Of a DNA stretch of 62,276 nucleotides, positions 1 through 62,276 are shown piece by piece. The stretch's first letter is position 1. Every line of letters begins with the position of its first letter. The position numbers and the translations under genes are program-made. Below the pieces are notes generated by a model. That model was given only the letters and a program-made list of their open reading frames with translations. It made no database searches and was not told where the DNA came from. This DNA comes from Euryarchaeota archaeon UBA602 (GTDB lineage: Archaea; Thermoplasmatota; Poseidoniia; Poseidoniales; Thalassarchaeaceae): assembly GCA_002498455.1 (NCBI GenBank), contig DAHO01000052.1:25527-87802 (forward strand), in the 5' to 3' direction.

Positions 1-1013
1 ATTTCGGCAACCATCTCACCTTGGGCACTGGCCCTATGCGCCAGCATGGGTTCACCCGATACATCACCAATCGCATAGACGCCTTTCATCGATGTTTTAC
101 ATTGATTATCAATTCGGATGAATCGTCCATCTGAATCCATTCTCAGTCCCATCTTCTCTAGTCCCCATCCTTGTGTATTCGGCCTTCTACCTACTGTAAC
201 TAGAACCTTATCGAAGATTTCTGATTGCATTTCGCCGTCCTTATCCTTCCAAGTAAGTTCTACCTTACCATCTTTGATTTCAGCTCCTTGGGCCAAACAA
301 TTGGTGTGTGTAACCACACCATTCTTTCTCAACCAAGTCGTCAGAGGTCTGCGTAATTCATCATCAAAGATGGCCATGACTTTGTCGAGTCCTTCGACTA
401 CGGTGACTTCACTACCCAGGCGCCTTAGGGCAATTCCCAATTCTAGCCCGATATATCCTCCACCAATCACAGCGACCTTCTCTGGTAGGCTGTCGAGATC
501 TAAAGCTCCTGTCGAAGAGCAAATGTGTTGCTCATCGAATTTCATGAAAGGCAATTCAATCGGCGATGATCCTGTAGCGAGGATGACATTTTCTGCTTCG
601 ATTGCGATTGTTCCATCTTCGGTCTCTACAGTACAATTCTTGGCATTCTGGAATGTAGCCCATCCTTTGATGAGTTCTGCACCTGCACTCTTCAGCAGGT
701 GCTCGACCCCTTTGTTGAGACGCTCCACAATATCGTCTTTCCAAGAGACCAGTGCGGGCATGTCTAGTGCGACGTCTCCGCTAATGCTGATGCCCATATG
801 TCCGTCCTTATGGTGCGCTAAATGTTCAAACCGTTCTGAAGCATGAATCATAGCCTTTGAGGGTATACACCCACGAATCAAACAAGTTCCACCGGCTTTA
901 TCACCTTCAACAATCACAGTGTCTAAGCCCAATTGCCCAGCTCGAATTGCAGCAACATATCCGCCGGGCCCCGCTCCAACAACCAAGACTTGGCACTTTC
1001 GTGTTTCACTCAT
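1..1013 (-). CDS. lpdA: dihydrolipoamide dehydrogenase (E3 of a 2-oxoacid dehydrogenase complex); 3' end lies outside the window
   Basis: The reverse frame is open from the window edge to an ATG at 1013..1011. The N-terminus MSETRKCQVLVVGAGPGG is an FAD GxGxxG fold, followed by the GGTCLIRGCIPSK redox-disulfide signature. It is missing from the ORF track because no stop lies inside the window. It sits directly downstream of E2. Confidence 0.9.
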   Translation of the reverse strand, partial: MSETRKCQVLVVGAGPGGYVAAIRAGQLGLDTVIVEGDKAGGTCLIRGCIPSKAMIHASERFEHLAHHKDGHMGISISGDVALDMPALVSWKDDIVERLNKGVEHLLKSAGAELIKGWATFQNAKNCTVETEDGTIAIEAENVILATGSSPIELPFMKFDEQHICSSTGALDLDSLPEKVAVIGGGYIGLELGIALRRLGSEVTVVEGLDKVMAIFDDELRRPLTTWLRKNGVVTHTNCLAQGAEIKDGKVELTWKDKDGEMQSEIFDKVLVTVGRRPNTQGWGLEKMGLRMDSDGRFIRIDNQCKTSMKGVYAIGDVSGEPMLAHRASAQGEMVAE

Positions 1014-1022
1014 TTTGATTCC

Positions 1023-2297
1023 TCACATGAAGATGAGCGCCGGGTGCTCAAGCAGTCTCTTCAACGATTGTACAAGGGCTGCCCCATCTGCACCATCGAC
1101 GACCCTGTGGTCCCAAGAAGAGGATACGTTCATGATTCGACGGATGGTAATCTGCCCGTTTTGGACCACTGGCATGTCGCGTGCTTTGTGAACGCCGAGA
1201 ATTCCAACTTCAGGATGGTTGATAATCGGGGTGGCTCCCAAGCCACCATCTCTTCCCAAACTGGTAATCGTGAAGGTTGAGCCCGCCAGGTCCTCCATGG
1301 TTGCCGTTCCATCACGGCAAGCCCCGGAGACGCGCTGCATTTCAGCCGCTGCACTCCATACGTCCATGGCTTCAACGTTTTTCACGACGGGGACAAACAA
1401 TCCACGGTCGGTTGCTGTAGCAATGCCCAAGTGGACGGCTTCATGTCGGATGACCTTATTCGCTTCTTCGTCGTAAATCGCATTGCATTCAGGGTGGTTT
1501 GGCATTGCCTTTGTCAGGGCCAGCATGATGAATGGAAGGTAGGTCAACTTGGGTTGATCGGGACCTCGCGTTGCATTGAGATGTTGGCGAAGGGATTCCA
1601 ACTCCGTGACATCAATTTCCTCAAAGTATGAGAAATGCGGGATTCTAGTTTTGGATTCGACCATTTTCTCAGCGATCTTTCGACGAAGTCCGACGACTGG
1701 GTGCTCGCTGGTGCCGGTGCGAGCGACACCGGTCGATGCCGCAGGTGCACGCATGGCGCCACCAGAAGCAATGTATGCATCCAAGTCAGCATTCCGAACG
1801 CGGCCTGCAGGGCCACCACCGGGGACTAGAGAAAGATCGATTCCAGCCTCAGTTGCTCTTCGACGTACAACAGGGCTGGCGAGCACACGACCTCCTGAAC
1901 TGACCACAGGGGCCGGTGCTGGAGTTGAGACAGGCGCGGGCGTTGGTGCAGGTGTAGGTGCGGGAGTAGGCGCTGGCACGACCTCAGGTTCTGGCTCCGG
2001 CTCTGGTTCCGGTTCTGGCTCCGGTTCGGGTTCAGAAGCTGTGGCGTTTCCTTCCCCGTCAATCTCGAATTCAATCAATGGTCCACCAACAGCAATCATA
2101 TCGCCAATTTCTCCATGCAATTTGGTTACAACACCATCATTCGTTGCAGCAATCCCAACGGTGGCTTTGTCAGTCATGATGTCAACCATCGGCTGATCTT
2201 CTGAGACGGTGTCTCCAACAGCAACGTGCCAAGCGGTAATTTCACCCTCGACAACACCTTCTCCGATATCTGGCAGTTTGAACACATATGTTCCCAT
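1023..2297 (-). CDS. dihydrolipoamide acyltransferase (E2), with one lipoyl domain
   Basis: ORF 1023..2393 was trimmed to the internal Met (MGTYVFKLPDIGEGVVEGEI), which lies 3 nt after the E1beta stop. It shows the lipoyl-lysine motif DIMTDKATV, a Pro/Glu and Pro/Ala/Thr linker, a subunit-binding segment (ASPVVRRRA) and a catalytic C-terminus with DHRVVDGA. Confidence 0.9.
   Translation of the reverse strand: MGTYVFKLPDIGEGVVEGEITAWHVAVGDTVSEDQPMVDIMTDKATVGIAATNDGVVTKLHGEIGDMIAVGGPLIEFEIDGEGNATASEPEPEPEPEPEPEPEPEVVPAPTPAPTPAPTPAPVSTPAPAPVVSSGGRVLASPVVRRRATEAGIDLSLVPGGGPAGRVRNADLDAYIASGGAMRAPAASTGVARTGTSEHPVVGLRRKIAEKMVESKTRIPHFSYFEEIDVTELESLRQHLNATRGPDQPKLTYLPFIMLALTKAMPNHPECNAIYDEEANKVIRHEAVHLGIATATDRGLFVPVVKNVEAMDVWSAAAEMQRVSGACRDGTATMEDLAGSTFTITSLGRDGGLGATPIINHPEVGILGVHKARDMPVVQNGQITIRRIMNVSSSWDHRVVDGADGAALVQSLKRLLEHPALIFM
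1905..2033 (-). repeat. coding low-complexity tandem repeat, (PE)n followed by (PAPT)n, forming the inter-domain linker of E2
   Basis: The translation reads SEPEPEPEPEPEPEPEPEVVPAPTPAPTPAPTPAPVSTPAPAPV. The plus strand shows ggttctggctccggctctggttccggttctgg-type 6-nt periodicity. Confidence 0.8.
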
Positions 2298-2299
2298 TT

Positions 2300-3313
2300 T
2301 TATTCCTCCATTGTGGCTCGCATGGCCTCTGTAATTCGCGCTTGACTTGGGAAATAATCCCATTCTAGGCTGTGCGGATAGGGTGTATCCCATCCTGTGA
2401 CTCTTTGAATCGGTGCCTCAAGATGCCAGAAACATCGTTCCTGAACTTGCGACATCAGTTCAGCACCAAACCCGGATGTCCGAGGTGCTTCATGGACAAT
2501 GACACACCGTCCTGTCTTTTTGACCGAGTCCTCAATGGCATCGATGTCGAGGGGGACTAGGGTTCGCAAATCGATGACTTCAGCATCAATCCCACTATTT
2601 TCTGCTGCAGCGGTTGCGACGTGAACCATGGTGCCATAGCAAAGGATGGTTACTTCCTTACCGGCTCGTACAATCTCAGCCTTGCCCAAGGGGATGTTGT
2701 AATATTCCTCAGGGACCTCACCCTTGGGGTGGCTGTCCCACTTGACCATTGCAGCGGTGTGGTCCCCATCAAAGGGTCCGTTGTACAATCGCTTGGGTTC
2801 AAAGAAAATTACAGGGTCATTGCATTCGATGGATGAAATCAACAACCCTTTGGCGTCGTAGGGGTTTGAACAGATGACGACCTTCAGTCCGGGTGTGTGT
2901 GTGAAGTAAGCTTCTGGGGATTGACTGTGGTAGTGTCCACCCTTGATTCCACCGCCACATGGGGTTCGAATGGTGACGGGCGCACTGTATTCTCCACCCG
3001 AGCGGTATCGAAGTTTGGCCAATTCATTGGTAATCTGGTCGAAGCCCGGGAAGATGTAGTCTGCAAACTGAATTTCAGCAACAGGTCGCAACCCATTCAT
3101 TCCCATGCCGATGGCAATGCCGACGATACCACCCTCAGCCAAGGGTGTGTCAAATGAACGGTGTTTGCCAAATTTTTCTTGTAGGCCAGATGTGCATCGG
3201 AATACACCTCCGTAGAATCCAGCATCTTCACCAAATGAAACTACGGTCTCGTCGCGTTCAAACATGTTGTGGAGGGCGGAGTTAACCGCTTGGATGATGT
3301 TCATCTGCGCCAT
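2300..3313 (-). CDS. 2-oxoacid dehydrogenase E1 component, beta subunit
   Basis: ORF 2300..3352 was trimmed to Met14 (MAQMNIIQAVNSAL), whose ATG overlaps the E1alpha stop by 1 nt (TAATG). It has a transketolase-like pyrimidine-binding region (FDTPLAEGGIVGIAIGMG), and length and order fit E1beta. Confidence 0.9.
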   Translation of the reverse strand: MAQMNIIQAVNSALHNMFERDETVVSFGEDAGFYGGVFRCTSGLQEKFGKHRSFDTPLAEGGIVGIAIGMGMNGLRPVAEIQFADYIFPGFDQITNELAKLRYRSGGEYSAPVTIRTPCGGGIKGGHYHSQSPEAYFTHTPGLKVVICSNPYDAKGLLISSIECNDPVIFFEPKRLYNGPFDGDHTAAMVKWDSHPKGEVPEEYYNIPLGKAEIVRAGKEVTILCYGTMVHVATAAAENSGIDAEVIDLRTLVPLDIDAIEDSVKKTGRCVIVHEAPRTSGFGAELMSQVQERCFWHLEAPIQRVTGWDTPYPHSLEWDYFPSQARITEAMRATMEE

Positions 3314-4566
3314 TAGATTCCCACCTGCCCGCGTTGTTCTAGCAAATGCCACGGCTCATCTTCGTAAACATCTTCGAAGAGTGTAGTGACTGGAGGGAAG
3401 GGTCCATCCTTCAGTGTACCATGAGTTTCAGCTTCCTTGTAAGCAGCAATAATTTCGTCTTTGCATTGAGCTTGCAACGCTTCATGTCGTGCATCGTCCC
3501 ATTCACCTATCTTCACTAGGTGTGCTTTGAGCCGATCAACGGGGTCTCCCAACGGCCAATTCTCGTACCCGTCTCCTGGACGGTAAATGCTGGGGTCATC
3601 GGAAGAAGAATGACTGTCGCCGCGATAGGTGTACATCTCCAACAGCGTGGGTCCATGTCCTGCCCGTGCTCGTTCCGTGGCCCACTTGTGAGCGGCGTAT
3701 ACAGCCAACAAATCTTGACCATCGACACGAATCGAAGCGACGTTGTAAGGGATGCCTCTAGCGGCGAAAGATGAACCTCCATGTGCAAGATTTCGGTGTG
3801 TTGAAATCGCCCATTGGTTGTTGACTACGACCAATACACAAGGGGCCTGATAGACTGAAGCGAAGTTTAGACCATAGTGGAAGTCACCCTGTGCAGAGGT
3901 TCCTTCCCCAAGCCACGTGCATGCGATGCTATCTTCGCCGCGGTAAGCAAATGCCATCGCAGCACCGACAGCCTGTGGAAATTGTGTGCCGACGGGACTC
4001 GAAATCGAAACGAAATTCCCTTCTTTCCAAGAATAGTGAACGGGCATTTGGCGACCCTTGACATTGTCATTTGAGTTTGTGATACAGTGGCTGATCATGT
4101 CGACCATACTTCGACCTCGGACGAAAAGGAGGCCCTGCTGGCGATAAGAAGGGACGACAATGTCCCGGTTTTCCATGGCCATTGCCGCTCCAACACTCAC
4201 GGCCTCCTCGCCGAGACACTTCATGTAGAATGAAAGCCGACCTTGACGCTGCATCATCATCATACGGTCATCGTAGGCGCGAATCCGAACCATATGCTCT
4301 AGAGCGGCTCGCAATTCATCGGCACTGAGTTTTGGATCCCATTCGCCGACCGCTTCATCATCATCATTCAGTACACGCAACAAACCATAGGCCAAATCAC
4401 GGGTTTCTTCACCTGCACAGTCGATCGAGGGTTTCGTATGATGCCCTGCAGGAATCTCATGTGGTGATGGGAACGATGTACCTCCTTCTCGATGAGGGGG
4501 GACAGGTACATGCATGTTAACCTCAGAATCTTCGCCCATAATCTTCACCAATCCAAAGTCGCTCAT
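3313..4566 (-). CDS. 2-oxoacid dehydrogenase E1 component, alpha subunit (TPP-binding)
   Basis: This 417-aa ORF carries a TPP-binding region (GEGTSAQGDFHYGLNFASV...VVNNQWAIST). Its ATG overlaps the lipA stop (ATGA). Confidence 0.9.
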   Translation of the reverse strand: MSDFGLVKIMGEDSEVNMHVPVPPHREGGTSFPSPHEIPAGHHTKPSIDCAGEETRDLAYGLLRVLNDDDEAVGEWDPKLSADELRAALEHMVRIRAYDDRMMMMQRQGRLSFYMKCLGEEAVSVGAAMAMENRDIVVPSYRQQGLLFVRGRSMVDMISHCITNSNDNVKGRQMPVHYSWKEGNFVSISSPVGTQFPQAVGAAMAFAYRGEDSIACTWLGEGTSAQGDFHYGLNFASVYQAPCVLVVVNNQWAISTHRNLAHGGSSFAARGIPYNVASIRVDGQDLLAVYAAHKWATERARAGHGPTLLEMYTYRGDSHSSSDDPSIYRPGDGYENWPLGDPVDRLKAHLVKIGEWDDARHEALQAQCKDEIIAAYKEAETHGTLKDGPFPPVTTLFEDVYEDEPWHLLEQRGQVGI

Positions 4567-5528
4567 AGCGTTTCGCTGTCACCAAAGGTGACGATTTCTC
4601 CTGCGTTCATCGCCTCCTCGTAGAGAAGGCCGCCCCTGTAAGATGAACGGACCAGTGGTCCACTGGCTACAGCTTTGAAACCCAAATCTCTAGCCTCTTG
4701 ACCCCATTTACTGAATAATTCAGGTTCTGGGAACCGATCGATTGGAAGATGTTTGGGTGAGGGTGCGAGATATTGTCCAATGGTCAATAAGTCGACATTC
4801 GCTTCACGCAAAAGTCGCATGGCATGCAATATTTCTTCATCGGTTTCACCTACACCAACCATGATACTGGATTTTGTCAGGATGTCGGGTCTCAAACGCT
4901 TCGCTTCTCGTAGGATGGATATGGATTGGTCAAACGATGCCCTCGGGTCTCGGACTCTGCGATCGAGTCGAGGAACACATTCGACATTGTGTGCGAAGAC
5001 CAAGAGTTCCAAGTCTGTCAACAGGGTAGAAAGTGCATTCAAATCACCATTCAAGTCAGAGCATAAGAATTCCAGACCAACATCTGGATTCCTTCGATTG
5101 ACCGCTTCCAAGCATGCGCGATAATGTGCAGCACCCGCATCGGGCAACTCATCTCGATTCACGCATGTGATGACTGCGTAAGTGACACCCATCAAGTCTA
5201 CTGCTTCCGCCAGGTTTTCCGGTTCTTCAAGATCGAGAGGGGGTGGCCTCCGATCGGTTCCCACCGCACAGAATTTGCAGGCTCTGGTACATTGCTCTCC
5301 GGCGACCATGAATGTCGCAGTTCCTTTCCCCCAACAATCGTGAATATTGGGGCATCGTGCTTCTTGACAGACCGTCGCCAACCCATGTTCCAAAACATTT
5401 CCAAGGACTTCATTGAATGCGAGTTGAGCCTTGCCTGTGGGTAAATTGGTGCGAAACCAAGAAGGCAACCGCTTTCGCGATTCCTTCCTACGCTCGACAC
5501 TGGAGAGATTTCCATCCTCCCTTGCCAT
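4563..5528 (-). CDS. lipA: lipoyl synthase (radical SAM)
   Basis: It shows CPNIHDCW plus the radical-SAM CTRACKFCAV motif. The ORF-track start at 5549 is a TTG; an in-frame ATG at 5528 (MAREDGN) is preferred. It is the first gene of the OADH operon. Confidence 0.9.
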   Translation of the reverse strand: MAREDGNLSSVERRKESRKRLPSWFRTNLPTGKAQLAFNEVLGNVLEHGLATVCQEARCPNIHDCWGKGTATFMVAGEQCTRACKFCAVGTDRRPPPLDLEEPENLAEAVDLMGVTYAVITCVNRDELPDAGAAHYRACLEAVNRRNPDVGLEFLCSDLNGDLNALSTLLTDLELLVFAHNVECVPRLDRRVRDPRASFDQSISILREAKRLRPDILTKSSIMVGVGETDEEILHAMRLLREANVDLLTIGQYLAPSPKHLPIDRFPEPELFSKWGQEARDLGFKAVASGPLVRSSYRGGLLYEEAMNAGEIVTFGDSETL

Positions 5529-5599
5529 CGGCAATTTCGCTCCGACCAATTACCCCTCTCCGTTTACTCGTATCGTCGGCCTCAGTTAATCGTTTGTTC

Positions 5600-5617
5600 C
5601 CCGACCCTAGGGTCGGG
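5600..5617. promoter_or_regulatory. perfect 18-nt GC-rich palindrome in the divergent lipA/SDR intergenic region
   Basis: CCCGACCCTAGGGTCGGG is its own reverse complement. It lies between the divergent starts at 5528 (-) and 5656 (+). Confidence 0.3.
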
Positions 5618-5655
5618 TTCGGAGAATTGAAGGCGGGAACCTCTGCCCGCATGTC

Positions 5656-6408
5656 ATGGCGAATCCTCTCGATGACCGTGTGGCCCTTGTAACTGGTGGG
5701 TCGGCAAGAATTGGTGCAGAAATCTCTCGGCGACTGGCTAATGCCGGGGCGATTGTGGCTGTACACTGTCACCGTAATCTTGCAGCTGCAGAGGATCTGA
5801 TAGAAGAAATCGAAGATTCGGGAGGGGAAGCATTTCTGGTTCGAGGGGATCTCTCCGAAGAGGATGATCGAAGTGCTTTAATTGAAGCCGTGATTGAGCA
5901 AGCGGGACGTTTGGATATTCTTGTCAACAACGCTTCTATATTTGAGAGCATGTCGCTGGATGAGATGTCTACCGATGCGGCTCGCATGATGTGGAAAATC
6001 AATGCAGAAGCACCTCTAATGTTGATCCATCATGCAGCCCCTCACCTACGATTTGGTGGCAAAAATCAACCCGGTGCCATCATCAATTTAGTGGACAATG
6101 CCAGCGGTCGAGGTGATTGGCCTCATCTCAGCCATTACTGTGCTTCGAAGGCAGCGTTACTTTCCGTAACTCGCAGCCTTTCGCAAGAATTGGCACCGAT
6201 GATTCGAGTCAACGCCGTTGGCCCCGGCGCAATTCTCTTCCAAGATTGGGAATCCGAGGAGAAACGGTCCTCAATCCTCTCGTCTATACCGATGGGGCGG
6301 CAGGGATTGGCCGAAGAAATTGCTGATACAGTTCTGTTTTTGGCCGGGGGTCCCGACTACATTACTGGTCAGATTATCGACGTCGATGGCGGCTGGTCTT
6401 TGTCGTAG
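5656..6408 (+). CDS. short-chain dehydrogenase/reductase (SDR), pteridine-reductase-like
   Basis: It has the N-terminal TGGSARIG Rossmann motif, NNAS, and the catalytic YCASK (YxxxK). Its length is 250 aa. Confidence 0.8.
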   Translation: MANPLDDRVALVTGGSARIGAEISRRLANAGAIVAVHCHRNLAAAEDLIEEIEDSGGEAFLVRGDLSEEDDRSALIEAVIEQAGRLDILVNNASIFESMSLDEMSTDAARMMWKINAEAPLMLIHHAAPHLRFGGKNQPGAIINLVDNASGRGDWPHLSHYCASKAALLSVTRSLSQELAPMIRVNAVGPGAILFQDWESEEKRSSILSSIPMGRQGLAEEIADTVLFLAGGPDYITGQIIDVDGGWSLS

Positions 6409-6440
6409 TGTTCAAGTCCCGAGTCCGGCTCAAGCAGTCC

Positions 6441-6526
6441 GCAGGGGTACCCGAGCTGGTCAAAGGGGCCGGACTTAAGCTCCGGTGGCGATGCCTTCGT
6501 GGGTTCGAATCCCACCCCCTGCACCA
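6441..6526 (+). tRNA. tRNA-Leu (anticodon TAA), type II with a long variable arm and encoded CCA
   Basis: Hand-folded cloverleaf: acceptor GCAGGGG/CCCCTGC, anticodon stem CCGGA/TCCGG with loop CTTAAGC, long variable arm, T-arm GTGGG-TTCGAAT-CCCAC, discriminator A plus CCA. Confidence 0.9.
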
Positions 6527-6609
6527 ATTTCGGTGATTCATCCGTTCCTGATGTGGGATATTTCCCCGATGCGCAAAACAACCACCTTTTGCAAACCGTT
6601 TAATGGACC

Positions 6610-9606
6610 ATGGTGTACGGAGTCACCGTAGGTGAGCCTGTGCTGGGTGCTTCAAGAGACAATCATTCGGTAGCCATCCTTCTGGTTGCCATCATGGTGG
6701 GTTCCTTGTTTGTAGGCGCTGCGTCACCCCATTCCGAACTCAAAGAATTGCCAACGCGCAGCAATTCTAGCACGGTCAGTTACGATCTCTACTTCGCTTC
6801 AGCTCCAGGGGGTCATCCTACGGATGGAAGGATTACAACTGATCGTCCCGACAGTGGTGGCCAGGATGAGGAATCAGCTTCAGGTACCAATGTCGAGTTT
6901 TCCACCGATCAGTTGCTTACTGACATGGTGTTCAGCGGTTCTCCCGATGGGAGCCAATACGATGTCGAAATTTTACTATTCTTGAAGGCAACTGGACAAG
7001 AAGGTTCGACGGTTGATTGGACCATCTCTCTAGTCGCAGGTACTGCAATTATAGCAACTGAGGAAATGCAATCCGATGCCTGTAATCCCGGTGGTGGCGG
7101 CCTGATTGGAGGCGGTGAAACCTGTGGCTTTAATGAACGTCTTTTCCGGCCCAGTTGGACTGGGAATGGCGACTTTACTGTAGATGAAGGGGAGCGGCTC
7201 AAGGTCGTGGTCTCAGCCGACATGGATTGCAGTTCAGGTGGAGGTGACACTCCGGATACACCAAACGGATCGGATGGTGGCACCAGCGGGCGACAATGGC
7301 CTGGTGGTGGTGGGAATGCAGAGTGCGATGCTTGGGTTGCATGGAACGAAATCGATGATGAACCCAATCGGTTTTCACAAATCGAAATTGATGTTCGCCC
7401 ACTTGAGGGCTCACAGGTTAAGGTCCAGCGACCTGGTGCTGTCTGGACGGATCCAGAAGTCGATACCTGGTTCCCCAACGATGACGAGGAAATGCGTGTG
7501 ATGCAATTCAACTTGGAATTGCTAAACGGATTTGGGAGAGAAGATATCGACGAAGTCTCGCTCGTGATGACCAAGCCGGATACAACCATTGCATTCACTC
7601 ACACTTTTAGTGAGAATGAAATTGATGAAGACGGCAATGCCCAGAGAGCACAATACAACTGGAGTTATCCCGGTGGACTGGAATCTGGCGATTATGAAAT
7701 TGAAGTGGAAGTTCGAAATATCCAGGGTAAAGTGTTCGCCATTGACCACCCCACCGTTCGGATGAACGAGTATGGTATCTCACTCACACACGGCAGTGAA
7801 AGAGTGGTCGAATACATTGCACCGAGCTCAACGACGCCGGTGAATCTCGATCTGCGACATGTGGGTGCATCTGGAAGTGGGTACAACCTTACTTGTGAGA
7901 TGGCAGTCCTGACAAACTTCGGTTCGAACTGGATTATTGAGTTTAATAAGGCGGACCGTATTTATCCGCTTTCAGGTGGTGGCAACACGGCTCATCCAAC
8001 ACTACTGTTGACGGCTCCAGATGATCTATCAGGGTCTCCCGACACCATTCAAATTCGTGCGGTCGCTTATGATTCTCAATCGGTCATGGTTCATCAAACA
8101 ACCTTGCAGTTGGACCTTGAAAAACTGGATACCTATGCCCCACCAATGGTCAGCCTTTGGCCTGAAGAACATGACAATCAGTATGCCAACAGTACCGGTG
8201 CTCTAAACATCGATGAGACGGTACCACGCTACGTTGAAGATGGTGTTTACACCACGTTCTACCTTGAGATTTTCAACACGGGTTTTGACACCGATCAATT
8301 CCGAATCGATGTCAAGCAAGACTCGAATGCAAATCTGCGGTTTTGGGATAACGATACAGGTCAGCGTATCGAGGAAAATGAAGGTGATGGGACGTTCCAT
8401 ACTTCAAGTCTGGATCGCCACACAACGCAAACGATTCGTCTTCAAGTCAAACCCTCGACCTCTCGAGACGACCCTGATACGGGGATGATCGAACTTGAGA
8501 CGATTAGTATGGGCAATTCGACTCAGAAGGCGACCATCGCCTTCACAATCCAGCGAACTTTCGGAATCCAAGCTGAGGTGGTTTACGATTGCGATGCAAC
8601 ACCATTTGGCCACGTAGAGGCGGACATTTGTCTAAATAGTGCGGAAAAGATATCCTTTGATATCGATATTACCAACACCATGGCAGAGGGCAATACCGCT
8701 ACCGATTGGTTGATTGTCAACCCGAAGGATTTGGATCGCAATATTAACGAGGACTTGTATCCAGATGCAAACGAGAATTACAGTTTGTGGATGTATGAAA
8801 TCACTGATACGAATGAGGACCCATCACCTCGTGTCCAGTTGGCTCCTGGCGACTCCCAGTTGATCAATCTCGACATCACTCTGACAGCGCAAGTTCCTGA
8901 AGGCAATCACACCATCTATCTACGAATCCGTGAAGACATTTCCGATCTCTCACTCGCACGCTACTTCGATTTGCCGTTGACAATCCTGATTGGCAAGGAT
9001 AAGCCTCAACTCTCCATCCATCAAATTACCCAAATTCATGCTCTGCAGCCTGGCGGAATTAGTGAGATTCAGATGAAGGTCAAGAACGATGGAAATACCG
9101 ATGTAATGGTATTGCTCGATGTTGATGTCTCTGGTGATTGGGATGCAGATGTAGTCAGCCAGAATGGTGCGCAAGTCGTGACAGTGAAGGCATTCAGCGA
9201 GGTGTCGTTTACCGTGACAATCACGGCCGGTGAATCGGCGCTTAATGGGGACCAAAAGGAGGTAGTAGTCTCCGCCAAACCTCTCTCGGAGGAGGAATCG
9301 TTCGGAGAACAATATACAGCTGAAAAAACGTTGACAATCCAAGTGTCAATGAACAGTATCACTGAAATCATTGTCAATGAATTGACCAATCCAAGGCCGG
9401 CAACAATTGCCATTGGTTTGGGCATGATTATCCTCCTTGTTGCGGCAGTCTCCGGGCGAAGAAATCGCATTGAGTACGTCGATGTATGGGTGGACGATGA
9501 TGAAGAAGAGGACGAAGATGAGGGTCTTGAATTACCGGATTTAGTTTCTTCTGATGATGATGATACATACGATGATGATGACATCGAACTTGTCGATCTT
9601 GACTAG
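6610..9606 (+). CDS. large exported, C-terminally membrane-anchored surface protein (CARDB/NEW3-like repeats) with a poly-acidic tail
   Basis: This is a 998-aa ORF with an N-terminal hydrophobic segment (AILLVAIMVGSLFVGAA). It has repeated beta-rich modules (e.g. ISEIQMKVKNDGNTDVMVLLDVDVSGDWDADVV) and many N-x-S/T sequons. The C-terminal TM (IAIGLGMIILLVAAV) is followed by DDDEEEDEDE...DDDDIELVDLD. Confidence 0.75.
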   Translation: MVYGVTVGEPVLGASRDNHSVAILLVAIMVGSLFVGAASPHSELKELPTRSNSSTVSYDLYFASAPGGHPTDGRITTDRPDSGGQDEESASGTNVEFSTDQLLTDMVFSGSPDGSQYDVEILLFLKATGQEGSTVDWTISLVAGTAIIATEEMQSDACNPGGGGLIGGGETCGFNERLFRPSWTGNGDFTVDEGERLKVVVSADMDCSSGGGDTPDTPNGSDGGTSGRQWPGGGGNAECDAWVAWNEIDDEPNRFSQIEIDVRPLEGSQVKVQRPGAVWTDPEVDTWFPNDDEEMRVMQFNLELLNGFGREDIDEVSLVMTKPDTTIAFTHTFSENEIDEDGNAQRAQYNWSYPGGLESGDYEIEVEVRNIQGKVFAIDHPTVRMNEYGISLTHGSERVVEYIAPSSTTPVNLDLRHVGASGSGYNLTCEMAVLTNFGSNWIIEFNKADRIYPLSGGGNTAHPTLLLTAPDDLSGSPDTIQIRAVAYDSQSVMVHQTTLQLDLEKLDTYAPPMVSLWPEEHDNQYANSTGALNIDETVPRYVEDGVYTTFYLEIFNTGFDTDQFRIDVKQDSNANLRFWDNDTGQRIEENEGDGTFHTSSLDRHTTQTIRLQVKPSTSRDDPDTGMIELETISMGNSTQKATIAFTIQRTFGIQAEVVYDCDATPFGHVEADICLNSAEKISFDIDITNTMAEGNTATDWLIVNPKDLDRNINEDLYPDANENYSLWMYEITDTNEDPSPRVQLAPGDSQLINLDITLTAQVPEGNHTIYLRIREDISDLSLARYFDLPLTILIGKDKPQLSIHQITQIHALQPGGISEIQMKVKNDGNTDVMVLLDVDVSGDWDADVVSQNGAQVVTVKAFSEVSFTVTITAGESALNGDQKEVVVSAKPLSEEESFGEQYTAEKTLTIQVSMNSITEIIVNELTNPRPATIAIGLGMIILLVAAVSGRRNRIEYVDVWVDDDEEEDEDEGLELPDLVSSDDDDTYDDDDIELVDLD

Positions 9607-9619
9607 GTGATTTTCGTTT

Positions 9620-9638
9620 GACCCTCCTTAGGAGGGTC
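9620..9638 (+). terminator. terminator-like hairpin after the 998-aa gene
   Basis: GACCCTCC-TTA-GGAGGGTC forms a perfect 8-bp stem starting 14 nt after the stop. T-rich sequence (ttttcgttt) lies just upstream. Confidence 0.45.
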
Positions 9639-9707
9639 GAAATCTGTCCGAACACCGCTCCATTTGTCTTAATACCCTGATGGGCACGGAGATGACTGGG
9701 TTCAGCC

Positions 9708-12700
9708 ATGCCTACGAACGTATCTTCCTCCTCGGTCGCCGCCGGATTGACACTGCGAACGCAGAAATACCGTGCGGTTGGTCTGACTTTACTGATGATT
9801 TTCTCGAGCCTTGCAGCGCTACAATTTGCCAGTTGGGAAGCTGCGGCTTCCACCGATCAAGATGGCGATGGATTGACCCTTGGTCTTGAATTCCTTCTCA
9901 ATACCCAACCGACCGATTGGGACAGTGACAACGACGGCTTGCCCGATGGATGGGAATACCAGTATGGATTGGACCCCTTGGATGCCTCAAGTCTCGGCAA
10001 TGATGGCGCTGCCGGTGACCCCGACGGCGATGGTTTGACCAATCTACAGGAGTACACCTACCTCGAGCCTTCGACGTGGGATTTGTCCAGCACGCCCAGT
10101 GTATTGGACAACGGTGTATGGTGGAATGGCACAGTTCCTGTTCGAAATTGGGATGAAGAAACCGCCATGCAAGCCACTCAAGGCCAAGGTTCGGATGGAA
10201 CCGATGAAGATCCGATGGGCGACATGTGCAACGATAACATTGACAATGATTACGACGGCTTGGTCGATTCTCAAGATCCAGACAACGATGGTGATTCCAA
10301 CTGTGGGAGCGATGACGATGATGGAGACGGTGATATCGATGAAGATCCCGATGGCTGGGATACGGACAATGACGGGATGTCGGATGGTTGGGAAGTTGCC
10401 AATGGTCTGAACGCGACCAGCCCCTCAAACGCTGACGGTATGTTCGGCGACCCTGATGGCGATGGTCTAGTCAACATCTACGAATACATGAATCCGTCAT
10501 GGGACACCAGCAACAACGGCGTGGATTACTTCCAGCCCGGGCCTGCGAATAGCGGCCGAACAGAAACGATTTCTCCTTGCAATCCTGTTCTAGCGATTGG
10601 ACCGGGTGGTTGTACGACATTGACAGCTGAAGTCGACGGTGTATTCACGACAAATCCGTTGATTGCCGATACGGATGGCGATGGTCTGAATGACTCCCAC
10701 GAGGCTCTTGTCCTACTGACGGACCCCACTGACGTTGATACCGACAGTGACGGTATCGATGATGGTGTTGAAGTCAATGGATTGTACGGAAACCCGGCCC
10801 AGGCGAGTGACCCCCGCGACAACAACACCGATGACGATTTACTCGATGATGGTGATGAAGACAAGAACGGCAATGGGCAAATCGATGCCAATGAGACGGA
10901 CCCGACTCGTCGTGAAGATGCCGGAGACTTCGATAATGATGGGATTGAAAACTGGGAAGAAAACCTCTCCTGTACGCTCTGGAATGTCTTTGATTCTGAT
11001 TTCGGTGGCGTTGGTGATGGAGATGAGCGAAATTGGTCACACGGGACAGATCCCTGTGATTCTTTCATCGACTTCTCGTCATTGATTTCTAGTTATGACC
11101 CCGCCTTACAACGCTTAACGTTGGCCAATGCATCCGGTTTCAATCCCAACGGTGGAACTGGATATTACAACGATTCTAGTGGACAACATACCTCGTTCGC
11201 ATATTCTTCAATTCAATCTAACATTCTCTTGGGAGTCGCTCTACCTCCTCCAACGGGTACCACCGATGCTGTGAGTAAGAACGGTTCATGGTGTCATTAT
11301 GATGCGATTAACACAGGCACCATTGGCTCCACTCAACGCCATTGTGACGATGACTTCGAAGATACGGATGGAGATGGCCTAGCCGATTGGCAGGAATTGA
11401 TGGGTACCTTTGGATTCACATCTCTGCCCACTTTAGTCGATTCAGATGGCGACGGTGTCGATGACTACGATGAGGTCATGGGTGGAACCGACCCCATGGA
11501 ACCTTGTCACAATAATCTCGATTCAGATGGCGACCTGTTGAACAATTACTTTGAGAACAATACCGGTTGTCCAGTGTCATTCATCCCCGGCATCATTGGG
11601 AATGGAACTGTGGATACTTACGTCACAAACTATCTGGTCCCCGATACCGATGCCGGAGGTGTATGGGACGGTCAGGAATACATCGATGGGACTAACCCAC
11701 AGAACAATCCAAGCGACGATCAAAACCCAATCGATACCGACGGTGATGGAATCCCAGACAGTGTAGAGAACATCACGGGTACCGACTGGCGCGACCCTGA
11801 TACTGATGGCGGTGGCATGATTGATGGAGAAGAGTGCCCTCCTCCATTGTGGGTGTTCAACTGTATAGGTGGAAACTTCGACCCGTGGAACCCCAATGAT
11901 GATGTCATCCAAAATGAGATTGTATTCTATGCCAACAACACCACATTCGGTGTTGATGCAACGTTAGACCGATATTGGCGTGTTCATACTTATGATGCAT
12001 ACACGGGCGCGGCTTACGGAAAGAATGCATCCAACCAGATTTGGACCCCCGTGGCTCAAGGCTTCGGGAACGAACAGTGGATTGCGAACAGTACGTTCCG
12101 AAATTCGACCGAAAGTTGGTCTCTTGAATTCGTCAACCCGGTTGAGAGTGCCAACGTGCCCTACCCGTATGCGACAACAGGAATCATGGGTTGGGCCGAT
12201 ACATTGGCCAATCTCAGTCATGGTAACATTACTCACGACATTAAGGTAGAGGATGCCGGTTTGGTCGGGATGTTTGTTGATGCTCCTGAAATATGGTATG
12301 ACACCAGTGAGTTGGATTTGTCCATCCCATACGCAGGAGCAGGAACATATGCGTTGGATGTACCCAGTGAATTCAACGATCCATCCCATCCGTATTCAGA
12401 AGTATTCAACATCACGAATGCAGTCATCAATGATGCGGGTGCAGTGAGCGCCTATGACAAGGCTGTTGCAATCCAGGAGTTCCTCTTGAATGGGAATGGT
12501 ACTACCGAATATTTACGCAACTACGATGGTAGTGGTTTGCCGATTGGTGAAGATCTCACCTTCCACCTTGTTGTCGCAGCCAAGGAGGGTCGATGTACGG
12601 AATTCTCGACTGCCTTCACAACCATGCTACGCTTGGCAGGTCTTCCTGCGCGAAAGGTTACAGGATACCATGGGGGTTACTGGAATGGCCAAGGTTACAC

Positions 12701-15700
12701 TGTTGCAGGTGTACACTCTGATTCTTGGTCTGAAGTACACCTGCAGACCAACCCTGCCGGCAATTCATTGGACATGGGTTGGATTCCACTCGACCCTTGT
12801 CCAGCCGCAGCCCCGACGCAAGTTGTCAATGAAACTTGGGAACCATTGACGGTTCACCGCAATCTCTCAACAGGCAATATTTGGCTCAATGGTACCTTAG
12901 AGTTCACAGATAACAACACGGCGATTGAAAATCACACCGTCCGCCTCTATCTGATGCCACCGGCAATTGCCAACATCAATCCTAGTTTGGGCGCCACTGG
13001 TGCACGCCAATTGGGTGAGACAATCACCGGCTCACTTGGAAACTTTAGCCTACGTGGTGTACCGGCTGAAATCATCGAACCTGGTTATGGTTCATTGGTG
13101 GTTGAGGTCACTCAGGGTGGATATGTTGAACTGTCATACAAGACATTCAGCTGGACCATCAACGTCACGGATACTCTGAACATTACCCAAGATACACCTT
13201 CGTTACCTGGAGAACCAATTGTAGGAGCAGGGACGACAACACTGGTTTCCGGAAACGTGCGATGGGAAAGCATTCCATTCCTCGACCCAAGCGATGTTGG
13301 TTCGCTAATCTTGTTCATGAACTACACCAGTTCGGTTGATGGTGCCGTGTCTATGCAAACCACTGTAGGTGAAGATGGGTATTACGAGTTCAATGTCACA
13401 CTTGATGAGAATGAGAATATTGGACTCTTGCCTGCAGTCATTGAGTTCCCGGGTTGGCATGTCGATGGTCTACATCTTGTATCGCCACCAACTTACCATG
13501 CCTTACCGAGTACCTACAACTTGAATTTCAACATCAGTGCCGCCCCCAATCTCACTGCGACATTGGAAGGACCCGGTGCCAATGATTCACTACTACCAGT
13601 CGATGAGAATCTATTCATCAACGGTACCGTACTCTCTCGCGGTGTATCTGTTGTACCAATGGAAGGAACACTTTGGTTGCAAATGCGGATGAACGGTTCT
13701 TCCGGTCCGATGGAGAATATCACATCATGGGTCCTCAACTCTTCTACCTGGTCTTCAAGCCCAGGAAACTTCAGTCTGGTATGGAATTTCAGCGTTGCAA
13801 ATGCTCAAATGCTGGATCCTGGCTATCTTGATGTCGAGTTGCTCTTCATCCCAGATGTCCTCGGTGCCAGTGACATTGCAGGGCTCCAAGAAGAATCAAC
13901 GAACACAGGGCTGAATTATGGTTTACAGACGATTGTCAATATCGAATACAACATTGGTCCCCTTGAAAGAGGAGTTGATACGACATCCGTCATCGGTTTG
14001 ACAGATCACCGTGGTAACTACGTATTGCCGGCTAACGGAACTTATCTTTCGACATTCAACGGGCAATTAATCGCCACGAACAATTCAGTGGATGCCGAGT
14101 CGGGTTCTTTGATTATCGATTGGGTCCCAGATCCGAGTACACCTGTTGGTGACTATGTTTGGTACACCAACTATACATCGTCGACACAATGGTACAAGGA
14201 TGCAACCAGCCAAGGTGATGTTCGAGTCACTGGATTGATCCTCATCAGTTCAACCTTGGCTTCGGATTGGGTTCACATCGGTTCGACAACCTACATTACT
14301 GGTGATATGCGTGATGATTTGACCAACAATATAATCACGGGCAATCAGACAACCCTCATCTTTGAATTTGAGATTCCCGGTGTGGGTCCACCGGATCCAA
14401 TGGGTAACCCTCCTCCCCCCACACTGATTCCAATCGGTTCGGTTCCGGTGAATTCAACCACGGGTCTGTACAATTTCTCATTCACGATGCCCACCAATAT
14501 GCCTGGTGGAATTTGGGACATCAGCGTCTCTGCAGACTTTGCAGCGGGCGCTCCACCCGGTGGTGCTTACTACAATCTGGAAGAACCTTACACTTTTGAA
14601 ATTGGGACCGAGTCCGAGTCGACTCTGCTGGTCAACAATTCAAACCTCCTTGTGGAAGTGAGCAATGACTTGGTGATTGAAGTCGACGTCAAAGATATTG
14701 CAGCGTTCTATTCTGAAGCCCCCCTCGGTCTTGAAGACATGCAAAACATCTCTCAAGCCGGTGTTGAATTCTTCTGGGATGCAAATGGGGCCAACACCTC
14801 CTTGGGAACATTCGCGACCAACAGTGATGGCCGTGTGACTCTGACATGGACGGTTCCACTACAGCAGGAGCCGGGGTATTACGATGTATGGATGGTCATG
14901 TATGATGACCAGAGTGATACGTTGTCGACCAACAATGGTGCGCGCTACACGGGCAACGATACCATGGCAAATGTTACTGTACAAGTGATTAGTTCTGTCG
15001 TATTCGATCCGTCGACTCCCACAACAGTAGTTGCTGGAACCAATTTCCAGCTGACAGGAGTTGTGCAAGATTCAGTCAATTCTTCACGACCGTTCTCTGG
15101 GCCGGTTCGTGTGGATGTTTTCTGGTTGGATGAACCCGATGAATTGCTTGCGTCCGGATTTACTACCGCAGTAAATGGGACCTTCAACCTCAGTGTGAAC
15201 TCTGATCCGGAACTTGATGGAATCACCAGTGGTAATCACACCCTTGTTGTCTCAGTCATTGAGGGTTCCAATCCATTCTATCTTACTGCGACCGGTACGC
15301 ATGACATACTGGTGATGGGTGTCACCGACTTTGAGCAAACCTATCCTCTCTCCGGAATCGTCGTTAATCGTGGTGATTCTGTGACATTCGGAGGAAAGTT
15401 GGTCGAGACCACAGACTTTGGCTGTGACACCTGCAACGGTGCTCCACGAGTCCTCAACTTCACCACCGTATCTTCTCAATTCCATGACACATGGCTGGCT
15501 GAAACCGCTACGGATGTGAATGGTAGTGTTGAATTCACATACAACATCCCAACCACACAACCGTTGGGTCCAATCACCATTACACTTCACTACAATGGAA
15601 CTTGGAACCTGCTCCCGGATGCCAGCCCAATCAACACCGTCACGGTCCGTTCAATCACCGTCTTGGTCGTAGATACCATCACGGACAACCCAATTGCGGG

Positions 15701-18700
15701 TGGTGGATTCAATGTGACGGGTACTCTGGTATCAGACAATGGTTCTGCAATCATCACTCGTGATGGTACGCCCATGCTACCGACTCTCACTTTCGATATT
15801 GATGGGTTCACGAACACATTCACTGTGGCCAATGGGACCGCTCAAGGCAACGGTAGTTGGTGGGCCTGGGTGACTCTTGATGCGGATTTCCCACGTGGTA
15901 CGCATCTGATTACGGCCGAGTACACCCCAACGGTCAACTTCTACGAGTTTAGTACAGCAAACAACACGTTCGACAGTCGAGGGTATTCTGTACTGACAAT
16001 TACGTCCCCATTGGACTTGAATCTGGAAGATCGAACTGTGAGAGGTGACAATTTCACTCTCAACATCTCTTTGGTCGACAATGCTGGGAATCCGATTGCC
16101 AATGAAACGGTTTCAATTGACCCCGTCGGTATGAACACACCTCTGACAGTTACGACCGATGCGAATGGATTCGGTACGGTGGAAATCCAAGTCCTGAATA
16201 CAACCGTGCCAGGCCCACATACAATCTTGGCAAATTATGCAGGATTGAACGGCACTACTGGTGTAATCGGTGACGCCACTTCGACGCGAATTGTCATTCT
16301 TGCTCCGACGGTCTTGACCATTGACAGCATAGAGGGTGAGTTGATTGCCGGACAAACTTTGATCGTCAATGGTACCTTGCTAGATGAGTGGGGAATGCCT
16401 CTTCTCGACACTGAAGGCAATGCTTCCGGTGGAGTCATTCACCTGATTATCGATGGCAACAATGTCGGCAGCACCTGGGCAACCATTTCCAACGGTTCCA
16501 CAGGTGAGTACTCTCTCGTATACACGCTTCCACAGGATACCGAAGCTGGAGGCCATGCGCTCGAAGTGAGATTCCTTGGTGGCTACCTATGGGTAGATCC
16601 GGTGGGTGCAGGCGATTCAGTCAATCCCGAGTACTATCTAGGCTCTACCGCTTCAGCAGAGTTCAATGTAACACAACCGACATCGGTTGAAATTGTCGCT
16701 GGTGGCGGAGAGATTGATCGAGAACAGCTGATTTCATTGAGTGGAATTTTGGTTGACTCCGTCGACCGACCTGTAGCAAACATGACGATTAGCATCTATC
16801 TAGATGGTGTGTTCCTGACAAATGTAACAAGCAATGAGAACGGTACATTCGACGTATTCTATCCAGTACCTGCTGACATGACTCTTGGTCCGGTCACCAT
16901 GGATGTTGAGTATGCTGGGGCGACATTCTATCTGCCCTCGAGTTCAAGCATCGATTGGCAAGTGTTTAGTTCAGTCAATATCGAAATAACGCCCCCCGAA
17001 GCGGTTGCGATTGGTGATACGGTGGCCTTTACCGGTACAGTTCGTGACAATTTACCAGCGGGGTGGGTCGCAGGCCACAATGTCGATGTTCGAATCAATG
17101 GCATGCTCATTGGCAATGCAACCACGGATGAAAACGGCATTTGGATTCTGAATTGGACCATCCCAACGAACATGGAATTGGGTAGCCACGACATCGAAGT
17201 CTACGCTCCTGAGCAAGGATGGTATCGGAGTGGAGTCGCTAACCAAACACTATCCGTCGCGCACCATTCTGCGATTTCACTATCCGCCAACGGCGGTGAT
17301 GCGACACGTGGCTTTGATTGGTTCATCTCGGGCCGGTTGTACGATAGTGATGTTGTCGGACTTCCAGGAATTGCAAATGTGGAGGTTCAGGTGGCACTCG
17401 ATGGTGCCTCTATTGCTACCTTGACCACCGATGAAAATGGGAATTTCACTTTATCGATCCCAGTCGATATGTCCAGCACACGCGGTGACCATCTCGTTAC
17501 AGTTCTATACCCAGGCGATTCCTCTTGGTTGGGTAGTGAAAATGAAGTGACCGTCACAACTTGGGCTGATGTAGATGTGCAAATCACATTTGTATCAGAC
17601 AATTCAATTCGAAGCGATTCAACCCATCCAGTACGAATTGAGGGCCGTGTCGATGAAGTGGGTGGCAACGGAAACACACTGTCGAACCTCTCATTGGTGC
17701 TGATGGATGGCAATACATCATTGCCAACATCGAACCTTGTTTGGGACAACCTAACTGGCGGATTCGTGATTGAATTCACTGCTGATCGGTTCATGAATCC
17801 GGGTGAAATCACATTGATTCTCACGAGTGAACAAGACAATCTGCGTTATCTCAATTCTGGGAATACCACAGCCGAACTGTTCCTGCGCGTACGCGCAACA
17901 TTCGAAATTAATCCAGAGACCATCACTGTTGCTTGGGATTCACATTCGATTAACGGCACTGTGACTGTTAGAGACTTGTTTTCAAGTCAAGTAATCCCAG
18001 GAGTCGCCATTGAAGCGCATCTACAGAACCAATCTGAGATTGAGCCGTTTGAGATGTTCTTGGCAGGCTATACGGACGAAGGTGGGGTCTGGTCATTCGA
18101 ATTCTCAGTACCTGAGGCACTACCGCCCCTGTCGGATCAAGACTACTGGGGTACTCTGTACTTGCAATTCAACAGTTCATCCGTCGAACTTTCAGAAGAC
18201 AGTCGTGACAACCTCGCGCGTGACATCTACATGCTCGAATATGAGTCACAGAGTGAGGCCGCAGACAGTGTCTCGAATTGGGTTTATGCCGTTGTATTGG
18301 CACTTGTTATTGCTGCGGGTGCAGGCGCTTGGGTTCTCTATACACGCCGCCGGGAAGCAATCGATGAGTTGGCGGAAATCTTCTCATATACTGCCGAGCT
18401 TTTGGCAGCAGGGGATGCGATTCGAGAAGCGATTTTCCACTGCTATGAAGAACTCTGTGGCGTCTTGATGGCCCATGGTCATCTACGTCGAGACTTCGAA
18501 ACCGTTCGAGAGTTTGAAATGGCGATTCGTAAGGCGATGCCAACCATTAGTGATGAGGCCTTGACTGCTCTTGACAACATGTTTGAGATTGCGAGATACA
18601 GCCGACAAGAACTGGGCGAAAGTCACCGCAGCCAAGCAGCAGCGGCTCTTCAACGAGCAATCGCAGAAATCGAGAATGCAGTTCAAATGCCTGCAACTGC

Positions 18701-18719
18701 AGCTCCACCAACGGCTTAA
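9708..18719 (+). CDS. giant (3003 aa) surface protein: TSP3-like Ca-binding repeats, transglutaminase-like core, Ig-like repeat array, TM and DUF4129-like tail
   Basis: A single uninterrupted ORF with an N-terminal signal/anchor (AVGLTLLMIFSSLAALQFA). Domain evidence is given in the sub-features below. Antisense ORFs inside it are low-complexity. Confidence 0.85.
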   Translation: MPTNVSSSSVAAGLTLRTQKYRAVGLTLLMIFSSLAALQFASWEAAASTDQDGDGLTLGLEFLLNTQPTDWDSDNDGLPDGWEYQYGLDPLDASSLGNDGAAGDPDGDGLTNLQEYTYLEPSTWDLSSTPSVLDNGVWWNGTVPVRNWDEETAMQATQGQGSDGTDEDPMGDMCNDNIDNDYDGLVDSQDPDNDGDSNCGSDDDDGDGDIDEDPDGWDTDNDGMSDGWEVANGLNATSPSNADGMFGDPDGDGLVNIYEYMNPSWDTSNNGVDYFQPGPANSGRTETISPCNPVLAIGPGGCTTLTAEVDGVFTTNPLIADTDGDGLNDSHEALVLLTDPTDVDTDSDGIDDGVEVNGLYGNPAQASDPRDNNTDDDLLDDGDEDKNGNGQIDANETDPTRREDAGDFDNDGIENWEENLSCTLWNVFDSDFGGVGDGDERNWSHGTDPCDSFIDFSSLISSYDPALQRLTLANASGFNPNGGTGYYNDSSGQHTSFAYSSIQSNILLGVALPPPTGTTDAVSKNGSWCHYDAINTGTIGSTQRHCDDDFEDTDGDGLADWQELMGTFGFTSLPTLVDSDGDGVDDYDEVMGGTDPMEPCHNNLDSDGDLLNNYFENNTGCPVSFIPGIIGNGTVDTYVTNYLVPDTDAGGVWDGQEYIDGTNPQNNPSDDQNPIDTDGDGIPDSVENITGTDWRDPDTDGGGMIDGEECPPPLWVFNCIGGNFDPWNPNDDVIQNEIVFYANNTTFGVDATLDRYWRVHTYDAYTGAAYGKNASNQIWTPVAQGFGNEQWIANSTFRNSTESWSLEFVNPVESANVPYPYATTGIMGWADTLANLSHGNITHDIKVEDAGLVGMFVDAPEIWYDTSELDLSIPYAGAGTYALDVPSEFNDPSHPYSEVFNITNAVINDAGAVSAYDKAVAIQEFLLNGNGTTEYLRNYDGSGLPIGEDLTFHLVVAAKEGRCTEFSTAFTTMLRLAGLPARKVTGYHGGYWNGQGYTVAGVHSDSWSEVHLQTNPAGNSLDMGWIPLDPCPAAAPTQVVNETWEPLTVHRNLSTGNIWLNGTLEFTDNNTAIENHTVRLYLMPPAIANINPSLGATGARQLGETITGSLGNFSLRGVPAEIIEPGYGSLVVEVTQGGYVELSYKTFSWTINVTDTLNITQDTPSLPGEPIVGAGTTTLVSGNVRWESIPFLDPSDVGSLILFMNYTSSVDGAVSMQTTVGEDGYYEFNVTLDENENIGLLPAVIEFPGWHVDGLHLVSPPTYHALPSTYNLNFNISAAPNLTATLEGPGANDSLLPVDENLFINGTVLSRGVSVVPMEGTLWLQMRMNGSSGPMENITSWVLNSSTWSSSPGNFSLVWNFSVANAQMLDPGYLDVELLFIPDVLGASDIAGLQEESTNTGLNYGLQTIVNIEYNIGPLERGVDTTSVIGLTDHRGNYVLPANGTYLSTFNGQLIATNNSVDAESGSLIIDWVPDPSTPVGDYVWYTNYTSSTQWYKDATSQGDVRVTGLILISSTLASDWVHIGSTTYITGDMRDDLTNNIITGNQTTLIFEFEIPGVGPPDPMGNPPPPTLIPIGSVPVNSTTGLYNFSFTMPTNMPGGIWDISVSADFAAGAPPGGAYYNLEEPYTFEIGTESESTLLVNNSNLLVEVSNDLVIEVDVKDIAAFYSEAPLGLEDMQNISQAGVEFFWDANGANTSLGTFATNSDGRVTLTWTVPLQQEPGYYDVWMVMYDDQSDTLSTNNGARYTGNDTMANVTVQVISSVVFDPSTPTTVVAGTNFQLTGVVQDSVNSSRPFSGPVRVDVFWLDEPDELLASGFTTAVNGTFNLSVNSDPELDGITSGNHTLVVSVIEGSNPFYLTATGTHDILVMGVTDFEQTYPLSGIVVNRGDSVTFGGKLVETTDFGCDTCNGAPRVLNFTTVSSQFHDTWLAETATDVNGSVEFTYNIPTTQPLGPITITLHYNGTWNLLPDASPINTVTVRSITVLVVDTITDNPIAGGGFNVTGTLVSDNGSAIITRDGTPMLPTLTFDIDGFTNTFTVANGTAQGNGSWWAWVTLDADFPRGTHLITAEYTPTVNFYEFSTANNTFDSRGYSVLTITSPLDLNLEDRTVRGDNFTLNISLVDNAGNPIANETVSIDPVGMNTPLTVTTDANGFGTVEIQVLNTTVPGPHTILANYAGLNGTTGVIGDATSTRIVILAPTVLTIDSIEGELIAGQTLIVNGTLLDEWGMPLLDTEGNASGGVIHLIIDGNNVGSTWATISNGSTGEYSLVYTLPQDTEAGGHALEVRFLGGYLWVDPVGAGDSVNPEYYLGSTASAEFNVTQPTSVEIVAGGGEIDREQLISLSGILVDSVDRPVANMTISIYLDGVFLTNVTSNENGTFDVFYPVPADMTLGPVTMDVEYAGATFYLPSSSSIDWQVFSSVNIEITPPEAVAIGDTVAFTGTVRDNLPAGWVAGHNVDVRINGMLIGNATTDENGIWILNWTIPTNMELGSHDIEVYAPEQGWYRSGVANQTLSVAHHSAISLSANGGDATRGFDWFISGRLYDSDVVGLPGIANVEVQVALDGASIATLTTDENGNFTLSIPVDMSSTRGDHLVTVLYPGDSSWLGSENEVTVTTWADVDVQITFVSDNSIRSDSTHPVRIEGRVDEVGGNGNTLSNLSLVLMDGNTSLPTSNLVWDNLTGGFVIEFTADRFMNPGEITLILTSEQDNLRYLNSGNTTAELFLRVRATFEINPETITVAWDSHSINGTVTVRDLFSSQVIPGVAIEAHLQNQSEIEPFEMFLAGYTDEGGVWSFEFSVPEALPPLSDQDYWGTLYLQFNSSSVELSEDSRDNLARDIYMLEYESQSEAADSVSNWVYAVVLALVIAAGAGAWVLYTRRREAIDELAEIFSYTAELLAAGDAIREAIFHCYEELCGVLMAHGHLRRDFETVREFEMAIRKAMPTISDEALTALDNMFEIARYSRQELGESHRSQAAAALQRAIAEIENAVQMPATAAPPTA
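9849..11830 (+). other. thrombospondin-type-3-like Asp-rich repeat region of the giant protein
   Basis: DxDxDGxxDxxE units recur: DQDGDGLTLGLE, DSDNDGLPDGWEYQYGLDPLD, GDPDGDGLTNLQEY, DTDNDGMSDGWE, DTDGDGLNDSHE, DSDGDGVDDYDE, DTDGDGIPDSVE. Confidence 0.75.
12570..12800 (+). other. transglutaminase-like cysteine-protease core within the giant protein
   Basis: It shows EGRCTEFSTAFTTMLRLAGLPARKVTGY (Cys at aa 963), then HSDSWSEVH and GWIPLDP. This is the classical Cys-His-Asp arrangement of the transglutaminase-like superfamily. Confidence 0.75.
12855..18200 (+). other. array of about 100-aa Ig-like modules
   Basis: The motif D/N-x-(N/D)-G-x-[FWY]-x-[FL]-x-[YW]-x-[IVL]-P...G-x-H/Y-x-[ILV] recurs. 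Examples: DENGIWILNWTIPTNMELGSHDIEV, DENGNFTLSIPVDMSSTRGDHLVTV, NENGTFDVFYPVPADMTLGPVTMDV, DANGFGTVEIQVLNTTVPGPHTILA, DVNGSVEFTYNIPTTQPLGPITITL, NSDGRVTLTWTVPLQQEPGYYDVWM. Confidence 0.7.
18279..18716 (+). other. C-terminal TM helix plus DUF4129-like cytoplasmic tail
   Basis: The TM WVYAVVLALVIAAGAGAWVLY is followed by AIREAIFHCYEELCGVL...FETVREFEMAIRKAM...LDNMFEIARYSRQEL. The TxREF and ARYS pattern is typical of DUF4129, which commonly follows transglutaminase-like domains. Confidence 0.6.
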
Positions 18720-19222
18720 CGGTCCTGATTGAATTCCAGAATCAGGCTGTTGCCCCGCCACCCGGCTTGGGCCAGTTGACTCCCCGCAGGTAGTGTGAAT
18801 GTTCGCGATAGTTTGGATCCGTCAACTCCCTCAGCTTGCAGTTTCAGAGCGGTGATTTCACCATCGATTGCCATTTCCAATTGAACGTGATCTTGAATGG
18901 CACCTTGTAACGGTAGGACGAGCGAATCACCTTCTCGAAAGCCCCCAAGTGTTGCAATTGCAGTGTCGGCCGTTTGCAGGTTCGATATTGCTGAGAAATG
19001 TGCTTCAACCTCTCCACCCGCGGTCGCAAGAAGTGACGCATGAGCATTTTGCGTTTCCTGTAAATGTGGTAAATCGGTTAGAAAAGCCTCATGCAAATTC
19101 GATGGACTCGCTGAAAGCCCTGCAAGAATGGGCTCAGGCTTGGCTTTCTCACCCTGGTCGGGAATGCTGACCAATTCAACGTTAGTCCAATCCATGTCCT
19201 CTCCCCACTCACTCCGCATCAT
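18716..19222 (-). CDS. hypothetical protein with a weak Hsp20/alpha-crystallin-like C-terminus
   Basis: This 168-aa ORF starts ATGATG and lies 27 nt downstream of the XPD stop on the same strand. The C-terminus (HVQLEMAIDGEITALKLQAEG...SRTFTLPAGSQLAQAGWRGNSLILEF) resembles the ACD beta-sandwich pattern. The functional call is weak. Confidence 0.5.
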   Translation of the reverse strand: MMRSEWGEDMDWTNVELVSIPDQGEKAKPEPILAGLSASPSNLHEAFLTDLPHLQETQNAHASLLATAGGEVEAHFSAISNLQTADTAIATLGGFREGDSLVLPLQGAIQDHVQLEMAIDGEITALKLQAEGVDGSKLSRTFTLPAGSQLAQAGWRGNSLILEFNQDR

Positions 19223-19249
19223 TGGGTGTCCTTGAACCCATCCATGGGC

Positions 19250-21241
19250 CTAATCCCCCTTTGCGGGTTCCGGATGACGTTGAAAGAATCGTTTGGCCAT
19301 ACGTGATGTCCGTTTTGCATCGTCTGCTGTGAACGTCTGCATGGTTGGGGGCAAACAAGAACGATATTGTCCTGATAACAACCGGTTGTCCAACAGTAGA
19401 ATGAACGCCCGATCCTCGGCCTTGCGGATGGCGCGGCCAATCCCTTGCAATACACTGTTTACTGCGGGTTGTAAAACTCCGTACTTCCATCCATTCCCAC
19501 GCCCATGTTTGTTGTCAATATACTCGCGTAATGCAGTTTGTGGCACCGTTTGTGGGGCAATCGGTATCCCCACGCAAATGACTGCATCCAGAATGTTTCC
19601 TGAATAGTCGACCCCTTCTGCAAGTCGTCCACCAAAAACACCTGCAAGGATGACCTTTGTACCTCCATCTCGAGCATTGTACAGGTTGCTGATATTTTTG
19701 TCAACAACCCGTTTGGACCAATTTTTCTCTTCGACAGCCAATCTTCGACCTGGCCAATATCCATCGACGACGACCTCTTCCAGCATTCGGTAGGATTGAC
19801 AAAATATAGCGACATGACCCGGTGTTTGCTGCAATATGGCTTGAATATGGTCGCGTATTTTCCTTGTGTTCGCCTCACCTCTTGCAGTGTATTTTGAAGT
19901 CACATCCGAGGCGATCATGACTGGCCTTCGGTCGGCCATAAATGGAGAAGGGTAGGATTCCGCGACAATAGGTCGGTTAGGGGGTACTCCCAAAGTATCG
20001 GCGTACATTTCTGGTGGCGTCAGGGTTCCTGACATCAGAATCCCTCCCTGGACTGTATCCATTACCGGGTAGCTGACGATACCTGGGTCGAGTAAGTGTG
20101 TGGTTACACGATGTTCATTGGCTTGGGAATTGAAGACTACACAGAGTGCCGGTGATTGCTCATATCGTTCCAAAACAGCAAGAAAATTCGCCAGACGGTG
20201 GGCATCGAGTTCGTCATCATCACCCTCTTCGGCATCAACCTCAACCGAGAGTAGAATGCCAATGGTGGTTTGGACATCCAAATCTTCCTTGCTCAATTCC
20301 TGCCTCAACATTGATAGAACTTTACCAGCATCGATTTTTTCTTCAATGGCATCACCGATATCTCCTGATTTTGCATTCGAATCCCGTAGACTTCGCGTCC
20401 ATGTGGAAAAACGCCCTTTGTATCGCTCAAGTGCCTTTTCACAAAGCCTCGCGCGGGCAATACTTTCTGAAAAAACAGCACTCTCCCCTCGGCTTTTTTC
20501 ATGGGTCTCACAATACTCTTGCAAGTTGAATATTGCATCGCGAATCATTTTGAAGTTCAAGTTGAGATTCAAACTACGCCGAATTCTGTTCGGTAAATTG
20601 TGTGCTTCATCGACGACGATGATGCTATTTTCAAGTTCGATCCCCATCGATGGAAGAGAAGCTTTACGCACACTTTCCAGAAACACGTGATTGTAATCAC
20701 AGACCAAAATGTCTGCATCCGTTGCGGCTTGACGAGCCGCGGCCCAAGCACATATCCTGCGTTTTGAAGCAAATTCGATCGAGAAATCAACATGTTGAGG
20801 GTGACTGAGGATTTCTTGGACCAAAGCAAACCTCCTGTTGTGGCGTTCGCTATCGGGAATGCCTTGTTCACAGGAACATTTGCCAGTCGCCCGGTCTACG
20901 TATTCGCACATCGATTCTCGACCAATCATATCGACCAGTGTTACGGGCGTTTCATCTTCCGACAATCGCGCGTTGATATTTCGTACGGTCTCAACCACAA
21001 TCTTGTGCTGTGATTGGCGACCAGTCATGAAAAGGACATGTTGACCAGGATTCTGTCTTGAGACGGTTAATGCCGCGGAGAGTGATGCTGCAGTCTTTCC
21101 AATTCCCGTGGGTGCATTGGCAAACAAGAATCCACCCTTCGAAACCGCTTCCAAGCCGTCATTGATCATGTCAACTTGGCTCTCGCGGAGTGCCTCATGC
21201 GCTAGAAATCGCGCCCCGGTGACAGAATGCTCCGCAGTCAT
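19250..21241 (-). CDS. xpd: XPD/Rad3-family (DinG-like) Fe-S DNA helicase
   Basis: This 663-aa ORF has Walker A ANAPTGIGKTAASL and a DEAH box VVDEAHNL. Four Cys lie between them (MCEY...GKCSCEQ...RICAW), consistent with the XPD 4Fe-4S domain. Helicase motifs V/VI are near the C-terminus (QGIGRAIRKAEDRA). Confidence 0.85.
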   Translation of the reverse strand: MTAEHSVTGARFLAHEALRESQVDMINDGLEAVSKGGFLFANAPTGIGKTAASLSAALTVSRQNPGQHVLFMTGRQSQHKIVVETVRNINARLSEDETPVTLVDMIGRESMCEYVDRATGKCSCEQGIPDSERHNRRFALVQEILSHPQHVDFSIEFASKRRICAWAAARQAATDADILVCDYNHVFLESVRKASLPSMGIELENSIIVVDEAHNLPNRIRRSLNLNLNFKMIRDAIFNLQEYCETHEKSRGESAVFSESIARARLCEKALERYKGRFSTWTRSLRDSNAKSGDIGDAIEEKIDAGKVLSMLRQELSKEDLDVQTTIGILLSVEVDAEEGDDDELDAHRLANFLAVLERYEQSPALCVVFNSQANEHRVTTHLLDPGIVSYPVMDTVQGGILMSGTLTPPEMYADTLGVPPNRPIVAESYPSPFMADRRPVMIASDVTSKYTARGEANTRKIRDHIQAILQQTPGHVAIFCQSYRMLEEVVVDGYWPGRRLAVEEKNWSKRVVDKNISNLYNARDGGTKVILAGVFGGRLAEGVDYSGNILDAVICVGIPIAPQTVPQTALREYIDNKHGRGNGWKYGVLQPAVNSVLQGIGRAIRKAEDRAFILLLDNRLLSGQYRSCLPPTMQTFTADDAKRTSRMAKRFFQRHPEPAKGD

Positions 21242-21326
21242 GGAACCCGTCCTGTGGCTCGGCCCCCCTTGAAGATTACACCCTCGGAGTTCGAAACGAG
21301 GTCTCTAGTTGGCAGATTGGGGGGTT

Positions 21327-21406
21327 CCCCGCCCGAGGGCGGGGAGGGGGGTGACGAGTGTCCTATGCATTCGTCGAGGAAGGGGGTCCCCCGCCGAAGC
21401 GAGGGG
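21327..21406. other. two GC-rich hairpins between the RHH gene and the XPD start
   Basis: The first is 21327..21344, CCCCGCCC-GA-GGGCGGGG, flanked by G6 runs. The second is 21388..21406, CCCCCGC-CGAA-GCGAGGGGG, with a 1-nt bulge. Composition contrasts sharply with the surrounding sequence. Confidence 0.5.
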
Positions 21407-21444
21407 GGGTGTGGTTTGAAGCTGATTTGGCTCGAAGGCGAAGT

Positions 21445-21497
21445 GAAGAAAACCCATTCCAATGGGAAGTTGCGGGGGGGTTTTCACGCCCCCCCGC
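21445..21497 (-). terminator. tandem hairpins plus T-tract downstream of the RHH gene (minus-strand sense)
   Basis: On the minus strand, a 9-bp G/C stem (21472..21497, GCGGGGGGG/CCCCCCCGC) comes first. It is followed by CCCATT-GG-AATGGG (21453..21466) and then TTTTCTTC. The block starts 60 nt after the RHH stop. Confidence 0.4.
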
Positions 21498-21556
21498 GGT
21501 GTGCATCCCATCATTGTACGTTGCCACGTCTCTCCGCCCCTGGTTGGTGCTTCTGC

Positions 21557-21949
21557 TTACGCAGTGTGATCCTCATGTGGTTGCGTTCGTTCACGCATCT
21601 CTGCGACACGTGCTTCAAGCAGTGTCGTGAGTGTCTCTGTATCTGCGAGTGTCTGACGCAGGTAGAGTTCCAAGCCCTGCCGGGCTGCTTCTGAATGAGA
21701 AATACCACGCAATTCGTAGAGTTGCTCAAGCTGATATCGAGTTTCAGTCCCGATGTCAAACTTGACTGTACGTACGTGCGCGTTGCTGGGTGTCGCATCA
21801 AGGAAGAACTGCACGGCTGCGCGAATGACATCGGATCGATTTCGAAAACCATCGAATCCGATTCTCTGGTCGAGTAGCATCAGGTGCTCTTCGGGAATTC
21901 TTAGGCTGGTCATCTGGCTGGCAGGCATCGGGCTCACTCCTCGGCTCAT
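21557..21949 (-). CDS. ribbon-helix-helix (CopG/Arc-type) DNA-binding protein with two tandem RHH motifs
   Basis: The first motif is TSLRIPEEHLMLLDQRIGFDGFRNRSDVIRAAVQFFL (strand-helix-helix). The second is RTVKFDIGTETRYQLEQLYELRGISHSEAARQGLELYL. In-frame ATGs exist at 21949, 21928 and 21913, so the start is uncertain. Confidence 0.7.
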   Translation of the reverse strand: MSRGVSPMPASQMTSLRIPEEHLMLLDQRIGFDGFRNRSDVIRAAVQFFLDATPSNAHVRTVKFDIGTETRYQLEQLYELRGISHSEAARQGLELYLRQTLADTETLTTLLEARVAEMRERTQPHEDHTA

Positions 21950-21979
21950 CTGTTCGTCAGACTAACCAGCATATGAATG

Positions 21980-22035
21980 TATTGCATAATGAAATACAAA
22001 CGTATTACAAATTAGATGTTGGCGTGTATGCAATA
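21980..22035. promoter_or_regulatory. inverted repeat TATTGCATA / TATGCAATA in the RHH promoter region (candidate operator)
   Basis: 21980..21988 (TATTGCATA) is the exact reverse complement of 22027..22035 (TATGCAATA). Additional (T)GTAT-containing half-site-like words (cgtattaca, ttgtatcct, ttgtatcac) occur up to 22110. The region lies in the AT-rich divergent intergenic between the RHH gene (-) and the 22159 gene (+). Confidence 0.3.
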
Positions 22036-22158
22036 AACACAACTCAGTCTACGCTTTAGGCGAATTTTTTCGCGATATTGTATCCTAGAATGTGATTTTT
22101 TGTATCACACGCCGTAGTACACAAATCGTAGCCCTAGATTAACGAAATCTCATGCTGA

Positions 22159-22650
22159 ATGGATTTGGCTTATACACACGAACCCTGTCCAACAGTCATG
22201 GCGCTCCCCGAAAGCCGTGGTCTCCACCTTTACCTGCGCACCCTCGAGGCTGCAGTCGAAGACGATATCGTGACTGATGATGAAATGTCGATCCTTTCCG
22301 TTATCGCTCGAGCTTTTGCCTTGCCAGGCGATATTATGGGTGAAGCATGGGAAGTTCTCAGGGATGAAGTTGAGACACCCATTAACGCATCCAATGTAAG
22401 TGAATACGAGATGCGACAGATGGGCGACGCGACGACTTACCAAACCGCATTGATTGCTGCATTGGTTGATGAGGTGATCACAGAAGATGAATGGAGCATG
22501 CTCGAAGTCATGCGGAGGGTCATGGGCATTCAACCGGATGAACATGCCTTGATTGAAGAAGCCGTACGAGCAATGGCACACAATGTAGAGGACGGAGAAT
22601 CCTTTGTCAACCGCCTCAACCGATATGTCACCTTGCATCCATATCACTAA
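22159..22650 (+). CDS. acidic helical protein with an internal duplication (TerB-like repeat pattern)
   Basis: This 163-aa ORF contains two about 45-aa repeats: LRTLEAAVEDDIVTDDEMSILSVIARAFALPGD and QTALIAALVDEVITEDEWSMLEVMRRVMGIQPD. The antisense 180-aa ORF is Cys/His/Phe-rich and was rejected. Confidence 0.6.
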   Translation: MDLAYTHEPCPTVMALPESRGLHLYLRTLEAAVEDDIVTDDEMSILSVIARAFALPGDIMGEAWEVLRDEVETPINASNVSEYEMRQMGDATTYQTALIAALVDEVITEDEWSMLEVMRRVMGIQPDEHALIEEAVRAMAHNVEDGESFVNRLNRYVTLHPYH

Positions 22651-22651
22651 C

Positions 22652-22670
22652 CGCATCCCTATAGGATGCG
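22652..22670 (+). terminator. terminator-like hairpin
   Basis: CGCATCC-CTATA-GGATGCG forms a 7-bp stem starting 2 nt after the stop at 22650. Confidence 0.45.
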
Positions 22671-22708
22671 TCGTAACACTCTTGACGTGCAAGTGACGTC
22701 ATAGGCAC

Positions 22709-25700
22709 ATGCGAAGCCAGTCTGTTGCCTTGATTCTAGTCGGTTTGATGCTTTTTGCACCGGCACTTGGATTCACCGAAAAAACACAACTCGAGGCTGA
22801 ATTTGAACCACAAAATGCAGCACGCTCTACAGCTAATGCCCTGCTTTGGGGCGCCCATGCTTCAGGTTCCGGTAGTACCGATTCAGTGATGTCAATTGAG
22901 ATGGATGCCCAGGGGCGCACTTACGTTTGCGGCTATTTCTACAATACTGCGGTTTTTGGAAACACCACACTGTCATCTTCCGGTAGTTATGACGTCTTTG
23001 TGGGTCGATTGAGCAATGGTGCATGGGATTGGGTTCAACGTGCAGGAGGGAGTTCTAGCGATCAGTGCAGAGATATTGCCGTAGACGATGGCGGGAATGT
23101 AACCATCACCGGTTACTACTATTCATCGAACTCAGCAGCTTTCGGCTCTACAACTCTCTCAGGCCAAGGTAGCAACGACATTTTCGTGGCCCGGTTGGAC
23201 AGTGGTGGGAATTGGATTTGGGCGAAATCAGCAGGCGGCAGCAGTTCCGACTACGGCAATGGTGTGGCTGTGGACAATGCAGGAAACGCATACTTGACCG
23301 GCGAATATTACAACACGGGGTATTTCGGTTCTATCACATTGAATTCATACAGCTATCAAGAGGCCTTTTTGGCGAAGCTCGATAATGCTGGCAACTTTGT
23401 TTGGGCCAAGCGATTCTACGGTTCATACTATCAAAGAGGGAAGGACGTTGATGTCAATGACAATGGCGAAATCGCAATAACGGGTGAATTCAGTTATCGT
23501 ATCAACTTCGGTGAAGCCGGTGGACCTGAACTGTCTCCGAGTTACCAATCAAGCAGTTACTACCGTGTCTTTGTGGCCAAGTTCACCAATGCTGGTCAAG
23601 TCTCGTGGGCGAAAATGGCGGGATATTTCCAATCCTCATACAGTTCCCACGGGGAAGGTGTAGGCATTGACAACAATGGTGAAGTGGCCGTCAGTGGTCG
23701 CTTCTACTATCTGATGGATTTTGATACCAACAACAACAACCGGATGTACGCCTACCAACAATCCAGTAATTGGGACTGTTTTGTCGCCAAATGGAATGCA
23801 AATGGTGTTCACCAGTGGGCGCAAAATGCAGGCGGTTCTAGCACAGATTACTGCTACGATCTTGATATGGACAAAATCTCGGGTAATATTACAGTCTCCG
23901 GGATGTATTACAACACAGCATGGTTCGGGAACTCTCAACTCTCATCTTCCGGTTCAAATGATGCATTCATGGCCCATGTTCCATCTTCAGGTGGTTGGGA
24001 TTGGATGAAGAAATTCGGTGGTTCCAGTTCAGAATATGGATATTCTGTAGCAATGCGAAATGGCATGTATGCCTTCGGAGGATATTTCCACAACACTGCA
24101 ACCGATGGTTCTGGGCAAATATCCTACAGCGCAGCTGCGGGTGCAGATGGATTCATCCTAATGTATGGGGCTGATCAAGATGGAGATGGAATCGGTGATC
24201 AAGTCGATGATTTCCCATGGGAACCTTCGCAATGGCGGGATACCGATGGTGATGGATTTGGAGACAATATTGATGGTTGGCAAGGGGATGCTTGTCCGCT
24301 CACCTATGGTAATTCAACCGTTGATCGATACGGTTGCCCCGATACCGATGGTGATGGTTGGTCAGATGCTGGTGACGATTTGCCCAATGAAATCACGCAG
24401 TGGGTTGACGGTGATGGTGATGGGTTTGGTGAAAACCCCGTTGGAGTGACTCCCGATGCATGCCCCAATGAATGGGGCGATTCCTGGCGCGATCGACTTG
24501 GTTGCCGAGATTTGGATTCAGATGGACAATCCGATTTGAATGATTATTTCATGAACAATCCCACTCAGTGGTCGGATTCCGATGGCGATGGCCTTGGCGA
24601 CAATTGGGCAGATGGAGATTGGAATGATACACGTGCAGAGCATTGGCCGGGGATGTGGTTCGAAAATGCCACTCTATCCGATCCTTCTCCTTTGGATTAT
24701 GATGGTGACGGATTTGAGGACCTGAGTGCCGGTGGCCCATGGGGCCCATATGATGACTGTGTGTACGAACATGGGACTTCAGTACGGGATCGGATTGGAT
24801 GTCTCGACAGTGATGGTGATGGTTGGTCTGATCAAGGCGATGAAGTCGACGATAATCCGACTCAATGGGAAGATGCTGATGGCGACGGATTTGGCGATAA
24901 TCCCTCGGGGACCGAGTGGGACGCGTGTTCTGATCGCCCAGGAAACTCGACCCATGATCGCTTTGGGTGCCCTGACAATGATGGAGATGGTTGGTCCAAT
25001 GACAACGATGAATGTCCCTCATTGCCGAGTTCACTAGACAATGGTTGCCCAGATTCCGATGGCGACGGTTGGGTAGATGGTGGCAACGATGGTGAAGTTG
25101 ATGACTGCCCGAATCAGTGGGGTGTATCAACTGTGGATCGGAACGGATGCCCTGATGCAGACGGCGACGGTTGGTCCGATGACAACGATCCATTCTACTT
25201 GGATCCAACACAATGGTCCGATGAAGATGGGGATGGGTACGGTGATGAACCCGGCGGATTCCAAGCCGATGATTGCTTGAACTGGGCTGGAACCTCAAAT
25301 CAAGATGGTGTATTTGGATGTGCAGACGGAGACGGTGATGGTTGGGCTGACCAAATCGATGGTTGGGATACCAATCCTGCACTTTGGTCAGATTCTGATT
25401 TAGATGGTTATGCGGACCAGCGTGGCGACCCTCTCGAATCGGATGATTGTCCAAACGAATATGGGAAGAGCACCATCTTCTATCTAGGCTGTCCTGACAT
25501 GGACAACGATGGCTGGCCTGATATGAAGGACGGAGATACCGATGGTGATGGGTACATGGATACCACAGAACTCACTGCAAATCCTCCTTCAGATCCACTT
25601 GATCCTTTGTCGACGCCATCGGATGCAGATGGAAACTTTGTCGCTGACCATGAAGAACCGATTGAGAAATCAACCATCGAAGATCCAGTCATTCAGGGCG

Positions 25701-26149
25701 TTGTCGCTGTGTTGGCAACGGGTCTTCTAATCACACTCATCATGGCGTGGACATTGTATTCCTCCGGCCGAGGAAAGCAGCGAGAGTATGAATCGATGCT
25801 ATTGATGGTTGAGGAAGCCGAAGGCTATGCTGGACTCTCTGCCGCGGAGCAAGAATTGGACAAGATGCTTGAAGCGAATCTGTTGGGTGCTGGACAGGGT
25901 TTGCTCCTCAAAGATCGCCTCGAATCCAAGCGATTCGCTCTAGAGGATGATTTGGCAGGAGCAGATTCTCACCCGTCAGGAATCAGCCAATCCGCAGATA
26001 CTGACTTGGAGATGATTGCCGAGCATGGAAAAGTCGCTACATGGGGTAGCGATCAATCGCAATGGACTCCAGAACAGCAAGCATGGTATGAACAAGCAAA
26101 GCAGTGGGGCGGGTACTATGATGAAAACGGCAACTGGGTCCCAATTTAA
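22709..26149 (+). CDS. exported SBBP beta-propeller repeat / thrombospondin-type-3 repeat protein with a C-terminal TM anchor
   Basis: The signal-like N-terminus is SVALILVGLMLFAPALGF. About 8 SBBP-type repeats follow (GGSSSDxxxxIAVDxxGNVxITGxxxxxxxFG...DxFVAxL...GxxxWA). About 24170..25570 encodes periodic DxDGDG(W/F)xD...CP...G.S..DR.GCPD units. Then come a TM (VVAVLATGLLITLIMAW) and a cytoplasmic tail of about 130 aa. Confidence 0.85.
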   Translation: MRSQSVALILVGLMLFAPALGFTEKTQLEAEFEPQNAARSTANALLWGAHASGSGSTDSVMSIEMDAQGRTYVCGYFYNTAVFGNTTLSSSGSYDVFVGRLSNGAWDWVQRAGGSSSDQCRDIAVDDGGNVTITGYYYSSNSAAFGSTTLSGQGSNDIFVARLDSGGNWIWAKSAGGSSSDYGNGVAVDNAGNAYLTGEYYNTGYFGSITLNSYSYQEAFLAKLDNAGNFVWAKRFYGSYYQRGKDVDVNDNGEIAITGEFSYRINFGEAGGPELSPSYQSSSYYRVFVAKFTNAGQVSWAKMAGYFQSSYSSHGEGVGIDNNGEVAVSGRFYYLMDFDTNNNNRMYAYQQSSNWDCFVAKWNANGVHQWAQNAGGSSTDYCYDLDMDKISGNITVSGMYYNTAWFGNSQLSSSGSNDAFMAHVPSSGGWDWMKKFGGSSSEYGYSVAMRNGMYAFGGYFHNTATDGSGQISYSAAAGADGFILMYGADQDGDGIGDQVDDFPWEPSQWRDTDGDGFGDNIDGWQGDACPLTYGNSTVDRYGCPDTDGDGWSDAGDDLPNEITQWVDGDGDGFGENPVGVTPDACPNEWGDSWRDRLGCRDLDSDGQSDLNDYFMNNPTQWSDSDGDGLGDNWADGDWNDTRAEHWPGMWFENATLSDPSPLDYDGDGFEDLSAGGPWGPYDDCVYEHGTSVRDRIGCLDSDGDGWSDQGDEVDDNPTQWEDADGDGFGDNPSGTEWDACSDRPGNSTHDRFGCPDNDGDGWSNDNDECPSLPSSLDNGCPDSDGDGWVDGGNDGEVDDCPNQWGVSTVDRNGCPDADGDGWSDDNDPFYLDPTQWSDEDGDGYGDEPGGFQADDCLNWAGTSNQDGVFGCADGDGDGWADQIDGWDTNPALWSDSDLDGYADQRGDPLESDDCPNEYGKSTIFYLGCPDMDNDGWPDMKDGDTDGDGYMDTTELTANPPSDPLDPLSTPSDADGNFVADHEEPIEKSTIEDPVIQGVVAVLATGLLITLIMAWTLYSSGRGKQREYESMLLMVEEAEGYAGLSAAEQELDKMLEANLLGAGQGLLLKDRLESKRFALEDDLAGADSHPSGISQSADTDLEMIAEHGKVATWGSDQSQWTPEQQAWYEQAKQWGGYYDENGNWVPI

Positions 26150-26280
26150 TAGAGTTGGAACATTTCAGAAAAGCACAACTCATCCAATACCCAAGCGAAA
26201 AACCTCCTTCGATAGGCTACCGATTCGAATCCCATTGGTCCTTCGGTAATTGGTTCGGCGTATTTCGTGGTTTTCTTAAA

Positions 26281-27789
26281 TCAGTTCCCAAGTTCTGAAA
26301 GAATGAGATCAACCGTCGCTTTTGCTGAATTGAGAACGCCGGGTAATCCAGCACCGGGATGCGTTCCTGCGCCGACAATGTAGAGTCCATCAATTCCTGA
26401 ATCCTTGTTCGATGGGCGGAAATAAGCACTCTGTGTGAGTTTTGGAGCGACTGAAAATGCTGATCCTTTGAACGCTGCAAGTTCGCTTTCGAATGTTTTT
26501 GGTGTGATATGTCTTCGTGTAACAATGTGCTTACTTAGTTCTGGCATCTCGACTTCAAGGGCTTCAATAATGCGGTCTCCATAATCATCTGCGATGGAAT
26601 CCCAATCAACATCAGCACGTCCAAGGTGTGGGACAGGAGCAAGGACATAGGCTGCACTGCAACCTTCTGGAGCAAGACTCTTGTCGGTAACCGTAGGTAC
26701 GTGAAGATACAAGCTGAAGTCATCAGGAAGTTTGCTTCCTTTGAAGATGTCATCCAGCAGACCCTTGTATCGAGGTCCGAACAAGATTGTGTGATGTGCA
26801 ACATCGTTGTATTCGATGTCCGTTCCAAAGTAAAGAACGAATAAGGACATCGACCAATCCATCTTCTCGAGTTTCTTTGCTCGTTTTTGAGCGACATTTG
26901 AGTTGGAATAGAGCTTCTTGTACGTGTGGTGAACATCTGCATTCGAAATCACCATGTCGAAGTCCTGTTCGACGTCGTTTCCATCGGTAATCCGATGGAT
27001 AGTTGCCTTACCGTTCTTGATGACATCAACGGATTTGACTGGAGTTGAGAGTCGAATTTCGCCACCAAGTTCCTCGAACAGTTTCACCAGTGTTCGAACC
27101 AAAGCGTGTGTCCCTCCTTCGGGGAAGAACACTCCCCATTCACGTTCAAGATAGTGAATTAGCGTGTATATGGATGAGGTTTGGAACGGATTGCCGCCAA
27201 CGAGAAGGGAGTGGAAACTGAGTGCTTGTCGCAAATGATCGTCTTTGACGTACTTTGCAATGGTCTTGTAAACGGAACGGTCTGCTCTCAGTTTGATCAA
27301 AGAAGGAGAAACAGACATCATGTCTGAGAACTTGAGGAACGGTCGGTCTGCGAGTTCAGTGTAGCCCTTATCGAACACTTTCTTCGCATACTCAAAAAAC
27401 TCCTGGTAGCCTTCAGCATCAGATGGACTTCGTTCAGCAATCTGTTTGACCATCGTTGCTTCATCTCGGACATAATCGAATCGATCACCATCCGCCCAGA
27501 TCAACCGATACATGGGCTGGACTTCCATGAGTTTGATGTAATCGTCCAATGAACGGTTGGTTAGTTCGAACAAATCTGTGAGAACATGCGGTGCAGTGAT
27601 GACTGTTGGTCCTGCATCAAAAGTAAATCCCTCATCGCGGTAGACATAGGCCCGGCCACCGGGGAGGTCCCGTGCTTCATAGAGGACGGTCTTGATCCCA
27701 GCACTTTGCAATCGAATCGCTGCACCGAGGCCACCAAATCCGCTCCCTATGACCGCTGCTTCCTTTGACGATTGTCCTGAGGCAGACAT
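26281..27789 (-). CDS. crtI: phytoene desaturase
   Basis: This 502-aa ORF has the N-terminal FAD fold AAVIGSGFGGLGAAIRL. It shows full-length similarity to the CrtI pattern (GGRAYVYRDEGFTFDAGPTVIT...VGAGTHPGAGLPGV). Confidence 0.9.
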   Translation of the reverse strand: MSASGQSSKEAAVIGSGFGGLGAAIRLQSAGIKTVLYEARDLPGGRAYVYRDEGFTFDAGPTVITAPHVLTDLFELTNRSLDDYIKLMEVQPMYRLIWADGDRFDYVRDEATMVKQIAERSPSDAEGYQEFFEYAKKVFDKGYTELADRPFLKFSDMMSVSPSLIKLRADRSVYKTIAKYVKDDHLRQALSFHSLLVGGNPFQTSSIYTLIHYLEREWGVFFPEGGTHALVRTLVKLFEELGGEIRLSTPVKSVDVIKNGKATIHRITDGNDVEQDFDMVISNADVHHTYKKLYSNSNVAQKRAKKLEKMDWSMSLFVLYFGTDIEYNDVAHHTILFGPRYKGLLDDIFKGSKLPDDFSLYLHVPTVTDKSLAPEGCSAAYVLAPVPHLGRADVDWDSIADDYGDRIIEALEVEMPELSKHIVTRRHITPKTFESELAAFKGSAFSVAPKLTQSAYFRPSNKDSGIDGLYIVGAGTHPGAGLPGVLNSAKATVDLILSELGN

Positions 27790-27901
27790 AAGTTTAGGTC
27801 AATGTCATTACTTGATAATGTTCGCTTTTGGCTTGGTAAATAACGCTTGTAAAAACAACGAGTTATAACCGTTCGAGAATCATTTCGTATGGGTGGTAGC
27901 C

Positions 27902-28837
27902 ATGGTGAGTTCAATGAAAATTGACAACCCAGAATACATCCTCGCCACGAGTGGCGAAAGTTTTCACTGGGCACGTCGTTTTCTGGGCAAGAAAATGGGA
28001 TATGATGCGGCTCGCCTTTACTCATTCTGCCGAGTACTCGATGACATGGCGGATGGTGACATCGAAAATGGTCCTGAACACCTCGTTCAAATTCAGTCAA
28101 AACTCAAACAAGGTCAGTGGGACAATCATCCTCTTCTCAACCAGTTTTCAGACATGGTCGACGAATACGACCTCTCAACCACCGTTGTTTCCTCTCTCGT
28201 GGAAGGACTCCTTGACGATCAGGCTGATGAAGTTCTAATCAAAGATGAAGAAGATTTGATTCAATACGCCTACAAGGTCGCTGGGACTGTAGGTTTGCTG
28301 ATGTGTAATGTACTCAATACCAACGAACCAAGAGCCAAGCCACATGCGATTGACCTTGGAATCGGAATGCAACTCACCAACATTGCTCGAGATGTTCTGG
28401 AAGATGCAAAAATGGGGCGCAGGTACCTTCCAGGTTCATGGGTCAACGATATGGCGCCTGAGGACATCATTCAAGCTTCAACCAACCCATACTCCGATGA
28501 AGCATTGCTGATTACTGAAGCAGTTCACCGTCTGCTTACATTGGCCGAAAAATATTATGCCAGCGGGCGACGAGGGTTGGCTTATCTTCCTGCACGAGCA
28601 CACTTCTCAATCGGAGTTTCTGCCAAGGTGTATAGGCAAATTGGGATTCAACTCCTGCGTTCAAAACATTCCTGGCATGGCCCTCGCCAAGTAACCTCAA
28701 AAGCAAGCAAAGTTTTCTGCACCCTGCGAGCGAGTGTAACCCTCTTCCGTCGATTCCCACACCCACGAAAGCAACACAATGCACACCTTCACACATCGCT
28801 TGGCCCGTACATGAATCAAGGTGGTACGTGGGGATGA
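27902..28837 (+). CDS. crtB: phytoene synthase
   Basis: It has squalene/phytoene synthase motifs: YSFCRVLDDMADGD (the first Asp-rich box) and GMQLTNIARDVLEDAKMGRRYLP. The ORF-track start 27893 is a GTG, and the ATG at 27902 is preferred. It is divergent from crtI. Confidence 0.85.
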   Translation: MVSSMKIDNPEYILATSGESFHWARRFLGKKMGYDAARLYSFCRVLDDMADGDIENGPEHLVQIQSKLKQGQWDNHPLLNQFSDMVDEYDLSTTVVSSLVEGLLDDQADEVLIKDEEDLIQYAYKVAGTVGLLMCNVLNTNEPRAKPHAIDLGIGMQLTNIARDVLEDAKMGRRYLPGSWVNDMAPEDIIQASTNPYSDEALLITEAVHRLLTLAEKYYASGRRGLAYLPARAHFSIGVSAKVYRQIGIQLLRSKHSWHGPRQVTSKASKVFCTLRASVTLFRRFPHPRKQHNAHLHTSLGPYMNQGGTWG

Positions 28838-29916
28838 AGACGCAAGTCCTCGGCAATGGCGTCGCGGCGATGATGCTCGCATCTAACGCAGACAAGTTAC
28901 CCAATCACAATATCTGTGTCGTTCATCCCGATAACGCCCCGATGGCAAGAGACCACATGCTCGGATTTTGGAACATGGACGGACTGGATCTTGCTGTCGA
29001 AAGCTCAAGGGCTTCATGGTCGACTTGGGCCATCATCACCAGCACGAACAAGAGCGTGCTGCACTCTGAAAAGCACGCCTACCACATCATGCACAAAGCC
29101 AACTACTTGCAAAATTGTCGAAACAAGGCAGAGGAGCATGGTGTTGATTTCATCGAACAGATCGATTTGTCGGCGGATGGTCGTTCACTAACGTTCGATT
29201 CACGTCCACCTAAGGCGAGTAAAAACGCTATGCTTCAACACTTTATTGGTCAAGAAGTCGTTATCGACAAGCCAGTGTTTGATATCTCGACTGCAATTCT
29301 CATGGATTTCCGTGTCGATCAAAGCGAAGGTATGCATTTCATCTATCTCCTGCCTTTTTCGCCGACTCAAGCCCTTGTTGAATCTACACTGTTCACTACC
29401 AAGGTTCTTGAACGAGCATTTTACACCGATGCCATTGAAAACTACCTTCTCGATCACCATGGGGCTTCAATCGTCGACATTGCCCACGAAGAGCAAGGAG
29501 TAATTCCGATGGGAGCGTTATCACCACACGATCCCAAAATCCCTGGTATTGGAGCCAATGCTGGTGCGATTCGACCAGCGAGTGGTTACACGTTCGTGTT
29601 CATACACCAACAGATTCAACGAGCCATCGAAGCGTCAAGGCAAGGAAAACCACTTCGCTTCAAACGACCACACCAGTCTGTTGATGTATGGATGGATGCT
29701 GTTCTTCTCACGGTCTTGAGAAATTGGCCTCAACAGGGACCAAAACTGTTCGCCCGTATGGCGGCATCACTGACTGGGGATGAATTCGTCCGGTTTATGA
29801 GTGGTCAAGCCAACTGGAGATTGCGGTTCAAGGTCATCATGGCAATGCCGAAAATTCCCTTCATCAAGGGTGCCTCTAAACATCTCTTCCAACGGCCAAA
29901 AAAGGTGGTTTCATGA
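28834..29916 (+). CDS. crtY: lycopene beta-cyclase (CrtY-type)
   Basis: It is about 360 aa with an N-terminal dinucleotide fold VLGNGVAAMMLA. The ATG at 28834 overlaps the crtB stop (ATGA), and its own stop overlaps the blh ATG. The position between crtB and blh is typical. Confidence 0.75.
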   Translation: MKTQVLGNGVAAMMLASNADKLPNHNICVVHPDNAPMARDHMLGFWNMDGLDLAVESSRASWSTWAIITSTNKSVLHSEKHAYHIMHKANYLQNCRNKAEEHGVDFIEQIDLSADGRSLTFDSRPPKASKNAMLQHFIGQEVVIDKPVFDISTAILMDFRVDQSEGMHFIYLLPFSPTQALVESTLFTTKVLERAFYTDAIENYLLDHHGASIVDIAHEEQGVIPMGALSPHDPKIPGIGANAGAIRPASGYTFVFIHQQIQRAIEASRQGKPLRFKRPHQSVDVWMDAVLLTVLRNWPQQGPKLFARMAASLTGDEFVRFMSGQANWRLRFKVIMAMPKIPFIKGASKHLFQRPKKVVS

Positions 29917-30743
29917 GCCTCTTGGGAGAACTGATGAGTGTTGATCTTCTCAACCTCATCGCTTTGATTGCTATTGTTTTCATCGGCTTGCCTCATGGTG
30001 CGATGGATGGGGCGTTGGCGATTCATCTTGGATGGATGAATCAACCCGTCAAAGCAGCAATGTTCCTACTCGGTTATGTTGGTCTAGCTGCGGTTGTGGT
30101 CGGCTTGTGGTTTCTCGCTCCAGTAATCGGATTCCTCGCGTTTCTTGCCATCAGTTTGTTTCACTTTGGAAGAGGCGACATTGTTCCCCATACAAAGGAA
30201 CACAAAAACGCAGAAGTTGTCATGCGAGGCGGTCTTGTTTTAGCGGGAATCAGTTTGTTTCATCGTACTGAAGTGGATGGAATTTTTGAGATTCTTGTTG
30301 GTAGTAACACCTCGCTTGTGTGGTCCTTCTTACAAGCCGTTGGAGCCCTTACCATCCTCTTGATTCCAATTGTAATCATCTCAAAACCACCATCTGAACG
30401 ACGCTCTTTACTGCTTGAAATCTCCGGTTTTCTCCTGTTGTTCGCATTCGCTCCACCTCTTCTGGGATTTGCGATTTACTTTTGTTGCATCCATTCTGTC
30501 CATCATTTTACACACATGGGGGAGATGCTCAAATCCACCATCCATCAATTCGAGATTACGCGTACGACCGTCCTCTTTTCGTTGATGACATGGGCCGTTG
30601 GTTTACTGATTCTAGCGTATCGATCGGCGTCGGTAGGGGTTGAACCTGCTCTAATTCAAGTGATTTTCATTGGTCTTGCAGCTCTTACCGTACCTCATAT
30701 GATCCTTGTTGATGGAATCGCAAAGCATGAACAGGCTTCCTAA
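29913..30743 (+). CDS. blh: Brp/Blh-family beta-carotene 15,15'-dioxygenase (retinal-forming)
   Basis: This 276-aa multi-TM protein has four His-containing motifs: GLPHGAMD, LFHFGRGD, CCIHSVHHF, TVPHM. Confidence 0.85.
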   Translation: MSLLGELMSVDLLNLIALIAIVFIGLPHGAMDGALAIHLGWMNQPVKAAMFLLGYVGLAAVVVGLWFLAPVIGFLAFLAISLFHFGRGDIVPHTKEHKNAEVVMRGGLVLAGISLFHRTEVDGIFEILVGSNTSLVWSFLQAVGALTILLIPIVIISKPPSERRSLLLEISGFLLLFAFAPPLLGFAIYFCCIHSVHHFTHMGEMLKSTIHQFEITRTTVLFSLMTWAVGLLILAYRSASVGVEPALIQVIFIGLAALTVPHMILVDGIAKHEQAS

Positions 30744-30813
30744 CGAAGCTGTAACGTTCCGACCACCAGCTTACGCTGGACACGCTATCAAAAGATAAGG
30801 ATCAGTGATGATC

Positions 30814-31821
30814 TCAAACGGATTTAGTCGTTGAAATAACAACTGCTCCAATTTTGTACGGATCTCCATTCGACGCTGGTCTACGATCTTCTAGACGCCC
30901 CTTCCAACCATCTTCAATTGTGCCAATCGGGATTCGAATCGAAGCGCCTCTGTCTGAAACACCATACGAAAACTGGTCGATTGACTGTGTCTCATGTAAT
31001 CCGGTTAGTCGCTGCTCGTTGTGTGCACCATAAACGGACATGTGGGCGTCAATATTTCTTCCGAAGGCTTCACAAATTTCAGTAAACAGTTTCTCGCCGC
31101 CTTCGTCTCTCATTCTTCCATCACTGAAATTGACGTGCATTCCTGAACCATTCCAATCGCCCTTGATTGGCTTTGGATGGTATTCGATGTAATATCCATA
31201 TTTTTCAGTGCATCTATCCAGTAGATATCTAGCGACCCAAAGTTCATCTCCAGCTCGCTTTGCACCCTTAGCGAAAATTTGGAATTCCCATTGCCCACAT
31301 GCTACCTCCTGGTTGATGCCTTCGTAATTGATTCCTGCTTCTAAACACAAGTCAGCGTGTTCTTCGACGAGATCTCGACCGTGGGTGTTCTTACCTCCCA
31401 CTGAACAGTAGTAAAGTCCCTGTGGACCGGGGTATCCGCCTACAGGGAAACCCAAGGGCAGTTGTGTTTGCACATCCATGATGAAATATTCTTGCTCGTA
31501 ACCGAACCAAAAATCATCATCATCTTCTTCGATAGTAGCTCTACCGTTGCTCTTGTGTGGTGTCCCATCTGCATTCAATACTTCACACATTACGAGGAAA
31601 CCATCGACTCTTTGGGGGTCGGGGAAAATTGCGACTGGCTTCAATAGGCAATCAGAATCCCCTCCTTCAGCTTGTTTTGTTGAAGAACCATCAAATGACC
31701 ACATTGGGCAATCCTCAACATTGCCAGAGAAATTTTTCCGAATCAGTGTCTTGCTTCTCATATTCTGTGTCGGTTCGTAACCGTCTAGCCAGATGTATTC
31801 CAGTTTTGCATGTTTAATCAT
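30814..31821 (-). CDS. glnII: glutamine synthetase, type II (eukaryote-like GSII)
   Basis: It aligns by eye along its full length with GSII: LEYIWLDG, WSFDGSSTKQAEGGDSD, FGYEQEYF, GPQGLYYCSVG, GRDLVEEH, GQWEFQI, DELWVARYLL, HPKPIKGDWNGSGMHVNFS, RLTGLHETQSI, ASIRIP, EDRRPASNGDPY. The ORF-track start 31830 is a TTG, and the ATG at 31821 is preferred. Confidence 0.9.
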   Translation of the reverse strand: MIKHAKLEYIWLDGYEPTQNMRSKTLIRKNFSGNVEDCPMWSFDGSSTKQAEGGDSDCLLKPVAIFPDPQRVDGFLVMCEVLNADGTPHKSNGRATIEEDDDDFWFGYEQEYFIMDVQTQLPLGFPVGGYPGPQGLYYCSVGGKNTHGRDLVEEHADLCLEAGINYEGINQEVACGQWEFQIFAKGAKRAGDELWVARYLLDRCTEKYGYYIEYHPKPIKGDWNGSGMHVNFSDGRMRDEGGEKLFTEICEAFGRNIDAHMSVYGAHNEQRLTGLHETQSIDQFSYGVSDRGASIRIPIGTIEDGWKGRLEDRRPASNGDPYKIGAVVISTTKSV

Positions 31822-33516
<1,695 letters not shown>

Positions 33517-33525
33517 ATTATTTTA

Positions 33526-33960
33526 TCAAAATCCGATTGTATCCAAAAGGATGAAGAATGCTATAGCGAGGCAAATGAACCCGAAAATTGCATTCCCCAA
33601 GAGTCCGAATATACTCTTTGTCGTGCTTTGACCCTGTTCACTTTGCCAGGTAGCTTTGCTATTGTAGTAAGCTGCATCAAGCATCAATCCAATGGCCCAA
33701 ATAAAACTACACAATCCGCATGCCAAATCTTCCTGAAATAAGAAAAATCCAACGAGAACATAAACACCAATCCCCACAGTCATTACAATGTATGAGATGT
33801 GGCGAAAATTGGTATCAGGCTTGAATTTAGGATTGGGGACATAGAGTACCTGCTGCCCGACTTGCCCAGTCAGAACTTGCTGTTGTGATTTAGGGGTTCC
33901 AACCACAACTTGATTTTGAGGTTGTTTTTCATCACTCGACCAAGGTGCAGTAGTTTCCAA
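33526..33960 (-). CDS. hypothetical membrane protein (Gln-rich N-terminus, 3 predicted TM)
   Basis: This 144-aa ORF has a TTG start and hydrophobic segments VMTVGIGVYVLVGFFLF, LCSFIWAIGLML and AIFGFICLAIAFFILL. No family was recognised. Confidence 0.5.
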   Translation of the reverse strand: METTAPWSSDEKQPQNQVVVGTPKSQQQVLTGQVGQQVLYVPNPKFKPDTNFRHISYIVMTVGIGVYVLVGFFLFQEDLACGLCSFIWAIGLMLDAAYYNSKATWQSEQGQSTTKSIFGLLGNAIFGFICLAIAFFILLDTIGF

Positions 33961-33968
33961 AAAATCAC

Positions 33969-34214
33969 CTAGATGGCAGTAGGTGCGACGTGATCATCAT
34001 CCTTGTCATCAGGTGTCCGAACACGATTCCAGACATTTGACATCAAGTTGGAATGGCATTTGGCACAATAATGGAACCGTCTGTAGGCTTCATGAAATGA
34101 GTACGCCTTCTTTCCCGTAGCCACTAGAAATCCCTCGGGTGAGAGTCTCGAGATGGTTGTTCCATCTTCATCGCAACCAGGATAATCACAGCGCGGCATC
34201 GAATTCACAGACAT
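33969..34214 (-). CDS. small Cys4 zinc-ribbon-like protein
   Basis: This 81-aa ORF has CDYPGC ... CAKC (CX4C / CX2C) and lies 19 nt downstream of the BCCP gene on the same strand. Confidence 0.5.
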   Translation of the reverse strand: MSVNSMPRCDYPGCDEDGTTISRLSPEGFLVATGKKAYSFHEAYRRFHYCAKCHSNLMSNVWNRVRTPDDKDDDHVAPTAI

Positions 34215-34233
34215 GCCTACACTTCCTTCCTAT

Positions 34234-34761
34234 TCAACCCTCGTCCTGCACTGGAGGTGTGATGACTACGAGTGGGACATTTGCTTCAACATTCATTCCA
34301 TCCTCACAATGGACTTCACTCACAGTTCCTGAAATGGGTGCAGCGACTTCATTTTGCATTTTCATCGCCTCCAAAATTAGAATCGTTTGTCCTTCTTCAA
34401 CGGATTCTCCAACACTGACTTCTACCGTCACCACTTTGCCTGGCATACTTGCACTGACTGTACCACTTCGTTTTCGTCCACCAGCGGAACCACGCTTTCG
34501 GGGGGCAGAACCCTTCGCTTCTGGAATGATAAAATCGAATGTGCGTCCTTCAATGGTGGCCCGATAGTTTTCTCCATCGACCTCAACATCGACTTCAAAC
34601 TCTTCACCATCAATGATGACTTTTCGTTTTTCTCCGATTGTCTCACCTCCATGTTGAACGCTTGCGACGATTCTCAAGCACATTGGTCGTACCCATTCTT
34701 GTTCTTCGATGATCTTGACTCCACGCAGGACCCAACGTTCGTCCCTGCTGGCTTCGTTCAT
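34234..34761 (-). CDS. biotin carboxyl carrier protein / biotinyl-domain subunit of acyl-CoA carboxylase
   Basis: The C-terminal biotinyl domain carries ILILEAMKMQNEVAAPISGTV (the AMKM biotinyl-lysine motif). The start is uncertain because the first 119 nt overlap the upstream small ORF in another frame. Confidence 0.8.
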   Translation of the reverse strand: MNEASRDERWVLRGVKIIEEQEWVRPMCLRIVASVQHGGETIGEKRKVIIDGEEFEVDVEVDGENYRATIEGRTFDFIIPEAKGSAPRKRGSAGGRKRSGTVSASMPGKVVTVEVSVGESVEEGQTILILEAMKMQNEVAAPISGTVSEVHCEDGMNVEANVPLVVITPPVQDEG

Positions 34762-34918
34762 CGACCACAGTGGCCATTGAAAATACAGCTACCAGGGCAG
34801 CTGCGCGTAACAATTCCTCGCGGCCAGTAGGAACCTCCTGAGGGGGAGTTTCTATCTCGCGTTCTCGCGCGGTTTTCAGGACACTCTCCAAGGATTTTGC
34901 ATAGGAATCAGAACTCAT
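34643..34918 (-). CDS. possible small accessory subunit (epsilon/OadG-like) of the carboxylase
   Basis: This 91-aa ORF lies immediately after pccB. Its N-terminal 55 aa contain REELLRAAALVAVFSMATVV, which resembles the EEL-AA-hydrophobic motif of small carboxylase/decarboxylase subunits. The C-terminal part is Arg-rich and overlaps the BCCP frame. Confidence 0.35.
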   Translation of the reverse strand: MSSDSYAKSLESVLKTAREREIETPPQEVPTGREELLRAAALVAVFSMATVVDERSQQGRTLGPAWSQDHRRTRMGTTNVLENRRKRSTWR

Positions 34919-34927
34919 TGCAATTCC

Positions 34928-36481
34928 TCACAGTGGGATGTTTCCGTGCTTTCTTGCCGGCCTTGTTTCTTCCTTGTCCAAGAGCATACCAAGGGCCTTC
35001 ACCAAACGATTTCGAGTATCACTCGGCTCGATGACATCATCAATGTAGCCCATGGCAGCAGCTTGGTAAGGGTTGGCGAATCTCTCAGTATACTCGTCGA
35101 CCAATCGCTGGCGCTCTTCATCAGGATTTCCAGCGGCTTGGATTCGTCTTCGATGAATGATTTGTACGGCACCATCCGCGCCCATGACGGCAAGTTCTGC
35201 AGTGGGCCAAGCCACATTGTAATCTGCTCGTATGTGTTTTGAACACATTACGTCGTAAGCTCCACCATAGGCCTTTCTCATGATTACCGTCATCTTTGGA
35301 ACCGTAGCTTCTGAATATGCGTACAACAATTTCGCACCATGACGGATAATTCCTCCCCATTCTTGGTTCGCCCCAGGGAGGAATCCGGGCACGTCAACCA
35401 AAGTCACCAGTGGGATTCCGAATGCGTCACAGAATCTGACAAATCGAGCGGCCTTCGTGGACGCATCAATATCTAGACAACCGGCCAGAACCTTGGGTTG
35501 ATTGGCGACGACTCCAATTGTCGTACCATTTAGTCGACCAAAACCGACGACAATATTTGCAGCAAAGTTGGCCTGAACTTCAAGGAATGCACCTGAATCA
35601 AGAATCTCAGAAATGACATCATTGACATCGTAGGGCTTGTTTGGATCTTCAGGTACAATCGAATCGAGTGATTCACACATTCGAGTTGCCGAATCTCCAG
35701 TGCCCTTGTGTGGCGCACCTGAGAGATTGTTTGAGGGTAGAAGGCCAATCAATTCCCGTGTCAACTCAATGGCATCTTCATCCGTCGACGCTGTAAAGTG
35801 AGTGACTCCTGACTTACTCCCATGCGTCATGGCTCCTCCGAGATCTTCGAACGAGACTTCTTCATTTGTGACTGTCTTGATGACCTCAGGGCCGGTGATG
35901 AACATGTGAGATGTTTGATCGACCATGATAACAAAATCAGTAATGGCTGGACTGTATACGGCTCCACCTGCGCACGGGCCCATGATTACACTAATCTGAG
36001 GTATGACTCCACTCGCACGAACATTCCGAAAGAAAATCTCAGCATATGAACCCAGGCTAGCAACTCCTTCCTGGATTCTCGCCCCGCCCGAATCGTTCAA
36101 GCCAATCACCGGAGTGCCTGATTTCATGGCCATATCGAGAATTTTGCAAATCTTGAGACCATGCATTTCACCCAAACTGCCACCATAAACAGTAAAATCC
36201 TGGGCAAAGCAATGCACAGGTTTGCCATCAATTGTACCGTGACCACAAACGACGCCATCTCCGGGGATGATATTCCCTTCCATGCCAAAATCAGTACATC
36301 GATGTTCGACCAGAGCATCGACTTCTTGGAACGAACCTTCGTCGAGCAGTAATTCCAATCGTTCTCTGGCAGTTAACTTCCCCCGGTTATGTTGCGCATC
36401 GATGCGCTGGGACCCGCCACCAGCTTCTGATTGGGCCTTTCTCCGGCGCAATTCATCGAGTCGTTCGTCTGCTGCCCCCAT
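34928..36481 (-). CDS. pccB: propionyl-/acyl-CoA carboxylase carboxyltransferase (beta) subunit
   Basis: Carboxyltransferase signatures are present: [69 protein letters not shown]. It is trimmed from ATG 36550 to ATG 36481 ([15 protein letters not shown]...GGG) by comparison with the usual N-terminal spacing. The alternative start remains possible. Confidence 0.9.
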
Positions 36482-36588
36482 GGCCCTCAGCACCTCCGTT
36501 GTCACAAGCCGCCCATGAAGATAGCCCCCTCTGGGGGCTGTTTTTCTCATCCGTGGGGTTCAAGTCGTTATCCCGGCTCGACTCAAAT

Positions 36589-36981
36589 ATGCCAACACCT
36601 TTGCGCATCGTGATTGCCAAACCCGGCTTGGACGGTCATGACCGTGGTGCCAAGGTTGTTGCAAGAGCCCTTAGGGATGCGGGACATGAAGTGATTTACA
36701 CGGGACTTCGTCGAACTCCTGAACAGATTGTACGAATTGCAATGGATGAAGACGCTCAGGTGGTCGGTCTTTCTTCGTTATCGGGAGCGCATGGTTTCTT
36801 ATTTCCCAAAGTCTGTGAATTGCTTCGCAAAGCTGGACTTGAAGATGTGGTTGTATTTGGTGGTGGAATCATTCCAGAACGCGATCGACCAGCGCTGTAT
36901 AAATCCGGAATTTCAGCAATATTCGGGCCCGGGACCACATCTAGTGAGATGATTGAATTTCTGAACAATCTGGAGGTGTGA
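36589..36981 (+). CDS. methylmalonyl-CoA mutase, B12-binding small subunit
   Basis: [34 protein letters not shown] contains the DxHxxG cobalamin-binding motif. It is trimmed to the ATG at 36589 and is 130 aa. Confidence 0.85.
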
Positions 36982-36983
36982 AT

Positions 36984-37802
36984 ATGAATCGGCGCGAGCT
37001 TGCTCGGGCACTTTCGAATCCAGAATCAATTGTTGCATCCGAGCGCCCCAAGAATCCGTGGTGTGTTCTTGGTGTGACGGGTGCACCAGGCGTTGGAAAA
37101 TCCTGCCTGGTCGATCAAATTGTAAAAGGGTGGCTTGCGGGTGGAGAGAAAGTTGCTATACTGGCCGTTGACCCCTCTTCACCTATCTCAGGAGGGGCTC
37201 TACTTGGCGACAGGATGCGAATGTCTTCAGTCGATGCAGGGGAGAATGTATTCTTTCGCTCTATAGCAACCAGAAACTTGCCTGGCGGAGTTCCATCTCA
37301 CTTGAATAAGATGGTGGATTTACTGATTGAACAGGGCTGGACCAAAGTCATCATTGAAACGGTTGGGGCGGGCCAATCAGAAATTCGTGTTGTTGCCGTT
37401 GCGGATCGTATTCTATTGGTCGAAGGTCCTGCACGCGGAGATGTTATTCAGGCTGAGAAGGCAGGTATTCTCGAGTTGGCCGATATTGTAGCAGTGAATA
37501 AGTGCGATTTGGAAGGTGCTGATCGAGTTGCCGAAGAGATACGCTTGTCTCTGAATTTTTCTGCGGATGAGCCCGCACCAGTTATCCTTTGCTCCGCAGA
37601 AACTGGAGAGGGTATCGAGGACCTCCTCGAAACCATCAACACATTGTCTTGTGCGAAGGGGCCAACCATTGCCAAAGCGAGGGAACGCCTTTTGGCCGCA
37701 CATCAGGAATTGATGCTTAATCACCCAAATTTCACCGATGCAGTCAAGGGCTTGTCTGACGGACGGTATACTGTTGAAGAAGCTCTTCAACGGCTTAGAT
37801 GA
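36984..37802 (+). CDS. meaB: methylmalonyl-CoA mutase-associated GTPase (MeaB/ArgK family)
   Basis: It has the P-loop GVTGAPGVGKS, ETVGAGQSE, and the NKCD G4 motif. GGAGGTG lies upstream of the ATG at 36984. Confidence 0.85.
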   Translation: MNRRELARALSNPESIVASERPKNPWCVLGVTGAPGVGKSCLVDQIVKGWLAGGEKVAILAVDPSSPISGGALLGDRMRMSSVDAGENVFFRSIATRNLPGGVPSHLNKMVDLLIEQGWTKVIIETVGAGQSEIRVVAVADRILLVEGPARGDVIQAEKAGILELADIVAVNKCDLEGADRVAEEIRLSLNFSADEPAPVILCSAETGEGIEDLLETINTLSCAKGPTIAKARERLLAAHQELMLNHPNFTDAVKGLSDGRYTVEEALQRLR

Positions 37803-37811
37803 GGTCCGGGA

Positions 37812-38477
37812 ATGTCCGAAATACAGTTTGACGCCGATGCAGAAATCGAGTATGATGGGGATCACGTAAAGCATAGTGTAGGTGGCAAAGGAGGACACAT
37901 TTTTCGTCGCCTATTCCACGTATCGATGGCTTTTCTTCCATGGATATACTACGTTCATGGAGAGACGATTGGTCAGTTACTTTCCATCCAGCCTGTACAG
38001 TTCGCGGCTGCGATTGGAATCACCCTTTTGATTCTCGAAATGATTCGAATCCGTTTTGGGATTTTGATTTTCGGGCAGCGAGAATATGAGAAAAATCAGA
38101 TCAGTGCCCTCGCTTGGGGTTCACTTTCAATTTCAATGACATTCGTTGCACTTCACAATTGGCAAGGTGGGGATGGAGTTCACGATGGGTGGTTGGTCAT
38201 CCCCATTGTGTTGTGTTTGACGTTTGGGGATCCTGCGATGGGGGAGGCTCGTCGTAAGGGACTTGATGATCGAACAGTGTTTGCAATCGGGACCATCGTT
38301 TGTGGCGTAACTTGGCTCGGCTGTGGTTATTTCTTCGGAACACCTTACTGGATGGCAATTTTGATGGGGCCACTGACCACAGCTGCAGAATGGCCAAAAC
38401 TTCGATGGATTGATGACAATGGAACCATGGTTCTCATTCCATTGGCGGTGACCATTTTGTTGGCACCATTCCTGTAA
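37812..38477 (+). CDS. integral membrane protein, polyprenol (dolichol/phytol) kinase-like
   Basis: This 221-aa ORF has about 6 TM. FGDPAMGEARRKG resembles the GDxxAxxxGxxxG motif of the CTP-dependent polyprenol kinase family. The functional call is weak. Confidence 0.5.
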   Translation: MSEIQFDADAEIEYDGDHVKHSVGGKGGHIFRRLFHVSMAFLPWIYYVHGETIGQLLSIQPVQFAAAIGITLLILEMIRIRFGILIFGQREYEKNQISALAWGSLSISMTFVALHNWQGGDGVHDGWLVIPIVLCLTFGDPAMGEARRKGLDDRTVFAIGTIVCGVTWLGCGYFFGTPYWMAILMGPLTTAAEWPKLRWIDDNGTMVLIPLAVTILLAPFL

Positions 38478-38527
38478 GCATCCAGTTTACACGCTACGTT
38501 TACAAAGCGAATTCAGGTGGGCAAACC

Positions 38528-38641
38528 ATGTCAGAAGAAGCAGAACCACTGTCCGATGATGCACCCGGTCAAGGGCTCTACATTTTCGCGTACCTGTTTT
38601 CGATGGCGGCTTTGGCAGTGACCATGTTCCTATACACGTAA
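38528..38641 (+). CDS. candidate 37-aa single-TM micro-protein
   Basis: The ORF runs ATG...TAA and is below the ORF-track cutoff. The translation is MSEEAEPLSDDAPGQGLYIFAYLFSMAALAVTMFLYT. An AGGTGG Shine-Dalgarno-like word lies about 8 nt upstream, in an otherwise empty 209-nt gap. Confidence 0.35.
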   Translation: MSEEAEPLSDDAPGQGLYIFAYLFSMAALAVTMFLYT

Positions 38642-38692
38642 TTCTGTAAGATTCGACCACGCCTTGAAATGCGTTGACATAGGCCCATGGTC

Positions 38693-40456
38693 ATGTGCGG
38701 TATCGCTGGAATCTTCGGCCCCAATGGGGACGATTCAGCCTTGGCACAATCTATGGCCGCAATGCTGAATCATCGTGGTCCTGACGGAATACAATCGTGG
38801 TCTGAACCCTGTCAACACGGTGGCGTAGGGTTAGGTCACACACGATTGTCAATTGTTGACGTTGCCGGTTCGACTCAACCGCTACACTCGGATGATGGTT
38901 GTGTGTTGGTAATGAATGGAGAAATTTACAATCATCAACAAATCCGTAATGATGAACGAGGATTTTCTTTTCGAACTCAGGGAGATGGTGAATCCATTTT
39001 AGCAGCTTACGCTGCACGGCACGATGATGTTTCTTGGGTCCAACGCTTGGATGGAATATGGTCATTCGCACTTTGGGATTCTGCTCGACAAGTCCTCATC
39101 TTGTGTCGCGATCGTTTGGGTGTGAAGCCCTTGGTTCGGACCCAAAATACAGATGGCAATCTGTTGTTTGGTTCTGAAGTCAAGTCGTTGCGAGCTTATT
39201 CTGAATATCATTCTACCATCGATATGAATGCTCTTGTTGCACGTATTGCCTTCGAGTATCCATTGGATCAAACAACATTGTTTGAGGACGTCCACTCAGT
39301 GGAGCCGGGTTCCATCGAAACTTGGAAACTGACTGAAAATGGAGCACAATTGGAACAAAGGAATCGATGGATTGATTCTTATTTATCCAATCCTCAGAAA
39401 TCATGGAATCCGACAGAAGACGCCTCGATTTTACTCGAATCATTGACTCAATCGGTGGCTGATCGTTTAATGTCGGATGTTCCTTTGGGAATTGTCCTCA
39501 GTGGTGGTCTAGACTCGGCCATGGTGGCTGCCATTTCTCACGAAGCCTCACGACGAACGGGCTACCCTCTTCCCGCATGTTGGACGGTTGCAGAATCTGA
39601 AGATAATCCAGACTGGAAAGCGGCTGAAATCGTTTGTCAAGCACTCGACTTGGAGCACCATCAGCACGTACTTGAGGACAATAGCTTCAATCGTTCGCTG
39701 CCTAACTTGTCTTGGCATGGTGAAGATTTGGACATCACTGTACTGTTCTTCCAACCCCTCTTTTCGACGATGTCAAAATCGGTCAAAGTTGGATTGTGTG
39801 GACAGGGTGCGGATGAGTTGCATGCTGGATATCCTCGATACAAGGATCTAACCAGCCATCGACTTTCGATTGATTCAAGATTGGATGCATGTGAACATCC
39901 GTTCGCAAATCGATTGCGGGGAGGGAAAATTGTTGAAGATGGATGGTCTGGAAATCACAATCCGAGCACCGTTTTTTCAAGTTTACACTCGGCTCTGGAT
40001 TACGAAATGAATCATGGGCAATTGACAAATTTTCAGTTACGACTGGTCGATCGACATAGCATGGCTCACGGACTTGAAGTTCGGGTTCCTTTCCTCGGAC
40101 AGCCACATGTAGGTGCATCTTCCGACCTTCCACTGGATTGGAAGCTCTCACCCGATGTGGAAAAGTTGGCTTTACGAGCCGCCGCAGATTTGACTCGATT
40201 GCCAAAAGAAATTGTCAATCGTCCGAAATTGCCTGCGGGTCGTGCAACATCTCCGACCATGATCGAGAATTTATTGGAAGAGTTGCATGGGCATGCATTG
40301 CAATACGCCAATGATTTCCCACAATTGGCAGGGATGTTCAAAGATCAGCCTGAAATCTCACTTGGCCTGAGGTTGTTCCGTTCCTTGCATATCACCGATG
40401 GTGGAGTCGGTCGTGAACACAAAGATTTGATGACCCTATTGGAGGATGTTGAATGA
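38693..40456 (+). CDS. asnB: asparagine synthase (glutamine-hydrolysing)
   Basis: It has the Ntn-amidotransferase start MCGIAGIFG and the PP-loop LSGGLDSAMVAA. The start is moved to the Met preceding the catalytic Cys. Confidence 0.85.
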   Translation: MCGIAGIFGPNGDDSALAQSMAAMLNHRGPDGIQSWSEPCQHGGVGLGHTRLSIVDVAGSTQPLHSDDGCVLVMNGEIYNHQQIRNDERGFSFRTQGDGESILAAYAARHDDVSWVQRLDGIWSFALWDSARQVLILCRDRLGVKPLVRTQNTDGNLLFGSEVKSLRAYSEYHSTIDMNALVARIAFEYPLDQTTLFEDVHSVEPGSIETWKLTENGAQLEQRNRWIDSYLSNPQKSWNPTEDASILLESLTQSVADRLMSDVPLGIVLSGGLDSAMVAAISHEASRRTGYPLPACWTVAESEDNPDWKAAEIVCQALDLEHHQHVLEDNSFNRSLPNLSWHGEDLDITVLFFQPLFSTMSKSVKVGLCGQGADELHAGYPRYKDLTSHRLSIDSRLDACEHPFANRLRGGKIVEDGWSGNHNPSTVFSSLHSALDYEMNHGQLTNFQLRLVDRHSMAHGLEVRVPFLGQPHVGASSDLPLDWKLSPDVEKLALRAAADLTRLPKEIVNRPKLPAGRATSPTMIENLLEELHGHALQYANDFPQLAGMFKDQPEISLGLRLFRSLHITDGGVGREHKDLMTLLEDVE

Positions 40457-41586
40457 TGTCATATGTTGGGCCGGATATTCTGGCTGAACTTGAGGAAAAA
40501 ATCATCTCTAAGGAACAAGAGATTACGTCGTGGTTTGCTGAGAAGAGATCTAAACTAAAGATGCCAATCTATGGCTCTGTCGACATTCGTGATGCCAATT
40601 GGAAAGTTGCGGTCGTAGATGCGAACCAATTTCCTGCAGGTTTCAATAATTTGCAGGATGGCGATATTGGAGAACACTTCCGAAATGCCATCGGTGATTT
40701 ACGACATGTACACATCTGGCCTGAGGCTCATACTCGAAACCCTGCTTATGTTGAGCATTTGTCAGCTTTATCGGCAATCTTGGAGGAGGAAGGTTATGCT
40801 GTAACGGTGGGTGTCTTAGAAACTCACGAAGAGGTTCCAGTGAATATTGAGGGTGCGGTTCCCGACTTGATTCTACTCAACAATGATCTTACTGATGGCC
40901 CGCTCCCGGACCTCGGTGTCCCCGTTGTTCCATCTCCAAAAATGGGTTGGTACCAACGCCGTAAGTCGTCTCATTTCAAGGCGATTCAACCATTGGTAGA
41001 TGAGATTTCACAGTTGCTTGACATCGATCCTTGGCTACTCTCAACACAGTGGTTTGTCTCCGAGGGGAAGTGTTTGGACAAAGATACCTGCCGTACATTA
41101 TTGGCTGCTGAAGCGGATAATTTCTTGGCAGATTTACAATCAAAGTATGATCAATATGGGATTTCAGGTACCCCTACTTTGTTTGTGAAAAATGATGCTG
41201 GAACCTTTGGATTGGGGATTATCGAAATCACTTCTGGCGAAGAGTTACTAGCATTATCGAATCGAAAGATGCGAAAACTGACCTATGGAAAAGGGGGAAC
41301 AGAAGCTGAAGATTTCTTGCTGCAGGAAGGTGTCCCTAGCGCACTTTCATGGGATGGTATGGTTGTAGAACCCGTCGCATATTGTGCCAACGGCCGTGTT
41401 GGGGGTTGGTTTTATCGGGCAAATGCCAAGAAAGGCGAGATGGCCAATCTCAATAGTCCATCTTCTGTATTTATCCATCCACATGAAATTGAGAATCCTG
41501 CCATCGCATCTAGGCGTCAACACTGGCACATGTTGGTGGCAGAAATCGCCATGCTTGGAATCGCCATTGAGTCGGCTTCACTCTAA
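40453..41586 (+). CDS. glutamate--cysteine ligase-like protein (GshA, archaeal/proteobacterial small type)
   Basis: This 377-aa ORF has YGSVDIRDANWKVAVVDANQFPAGFNNL, which matches my recollection of the small GshA family N-terminal motif. Its ATG overlaps the asnB stop (ATGA). The family assignment needs an HMM check. Confidence 0.55.
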   Translation: MMSYVGPDILAELEEKIISKEQEITSWFAEKRSKLKMPIYGSVDIRDANWKVAVVDANQFPAGFNNLQDGDIGEHFRNAIGDLRHVHIWPEAHTRNPAYVEHLSALSAILEEEGYAVTVGVLETHEEVPVNIEGAVPDLILLNNDLTDGPLPDLGVPVVPSPKMGWYQRRKSSHFKAIQPLVDEISQLLDIDPWLLSTQWFVSEGKCLDKDTCRTLLAAEADNFLADLQSKYDQYGISGTPTLFVKNDAGTFGLGIIEITSGEELLALSNRKMRKLTYGKGGTEAEDFLLQEGVPSALSWDGMVVEPVAYCANGRVGGWFYRANAKKGEMANLNSPSSVFIHPHEIENPAIASRRQHWHMLVAEIAMLGIAIESASL

Positions 41587-41865
41587 TTCATCACTCACCA
41601 TCTCTGGTGGTGCATCCATGCCCATGATTTCGTAATTTGAGGGGAATAATGCAACGAGAACACCAGCGATACCAACAACAAGTGCCGACCAAAACATTTG
41701 GTAAGCAATTGCCATCTCTAGAGCGATTGCAACCAATAGTAACCCTCCTAGGTTGGAAATCCAAACCAATCGCTTGAATGTAGCCAAACCAACACCTTTG
41801 GTTGTCCCTGACATCGATTCTGGTCCGAACTCAGCTCCAAATCGAATGGGTTTGTCTTCAGCCAT
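41578..41865 (-). CDS. small membrane protein (2 TM), last gene of the Rieske/cyt b operon
   Basis: This 95-aa ORF has an ATG start and hydrophobic segments LGGLLLVAIALEMAIA and ALVVGIAGVLVALF. Confidence 0.5.
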   Translation of the reverse strand: MAEDKPIRFGAEFGPESMSGTTKGVGLATFKRLVWISNLGGLLLVAIALEMAIAYQMFWSALVVGIAGVLVALFPSNYEIMGMDAPPEMVSDELE

Positions 41866-41900
41866 ATTCTCTCCTCAATGAATCTACACATCAATACTTG

Positions 41901-42233
41901 TCAACGGTCAATCATGATGATTGCATCTGTTGGACAAGACAACACACAGAGCCGACATCCTGTACAAGGGTCTCGAAGCACCTTTGCCTTACGGTTGACA
42001 TCGATGTTCAAAATCGGACTGCTCAAAGGTGTATCATACAATTCGATGGCATCATCATCACACACCAAGGTACATTGATCACATCCAATGCAGAGATCTT
42101 CCTTGACGAAGGCCACCGTACCAGGTCCCCCTTTGACCTTTTCACGCGCTTCCGTGCGCATAGAATTCAGTGCAAGTCGGATACGTGCGGCTTCGCCACG
42201 CCGCCGGGCATCCAACTCAGCACGAGTCGTCAT
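41901..42233 (-). CDS. 2x[4Fe-4S] ferredoxin-domain protein
   Basis: Two CX2CX2CX3C(P/D) motifs are present: CIGCDQCTLVCDDDAI and CTGCRLCVLSCPTDAI. Confidence 0.8.
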   Translation of the reverse strand: MTTRAELDARRRGEAARIRLALNSMRTEAREKVKGGPGTVAFVKEDLCIGCDQCTLVCDDDAIELYDTPLSSPILNIDVNRKAKVLRDPCTGCRLCVLSCPTDAIIMIDR

Positions 42234-42268
42234 GTATATTGGGTGTACATGGTGCTTCTCAAATCTTC

Positions 42269-42526
42269 CTAAGCAAAGAATGTCAGCCAGAGCGGATGAA
42301 TCGAAATTACAAATGCCACACAGAATCCAGTCAGTGTTCCCTTGGCCATATTGGGTCGATCATATCCTAGGGCGACCAGGATCAGGAAGAAACCGATGAT
42401 CAGGTCACAGACCATCCCAATCCAAGCAGCTTTCCATGACAACATCAGGGCCACAGTCAGTGTAGCAACAGGGCCAATCATGAATCCAGAAATCCAATCT
42501 CGATCAAGCGAGACCAAGTATCTCAC
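42269..42526 (-). CDS. small membrane protein (3 TM)
   Basis: This 85-aa ORF has a GTG start overlapping the stop of the upstream 941-aa gene (GTGA). It is strongly hydrophobic. Confidence 0.5.
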   Translation of the reverse strand: MRYLVSLDRDWISGFMIGPVATLTVALMLSWKAAWIGMVCDLIIGFFLILVALGYDRPNMAKGTLTGFCVAFVISIHPLWLTFFA

Positions 42527-45339
42527 GCCTGTTTCTTTGCCTCAACTTGACGTGCCAAAAACGAGACGACATCTAGGATTTCGAAATCGTGCTTTGGATC
42601 TCCCTCAAATTTGAGGCACTCAAAGTGAGTGACACACTTTGGACAGGATGTAAGCATGATATCGGCGCCGGTTGCACGAACTTCATCGAAACGCTGTACT
42701 CGCAGGGCGCGACTGTCTTCATTGCAAGACATCATACTGGATACACCACAGCAGAGTGCATCTTCACCATGGTGTTCCATTTCCACCAAGTCGACGCCCT
42801 CCACAGAACAGACCAAGTTTCGAGGCTCATCGTAAATTTCCATTTGACGTCCCAAGCGGCATGGGTCATGATATGTCACAGTCACATCTTCCTCCGTCTT
42901 GAGATTCATATCGAACCCATTCTCAATCAGGAATTCAGTAGTGTGCATGACCTTGATTCCTTCCAATTCGTAATCCTTGGCAAAGGTCTTGAAACATTCA
43001 GCACAACTGGAAACCAATGTTTCAATGCCACTGGCCTGAATTTTCTTCTGGTTGTAAGCCTTCAACTTCTCAAAGACTTCATCCATACCTTGCCACTTTT
43101 GGTCGTGTCCACAGCATTTCAGGAAGTCACGCCCAAGATAGGAAACGTCCTTATCCATCTCTTCAAACAGAGTGAATGCAGATGTCGTCGCGTCTCCGAG
43201 GTTCATTTCGCCCTCATTGACGTGGCTGAAAATCATCTCTTGATCCAAATAATCAACACATCCAGGGTAATATCCGATGCTTGAATCGATGGGGTAGTCC
43301 TCGACTGGGATGAAATCAGCATCTCGCTCTTCCTCAGCTTCTGCAGCAAGAACTGCTTGCAATACTGTATGTGGGATGTTCGATGCAGGGGGTCCACCTA
43401 CAATCAGTGCTCTTCGCATATCGACATAAGAGTCGTAGTCAACCAATTGTGGGCAGGCATTTGTACAAGCAGAACAAGTGAGACAAGAGTACAGAGGCAC
43501 TCCATCATCTTCATTGTTCCAAGTATTGTAGATGATGTTGAGTTTATCACCGGCATTGAACAATCGCACGGGACATGCATCATCACAGAGGTCACAGCCG
43601 TAACACTTGTTCATCTCGTATTCGTATCCTCGTGCCATGCTGCGCATGAGCATGAAGACTACAGCGCCTACGCCCAAACAGGGGATAAACAGCGAATAGA
43701 TTAGTTTCGCATCCAAACTCTTGGGGTTCTTGTGATAGGTCGGGTTCTCGACCATATGGCTCGACAGTGATGCGATGTCTAGGCCAATGTCTGCTCGAGT
43801 GAGGTTGGTGGGGTCGTCACGATTCAAAGCTTGACCATTCTCCCCGATCAGCAACGGCTGGTAAGCAATGACATTGAAGCCAGCGAAGACGGTGTATGAT
43901 GAATTCACACCGGTCCACAAAGTGGAGAATGCAATGTTGTATTCTCCTGGTTCAAGTTTCATCACAGTATTTTCACATGCTCCATCAAAGAAGATCTCCC
44001 CTGATTCAGGCTGGCTGACTGACATGGTCCCAGATCCCTCGCCAATACCCCATTCACTTGAACGCTCATTGCAAGCGATATCGACAAACACAGCCTCTTT
44101 GCCGAAATCCTCGATGTTAAGCACCCATTCGGCTGAGATTGGAACTTCGCCAGTCGCATCATTGCCTGATTCGTTCCAATCTCCAGACACACCGTTACGA
44201 CCGATCTCAGTGTCGGTATGTCCATTGGCTCCACTGAAGTCAATCAGATGTTCTTGAGTTGGTTGGTAGATTCCCCAATTGAGGAAATGTCCTGCCGTGA
44301 CTAAACAGAAATCCGAACGACTGTAGGCATCTTCACCTTCAAATTTGGGATTCTCCCAAACAGGATTCGCCAAACTCTGCTCATAGGTCAAACAATCTTC
44401 TTCGATGAGTTCCCAATGGTGACCTTCATTGATGTTAACAAGCGTATCGACAGGTTGTCCGCGGAGTTCTTCCAAGGCAGATTCTTCATCCATGGCTCCA
44501 AGGCCGCCTTGGTCCCAGAATCCGTTGTTGTAAACGGGCCAAGTCACCGAACACAGAATCACTGTAACAATCAGAGTGGCAATTGAGATTTGTTTCCCTA
44601 ATTGTGGTGAAGTTCGTGCCCCAATGGATTTGACCATGAACCATCGGATGCCCATGTACAGGGCAATCCATATGAAAATCCCAGTCAAAATCCAAGGTAC
44701 AGCATTGAACAATTCAGCAATCCAGGGGGCTCTTGTTCCACAATTCAACCCAGCATGTGAATTCAGTTGACAGAAGTCTGTCCGATTTTTCCCATACAAC
44801 TCAAGGAAGATATTGATTGAGAATACACTGATGAACCAAACGTGTGCCAAATAAATGGCTCCCGCAGTCGCAAACCATGGATCTTCCACACCACGCTTTT
44901 CTCGGCCTGGTAGGAAGGGTGGTAGAGCGAGGATTCCGACGGGCAAACCGGTAATGGCGGCACCCCACCATGCAGCATTCCAAGCAATGACGGGCTGTCC
45001 AAAGAATTCACCAATCGGCCCAGCAGGAATATCGAATTGGGGTAAATATTCACCCCAGCGAAGGTATCCGTAACTGAATAGAACGTACCAGTCAGGGAAT
45101 ACGAATCCAGCCTGTGCATAAGGATCCGCAGCACCGTGTAGGGGGGGCGGAATCAGCCATGAATAAAATGCCAAAACGGCAATCATGGATGCGAAAATAA
45201 TCCCATCTCGAAGAACTTCATGCGGCCAAAATGCATGGCCTACGAACACACGTCGCCGCTCATTGTCAGCGGATTGGAGGCTGTCCTTCTCACGAACATA
45301 GGTGTCCGCGATCCGGCCGAGGTTCTCAATTAGTCCCAT
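42523..45339 (-). CDS. fusion protein: cytochrome b C-terminal half (subunit-IV-like), large extracytoplasmic insert, TM, then an HdrD/GlpC-like 2x[4Fe-4S] plus two CCG domains
   Basis: The N-terminal part carries FVFPDWYVLFSYGYLRW, the PEWY-type motif of cytochrome b C-terminal domains and b6f subunit IV. The C-terminal part has CYGCDLCDDACP and CLTCSACTNACP, followed by two CCG-type modules (PGC...CCGHD...SCAEC and DPC...CCGVS...SCPKC). The ATG at 45339 has GGAG 10 nt upstream and is preferred to the TTG at 45348. Confidence 0.8.
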   Translation of the reverse strand: MGLIENLGRIADTYVREKDSLQSADNERRRVFVGHAFWPHEVLRDGIIFASMIAVLAFYSWLIPPPLHGAADPYAQAGFVFPDWYVLFSYGYLRWGEYLPQFDIPAGPIGEFFGQPVIAWNAAWWGAAITGLPVGILALPPFLPGREKRGVEDPWFATAGAIYLAHVWFISVFSINIFLELYGKNRTDFCQLNSHAGLNCGTRAPWIAELFNAVPWILTGIFIWIALYMGIRWFMVKSIGARTSPQLGKQISIATLIVTVILCSVTWPVYNNGFWDQGGLGAMDEESALEELRGQPVDTLVNINEGHHWELIEEDCLTYEQSLANPVWENPKFEGEDAYSRSDFCLVTAGHFLNWGIYQPTQEHLIDFSGANGHTDTEIGRNGVSGDWNESGNDATGEVPISAEWVLNIEDFGKEAVFVDIACNERSSEWGIGEGSGTMSVSQPESGEIFFDGACENTVMKLEPGEYNIAFSTLWTGVNSSYTVFAGFNVIAYQPLLIGENGQALNRDDPTNLTRADIGLDIASLSSHMVENPTYHKNPKSLDAKLIYSLFIPCLGVGAVVFMLMRSMARGYEYEMNKCYGCDLCDDACPVRLFNAGDKLNIIYNTWNNEDDGVPLYSCLTCSACTNACPQLVDYDSYVDMRRALIVGGPPASNIPHTVLQAVLAAEAEEERDADFIPVEDYPIDSSIGYYPGCVDYLDQEMIFSHVNEGEMNLGDATTSAFTLFEEMDKDVSYLGRDFLKCCGHDQKWQGMDEVFEKLKAYNQKKIQASGIETLVSSCAECFKTFAKDYELEGIKVMHTTEFLIENGFDMNLKTEEDVTVTYHDPCRLGRQMEIYDEPRNLVCSVEGVDLVEMEHHGEDALCCGVSSMMSCNEDSRALRVQRFDEVRATGADIMLTSCPKCVTHFECLKFEGDPKHDFEILDVVSFLARQVEAKKQA

Positions 45340-45354
45340 TTTCTTCAACTCCGA

Positions 45355-46221
45355 TCAATGCGGCTCCGCGATTCCTTGAACCCACACAATGAACAGGTGG
45401 ATCAATATCAGTGATGTCACGATCACGGGCAATATAAACACATGCAGGAAATACATCCGAGTCACGGTTTGGTAAGTCAGGCTCGTCCCTCCAAACATTG
45501 CATTGGCCACCCATGGTCCGATGAGAGGAGTGCTGTTTGCCATGTTGATACCGATGGTTGCAGCGCCGAAGGCTAGACTGTCCCATGGCAACAAATATCC
45601 GGAGTAACCAAAGAAGATTACAAAAAACATGAGTGCGACCCCAATCAGCCAATTTAGTTCACGCGGATTCCGGTAAGCACCGGTGAAGTAGACTCTGCAC
45701 ATGTGCAAGAATACCGCGGCGACCATGAAATGTGTAGTCCAGTGGTGAATGGAACGGATGATGTATCCAAAGGGCAACTGGGTCATGATGAACTCCATGC
45801 TAGAGTAAGCTGGAGTGGGGTCGCCCTCTCCTCCAGGCACGTAATAGATGCCAAGGATTGTTCCCGTAATTACCAAGATGATGAAGGCGAGGAAGGAGAT
45901 GCCACCTAGACAATACAGGGGATACCAATACCAAATGATTCGTAATTTGTACTTCTCAGCATGAGTGAGGGGCATCTGTCGATGCATGCTGTGGTATGCA
46001 TCACGAGACATGGCCCAATAATCTTGGACACGGAATCGAGTATCAAGCCAAGAGAATGCCCAAAGGAATGTTTTCTCGACAAGTCCCAGTTTACCTGTGG
46101 ATTCTACTGCTCGAAGGATTTCTTTGCGAGGCATTTCCTCGTTCTCCTTACGCAATGTAAATGCCACGATGACCGTGATGACAGCAATAAAAAGTCCCAG
46201 TAACCAAACTTGTAACATCAT
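45355..46221 (-). CDS. cytochrome b, N-terminal (b6-like, haem-binding) half
   Basis: RSIHHWTTHFMVAAVFLHMCRVYFTGAYRNPRELNWLIGV...GYSGYLLPWD is the classical cytochrome b/b6 pattern with paired His ligands. The ORF is 288 aa. Confidence 0.85.
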   Translation of the reverse strand: MMLQVWLLGLFIAVITVIVAFTLRKENEEMPRKEILRAVESTGKLGLVEKTFLWAFSWLDTRFRVQDYWAMSRDAYHSMHRQMPLTHAEKYKLRIIWYWYPLYCLGGISFLAFIILVITGTILGIYYVPGGEGDPTPAYSSMEFIMTQLPFGYIIRSIHHWTTHFMVAAVFLHMCRVYFTGAYRNPRELNWLIGVALMFFVIFFGYSGYLLPWDSLAFGAATIGINMANSTPLIGPWVANAMFGGTSLTYQTVTRMYFLHVFILPVIVTSLILIHLFIVWVQGIAEPH

Positions 46222-46227
46222 TTCACC

Positions 46228-47100
46228 TCAATCGCAGAATGTGTACCACTCTTGGTACGTTGAAAGTCCCTTGATCACGTCATCTTCTACCGTGAATGGA
46301 ATCAAGGGCAGTCCTACAGGGGCGGGGCCACCCGTCAGGCGGACTCCGAAGTAGTCGAATGTCGACCCATTGCTTCGATTTCGATTTCGATTCTTCTCAA
46401 GCATTGTAGGGTCATAGCGAGATGAGTGGCAAATGCAGAACAATTTGTTGCCTCCTGCATCCACGCCACCCGGCAACCAAGTATCTGCAGTGAAGTCATT
46501 CGCAACCAACTGCCATCCGGGGATGCAACACAGATGTGGACATCGGCTAAACATCAATAGAATATTGTCATGGGGCTGGAGTGCTGTATCTGGACTTCCA
46601 TCCTCAAGGGTGACATCAAAAATTTCACGACCGTGTCCGATGAATGTTCCAGCTGCATCATAACCTTCGCCATATTGAATGCGAGGGATGCCTTCAGCGG
46701 GTGGTTTCGATTCATTTTCTTCATGAGGGATGTAGACGATATTCACGGGCATCCCACTCCATACACCTTGGGCACCAGACATTCCTGTCGAAGATTTGGC
46801 GGCTTCAGCTTCAAGGTGTGACTTTTGCATTTCTTGTTCATGGAGTGACCCATACCAGACGGTGTCTTCTTGCCCTTTTGGGACCCAATATTTGACACCC
46901 GTGTCTTCGCCACCGGTATCGGCTTGTCCCATTAGGAATGCTGCGAAGCCAACTGAACCTAGGCTAGCCATGGCGATGGCGCCGCCGGCTGCATTGAATG
47001 TGTACTTCATGAAGCGACGGCGATCGAGCATTGAACTATCATTCTCTGCTCCTGCATCCAGGGATCCTGGCGCGGGTCGGAGTCGAAATTGTCTAGCCAT
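46228..47100 (-). CDS. Rieske [2Fe-2S] protein with a twin-arginine signal
   Basis: It shows CPHLCC ... CICHSSRY (Rieske boxes I and II) and DRRRFMKY (a Tat motif). The ATG at 47100 is preferred to the TTG at 47124. Confidence 0.85.
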   Translation of the reverse strand: MARQFRLRPAPGSLDAGAENDSSMLDRRRFMKYTFNAAGGAIAMASLGSVGFAAFLMGQADTGGEDTGVKYWVPKGQEDTVWYGSLHEQEMQKSHLEAEAAKSSTGMSGAQGVWSGMPVNIVYIPHEENESKPPAEGIPRIQYGEGYDAAGTFIGHGREIFDVTLEDGSPDTALQPHDNILLMFSRCPHLCCIPGWQLVANDFTADTWLPGGVDAGGNKLFCICHSSRYDPTMLEKNRNRNRSNGSTFDYFGVRLTGGPAPVGLPLIPFTVEDDVIKGLSTYQEWYTFCD

Positions 47101-47102
47101 AT

Positions 47103-47552
47103 TCACACCTTGTAATCCTTCCAACTGTTGGAGTCCTTCGGAGTAATGTACTTGTTTCGTCGATGTTTAACAATCAGTGTATCTGGCATCACCCATTTCA
47201 GGTAAACGATGCCCATGATAATGATGGTCGTCAACATCATCGCAAGGAAGAAAGAGAGCATTTGTTGGTCCCAGTGGTTGAACAGCCCATAAGCCAACCC
47301 TCCTGCCCAATAGATGGTCCAAAATAGTCCCCACACGAAGACGATTGTTACCAACCAAGTCGACGCACTGGGGGATATACTTGAGCGAACGATGGTCCCT
47401 GGCTCAGGCATATTGAATACACCATGGTCCACTGCAGTGATGTACTCTTCCTCAGTTAGGTTGACATCTTCCAAAGCAAATCTAGCATCCTCGAGACTCA
47501 CTTCGCCAGATTTAACCTGACGCAGTAACCGCATGACAATGTCTTCACTCAT
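47103..47552 (-). CDS. membrane protein (soluble N-terminal helix plus 3 TM) in the Rieske/cyt b operon
   Basis: This 149-aa ORF has an ATG overlapping the upstream stop (ATGA). Hydrophobic segments are WLVTIVFVWGLFWTIYWAGGLAYGLF and LSFFLAMMLTTIIIMGIVYL. Confidence 0.55.
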   Translation of the reverse strand: MSEDIVMRLLRQVKSGEVSLEDARFALEDVNLTEEEYITAVDHGVFNMPEPGTIVRSSISPSASTWLVTIVFVWGLFWTIYWAGGLAYGLFNHWDQQMLSFFLAMMLTTIIIMGIVYLKWVMPDTLIVKHRRNKYITPKDSNSWKDYKV

Positions 47553-48364
47553 AGTTGGTCACCTCGTCGCAAGTGTTTCATCCGAAGACGGATTAGATTT
47601 GATCGCCCTTCATAGTGTCGACTGAATCCATATCGAAGGAAGAATCCACAAAACACAATCACGGCAACAACAGCACCGAATCCGAGTAGCCCCAACCAAT
47701 GGGCTCGGAATGGTGCCCCCATGTGGTGTAGGTCAACGTGTCCATGGTCTGCAGCCGGCGGGGCAACGTCTCCATTTCCTGCAAAGATGGTTCGCACCGT
47801 ACCGCTGTCGTCGCCTTCTCCCAACGAGAATGAAAGACGATTCCAAGCATCCCCTGTTGGAGCTCCATCTCCATTGACACTGTTGCCTGCCAACCAGAAT
47901 GTCACATCTCCACTGCCTGATTCGGGAGGAGTCCATGTGAACATCCATGCTCGATCACTCGGGTTGTTTCCAGCCTCAGTGTGTGTGAGTGTAAATTCAT
48001 CCTCTCCATTCTGCACCAAGTTTTCATATCCAGCCGCAGCGCCAAGTGCTCCGTCAGAGACGCGCATCGAGAATCCAGCCGATGCTGATCCGCCGATTTC
48101 AGGCCCTCCGATAATCTGGATTTTCATCGTATACACTTTCGTGGAATCATATTGGTAAGGGGCCTCAGCAACCATGACAGTGACGGAGTCATCTGGGGCA
48201 ATTTCATTACCAGAATGACACGTACATCCTGTCTTGGCAACATCTGTATCTCCTTCGGCTTCATTGCCATAAATTCCACCTGGGACGGCTTGAGATGAAC
48301 CGGCTACAAAAAGCAGCATCAGCAGACCGGTAAGGATGACGCGTGTCCGGAGGGATAGTGCCAA
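47549..48364 (-). CDS. exported, C-terminally anchored protein; first gene of the Rieske/cyt b operon
   Basis: This 271-aa ORF has a TTG start, a signal peptide LTGLLMLLFVAGSSQA, a beta-rich domain with GCTCHSG and NSVNGDGAPTGDAWN, and a C-terminal TM WLGLLGFGAVVAVIVFCGFFL. Confidence 0.6.
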   Translation of the reverse strand: MALSLRTRVILTGLLMLLFVAGSSQAVPGGIYGNEAEGDTDVAKTGCTCHSGNEIAPDDSVTVMVAEAPYQYDSTKVYTMKIQIIGGPEIGGSASAGFSMRVSDGALGAAAGYENLVQNGEDEFTLTHTEAGNNPSDRAWMFTWTPPESGSGDVTFWLAGNSVNGDGAPTGDAWNRLSFSLGEGDDSGTVRTIFAGNGDVAPPAADHGHVDLHHMGAPFRAHWLGLLGFGAVVAVIVFCGFFLRYGFSRHYEGRSNLIRLRMKHLRRGDQL

Positions 48365-48535
48365 GTTACCAAGCCTCGTAGGTGTCGCTCACCTACGGTG
48401 AGAACCGCCATGAACGACCAACATAAACCTTGCTTATTGGTGACATCAAAATCACCCGCAGTAAGTCGAATTTTCACTACTTAAATCAACGCACTACTCC
48501 GCAGTCCTGAATAGCCTAAAACTCCTCGCAGGGGC

Positions 48536-48841
48536 ATGTCAGAGCGAACTTGGGAGAATACGTACAACCTCACAGATGAGCAATTGTCGAATTTAGAGGA
48601 TGCTGAAGCCCTCATGGAACGCATGGATTTGACCGGTGCCGAGCGCCTGTTACTCTCAATGTTGGAAGAATCACCAGGGTGTATTCCAGTGCTATCCAAT
48701 CTCGGTTATCTATATGGTAAGCATCTGTCGGAATTTGAGGATGCAGTGAAGTATTATGATATGGTGCTGGAAATCGAGCCAGACAATGCATGGGCGAGGG
48801 ACGCTCGACGAAGATATTCGAGATACATTGGTCGCGATTAG
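48536..48841 (+). CDS. small TPR-repeat protein
   Basis: This 101-aa ORF shows LSNLGYLYGKHLSEFEDAVKYYDMVLEIEPDNAWARD, a TPR-type helix pair. Confidence 0.6.
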   Translation: MSERTWENTYNLTDEQLSNLEDAEALMERMDLTGAERLLLSMLEESPGCIPVLSNLGYLYGKHLSEFEDAVKYYDMVLEIEPDNAWARDARRRYSRYIGRD

Positions 48842-48879
48842 TCAACAATCCTCATGTCCTCCCTTGTCCAGCGGGCATT

Positions 48880-49794
48880 ATGCAGGAGGGTGAACTGCTC
48901 ATCGCCGGTGTGGGCACACTGGGTTGTACTTGGGCAAAAGCGGCTCAAGCTCATGTTTCTGAGTGGGTAGATTTGGCACTTATTGACGCAGATAACTTCT
49001 CCATGGATGGCGTTCGACACGCCAATTGTTTGCTATTGGGTGACACTCCCTCCGAGGTAGGCTGTGCAGGCATGCCTCAATTGGCTGAGGCTCGGATGCG
49101 TTCTCTACAACCCATTGCTTCCCATTTTCTTGAGCAGGCCGAGTTGGTTCTGGTTCTGACTGGACTCGGTGGCGGCTCTGGCTCGGGTGCTGCAATTGAA
49201 TTCGCCCGACAAGCCTCCCAGTCCGGTTGCATGGTTATTGCAATCGCAGGAATGCCATTTGAGGCTCAATCTGAGCGCCAGAAAATCGCCGAAAAGGCAT
49301 TGATACGTCTGAAAGCAGTTTCCGATGTGTGTGTCGAACTCAGTCTAGATCGTATGGCGTGGCAGGCTCGAGAGAGAGGAGTGGATTGGCAGCAAGGATC
49401 TGCATGGGTCGAAGAGTTGTGTGAAGGATTAATGCGAACTTTGGCCAAGGTTGGTCTCATCAACTTAGATTTGATGGATTTACGCGCGATCGTCTCAAAA
49501 ACAGGGGCCTCTACTTTACTGGTCGCAGAGGGCCATTGTGACGAAGCCGACGAACTTTATCGACGTGCACGCTCATCTCCACTCGCGGCCCTATCTGTTG
49601 ATGGGGCAAAAGGCTGCTTGCTTCAAGTTGAGGGGGGCCCCCACATGACACTGAAACAGGTGGAGGGTGTCGCTAACGCATTCACTCAAGTTTTGTCACC
49701 GGATGCTCAAGTCATCATTGGCGCTAGGGTATCGCCGGAATTGGGTGACAGGATGCGTGTGGTGGCAGTGGTCAGTGGTTTACCGAAAGAGTAG
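48880..49794 (+). CDS. divergent FtsZ/tubulin-family protein
   Basis: It aligns by eye with the FtsZ core: LLIAGVGTLGCTW (degenerate G-box 1), LVLTGLGGGSGSGAA (tubulin-signature-like), AIAGMPFEAQSERQ, GLINLDLMDLRAIV (T7 region), GAKGCLLQVEGG. It is trimmed to the ATG at 48880 and is 304 aa. Confidence 0.7.
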   Translation: MQEGELLIAGVGTLGCTWAKAAQAHVSEWVDLALIDADNFSMDGVRHANCLLLGDTPSEVGCAGMPQLAEARMRSLQPIASHFLEQAELVLVLTGLGGGSGSGAAIEFARQASQSGCMVIAIAGMPFEAQSERQKIAEKALIRLKAVSDVCVELSLDRMAWQARERGVDWQQGSAWVEELCEGLMRTLAKVGLINLDLMDLRAIVSKTGASTLLVAEGHCDEADELYRRARSSPLAALSVDGAKGCLLQVEGGPHMTLKQVEGVANAFTQVLSPDAQVIIGARVSPELGDRMRVVAVVSGLPKE

Positions 49795-49796
49795 TC

Positions 49797-51122
49797 CTAT
49801 TCAACAAACCCATCGTCTTCAAGGACAGGGTCAGGAATTTCGACCAATTCAATGTCCGTGTCGAGATTTTGTTCTTCAGGTGTATCTTCGGTTCCATCGA
49901 CTTGTGATTCATCTGGCTCACCGTCTGCCTCAATCACTGAATACTCTTGACGAGCAGAATCCAACCATTGTTCTAGGCTCCCAATTCTCCAACTGTGGAT
50001 CATCAACATCGTGAATGCAGTAATCAAATGGCCAATGCCAATCGTTGTAGATACGCCCAATGTACCGATTGCACCCTCGGTCAACTTTGAACCAAGTACC
50101 GAAATCATGGCGATTGATCCCGAGTATGCCATGCCGAAGGAGAGGCCCCAAAACACTGCATTTTTTTCGTTAAACATCTTGAATCCACGCTGATGTGCCC
50201 CTTTGGCGAGACTCCAAATCGCGGCGATGACGGTAATAATCATCAATATGAATTCCTCTAGGATGAGGAACAGGCCCCAATCTTCGAACATGAATCTCCG
50301 TAAAGCACTCAACAAATGCCAAGTCACAAACAACTGCATGAACAGACCCCATGCGAATCCAAATGCAGCTGTATCCTTGCGTCTTGAATCGGCGATTCTG
50401 CCATCAGTGGTGCGCCAAAAAAGCAGAGCTTGGATTGCAACAGCAACCAACGCGAAGAGGATTGCACCTAACATGTCGATGAAACTCATCTCTTCAGTAC
50501 TGTTCGCCCCCGAGACGAGAATCCAGTAAGTGACAGCGGCGAAAACACCGATGATTGTCATGTGGATTGAAGTTGAAGTGAATCGCTTCGAATTACGCTC
50601 AATAGAGGCAATTTTTACAGCACGTCCCTGAACAAATATACGCAAACTGGTCGACAATGCTCGGCCTTGAGCAAAAGACCAAACCACAAACATCCCTGCA
50701 ATTGCAATTCCCCAATATATGGCTTGATCTTTGCCAGAGTCACTGGTGAGGTAAAGTGAAATCAACGTGAATGGGATTAATCCCAACATTAAGGGGGAAA
50801 TCCATGCGGAAACGATCCGGATGAAGTACAGAAGGATTTTCTCGAGGAATGTAGTTTTTTCCGGCAACGGTTGGAAATGACTGAATTTGTGAATGACATT
50901 CATTTCTTGCATCCAGGCGGTCAACGCATACCCGACAGAAAGCCCAATGAATCCTGCAATTCCGAGAGCAAATAAGGAATCGGAACTCGATGAAGAAATC
51001 ATGTAAAGGATAAATCCTGAAACACCAATCAAGATGACATGTGGTAGTGTAGAAGGATCGAGCAAATTTTTGACAACATCCGTGACGGTCGGAGTCTCGT
51101 CCAGCTCATCCACTTCATCCAT
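49797..51122 (-). CDS. polytopic membrane protein (about 10 TM) with an acidic C-terminal tail
   Basis: The ORF 49797..51209 was trimmed to Met30 (MDEVDELDE) to remove the overlap with the Pop5 gene. The C-terminal tail is EADGEPDESQVDGTEDTPEEQNLDTDIELVEIPDPVLEDDGFVE. Confidence 0.65.
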   Translation of the reverse strand: MDEVDELDETPTVTDVVKNLLDPSTLPHVILIGVSGFILYMISSSSSDSLFALGIAGFIGLSVGYALTAWMQEMNVIHKFSHFQPLPEKTTFLEKILLYFIRIVSAWISPLMLGLIPFTLISLYLTSDSGKDQAIYWGIAIAGMFVVWSFAQGRALSTSLRIFVQGRAVKIASIERNSKRFTSTSIHMTIIGVFAAVTYWILVSGANSTEEMSFIDMLGAILFALVAVAIQALLFWRTTDGRIADSRRKDTAAFGFAWGLFMQLFVTWHLLSALRRFMFEDWGLFLILEEFILMIITVIAAIWSLAKGAHQRGFKMFNEKNAVFWGLSFGMAYSGSIAMISVLGSKLTEGAIGTLGVSTTIGIGHLITAFTMLMIHSWRIGSLEQWLDSARQEYSVIEADGEPDESQVDGTEDTPEEQNLDTDIELVEIPDPVLEDDGFVE

Positions 51123-51174
51123 CGAACACCGCGACGGTGCGAGGCCTGTTAAGTCCGACGCCTGTCGGGCTACC

Positions 51175-51459
51175 ATGGCGAAGCGATTGACGAAGGCGCT
51201 ACGCGGCAAGAGGCGCTGGATTGGCCTTCAGGTTTCAGATTGCAACTCACGAGATGAATTGGAGAAAGCGATTGAAGCCATCGCACCTTCCATTGAGTGG
51301 AAATTAACCGTCTTTGAAGGAGATAAGGCGATTCTAAACGTACGCCTTGAACATTTAGACGAGTGGAAATTGAATCTTGCTGATCCAGCGTCCAACATAT
51401 ATTCGGTTACAACTTCGGGTAAAATACGGCTGGTTAAGGAAAGAATGGGTCTTGATTAA
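51175..51459 (+). CDS. rnp2: RNase P protein component 2 (Pop5/Rpp14 homologue)
   Basis: This is 94 aa counted from the internal ATG. LRGKRRWIGLQV, KLTVFEGDKAILNVRLEH and SVTTSGKIRLVKE match the archaeal Pop5 pattern (LRxKxRYI ... SGTIkxxk). Confidence 0.7.
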   Translation: MAKRLTKALRGKRRWIGLQVSDCNSRDELEKAIEAIAPSIEWKLTVFEGDKAILNVRLEHLDEWKLNLADPASNIYSVTTSGKIRLVKERMGLD

Positions 51460-51515
51460 TTTAACTATAGATTTTAAACACGTCTTTTTGCTGGATTTAA
51501 CATAGCCAAATTGAT

Positions 51516-52070
51516 GTGCCCAACCAACTTCGCCAATTCATGGGAGCCGGAGGTGATGCCCCCAGTGTTCCCATTTGGGACATGGCCGTTTTGATTGGTG
51601 CGACACTGTTCATTTCAACGGTCGTGATCTTGATTTGGACCCAACCAAATACATACAATCTCGATGGCAAAGAAGAAGTTCTTACGGTGCACACTGGGCT
51701 GTCACAAGCGGGATTGACGTTCGAATCAGCTTGCATTTCCAGTCCTGATTCAGATGCGAACACATCCTCATCGTGCCAAGATTTGTCAGTTTGGATTGTC
51801 TCACATGATGGGGCGGAAAGTTGGACTGGTGACTTGGACGATGCCGTCGAAATCGATTTGCTTGCAAACGGAGAATCTGAAAGCACTGTCAGTTTGAACG
51901 ATAAATTGGATTCGGGGGAATACCGATTGATTTTGGATGGCGAAGGTCAGTACACATTCGAAGTTACAGTTAACCGTACAATCCCGCATGAATTTGCACC
52001 TGCAATCCTCGGCTCAGTTCTTCTGATTTGGGGGATTTGGAGAAAGCAACAGGAAGAGGATGCAGCTTAA
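51516..52070 (+). CDS. hypothetical bitopic protein (N- and C-terminal TM, acidic exposed domain)
   Basis: This 184-aa ORF has a GTG start; later in-frame Met codons are also possible. The TMs are AVLIGATLFISTVVILIW and PAILGSVLLIWGIW. Confidence 0.5.
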   Translation: MPNQLRQFMGAGGDAPSVPIWDMAVLIGATLFISTVVILIWTQPNTYNLDGKEEVLTVHTGLSQAGLTFESACISSPDSDANTSSSCQDLSVWIVSHDGAESWTGDLDDAVEIDLLANGESESTVSLNDKLDSGEYRLILDGEGQYTFEVTVNRTIPHEFAPAILGSVLLIWGIWRKQQEEDAA

Positions 52071-53533
52071 TCCCATTTCCATCCCCAATCTTCGCTCATT
52101 TGGTGGACTTGATTGATGCCTAACAGACCTCCTGCAGCATCAATTCCGAATGATCTTGGACTGCCTTCAGATAATGTCAACCGCATGTTGGCAAATACAG
52201 CACTCAGAATGTCTTCCTTTTTGGGCGGCTTGATGAATGGATGAAATTCCAATATAGAGGCGACCGATGCATGCAAGACGGGAATCAATTTCTCAACATC
52301 TACTCCAAACAGAACATCCCAGCCGATTGAATCGCTGATTTCGGGGACTGAATTCCGATTCAATCCGATTCCTAAGGCAATCCGGTTTTCTTGGCCTTTG
52401 CTACGACCCTGGGCCAAAATTCCGCATAGTTTGCCGACATTTCCCGACCTTCGGATCCATATGTCGTTGGGCCATTTGACTCTGACTCCCTGCTTTTCAA
52501 GTTTTGAAGTATGGGTCCATGAGTGCGTAGGTAAACCCTGATTCATGAAGGTCGAAAGCGTATCGATTACAGCGAGAGATGCTGCATATTGAATAAACTC
52601 AGGGCCCCACTCTATAGATTTTCTATGAAGTGCCCAACTACCCATAAAATTGCGCTCGGAACCAACCCACATGCGATTTCTATATCCTCGTCCCGCGGTT
52701 TGATTGCGTGTCGAGACAAGATCGCCTTGATTGACCGTATTTTTTTCCAGAATGATTTCGTTGGTCGATTCGCACGAATCTAGGCGTACAATCTCACCCT
52801 GCTCAAACGGTCTCCAACAAGCAATCGCAGTTAGCATTTCGTCTCCAACGGCCAATTTCGAGATATTTCGTGTGGCCCACCCTGCTCTTCTCCAGGTTGT
52901 GGGGATTCGTGTCCCCACGTGATTGGAACTGTGCACGAGATAAATCACACCTCCGGGATTCAAAATATGGGGGTTTTGCGTGAGGGCATCCAATAAGGCA
53001 ATGTCACCTTGTTGATCAATCATTGCAGAATCTTCTAGCGGCCCTAATTTCTGTCCTGGTTCTGGGTCCAGGTACGGTAAATTCCAAGCAATTAAGTCCA
53101 CACTTTCCGAAGGCATCCACTGATCAATATCTCCAGGTCCTCCCTCAAAGACTGAAATTTCACAACCCAATTCGTTTGCATTTCCTTTGGTTGTGGCTAC
53201 TGCTAAGGGATTGATATCACATGCCTTAACCCTCCAACCACGAAGCGAGCAGGAGATTGAGATTGCACCACTGCCGCATCCAATTTCCAGCATCCCTTTT
53301 CCTTCCCCGGAACCGTGCTCGGCGAGTACCTGGTCGAGCAATGTCGAATCCTCTCTCGGAGGGTACACCGTAGGTGCAATCCTCAATGTAATGTCTTCAT
53401 GCCCACAGGGTTTCCAGGTAATGACGCGCCCACTACCCTTGGAATATTCAACCTCACGTTCGATCGACAACAGCCCCGCACTCCCTCGTATATTGGGGGT
53501 CGGTGGGAGTCGAAATTGAAGTATATTCTCCAA
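52067..53533 (-). CDS. fusion of an Mtq2/HemK-like SAM-dependent methyltransferase with biotin--protein ligase (BirA catalytic domain)
   Basis: The N-terminal about 250 aa show VYPPREDSTLL, LEIGCGSGAISISC (motif I) and DLIAWNLPY (an NPPY-type motif IV). The C-terminal about 240 aa show LDSCESTNE, TRNQTAGRGYRNRMW (GRGRxGRxW-type), KWPNDIWI and GKLCGILAQG. It has a TTG start. Confidence 0.8.
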   Translation of the reverse strand: MENILQFRLPPTPNIRGSAGLLSIEREVEYSKGSGRVITWKPCGHEDITLRIAPTVYPPREDSTLLDQVLAEHGSGEGKGMLEIGCGSGAISISCSLRGWRVKACDINPLAVATTKGNANELGCEISVFEGGPGDIDQWMPSESVDLIAWNLPYLDPEPGQKLGPLEDSAMIDQQGDIALLDALTQNPHILNPGGVIYLVHSSNHVGTRIPTTWRRAGWATRNISKLAVGDEMLTAIACWRPFEQGEIVRLDSCESTNEIILEKNTVNQGDLVSTRNQTAGRGYRNRMWVGSERNFMGSWALHRKSIEWGPEFIQYAASLAVIDTLSTFMNQGLPTHSWTHTSKLEKQGVRVKWPNDIWIRRSGNVGKLCGILAQGRSKGQENRIALGIGLNRNSVPEISDSIGWDVLFGVDVEKLIPVLHASVASILEFHPFIKPPKKEDILSAVFANMRLTLSEGSPRSFGIDAAGGLLGINQVHQMSEDWGWKWD

Positions 53534-53673
53534 ACCTTTATCTCGAATTTAGCCTACCGAAATTTGCTAAGCGGGATTGTGATGGCTGGATGGAATGGAT
53601 TTCCGTAGGCATATTCCATGGCGTAACCCTTTTGAATACCCCCCCGGTCGGCGGGTGGCCCAGAGATAGCCAA

Positions 53674-53747
53674 GGGCTTGTAGCTTAGCTAGGTAGAGCG
53701 TCGGGCTTTTAACCCGATGGCCAGGGGTTCGAATCCCCTCAGGCCCG
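53674..53747 (+). tRNA. tRNA-Lys (anticodon TTT)
   Basis: Hand-folded cloverleaf: acceptor GGGCTTG/CAGGCCC, D-arm GCTT/GAGC, anticodon stem TCGGG/CCCGA with loop CTTTTAA, T-arm AGGGG-TTCGAAT-CCCCT, discriminator G. No CCA is encoded. Confidence 0.9.
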
Positions 53748-53799
53748 CTCTCTGGCTGGCTACGAGTCGGCCTGAAAGGGCAGAACGGGGGCAGAAATT

Positions 53800-54387
53800 T
53801 TGGTAGTAAAGAGTTCAACGAAGAAACGCTTGGTTGAATTGGGTGTTTCAGAGGAGCATGCACACAAATTGGCCGATGATGCAAACATGGACGCCATCAA
53901 GCAGATGAGTGTTGAAGATGTTGCAAATAAAATCGGAATCGATTCAGATAGTCCTGAGATTGAGAAAATCATGGGTATCATCCGAGAGCAAGGCACTCGC
54001 AAGCGAACTCGCTCCCGACGAATTACAATTTCACAGAAAGCTCTAGACGACGACGACATCCCTAGAGGTGCCGATCGCTTCAATGTCCTGAATCATGGCT
54101 TGGTACCCCACCATGAGTTGGTTCCCGTCGAGGATGAAGCAACGATGTTGTCGCCTTGGGGGCTTGAAGTCCCGGATATTTCTGGCGAAGGCACTCGATT
54201 GGCCAAAGAATTGCTCCCCAAGATTTTGATTACAGATCCAGCTGTCCAAGTTCTGAAGGAAATGGCGGAAACCGAGAACGATGAATTGCCTGCAGGATGG
54301 CTGACCAATCGCGTTGTAAAAGTTGAACGCTACAGTTTATCTTCGGGAACAACAACAGCTTACAGGCTGATTGTGGAGGAAAACTAA
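53800..54387 (+). CDS. rpoH: RNA polymerase subunit H (Rpb5 homologue) with an about 95-aa N-terminal extension
   Basis: The C-terminal 100 aa match RpoH (VLNHGLVPHHELV...LPKILITDPAV...RVVKVERYSLSSGTTTAYRLIV). The start is a TTG, supported by conservation of MVVKSxTKK with the RpoA'' N-terminus. Confidence 0.85.
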   Translation: MVVKSSTKKRLVELGVSEEHAHKLADDANMDAIKQMSVEDVANKIGIDSDSPEIEKIMGIIREQGTRKRTRSRRITISQKALDDDDIPRGADRFNVLNHGLVPHHELVPVEDEATMLSPWGLEVPDISGEGTRLAKELLPKILITDPAVQVLKEMAETENDELPAGWLTNRVVKVERYSLSSGTTTAYRLIVEEN

Positions 54388-54399
54388 GGAGGAATTGTG

Positions 54400-57300
54400 A
54401 TGAAGGAAATTATTGAGAGTTACTTCCGAGAACGAAGTTTGGTCAATCACCAACTTGCTTCTTACAACGATTGCATACCGTCTGTCGATTCACAGAGTAG
54501 TCGCTTTGAAGAAATCGTGCGTACCATTCGAATTGGAACTGAGGACACCGTCGATGACGACGAGGGGGGTCTGATCAAACTTGACGTCTTAGACCATGAT
54601 ATTCAAGTTCGAATGAAGAACATGACTTTGGGCCCACCAACCATCCGTGAAGCAAACGGTTCTGAGCACCCTTCCTTGCCATTGGAATGCCGATTGCGCA
54701 AGTTAACCTACATGTCACCGATTTATCTTGACTTTACCATCCACAGAGATGATCTTCCTCAACCGATTGTTGAAGAAAAAGTGCAAATTGGTAGCGTCCC
54801 TATCATGGTTCGCAGCCGCCGCTGCAATCTGAACCCGGCACACATTGATGCCAATCGAAATTTGTCCCCAAATCAAAGTGAGGAAGACAAAGAACACTAC
54901 CATCGTTTGCTTGAGGGCAAAGGCGAGGACCCCCACGATCCAGGTGGTTATTTCATCATCAATGGAACCGAACGAGTCCTCATTTCGATGGAAGATTTGG
55001 CACCGAACCGTGTCACTGTTGAGATGAACAAGCGGTATGCCAGAAAAACCGAAGTTGCCAAGATTTTCTCGCAAAAGGATGGTGTTCGAAAACCACTGAC
55101 CGTTGAGAAGCGAAAGGATGGAATGCTGATGGTTAAAATCAGTAGTGCGGGAACGACTGCCATCCCTGTAGTATTGTTGATGCGTGCATTAGGCATTGAC
55201 AACGATCAGGAGATTTTCCAGGCGATTGCAGGGCCAACAGAGACATTCAAGTTCATCGTTGCCAACCTCAACGAAGTCAAAGACAATGAAGAGTATAATG
55301 TTGAGAATCAAGAAGAAGCCATGCAGTGGTTGGAGAAGAAGTTCGCCGCTGGTCAGCAGAAAGAGTATCGAGAACAGCGAATCCAGAATTTGCTTGACAA
55401 AGAACTCCTCCCACACCTTGGTAACACTGACGACAATCGAAAGAAGAAGGCCATTTTCCTAGGTAGAATCGTTCGACAAGTCCTTGAAATGGCAATCAAC
55501 AACAAGGAACCCAACGACAAGGATCACTATGCAAACAAGCGTGTCCGACTGGCTGGTGACTTGATTGAGGATTTGTTCCGCGTCTCACTGCAGCAGTTGG
55601 CTCGCGATCTCAAGTACCAACTTGAGCGTCACCACAATCGCAAGCGAGACCTCAAGATTACCTCCTGTCTACGTCCTGACGTGTTGACATCAAAGGTCAT
55701 GCACGCACTTGCAACTGGGAATTGGGTCGGTGGCAGAAGTGGGGTAAGCCAACTTCTTGACCGAACCTCCTTCCTTGCGGCTCTATCGCACATGCGCAGG
55801 GTTACCAGCCCTCTGGTCCGCAGCCAACCTCACTTCGAGGCCCGTGATTTGCACCCCACCCAATGGGGTCGTCTCTGCCCCAACGAGACACCGGAAGGAC
55901 AGAATTGTGGTCTTGTGAAGAACGCAGCACAAATGGTTGACATTTCAGAGGCAGTCAGCGAGGAAGAGGTCAAGGCTCTTCTTGCAGAAGCCGATGTAGA
56001 TCCGAACCCCGTTGGTTGGGCAGAAGGTGCCCGAGTACACGTAAATGGTGATATCTTCGGATTGCACATGAATCCTCACAAGCTGGTTGAGCACTTCAAG
56101 CGTCGCCGTCGAAGCGGTCGGATTCGTCCGGAAGTCAGTATCCGGCATGATGCGGTTAACCGTGATATTTTCATCAATACTGACAAGGGTCGAATCCTGC
56201 GTCCTCTCTTGGTATTGGATGGTGGAAGTATGGTCCTATCCAAGGAATATCTAGACGGTTTGAAAGATCGTACAATTTCTTTCAAGGACCTGGTCAATGA
56301 AGGTGTTGTCGAATGGGTCGATGCTGAGGAGGAGGAAGATCTCTTGGTAGCTCCTCGTCCTTTCGACCTACCACACATCAGTCCGAAGCACGGCCGTCCA
56401 ATCAATCCAGCCAAGGTTCAATGGTTGAATATGGGTGAAGAAGGTATTTCGAAAGCCAAACTAAGCGCGGAAGTGATTATGCCCAACGGTGAAATTGTCG
56501 AAGAGAAATTCAGCGTTCCGTTGAACTATTATCAGGAAGATTTGGATAAGCTACGTCGAAAGGAAAAGAAGACGGGCGATGTCCTCATTTTCACACACGT
56601 AGAAATTGACCCACAGTTGATTCTCGGTGTCTGCGCTTCACTGGTGCCGTATCCAGAGCACAACTCAACTCCACGTGTTACAGGTGGTACCGCGATGGTC
56701 AAGCAATCTTTGGGACTGCCATCTGCAAATGGTCGTCTACGACCTGATACACGTCAACATATTCTGCATTACACCCAGAACTCCATGACGGGCACTCGCG
56801 CGATGGATGCAACCAATTTCATTCGTCGGCCAGCGGGTCAAAACTTCGTTGTCGCGATTCTGAGTCACCACGGTTACAACATGCAGGATGCAGTCATCAT
56901 GAACCGTGGCAGTGTCGAAAGAGCATTGGGTCGCTCAACATTCATTCGTACATACAATGCAGAAAGAAAGCGGTTCCCCGGCGGTCAAGTCGATGAAATC
57001 GAAATTCCTGGCTCAGGACTTGATGAAGTCAAGGGTCTGAAATCTCCCGAGGCTTACGCTCATCTGGAGAGTGATGGTTTGCCCACACCTGAAACCGAAA
57101 TCAGTAGCAAGCCCGAAGACCGTGATCGCGTTCCACAGGTATTGGTTGGCAAAACCAGCCCTCCACGGTTCTTGGAAGAATCACATGGTGCATTCTTACA
57201 GGCCCAAGAACGCCGAGAATCGAGTATGAATGTTCGGCATGGCGAAGGTGGATTCGTCGACAACGTGTTTGTTACAGAATCACTGGACTCAGGTCGTCTT

Positions 57301-58073
57301 GTCAGAATCACCTTGCGAACCAATCGAATCCCAGAATTGGGTGATAAATTTGCCAGTCGTCACGGACAGAAGGGTGTGATTGGGCGCTTGGTCGATCCTG
57401 AAGACATGCCATTTACTGTTGATGGAGTAATCCCCGATCTCCTCATCAACCCCCATGCGATTCCATCTAGAATGACTGTGGCCCACATCCTTGAGATGAT
57501 TGGCGGCAAAGTCGGCGCAATGGAAGGTCGTCTCATTGACGGTACTGCTTTCAGTGGAGAAAAGGAAGACAGCCTCCGAGAGGGTCTACTCCGCCATGGA
57601 TTTGCACACACGGGTCGCGAATCGATGGTCAACGGAGAAACGGGTGAAGAATTCGCCGCCAAGATTTTCGTAGGTGTGATTTACTACCAGAAGTTGCATC
57701 ACATGGTCAGTGGGAAGATTCACGCTCGAAGTCGAGGACGTGTGCAGATTTTGACTCGGCAACCAACTGAAGGCCGTGCACGCCAAGGTGGTCTTCGATT
57801 CGGCGAAATGGAGCGTGACTGTCTGATTGCCCACGGTGCATCCATGGTCATCAAAGATCGACTGCTTGACGAGTCTGACGGATGGGAATTGTTTGTCTGT
57901 GCTGAAAGTGGCCATATTGCTTACTGGGACTGGCGGAAGCGATGTTATGTCAGTCCGGTACACGGTGACAAGGCAGAGGTTTTCCCTGTATCCACTTCGT
58001 ATGCATTCAAACTGCTCTTGGATGAAATGAAATCACTTGGAGTGGCCATGAGACTTGAACTGGAGGACCGAAA

Positions 58074-58077
<4 letters not shown>
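54400..58077 (+). CDS. rpoB: RNA polymerase subunit B (unsplit)
   Basis: About 1225 aa with FASRHGQKGVIG, GLRFGEMERDCLIAHGAS and a C-terminal Zn region. AAGGAGG lies upstream of the ATG at 54400; the ORF track starts at a GTG at 54397. Confidence 0.95.

Positions 58078-62276
<4,199 letters not shown>

Follow-up and report, generated by a model that had tools for sequence, protein, structure and literature searches.

In Marine Group II archaea (MGII; Poseidoniales), the operon for the respiratory Rieske/cytochrome b unit ("complex III") encodes a cytochrome b C-half that is fused to an Fe-S/CCG module, together with a ferredoxin of its own. This design is genuine and widespread, and it probably forms a direct link between the quinone pool and soluble reductants of the cell. 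The window analyzed here, i.e. a stretch of 62,276 nt from Euryarchaeota archaeon UBA602 (Thalassarchaeaceae; GCA_002498455.1, contig DAHO01000052.1, positions 25,527-87,802 of the forward strand), carries the operon as eight packed genes on the minus strand (41578-48364; here designated g1 to g8). The operon is the Poseidoniales form of the archaeal b6f-like Rieske/cytochrome b quinol oxidoreductase. Its parts are (i) a Rieske protein; (ii) a four-helix dihaem cytochrome b with a CxGG motif; (iii) a C-half with a PDWY motif; (iv) the Fe-S/CCG module; and (v) a ferredoxin. A preliminary description of the sequence had this architecture right, including the split b6-type cytochrome b and the HdrD-like cytoplasmic character of the module, and we found it conserved far beyond the source genome. 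All eight minus-strand ORFs listed there are present and real, but the 85-aa g6 is not a core member of the unit (see below). Intergenic spacings from g1 to g8 are -4, -22, +6, +6, -4, +35, and +35 nt. The overlap of 22 nt shrinks to 4 nt if the Rieske gene starts at M9, the start used by its orthologues; this ATG at 47100 is probably the true start.

The first gene, g1 (47549..48364, minus strand; 271 aa), encodes an anchored exoprotein of the choice-of-anchor V/reeler-like type: an N-terminal signal/TM segment precedes a reeler-like beta-sandwich on the exoplasmic side, and the C-terminus is a TM anchor. It matches NCBIfam NF041895 (7.6e-27), and its AF2 model (pLDDT 74.7) retrieved the F-spondin reeler domain in Foldseek (E = 9e-5, TM 0.62). 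Residues C47-x-C49-H50 and H128 are conserved in an alignment of 36 sequences, as is the anchor. The position of g1 is occupied in Halospeciosus flavus (L036) by a Tat-exported plastocyanin-family copper protein, which matches g1 in phmmer and aligns with it through the C-terminal anchor. By position, g1 would be an analogue of cytochrome c1/f and a putative anchored acceptor of Rieske electrons. The second gene, g2 (47103..47552, minus strand; 149 aa), encodes a DUF7318-like membrane protein with two TM helices. Its own match to PF24002 (2.1e-5) lies under the gathering threshold; an orthologue in a closed Thermoplasmata genome carries this annotation, and g2 directly precedes the Rieske gene in 55 of 80 related loci. 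It is a conserved accessory subunit of the archaeal Rieske/cytochrome b cluster.

The Rieske [2Fe-2S] protein g3 (46228..47124, minus strand) has a single TM anchor and was correctly recognized earlier as a Tat-type protein: a twin-arginine motif (DRRRFMK) is followed by the cluster boxes CPHLCC (aa 195-200) and CICHSSRY (aa 230-237), whose residues C195, H197, C200, C230, C232, and H233 are invariant across 12 orthologues. The protein matches TIGR01416 (5.2e-10), its family profile matches bc1 Rieske subunits (2.6e-11), and the orthologue in locus L081 belongs to PF00355. The proposed b6-type cytochrome b N-half, g4 (45355..46221, minus strand; 288 aa), was likewise borne out by HMM search (Cytochrome_B, PF00033, E = 5.8e-42; cytochrome b6, NF002990, 7.9e-58). 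It has an additional N-terminal TM helix, and its bis-His haem ligands H159, H173, H260, and H275 are all conserved in 79 of 79 aligned homologues. A YCLGG motif (C104, nt 45901-45912) corresponds to the CxGG motif to which haem ci/cn is covalently attached in complexes of the b6f type. The Cys of this motif was found in none of 24 loci without the Fe-S module, versus about 30 of 53 loci with it. Relatives from MG-III retain the Fe-S/CCG module with SLGG in place of CLGG, and the correlation between the haem-ci motif and the module may reflect one or two evolutionary events only.

The fusion protein g5 (42523..45348, minus strand) combines a cytochrome b C-half, an exoplasmic beta-sandwich, a 2x[4Fe-4S] domain, and two CCG domains. 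The ORF comprises 941 aa; the fusion described earlier exists, but its length is probably 938 aa, with M4 as the start. The C-half/subunit IV domain (aa 30-272, 44533..45261) spans five TM helices according to hydropathy and contains the Qo motif PDWY (aa 85-88, nt 45085-45096). From the single sequence the C-half assignment cannot be proven, since g5 alone gave no Pfam match for this part and b6f subunit IV only at E = 0.1, but it holds at the family level. Relatives at 30-45% identity exceed the Pfam threshold for Cytochrom_B_C (PF00032; best 48.7 bits), and a family profile including the window protein retrieved cytochrome b (1.3e-12) and b6f subunit IV (4.6e-8) from the PDB. The insert that follows (about 276 aa; aa 273-548, 43705..44532) is acidic and predicted to be exoplasmic and mostly beta-sandwich. 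Its sequence is variable apart from conserved Cys residues (C319, C348, about C426, and about C458); AF2 gave a block with pLDDT 80-93 and strands from 386 to 495, for which Foldseek returned weak GOLD-like fold matches only. The insert was encountered solely in Poseidoniales forms and is missing from the 543-790-aa relatives.

A sixth TM helix (aa 549-567, 43648..43704), supported by hydropathy and positive-inside counts, brings the chain back to the cytoplasm. In the predicted topology the N-terminus lies inside, the inner loops are rich in K/R, and the outer insert is acidic and contains Cys; the even number of TM helices leads into a cytoplasmic Fe-S/CCG module. AF2 modeled the membrane part poorly (pLDDT 40-70). 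The conserved linker GYEYEMNKCYGC comes right after the sixth helix, the Fe-S domain begins about 10 residues past it, and the junction motif G-Y-E-Y-x-L-N-x-C-Y-x-C is kept from MGII to distant relatives.

Both soluble domains of the HdrD-like module proposed earlier gave significant matches. The 2x[4Fe-4S] ferredoxin-type domain (aa 578-636, 43441..43617; C582/585/588/592-P and C622/625/628/632-P) matches Fer4_9, Fer4_8, and Fer4_10 at 2e-7 to 4e-6 (Fer4, aa 578-634), and the region of aa 692-909 (42622..43275) holds two complete CCG domains (PF02754, 1.1e-21, two stretches) with the patterns C697...C745C746...C782xxC785 and C830...C866C867...C902xxC905. Among 37 sequences with identity down to 33%, 17 of the 18 cluster Cys are invariant (8/8 in the dicluster, 9/10 in the CCG domains), and C746 is present in at least 90%. 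The CCG domains provide the sites for two non-cubane Fe-S clusters. The best PDB match of the module is EtfD (9ojn, 6.4e-22); in Foldseek, the CCG part retrieved EtfD (4.9e-13), LutA (TM 0.75), and HdrB (TM 0.60-0.64). Its best NCBIfam match is TfrB (3.1e-30), far under the cut-off of that family.

The dedicated ferredoxin noted earlier is g7 (41901..42233, minus strand; 110 aa), an 'RnfB-like' 2x[4Fe-4S] protein (Fer4_21, 2.3e-13) whose N-terminal extension of about 40 aa is basic; its best NCBIfam match, rnfB (TIGR01944, 2.9e-12), is under the cut-off. Identity to its counterparts in the MGIIa and MGIIb loci is 63-69%, and g7 is a dedicated soluble or peripheral Fe-S subunit.

Full-length g5-type proteins (69-99% identity) were detected in more than 100 protein clusters of independent marine assemblies, some of them on up to 80 contigs, amounting to hundreds of independent Poseidoniales contigs overall. 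Shorter fusions of 543-790 aa occur in other Thermoplasmatota, and the junction motif itself recurs in shorter fusions from remote lineages, among them one with a closed genome of 2.28 Mb. An assembly chimera at the junction is excluded by the full-length homologues from many independent assemblies; with the ORF intact and the same junction kept in distant short fusions, a chimera or a decaying fusion pseudogene has practically no probability left. A survey of relatives, as had been proposed, covered 80 related loci and showed the fusion in graded form: 53 loci have a subunit IV that carries the Fe-S dicluster, 11 include the CCG part in the fusion, 37 encode it as a separate adjacent gene, and 25 have a plain subunit IV. 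A ferredoxin-domain partner gene lies downstream in 35 of 39 Fe-S-bearing loci versus 0 of 22 Fe-S-less loci. The partners comprise (i) ferredoxin; (ii) polyferredoxin; (iii) flavodoxin plus ferredoxin; (iv) Fer4 plus MvhD/FlpD; and (v) HdrA-like proteins with or without HdrBC-MvhD. Across Thermoplasmatota, the Fe-S extension, the CCG unit, and the ferredoxin-domain partner have been gained and lost together.

The literature searched contains no description of the fusion or its family and no biochemistry. The earlier statement that no complex of such architecture has been characterized holds within that literature, but the gene association had already been mentioned in one sentence for Ca. Angelarchaeales, with hdrD-like and rnfB-like genes beside complex III (PMC9038741); the functional idea preferred below was also put forward there independently. 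For MGII, an orphan RnfB and an 'MGII specific complex III' have been noted (PMC6336850). Among solved structures, mycobacterial EtfD is closest to the soluble module in both sequence and fold. In the M. smegmatis protein, cubane and CCG clusters of the same kinds form a wire that leads from a flavoprotein of the cytoplasm to haem b and menaquinone (PMC13083937), and in EtfD and the related EMO the same module carries electrons into the quinone pool.

Our preferred reading, in which the module acts as an input wire for ferredoxin electrons, is as a whole about evenly balanced between right and wrong. The Fe-S chain would form an N-side wire beside haems bH/ci, leading to cytoplasmic low-potential carriers. 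Reduced ferredoxin would hand its electrons to g7, from which they would reach haem bH/ci by way of first the CCG and then the cubane clusters; in relatives, a flavodoxin-ferredoxin, an MvhD-ferredoxin, or an HdrA-like flavoprotein would take the donor role of ferredoxin. Haems bH/ci would reduce quinone at the Qi site, the resulting quinol would be reoxidized at Qo, and the Rieske branch would lead via the anchored reeler-like g1 to a terminal oxidase. This would make complex III a ferredoxin:quinone oxidoreductase as well. In archaeal heterotrophs, reduced ferredoxin arises from 2-oxoacid:ferredoxin oxidoreductases and needs a route into the respiratory chain. Also in favor of this reading count the EtfD wiring, the conservation of the cluster Cys, the carrier partners, and the distribution of the CxGG Cys over loci with and without the Fe-S module. 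Against this reading count the NAD-type 2-oxoacid dehydrogenase complex that is also encoded in the window, the completeness of both CCG motifs, shared with catalytic HdrB/HdrD, together with the TfrB match, the poor AF2 model of the membrane part, and both the SLGG variant in MG-III and the small number of events that may underlie the haem-ci correlation.

The preliminary description had favored the opposite direction, similar to HdrDE/DsrMK: quinol would be oxidized at Qo and its electrons split, the high-potential one passing to Rieske and g1 and the low-potential one crossing bL and bH into the Fe-S chain, where a disulfide would be reduced at the CCG clusters, or ferredoxin would be reduced, with Qi replaced or supplemented. 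We consider this possible but doubtful. The two complete five-Cys CCG motifs do resemble those of catalytic HdrB/HdrD, TfrB uses its CCG unit as a catalyst for thiols, a flow from cytochrome b over cubane to CCG clusters towards a disulfide exists in HdrDE, and HdrA-like and HdrBC-MvhD genes lie downstream of the module in three loci (L001, L003, and L007). However, electron transfer from the P- to the N-side opposes the membrane potential, and an electron that has passed the b haems would hardly have a potential low enough for ferredoxin reduction. A CCG site that is terminal and catalytic, like that of HdrDE, would need no carrier partner, so that the co-occurrence of ferredoxin-type partners, superfluous there, speaks for a wire. 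There is no known candidate disulfide; MGII are non-methanogenic aerobic heterotrophs (PMC6336850), and a neighboring gshA is not consistently syntenic, being found in the MGIIa locus (L082) but missing in the MGIIb locus (L083). If this direction were true, the complex would perform a quinol-based bifurcation yielding cytoplasmic reductant, as has been proposed for anammox Rieske/cytochrome b complexes as generators of NAD(P)H (PMC12954380). Given the EtfD/EMO wiring and the ferredoxin-, flavodoxin-, or HdrA-type partner genes, input fits at least as well as output, and we infer that electrons more likely flow inward, from ferredoxin into the reduction of quinone.

The EtfD match also invites a stricter analogy, in which the CCG end would dock ETF and feed the b haems and quinone with electrons from acyl-CoA and amino-acid dehydrogenases (beta-oxidation), g7 being an auxiliary cluster carrier. 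Acyl-CoA dehydrogenases are indeed encoded by MGII, which degrade fatty acids and proteins (PMC6336850), and in EMO the docking site of ETF is at the non-cubane clusters. Such a built-in ETF:quinone oxidoreductase is nevertheless unlikely: no etfAB genes were found in the window or beside the module in any locus inspected, the co-occurring partners are of ferredoxin, flavodoxin, MvhD, or HdrA type, the membrane domain of EtfD is not homologous to that of g5, and the top rank of EtfD is partly a sampling effect because very few solved full-length proteins carry the module. That the module lies off the main electron path altogether seems very improbable, whether it is taken for a redox sensor or regulator, a help in assembly, or a structural appendage of complex III. 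Nothing speaks for it directly, although the loci with plain subunit IV indicate that the core complex can work without the module; the depth of conservation of the 18 ligand Cys, the co-inheritance with dedicated electron-carrier partners, and the module's tight, conserved connection to the last TM helix, which suggests a role in electron transfer, all argue against it.

Two small ORFs complete the cluster. The hydrophobic g6 (42269..42526, minus strand; 85 aa) is non-conserved, with no homologue in the 80 related loci; it is excluded from the core because it is missing in the MGIIa locus (L082) and its homologue in the MGIIb locus (L083) is inverted. The two-TM membrane protein g8 (41578..41865, minus strand; 95 aa) is conserved in MGII, with 55-64% identity (tblastn) at the same position in both of these loci, and also has a match in one MG-III locus (L062).

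All eight open reading frames listed in the preliminary description were present on the minus strand between 41578 and 48364. In order, these are g1 (271 aa), g2 (149 aa), the Rieske gene g3, the gene for the N-terminal half of cytochrome b (g4, 288 aa), the fusion gene g5 (941 aa), g6 (85 aa), the ferredoxin gene g7 (110 aa), and g8 (95 aa). Intergenic spacings from g1 to g8 were -4, -22, +6, +6, -4, +35, and +35 nt; the -22 overlap of g2 and g3 becomes an ATGA overlap when the Rieske start is placed at the ATG (M9) used by orthologues. The operon forms a self-contained unit, since its upstream neighbours are a divergent TPR gene and a gene resembling FtsZ, and its downstream neighbour is a convergent gshA. 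Its host belongs to the Poseidoniales (Marine Group II, MGII), as the closest homologues are so annotated, and genes for an archaeal RNA polymerase and a cluster for retinal biosynthesis are also present in the window.

The product of g4 was identified as a b6-type cytochrome b (PF00033, 5.8e-42; NF002990, cytochrome b6, 7.9e-58). Its haem-ligand histidines (H159, H173, H260, and H275) are canonically spaced and were kept in 79/79 aligned homologues. The stretch YCLGG (aa 103-107) corresponds to the CxGG motif in helix A of split four-helix cytochromes b, a feature of the b6f-type subclass, and is a putative site of haem ci/cn; in b6f-type complexes the CxGG motif carries this haem (PMC5600118). 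For g3, a single-sequence Pfam search returned no Rieske match, and its identity was settled by a family profile, which matched solved bc1 Rieske subunits at 2.6e-11. The CPHLCC and CICH boxes are invariant in 12 orthologues, and an RR motif is present, as in a Tat-exported protein. Cytochrome b6f and the Firmicute-type bc complexes share with the operon a Rieske protein of Tat type, a cytochrome b of four helices that has YCLGG and the same His spacing, and a separate C-terminal half with a P(E/D)WY Qo motif, as well as the gene order Rieske, cytochrome b, subunit IV.

The N-terminal domain of g5 had been described as a cytochrome b C-half and its C-terminal part as a CCG-type Fe-S module, and both assignments held. 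When searched as a single sequence, the N-terminus had no Pfam match (Cytochrom_B_C), and phmmer against the PDB reached b6f subunit IV at only E ~0.1, over the PEWY region. The first 290 residues of g5 served as the query of an exhaustive search; relatives at 30-45% identity exceeded the threshold of Pfam Cytochrom_B_C (PF00032), and a profile built from relatives and the window protein gave 1.3e-12 with solved cytochrome b and 4.6e-8 with b6f subunit IV. We therefore regard this domain as a genuine cytochrome b C-half. Its Qo-site motif PDWY (aa 85-88) is invariant.

In the C-terminal part, Pfam detected a Fer4 dicluster (aa 578-634) and two CCG domains (PF02754, 1.1e-21). Two cubane motifs of the form CX2CX2CX3CP (aa 582-593 and 622-633) lie ahead of the CCG domains, in the arrangement of HdrD. 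Among 37 sequences, down to 33% identity, the eight cubane cysteines are invariant, as are nine of the ten cysteines of the two five-Cys CCG motifs; the tenth, C746, is kept in at least 90%. Hydropathy indicates six TM helices, with the N-terminus and short K/R-rich loops inside and an acidic loop of ~276 aa outside. The Fe-S/CCG module starts ~10 residues past TM6, inside a conserved GYEYxLNxCYxC linker, so that topological parity places it on the cytoplasmic side of the membrane. In the AF2 model (37-sequence alignment), the membrane part was poor (pLDDT 40-70, pTM 0.39) and the outer loop was confidently predicted as a largely beta-sandwich domain. Foldseek of this model returned CCG/Fe-S relatives and weak GOLD-like matches for the insert, and no match to cytochrome b, the membrane part being poorly predicted. 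An assembly chimera is excluded by full-length g5 homologues at 69-99% identity, which fall into >100 protein clusters and stem from independent assemblies representing both MGII families. Other archaea, among them a Thermoplasmata archaeon with a closed 2.28-Mb genome, have shorter fusions (543-790 aa) that lack the insert. Two relatives from marine assemblies (P0243 and P0263) are fused variants of 1334-1349 aa, ~400 aa longer than g5 of the window.

No CxxCH protein, i.e. no c-type cytochrome c1, f, or dihaem c, is encoded in the operon. Archaeal Rieske/cytochrome b complexes commonly lack a c-type cytochrome and use copper proteins instead. Here, g1 encodes a choice-of-anchor V domain protein, modelled as a reeler-like beta-sandwich followed by a C-terminal TM helix, with a conserved C-x-C-H motif, His128, and C-terminal anchor. 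In the cultured haloarchaeon Halospeciosus flavus (chromosomal locus L036, 3691-4731), the position of g1 is taken by a Tat-exported plastocyanin-family copper protein, which the phmmer scan paired with g1 and which can be aligned with it through the C-terminal anchor. By analogy with this protein, g1 is predicted to be the anchored acceptor of Rieske electrons. In the same haloarchaeal locus, a DUF7315 gene comes after subunit IV.

Among the remaining small proteins, g2 is DUF7318-like and g8 is a conserved small membrane protein. The ferredoxin g7 is of the 2x[4Fe-4S] type; its match to TIGR01944 (RnfB) is confined to the Fer4 domain and reaches 46.5 bits against a cut-off of 68.7. With a score below this cut-off and no Rnf genes in the window, an assignment of g7 as the RnfB of an Rnf complex was rejected; MGII lack RnfACDEG (PMC6336850). 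The 85-aa g6 (42269-42526), which had been counted as a member of the operon, did not keep this status: it is absent from the MGIIa locus L082 and inverted in the MGIIb locus L083, where a homologue with 36% identity (E 6e-9) lies at 10788-11021 in opposite orientation to the operon. Located between g5 and the ferredoxin gene, g6 is thus a small gene that is mobile or invertible.

To gain an overview of related loci, one genome per GTDB species was scanned, which yielded 340 loci with relatives of the C-half, of which the best 80 were analysed. These came from Thermoplasmata, MG-III, other Poseidoniia, uncultured and cultured Halobacteria, Hydrothermarchaeota, Bathyarchaeia, and others. Among these best 80 of 340 loci, the order g1, g2, Rieske, cytochrome b, subunit IV was kept. 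Three evolutionary states could be told apart: subunit IV without Fe-S, subunit IV fused to Fe-S with CCG separate, and the full fusion. Based on our own phmmer and regular-expression classification of stop-to-stop ORFs, which includes some contigs cut at their ends, a plain subunit IV was found at 25 of the best 80 loci (plus two cut by a contig end), and subunit IV with 2x[4Fe-4S] and an adjoining separate CCG gene of ~300 aa at 37. At four further loci (plus one cut), subunit IV carried 2x[4Fe-4S] and no CCG gene was detected; the full fusion of subunit IV, 2x[4Fe-4S], and CCG was present at 11.

The Fe-S extension, the CCG unit, and a carrier partner were co-inherited among the best 80 of the 340 loci. 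A ferredoxin-domain gene lay downstream at 35/39 Fe-S-bearing loci with enough downstream sequence, compared with 0/22 Fe-S-less loci. This partner is a plain ferredoxin in MGII, a four-cluster polyferredoxin or a flavodoxin plus ferredoxin in MG-III, Fer4 plus MvhD/FlpD in Thermoplasmata, and an HdrA-like flavoprotein at loci L003 and L007. At one locus of an uncultured archaeon (L001, 8629-13484), the fused subunit IV-Fe-S-CCG gene is directly followed by genes for HdrC-like, HdrB-like, 1010-aa HdrA-like, and MvhD proteins, i.e. a full soluble Hdr set attached to the Rieske/cytochrome b cluster. The haem-ci cysteine of cytochrome b was absent in all Fe-S-less loci (TLGS, ALGS, and similar), and the position read CLGG, or SLGG in an MG-III group, in Fe-S-bearing loci. 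A Fisher test of haem-ci Cys against Fe-S presence gave p ~1e-6, a descriptive value from approximate counts with loci treated without regard to kinship.

Three Fe-S-less subunit IV proteins (P0156, P0166, and P0168) end in Y-E-x-x-L-N-x-x-Y-[YF]-[KR]-V-R, similar to the GYEYxLNxCYxC linker ahead of the first cluster in the fused forms. These linker-like ends suggest a possible origin of the Fe-S-less forms from fused ancestors that were truncated. Exoplasmic beta-sandwich domains have been added to differing subunits in other lineages, the ~276-aa g5 insert being the MGII case. In a closed Thermoplasmata genome (L081, 7343-9973), for instance, the N-half of cytochrome b carries a Big_5 domain, and in P0168 subunit IV contains a Laminin_G_3 domain; cytochrome b ORFs of 600-1090 aa were noted at L003-L006, L010, L017, and L019. 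A typical archaeal cluster is also present at three loci (L018, L055, and L071) whose MAGs bear the labels Proteobacteria, Nitrosomonadaceae, and Chloroflexota; the arrangement at L055 and L071 is of MG-III type. Mis-binning of archaeal contigs is the probable cause.

Compared with known systems, the operon departs from b6f and Firmicute bc complexes in several ways. It lacks the c-type cytochrome (f, c1, or dihaem c), with the reeler-like anchored g1 in that role; its subunit IV has six TMs, the large exoplasmic insert, and cytoplasmic 2x[4Fe-4S] and 2xCCG; and it has an extra ferredoxin and DUF7318-like subunits, with no equivalents of PetG/L/M/N identified. In HdrDE, DsrMK, HmeCD, and TmcBC, the membrane partner is a NarI/HdrE-type cytochrome b, whereas here it is the Rieske/cytochrome b core. 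Unlike in HdrDE and its relatives, the module is moreover fused covalently to subunit IV, has an obligatory ferredoxin-type partner, and occurs in a setting that is neither methanogenic nor sulfate-reducing. An identity of g5 as HdrDE was rejected in view of the bc-type C-half as membrane part, the non-methanogenic MGII host, and Hdr-related NCBIfam equivalogs far below their cut-offs. Models for TfrB, LdhH, GlpC, DsrK, and other NCBIfam families also scored far below cut-offs on the module. Judged from its sequence, the g5 module belongs to the CCG superfamily without being any of these named enzymes.

The best solved match of the soluble module was M. smegmatis EtfD (sequence 6.4e-22 against the PDB, fold 4.9e-13), followed by LutA and HdrB; the EtfD alignment is limited to g5 residues 617-908 (Fe-S/CCG). 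As in EtfD of Mycobacterium and EMO of Syntrophus, one polypeptide holds a TM domain (haem-b in EtfD/EMO), 2x[4Fe-4S], and 2xCCG. However, the TM domains are unrelated, and the module of g5 sits in a Qo/Qi quinol-oxidising complex. The first CCG site of EtfD is degenerate, with a linear 3Fe-4S cluster, whereas both g5 sites are complete. The wire of EtfD consists of two CCG plus two cubane clusters and connects the cytoplasm with the membrane haem b and menaquinone (PMC13083937). The non-cubane clusters of Syntrophus EMO likewise serve electron transfer and not catalysis, whereas those of HdrDE and TfrB are catalytic, in disulfide/thiol chemistry (bioRxiv 10.64898/2026.08.18.745454).

Like the operon, the Rieske/cytochrome b complexes of anammox bacteria (Kuenenia) join a Rieske/cytochrome b core to extra cytoplasmic redox subunits, of NAD(P)-oxidoreductase type in anammox. 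They reportedly contain extra FAD/NAD-binding and multihaem subunits. To our knowledge, CCG domains have not been reported in them. The anammox complexes differ from the present one in being bacterial rather than archaeal and in their extra modules; a link of quinol oxidation to low-potential cytoplasmic redox chemistry has been proposed for them (PMC12954380).

We consider that the g5 module would act on the N side as an electron wire between haems bH/ci and cytoplasmic carriers, with inward flow as the more likely direction, and we give this reading about an even chance. Electrons of a reduced ferredoxin or flavoprotein would pass through g7, the CCG clusters, and the cubane clusters to haem bH/ci, from which quinone would be reduced at Qi. 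Both directions of flow have precedent, given the wire of EtfD/EMO and the catalysis of HdrDE/TfrB. The preliminary description had favoured the reverse, in which low-potential electrons of quinol oxidation run to the CCG site. This output is favoured by the completeness of both CCG motifs and, in some relatives, by neighbouring genes of Hdr type; we hold it to be possible but unlikely. Inward flow is preferred because (i) the module is always accompanied by partners of carrier type, for which a terminal catalytic site would have no use; (ii) EtfD and EMO provide a precedent; (iii) outward transfer to a low-potential acceptor opposes the membrane potential; and (iv) an aerobic heterotroph offers no evident disulfide substrate. 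A specific form of output, bifurcation at Qo, appears doubtful: one electron would travel via Rieske and g1 to oxygen, and the other via the b haems and Fe-S/CCG to a cytoplasmic disulfide or the dedicated ferredoxin.

The resemblance to EtfD also raises the case of an input into the g5 module that is specific to ETF, which we think improbable. An assignment of g5 as an EtfD-type ETF:menaquinone oxidoreductase was rejected, since its TM part is a cytochrome b C-half and no etfAB genes were found in the window or the inspected loci (62 kb and 10-kb flanks of relatives). A role of the Fe-S/CCG module off the electron path is the most remote of the readings; it has to be set against the conservation of the cluster cysteines and the joint inheritance of module and carrier partner. 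If the wire does feed ferredoxin electrons to bH/ci, the complex would be a natural hard-wired ferredoxin:quinone reductase within a b6f-type complex. Such an activity of chloroplast b6f in cyclic electron flow has long been debated (bioRxiv 10.1101/2020.08.22.262592). Ferredoxin input, if true, would explain how aerobic archaea bring ferredoxin electrons back into the respiratory chain. Outward flow would instead make the complex a new type of quinol-based bifurcating enzyme, and with output-mode bifurcation the complex III of the most abundant surface-ocean archaea would lack a conventional Q cycle.

The apparent absence of a canonical complex III from MGII has been noted for years and left unexplained (PMC6336850). 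MGII were described as having cytochrome b and Rieske but no canonical bc1, together with MGII-specific complex III proteins and an orphan RnfB (Tully 2019; PMC6336850). The operon shows the composition of this MGII-specific complex III, and the genes annotated as orphan 'RnfB' and as 'heterodisulfide reductase D' are part of it. In Ca. Angelarchaeales (Thermoplasmata), whose complex III-like cluster has a plastocyanin-like protein at the acceptor position, hdrD-like and rnfB-like genes were noted beside the cluster in one sentence on gene proximity, and complex III was suggested as an entry point for reduced ferredoxin (Diamond et al. 2022; PMC9038741). These neighbour genes very probably belong to the same module family as g5. 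The Angelarchaeales account does not include the covalent fusion, the link to the haem-ci motif, or the distribution in MGII, MG-III, and other lineages (PMC9038741).

The earlier statement that no characterised complex has this architecture holds for the literature searched, in which the fusion is undescribed; the gene association in Angelarchaeales had, however, already been noted (PMC9038741). Neither the fusion, the three states, the haem-ci link, nor any biochemistry was found in a full-text search, outside which most subscription-journal papers lie, so that an earlier description is possible. On targeted reading, no mention of the fusion was found in a haloarchaeal Rieske/cytochrome b paper (PMC3509893), a cytochrome b phylogenomics study (PMC5600118), and the CCG survey of the EMO preprint, and MGII transcriptome and ecology papers (PMC9723583, PMC6864105, PMC6461757) contain nothing on the operon genes. 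The covalent joining of Rieske/cytochrome b to an HdrD/EtfD-type wire pairs two well-known bioenergetic modules, and a description of a bc/b6f-type core in this combination was not found.

Several other features of the window were noted. The convergent gshA (glutamate-cysteine ligase, 40453-41586) overlaps g8 by 9 nt at its 3′ end. As a functional link hinting at a thiol substrate it was dropped, its neighbourhood being kept in the MGIIa locus L082 and not in the MGIIb locus L083; the adjacency probably reflects synteny and not a functional tie to the CCG module. A 2-oxoacid dehydrogenase complex (E1 alpha, E1 beta, and lipoyl E2) with lipoyl synthase (1023-5549) gives UBA602 an NAD-linked 2-oxoacid route, which bears on the amount of ferredoxin made; a lipoate/biotin ligase-methyltransferase fusion lies at 52067-53533. 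The retinal pathway cluster (26281-30743) is complete, comprising a CrtI-like amine-oxidase-family desaturase (minus strand), phytoene synthase, lycopene cyclase, and beta-carotene 15,15'-dioxygenase, and fits a proteorhodopsin photoheterotroph. Finally, a 3003-aa ORF (9708-18719) with a transglutaminase core, macroglobulin MG2/MG4, Ig-like domains, and TSP3 repeats lies beside a 998-aa ORF without Pfam match and a 1146-aa ORF with beta-propeller (SBBP) repeats (6610-9606 and 22709-26149); these ORFs presumably encode giant surface proteins.
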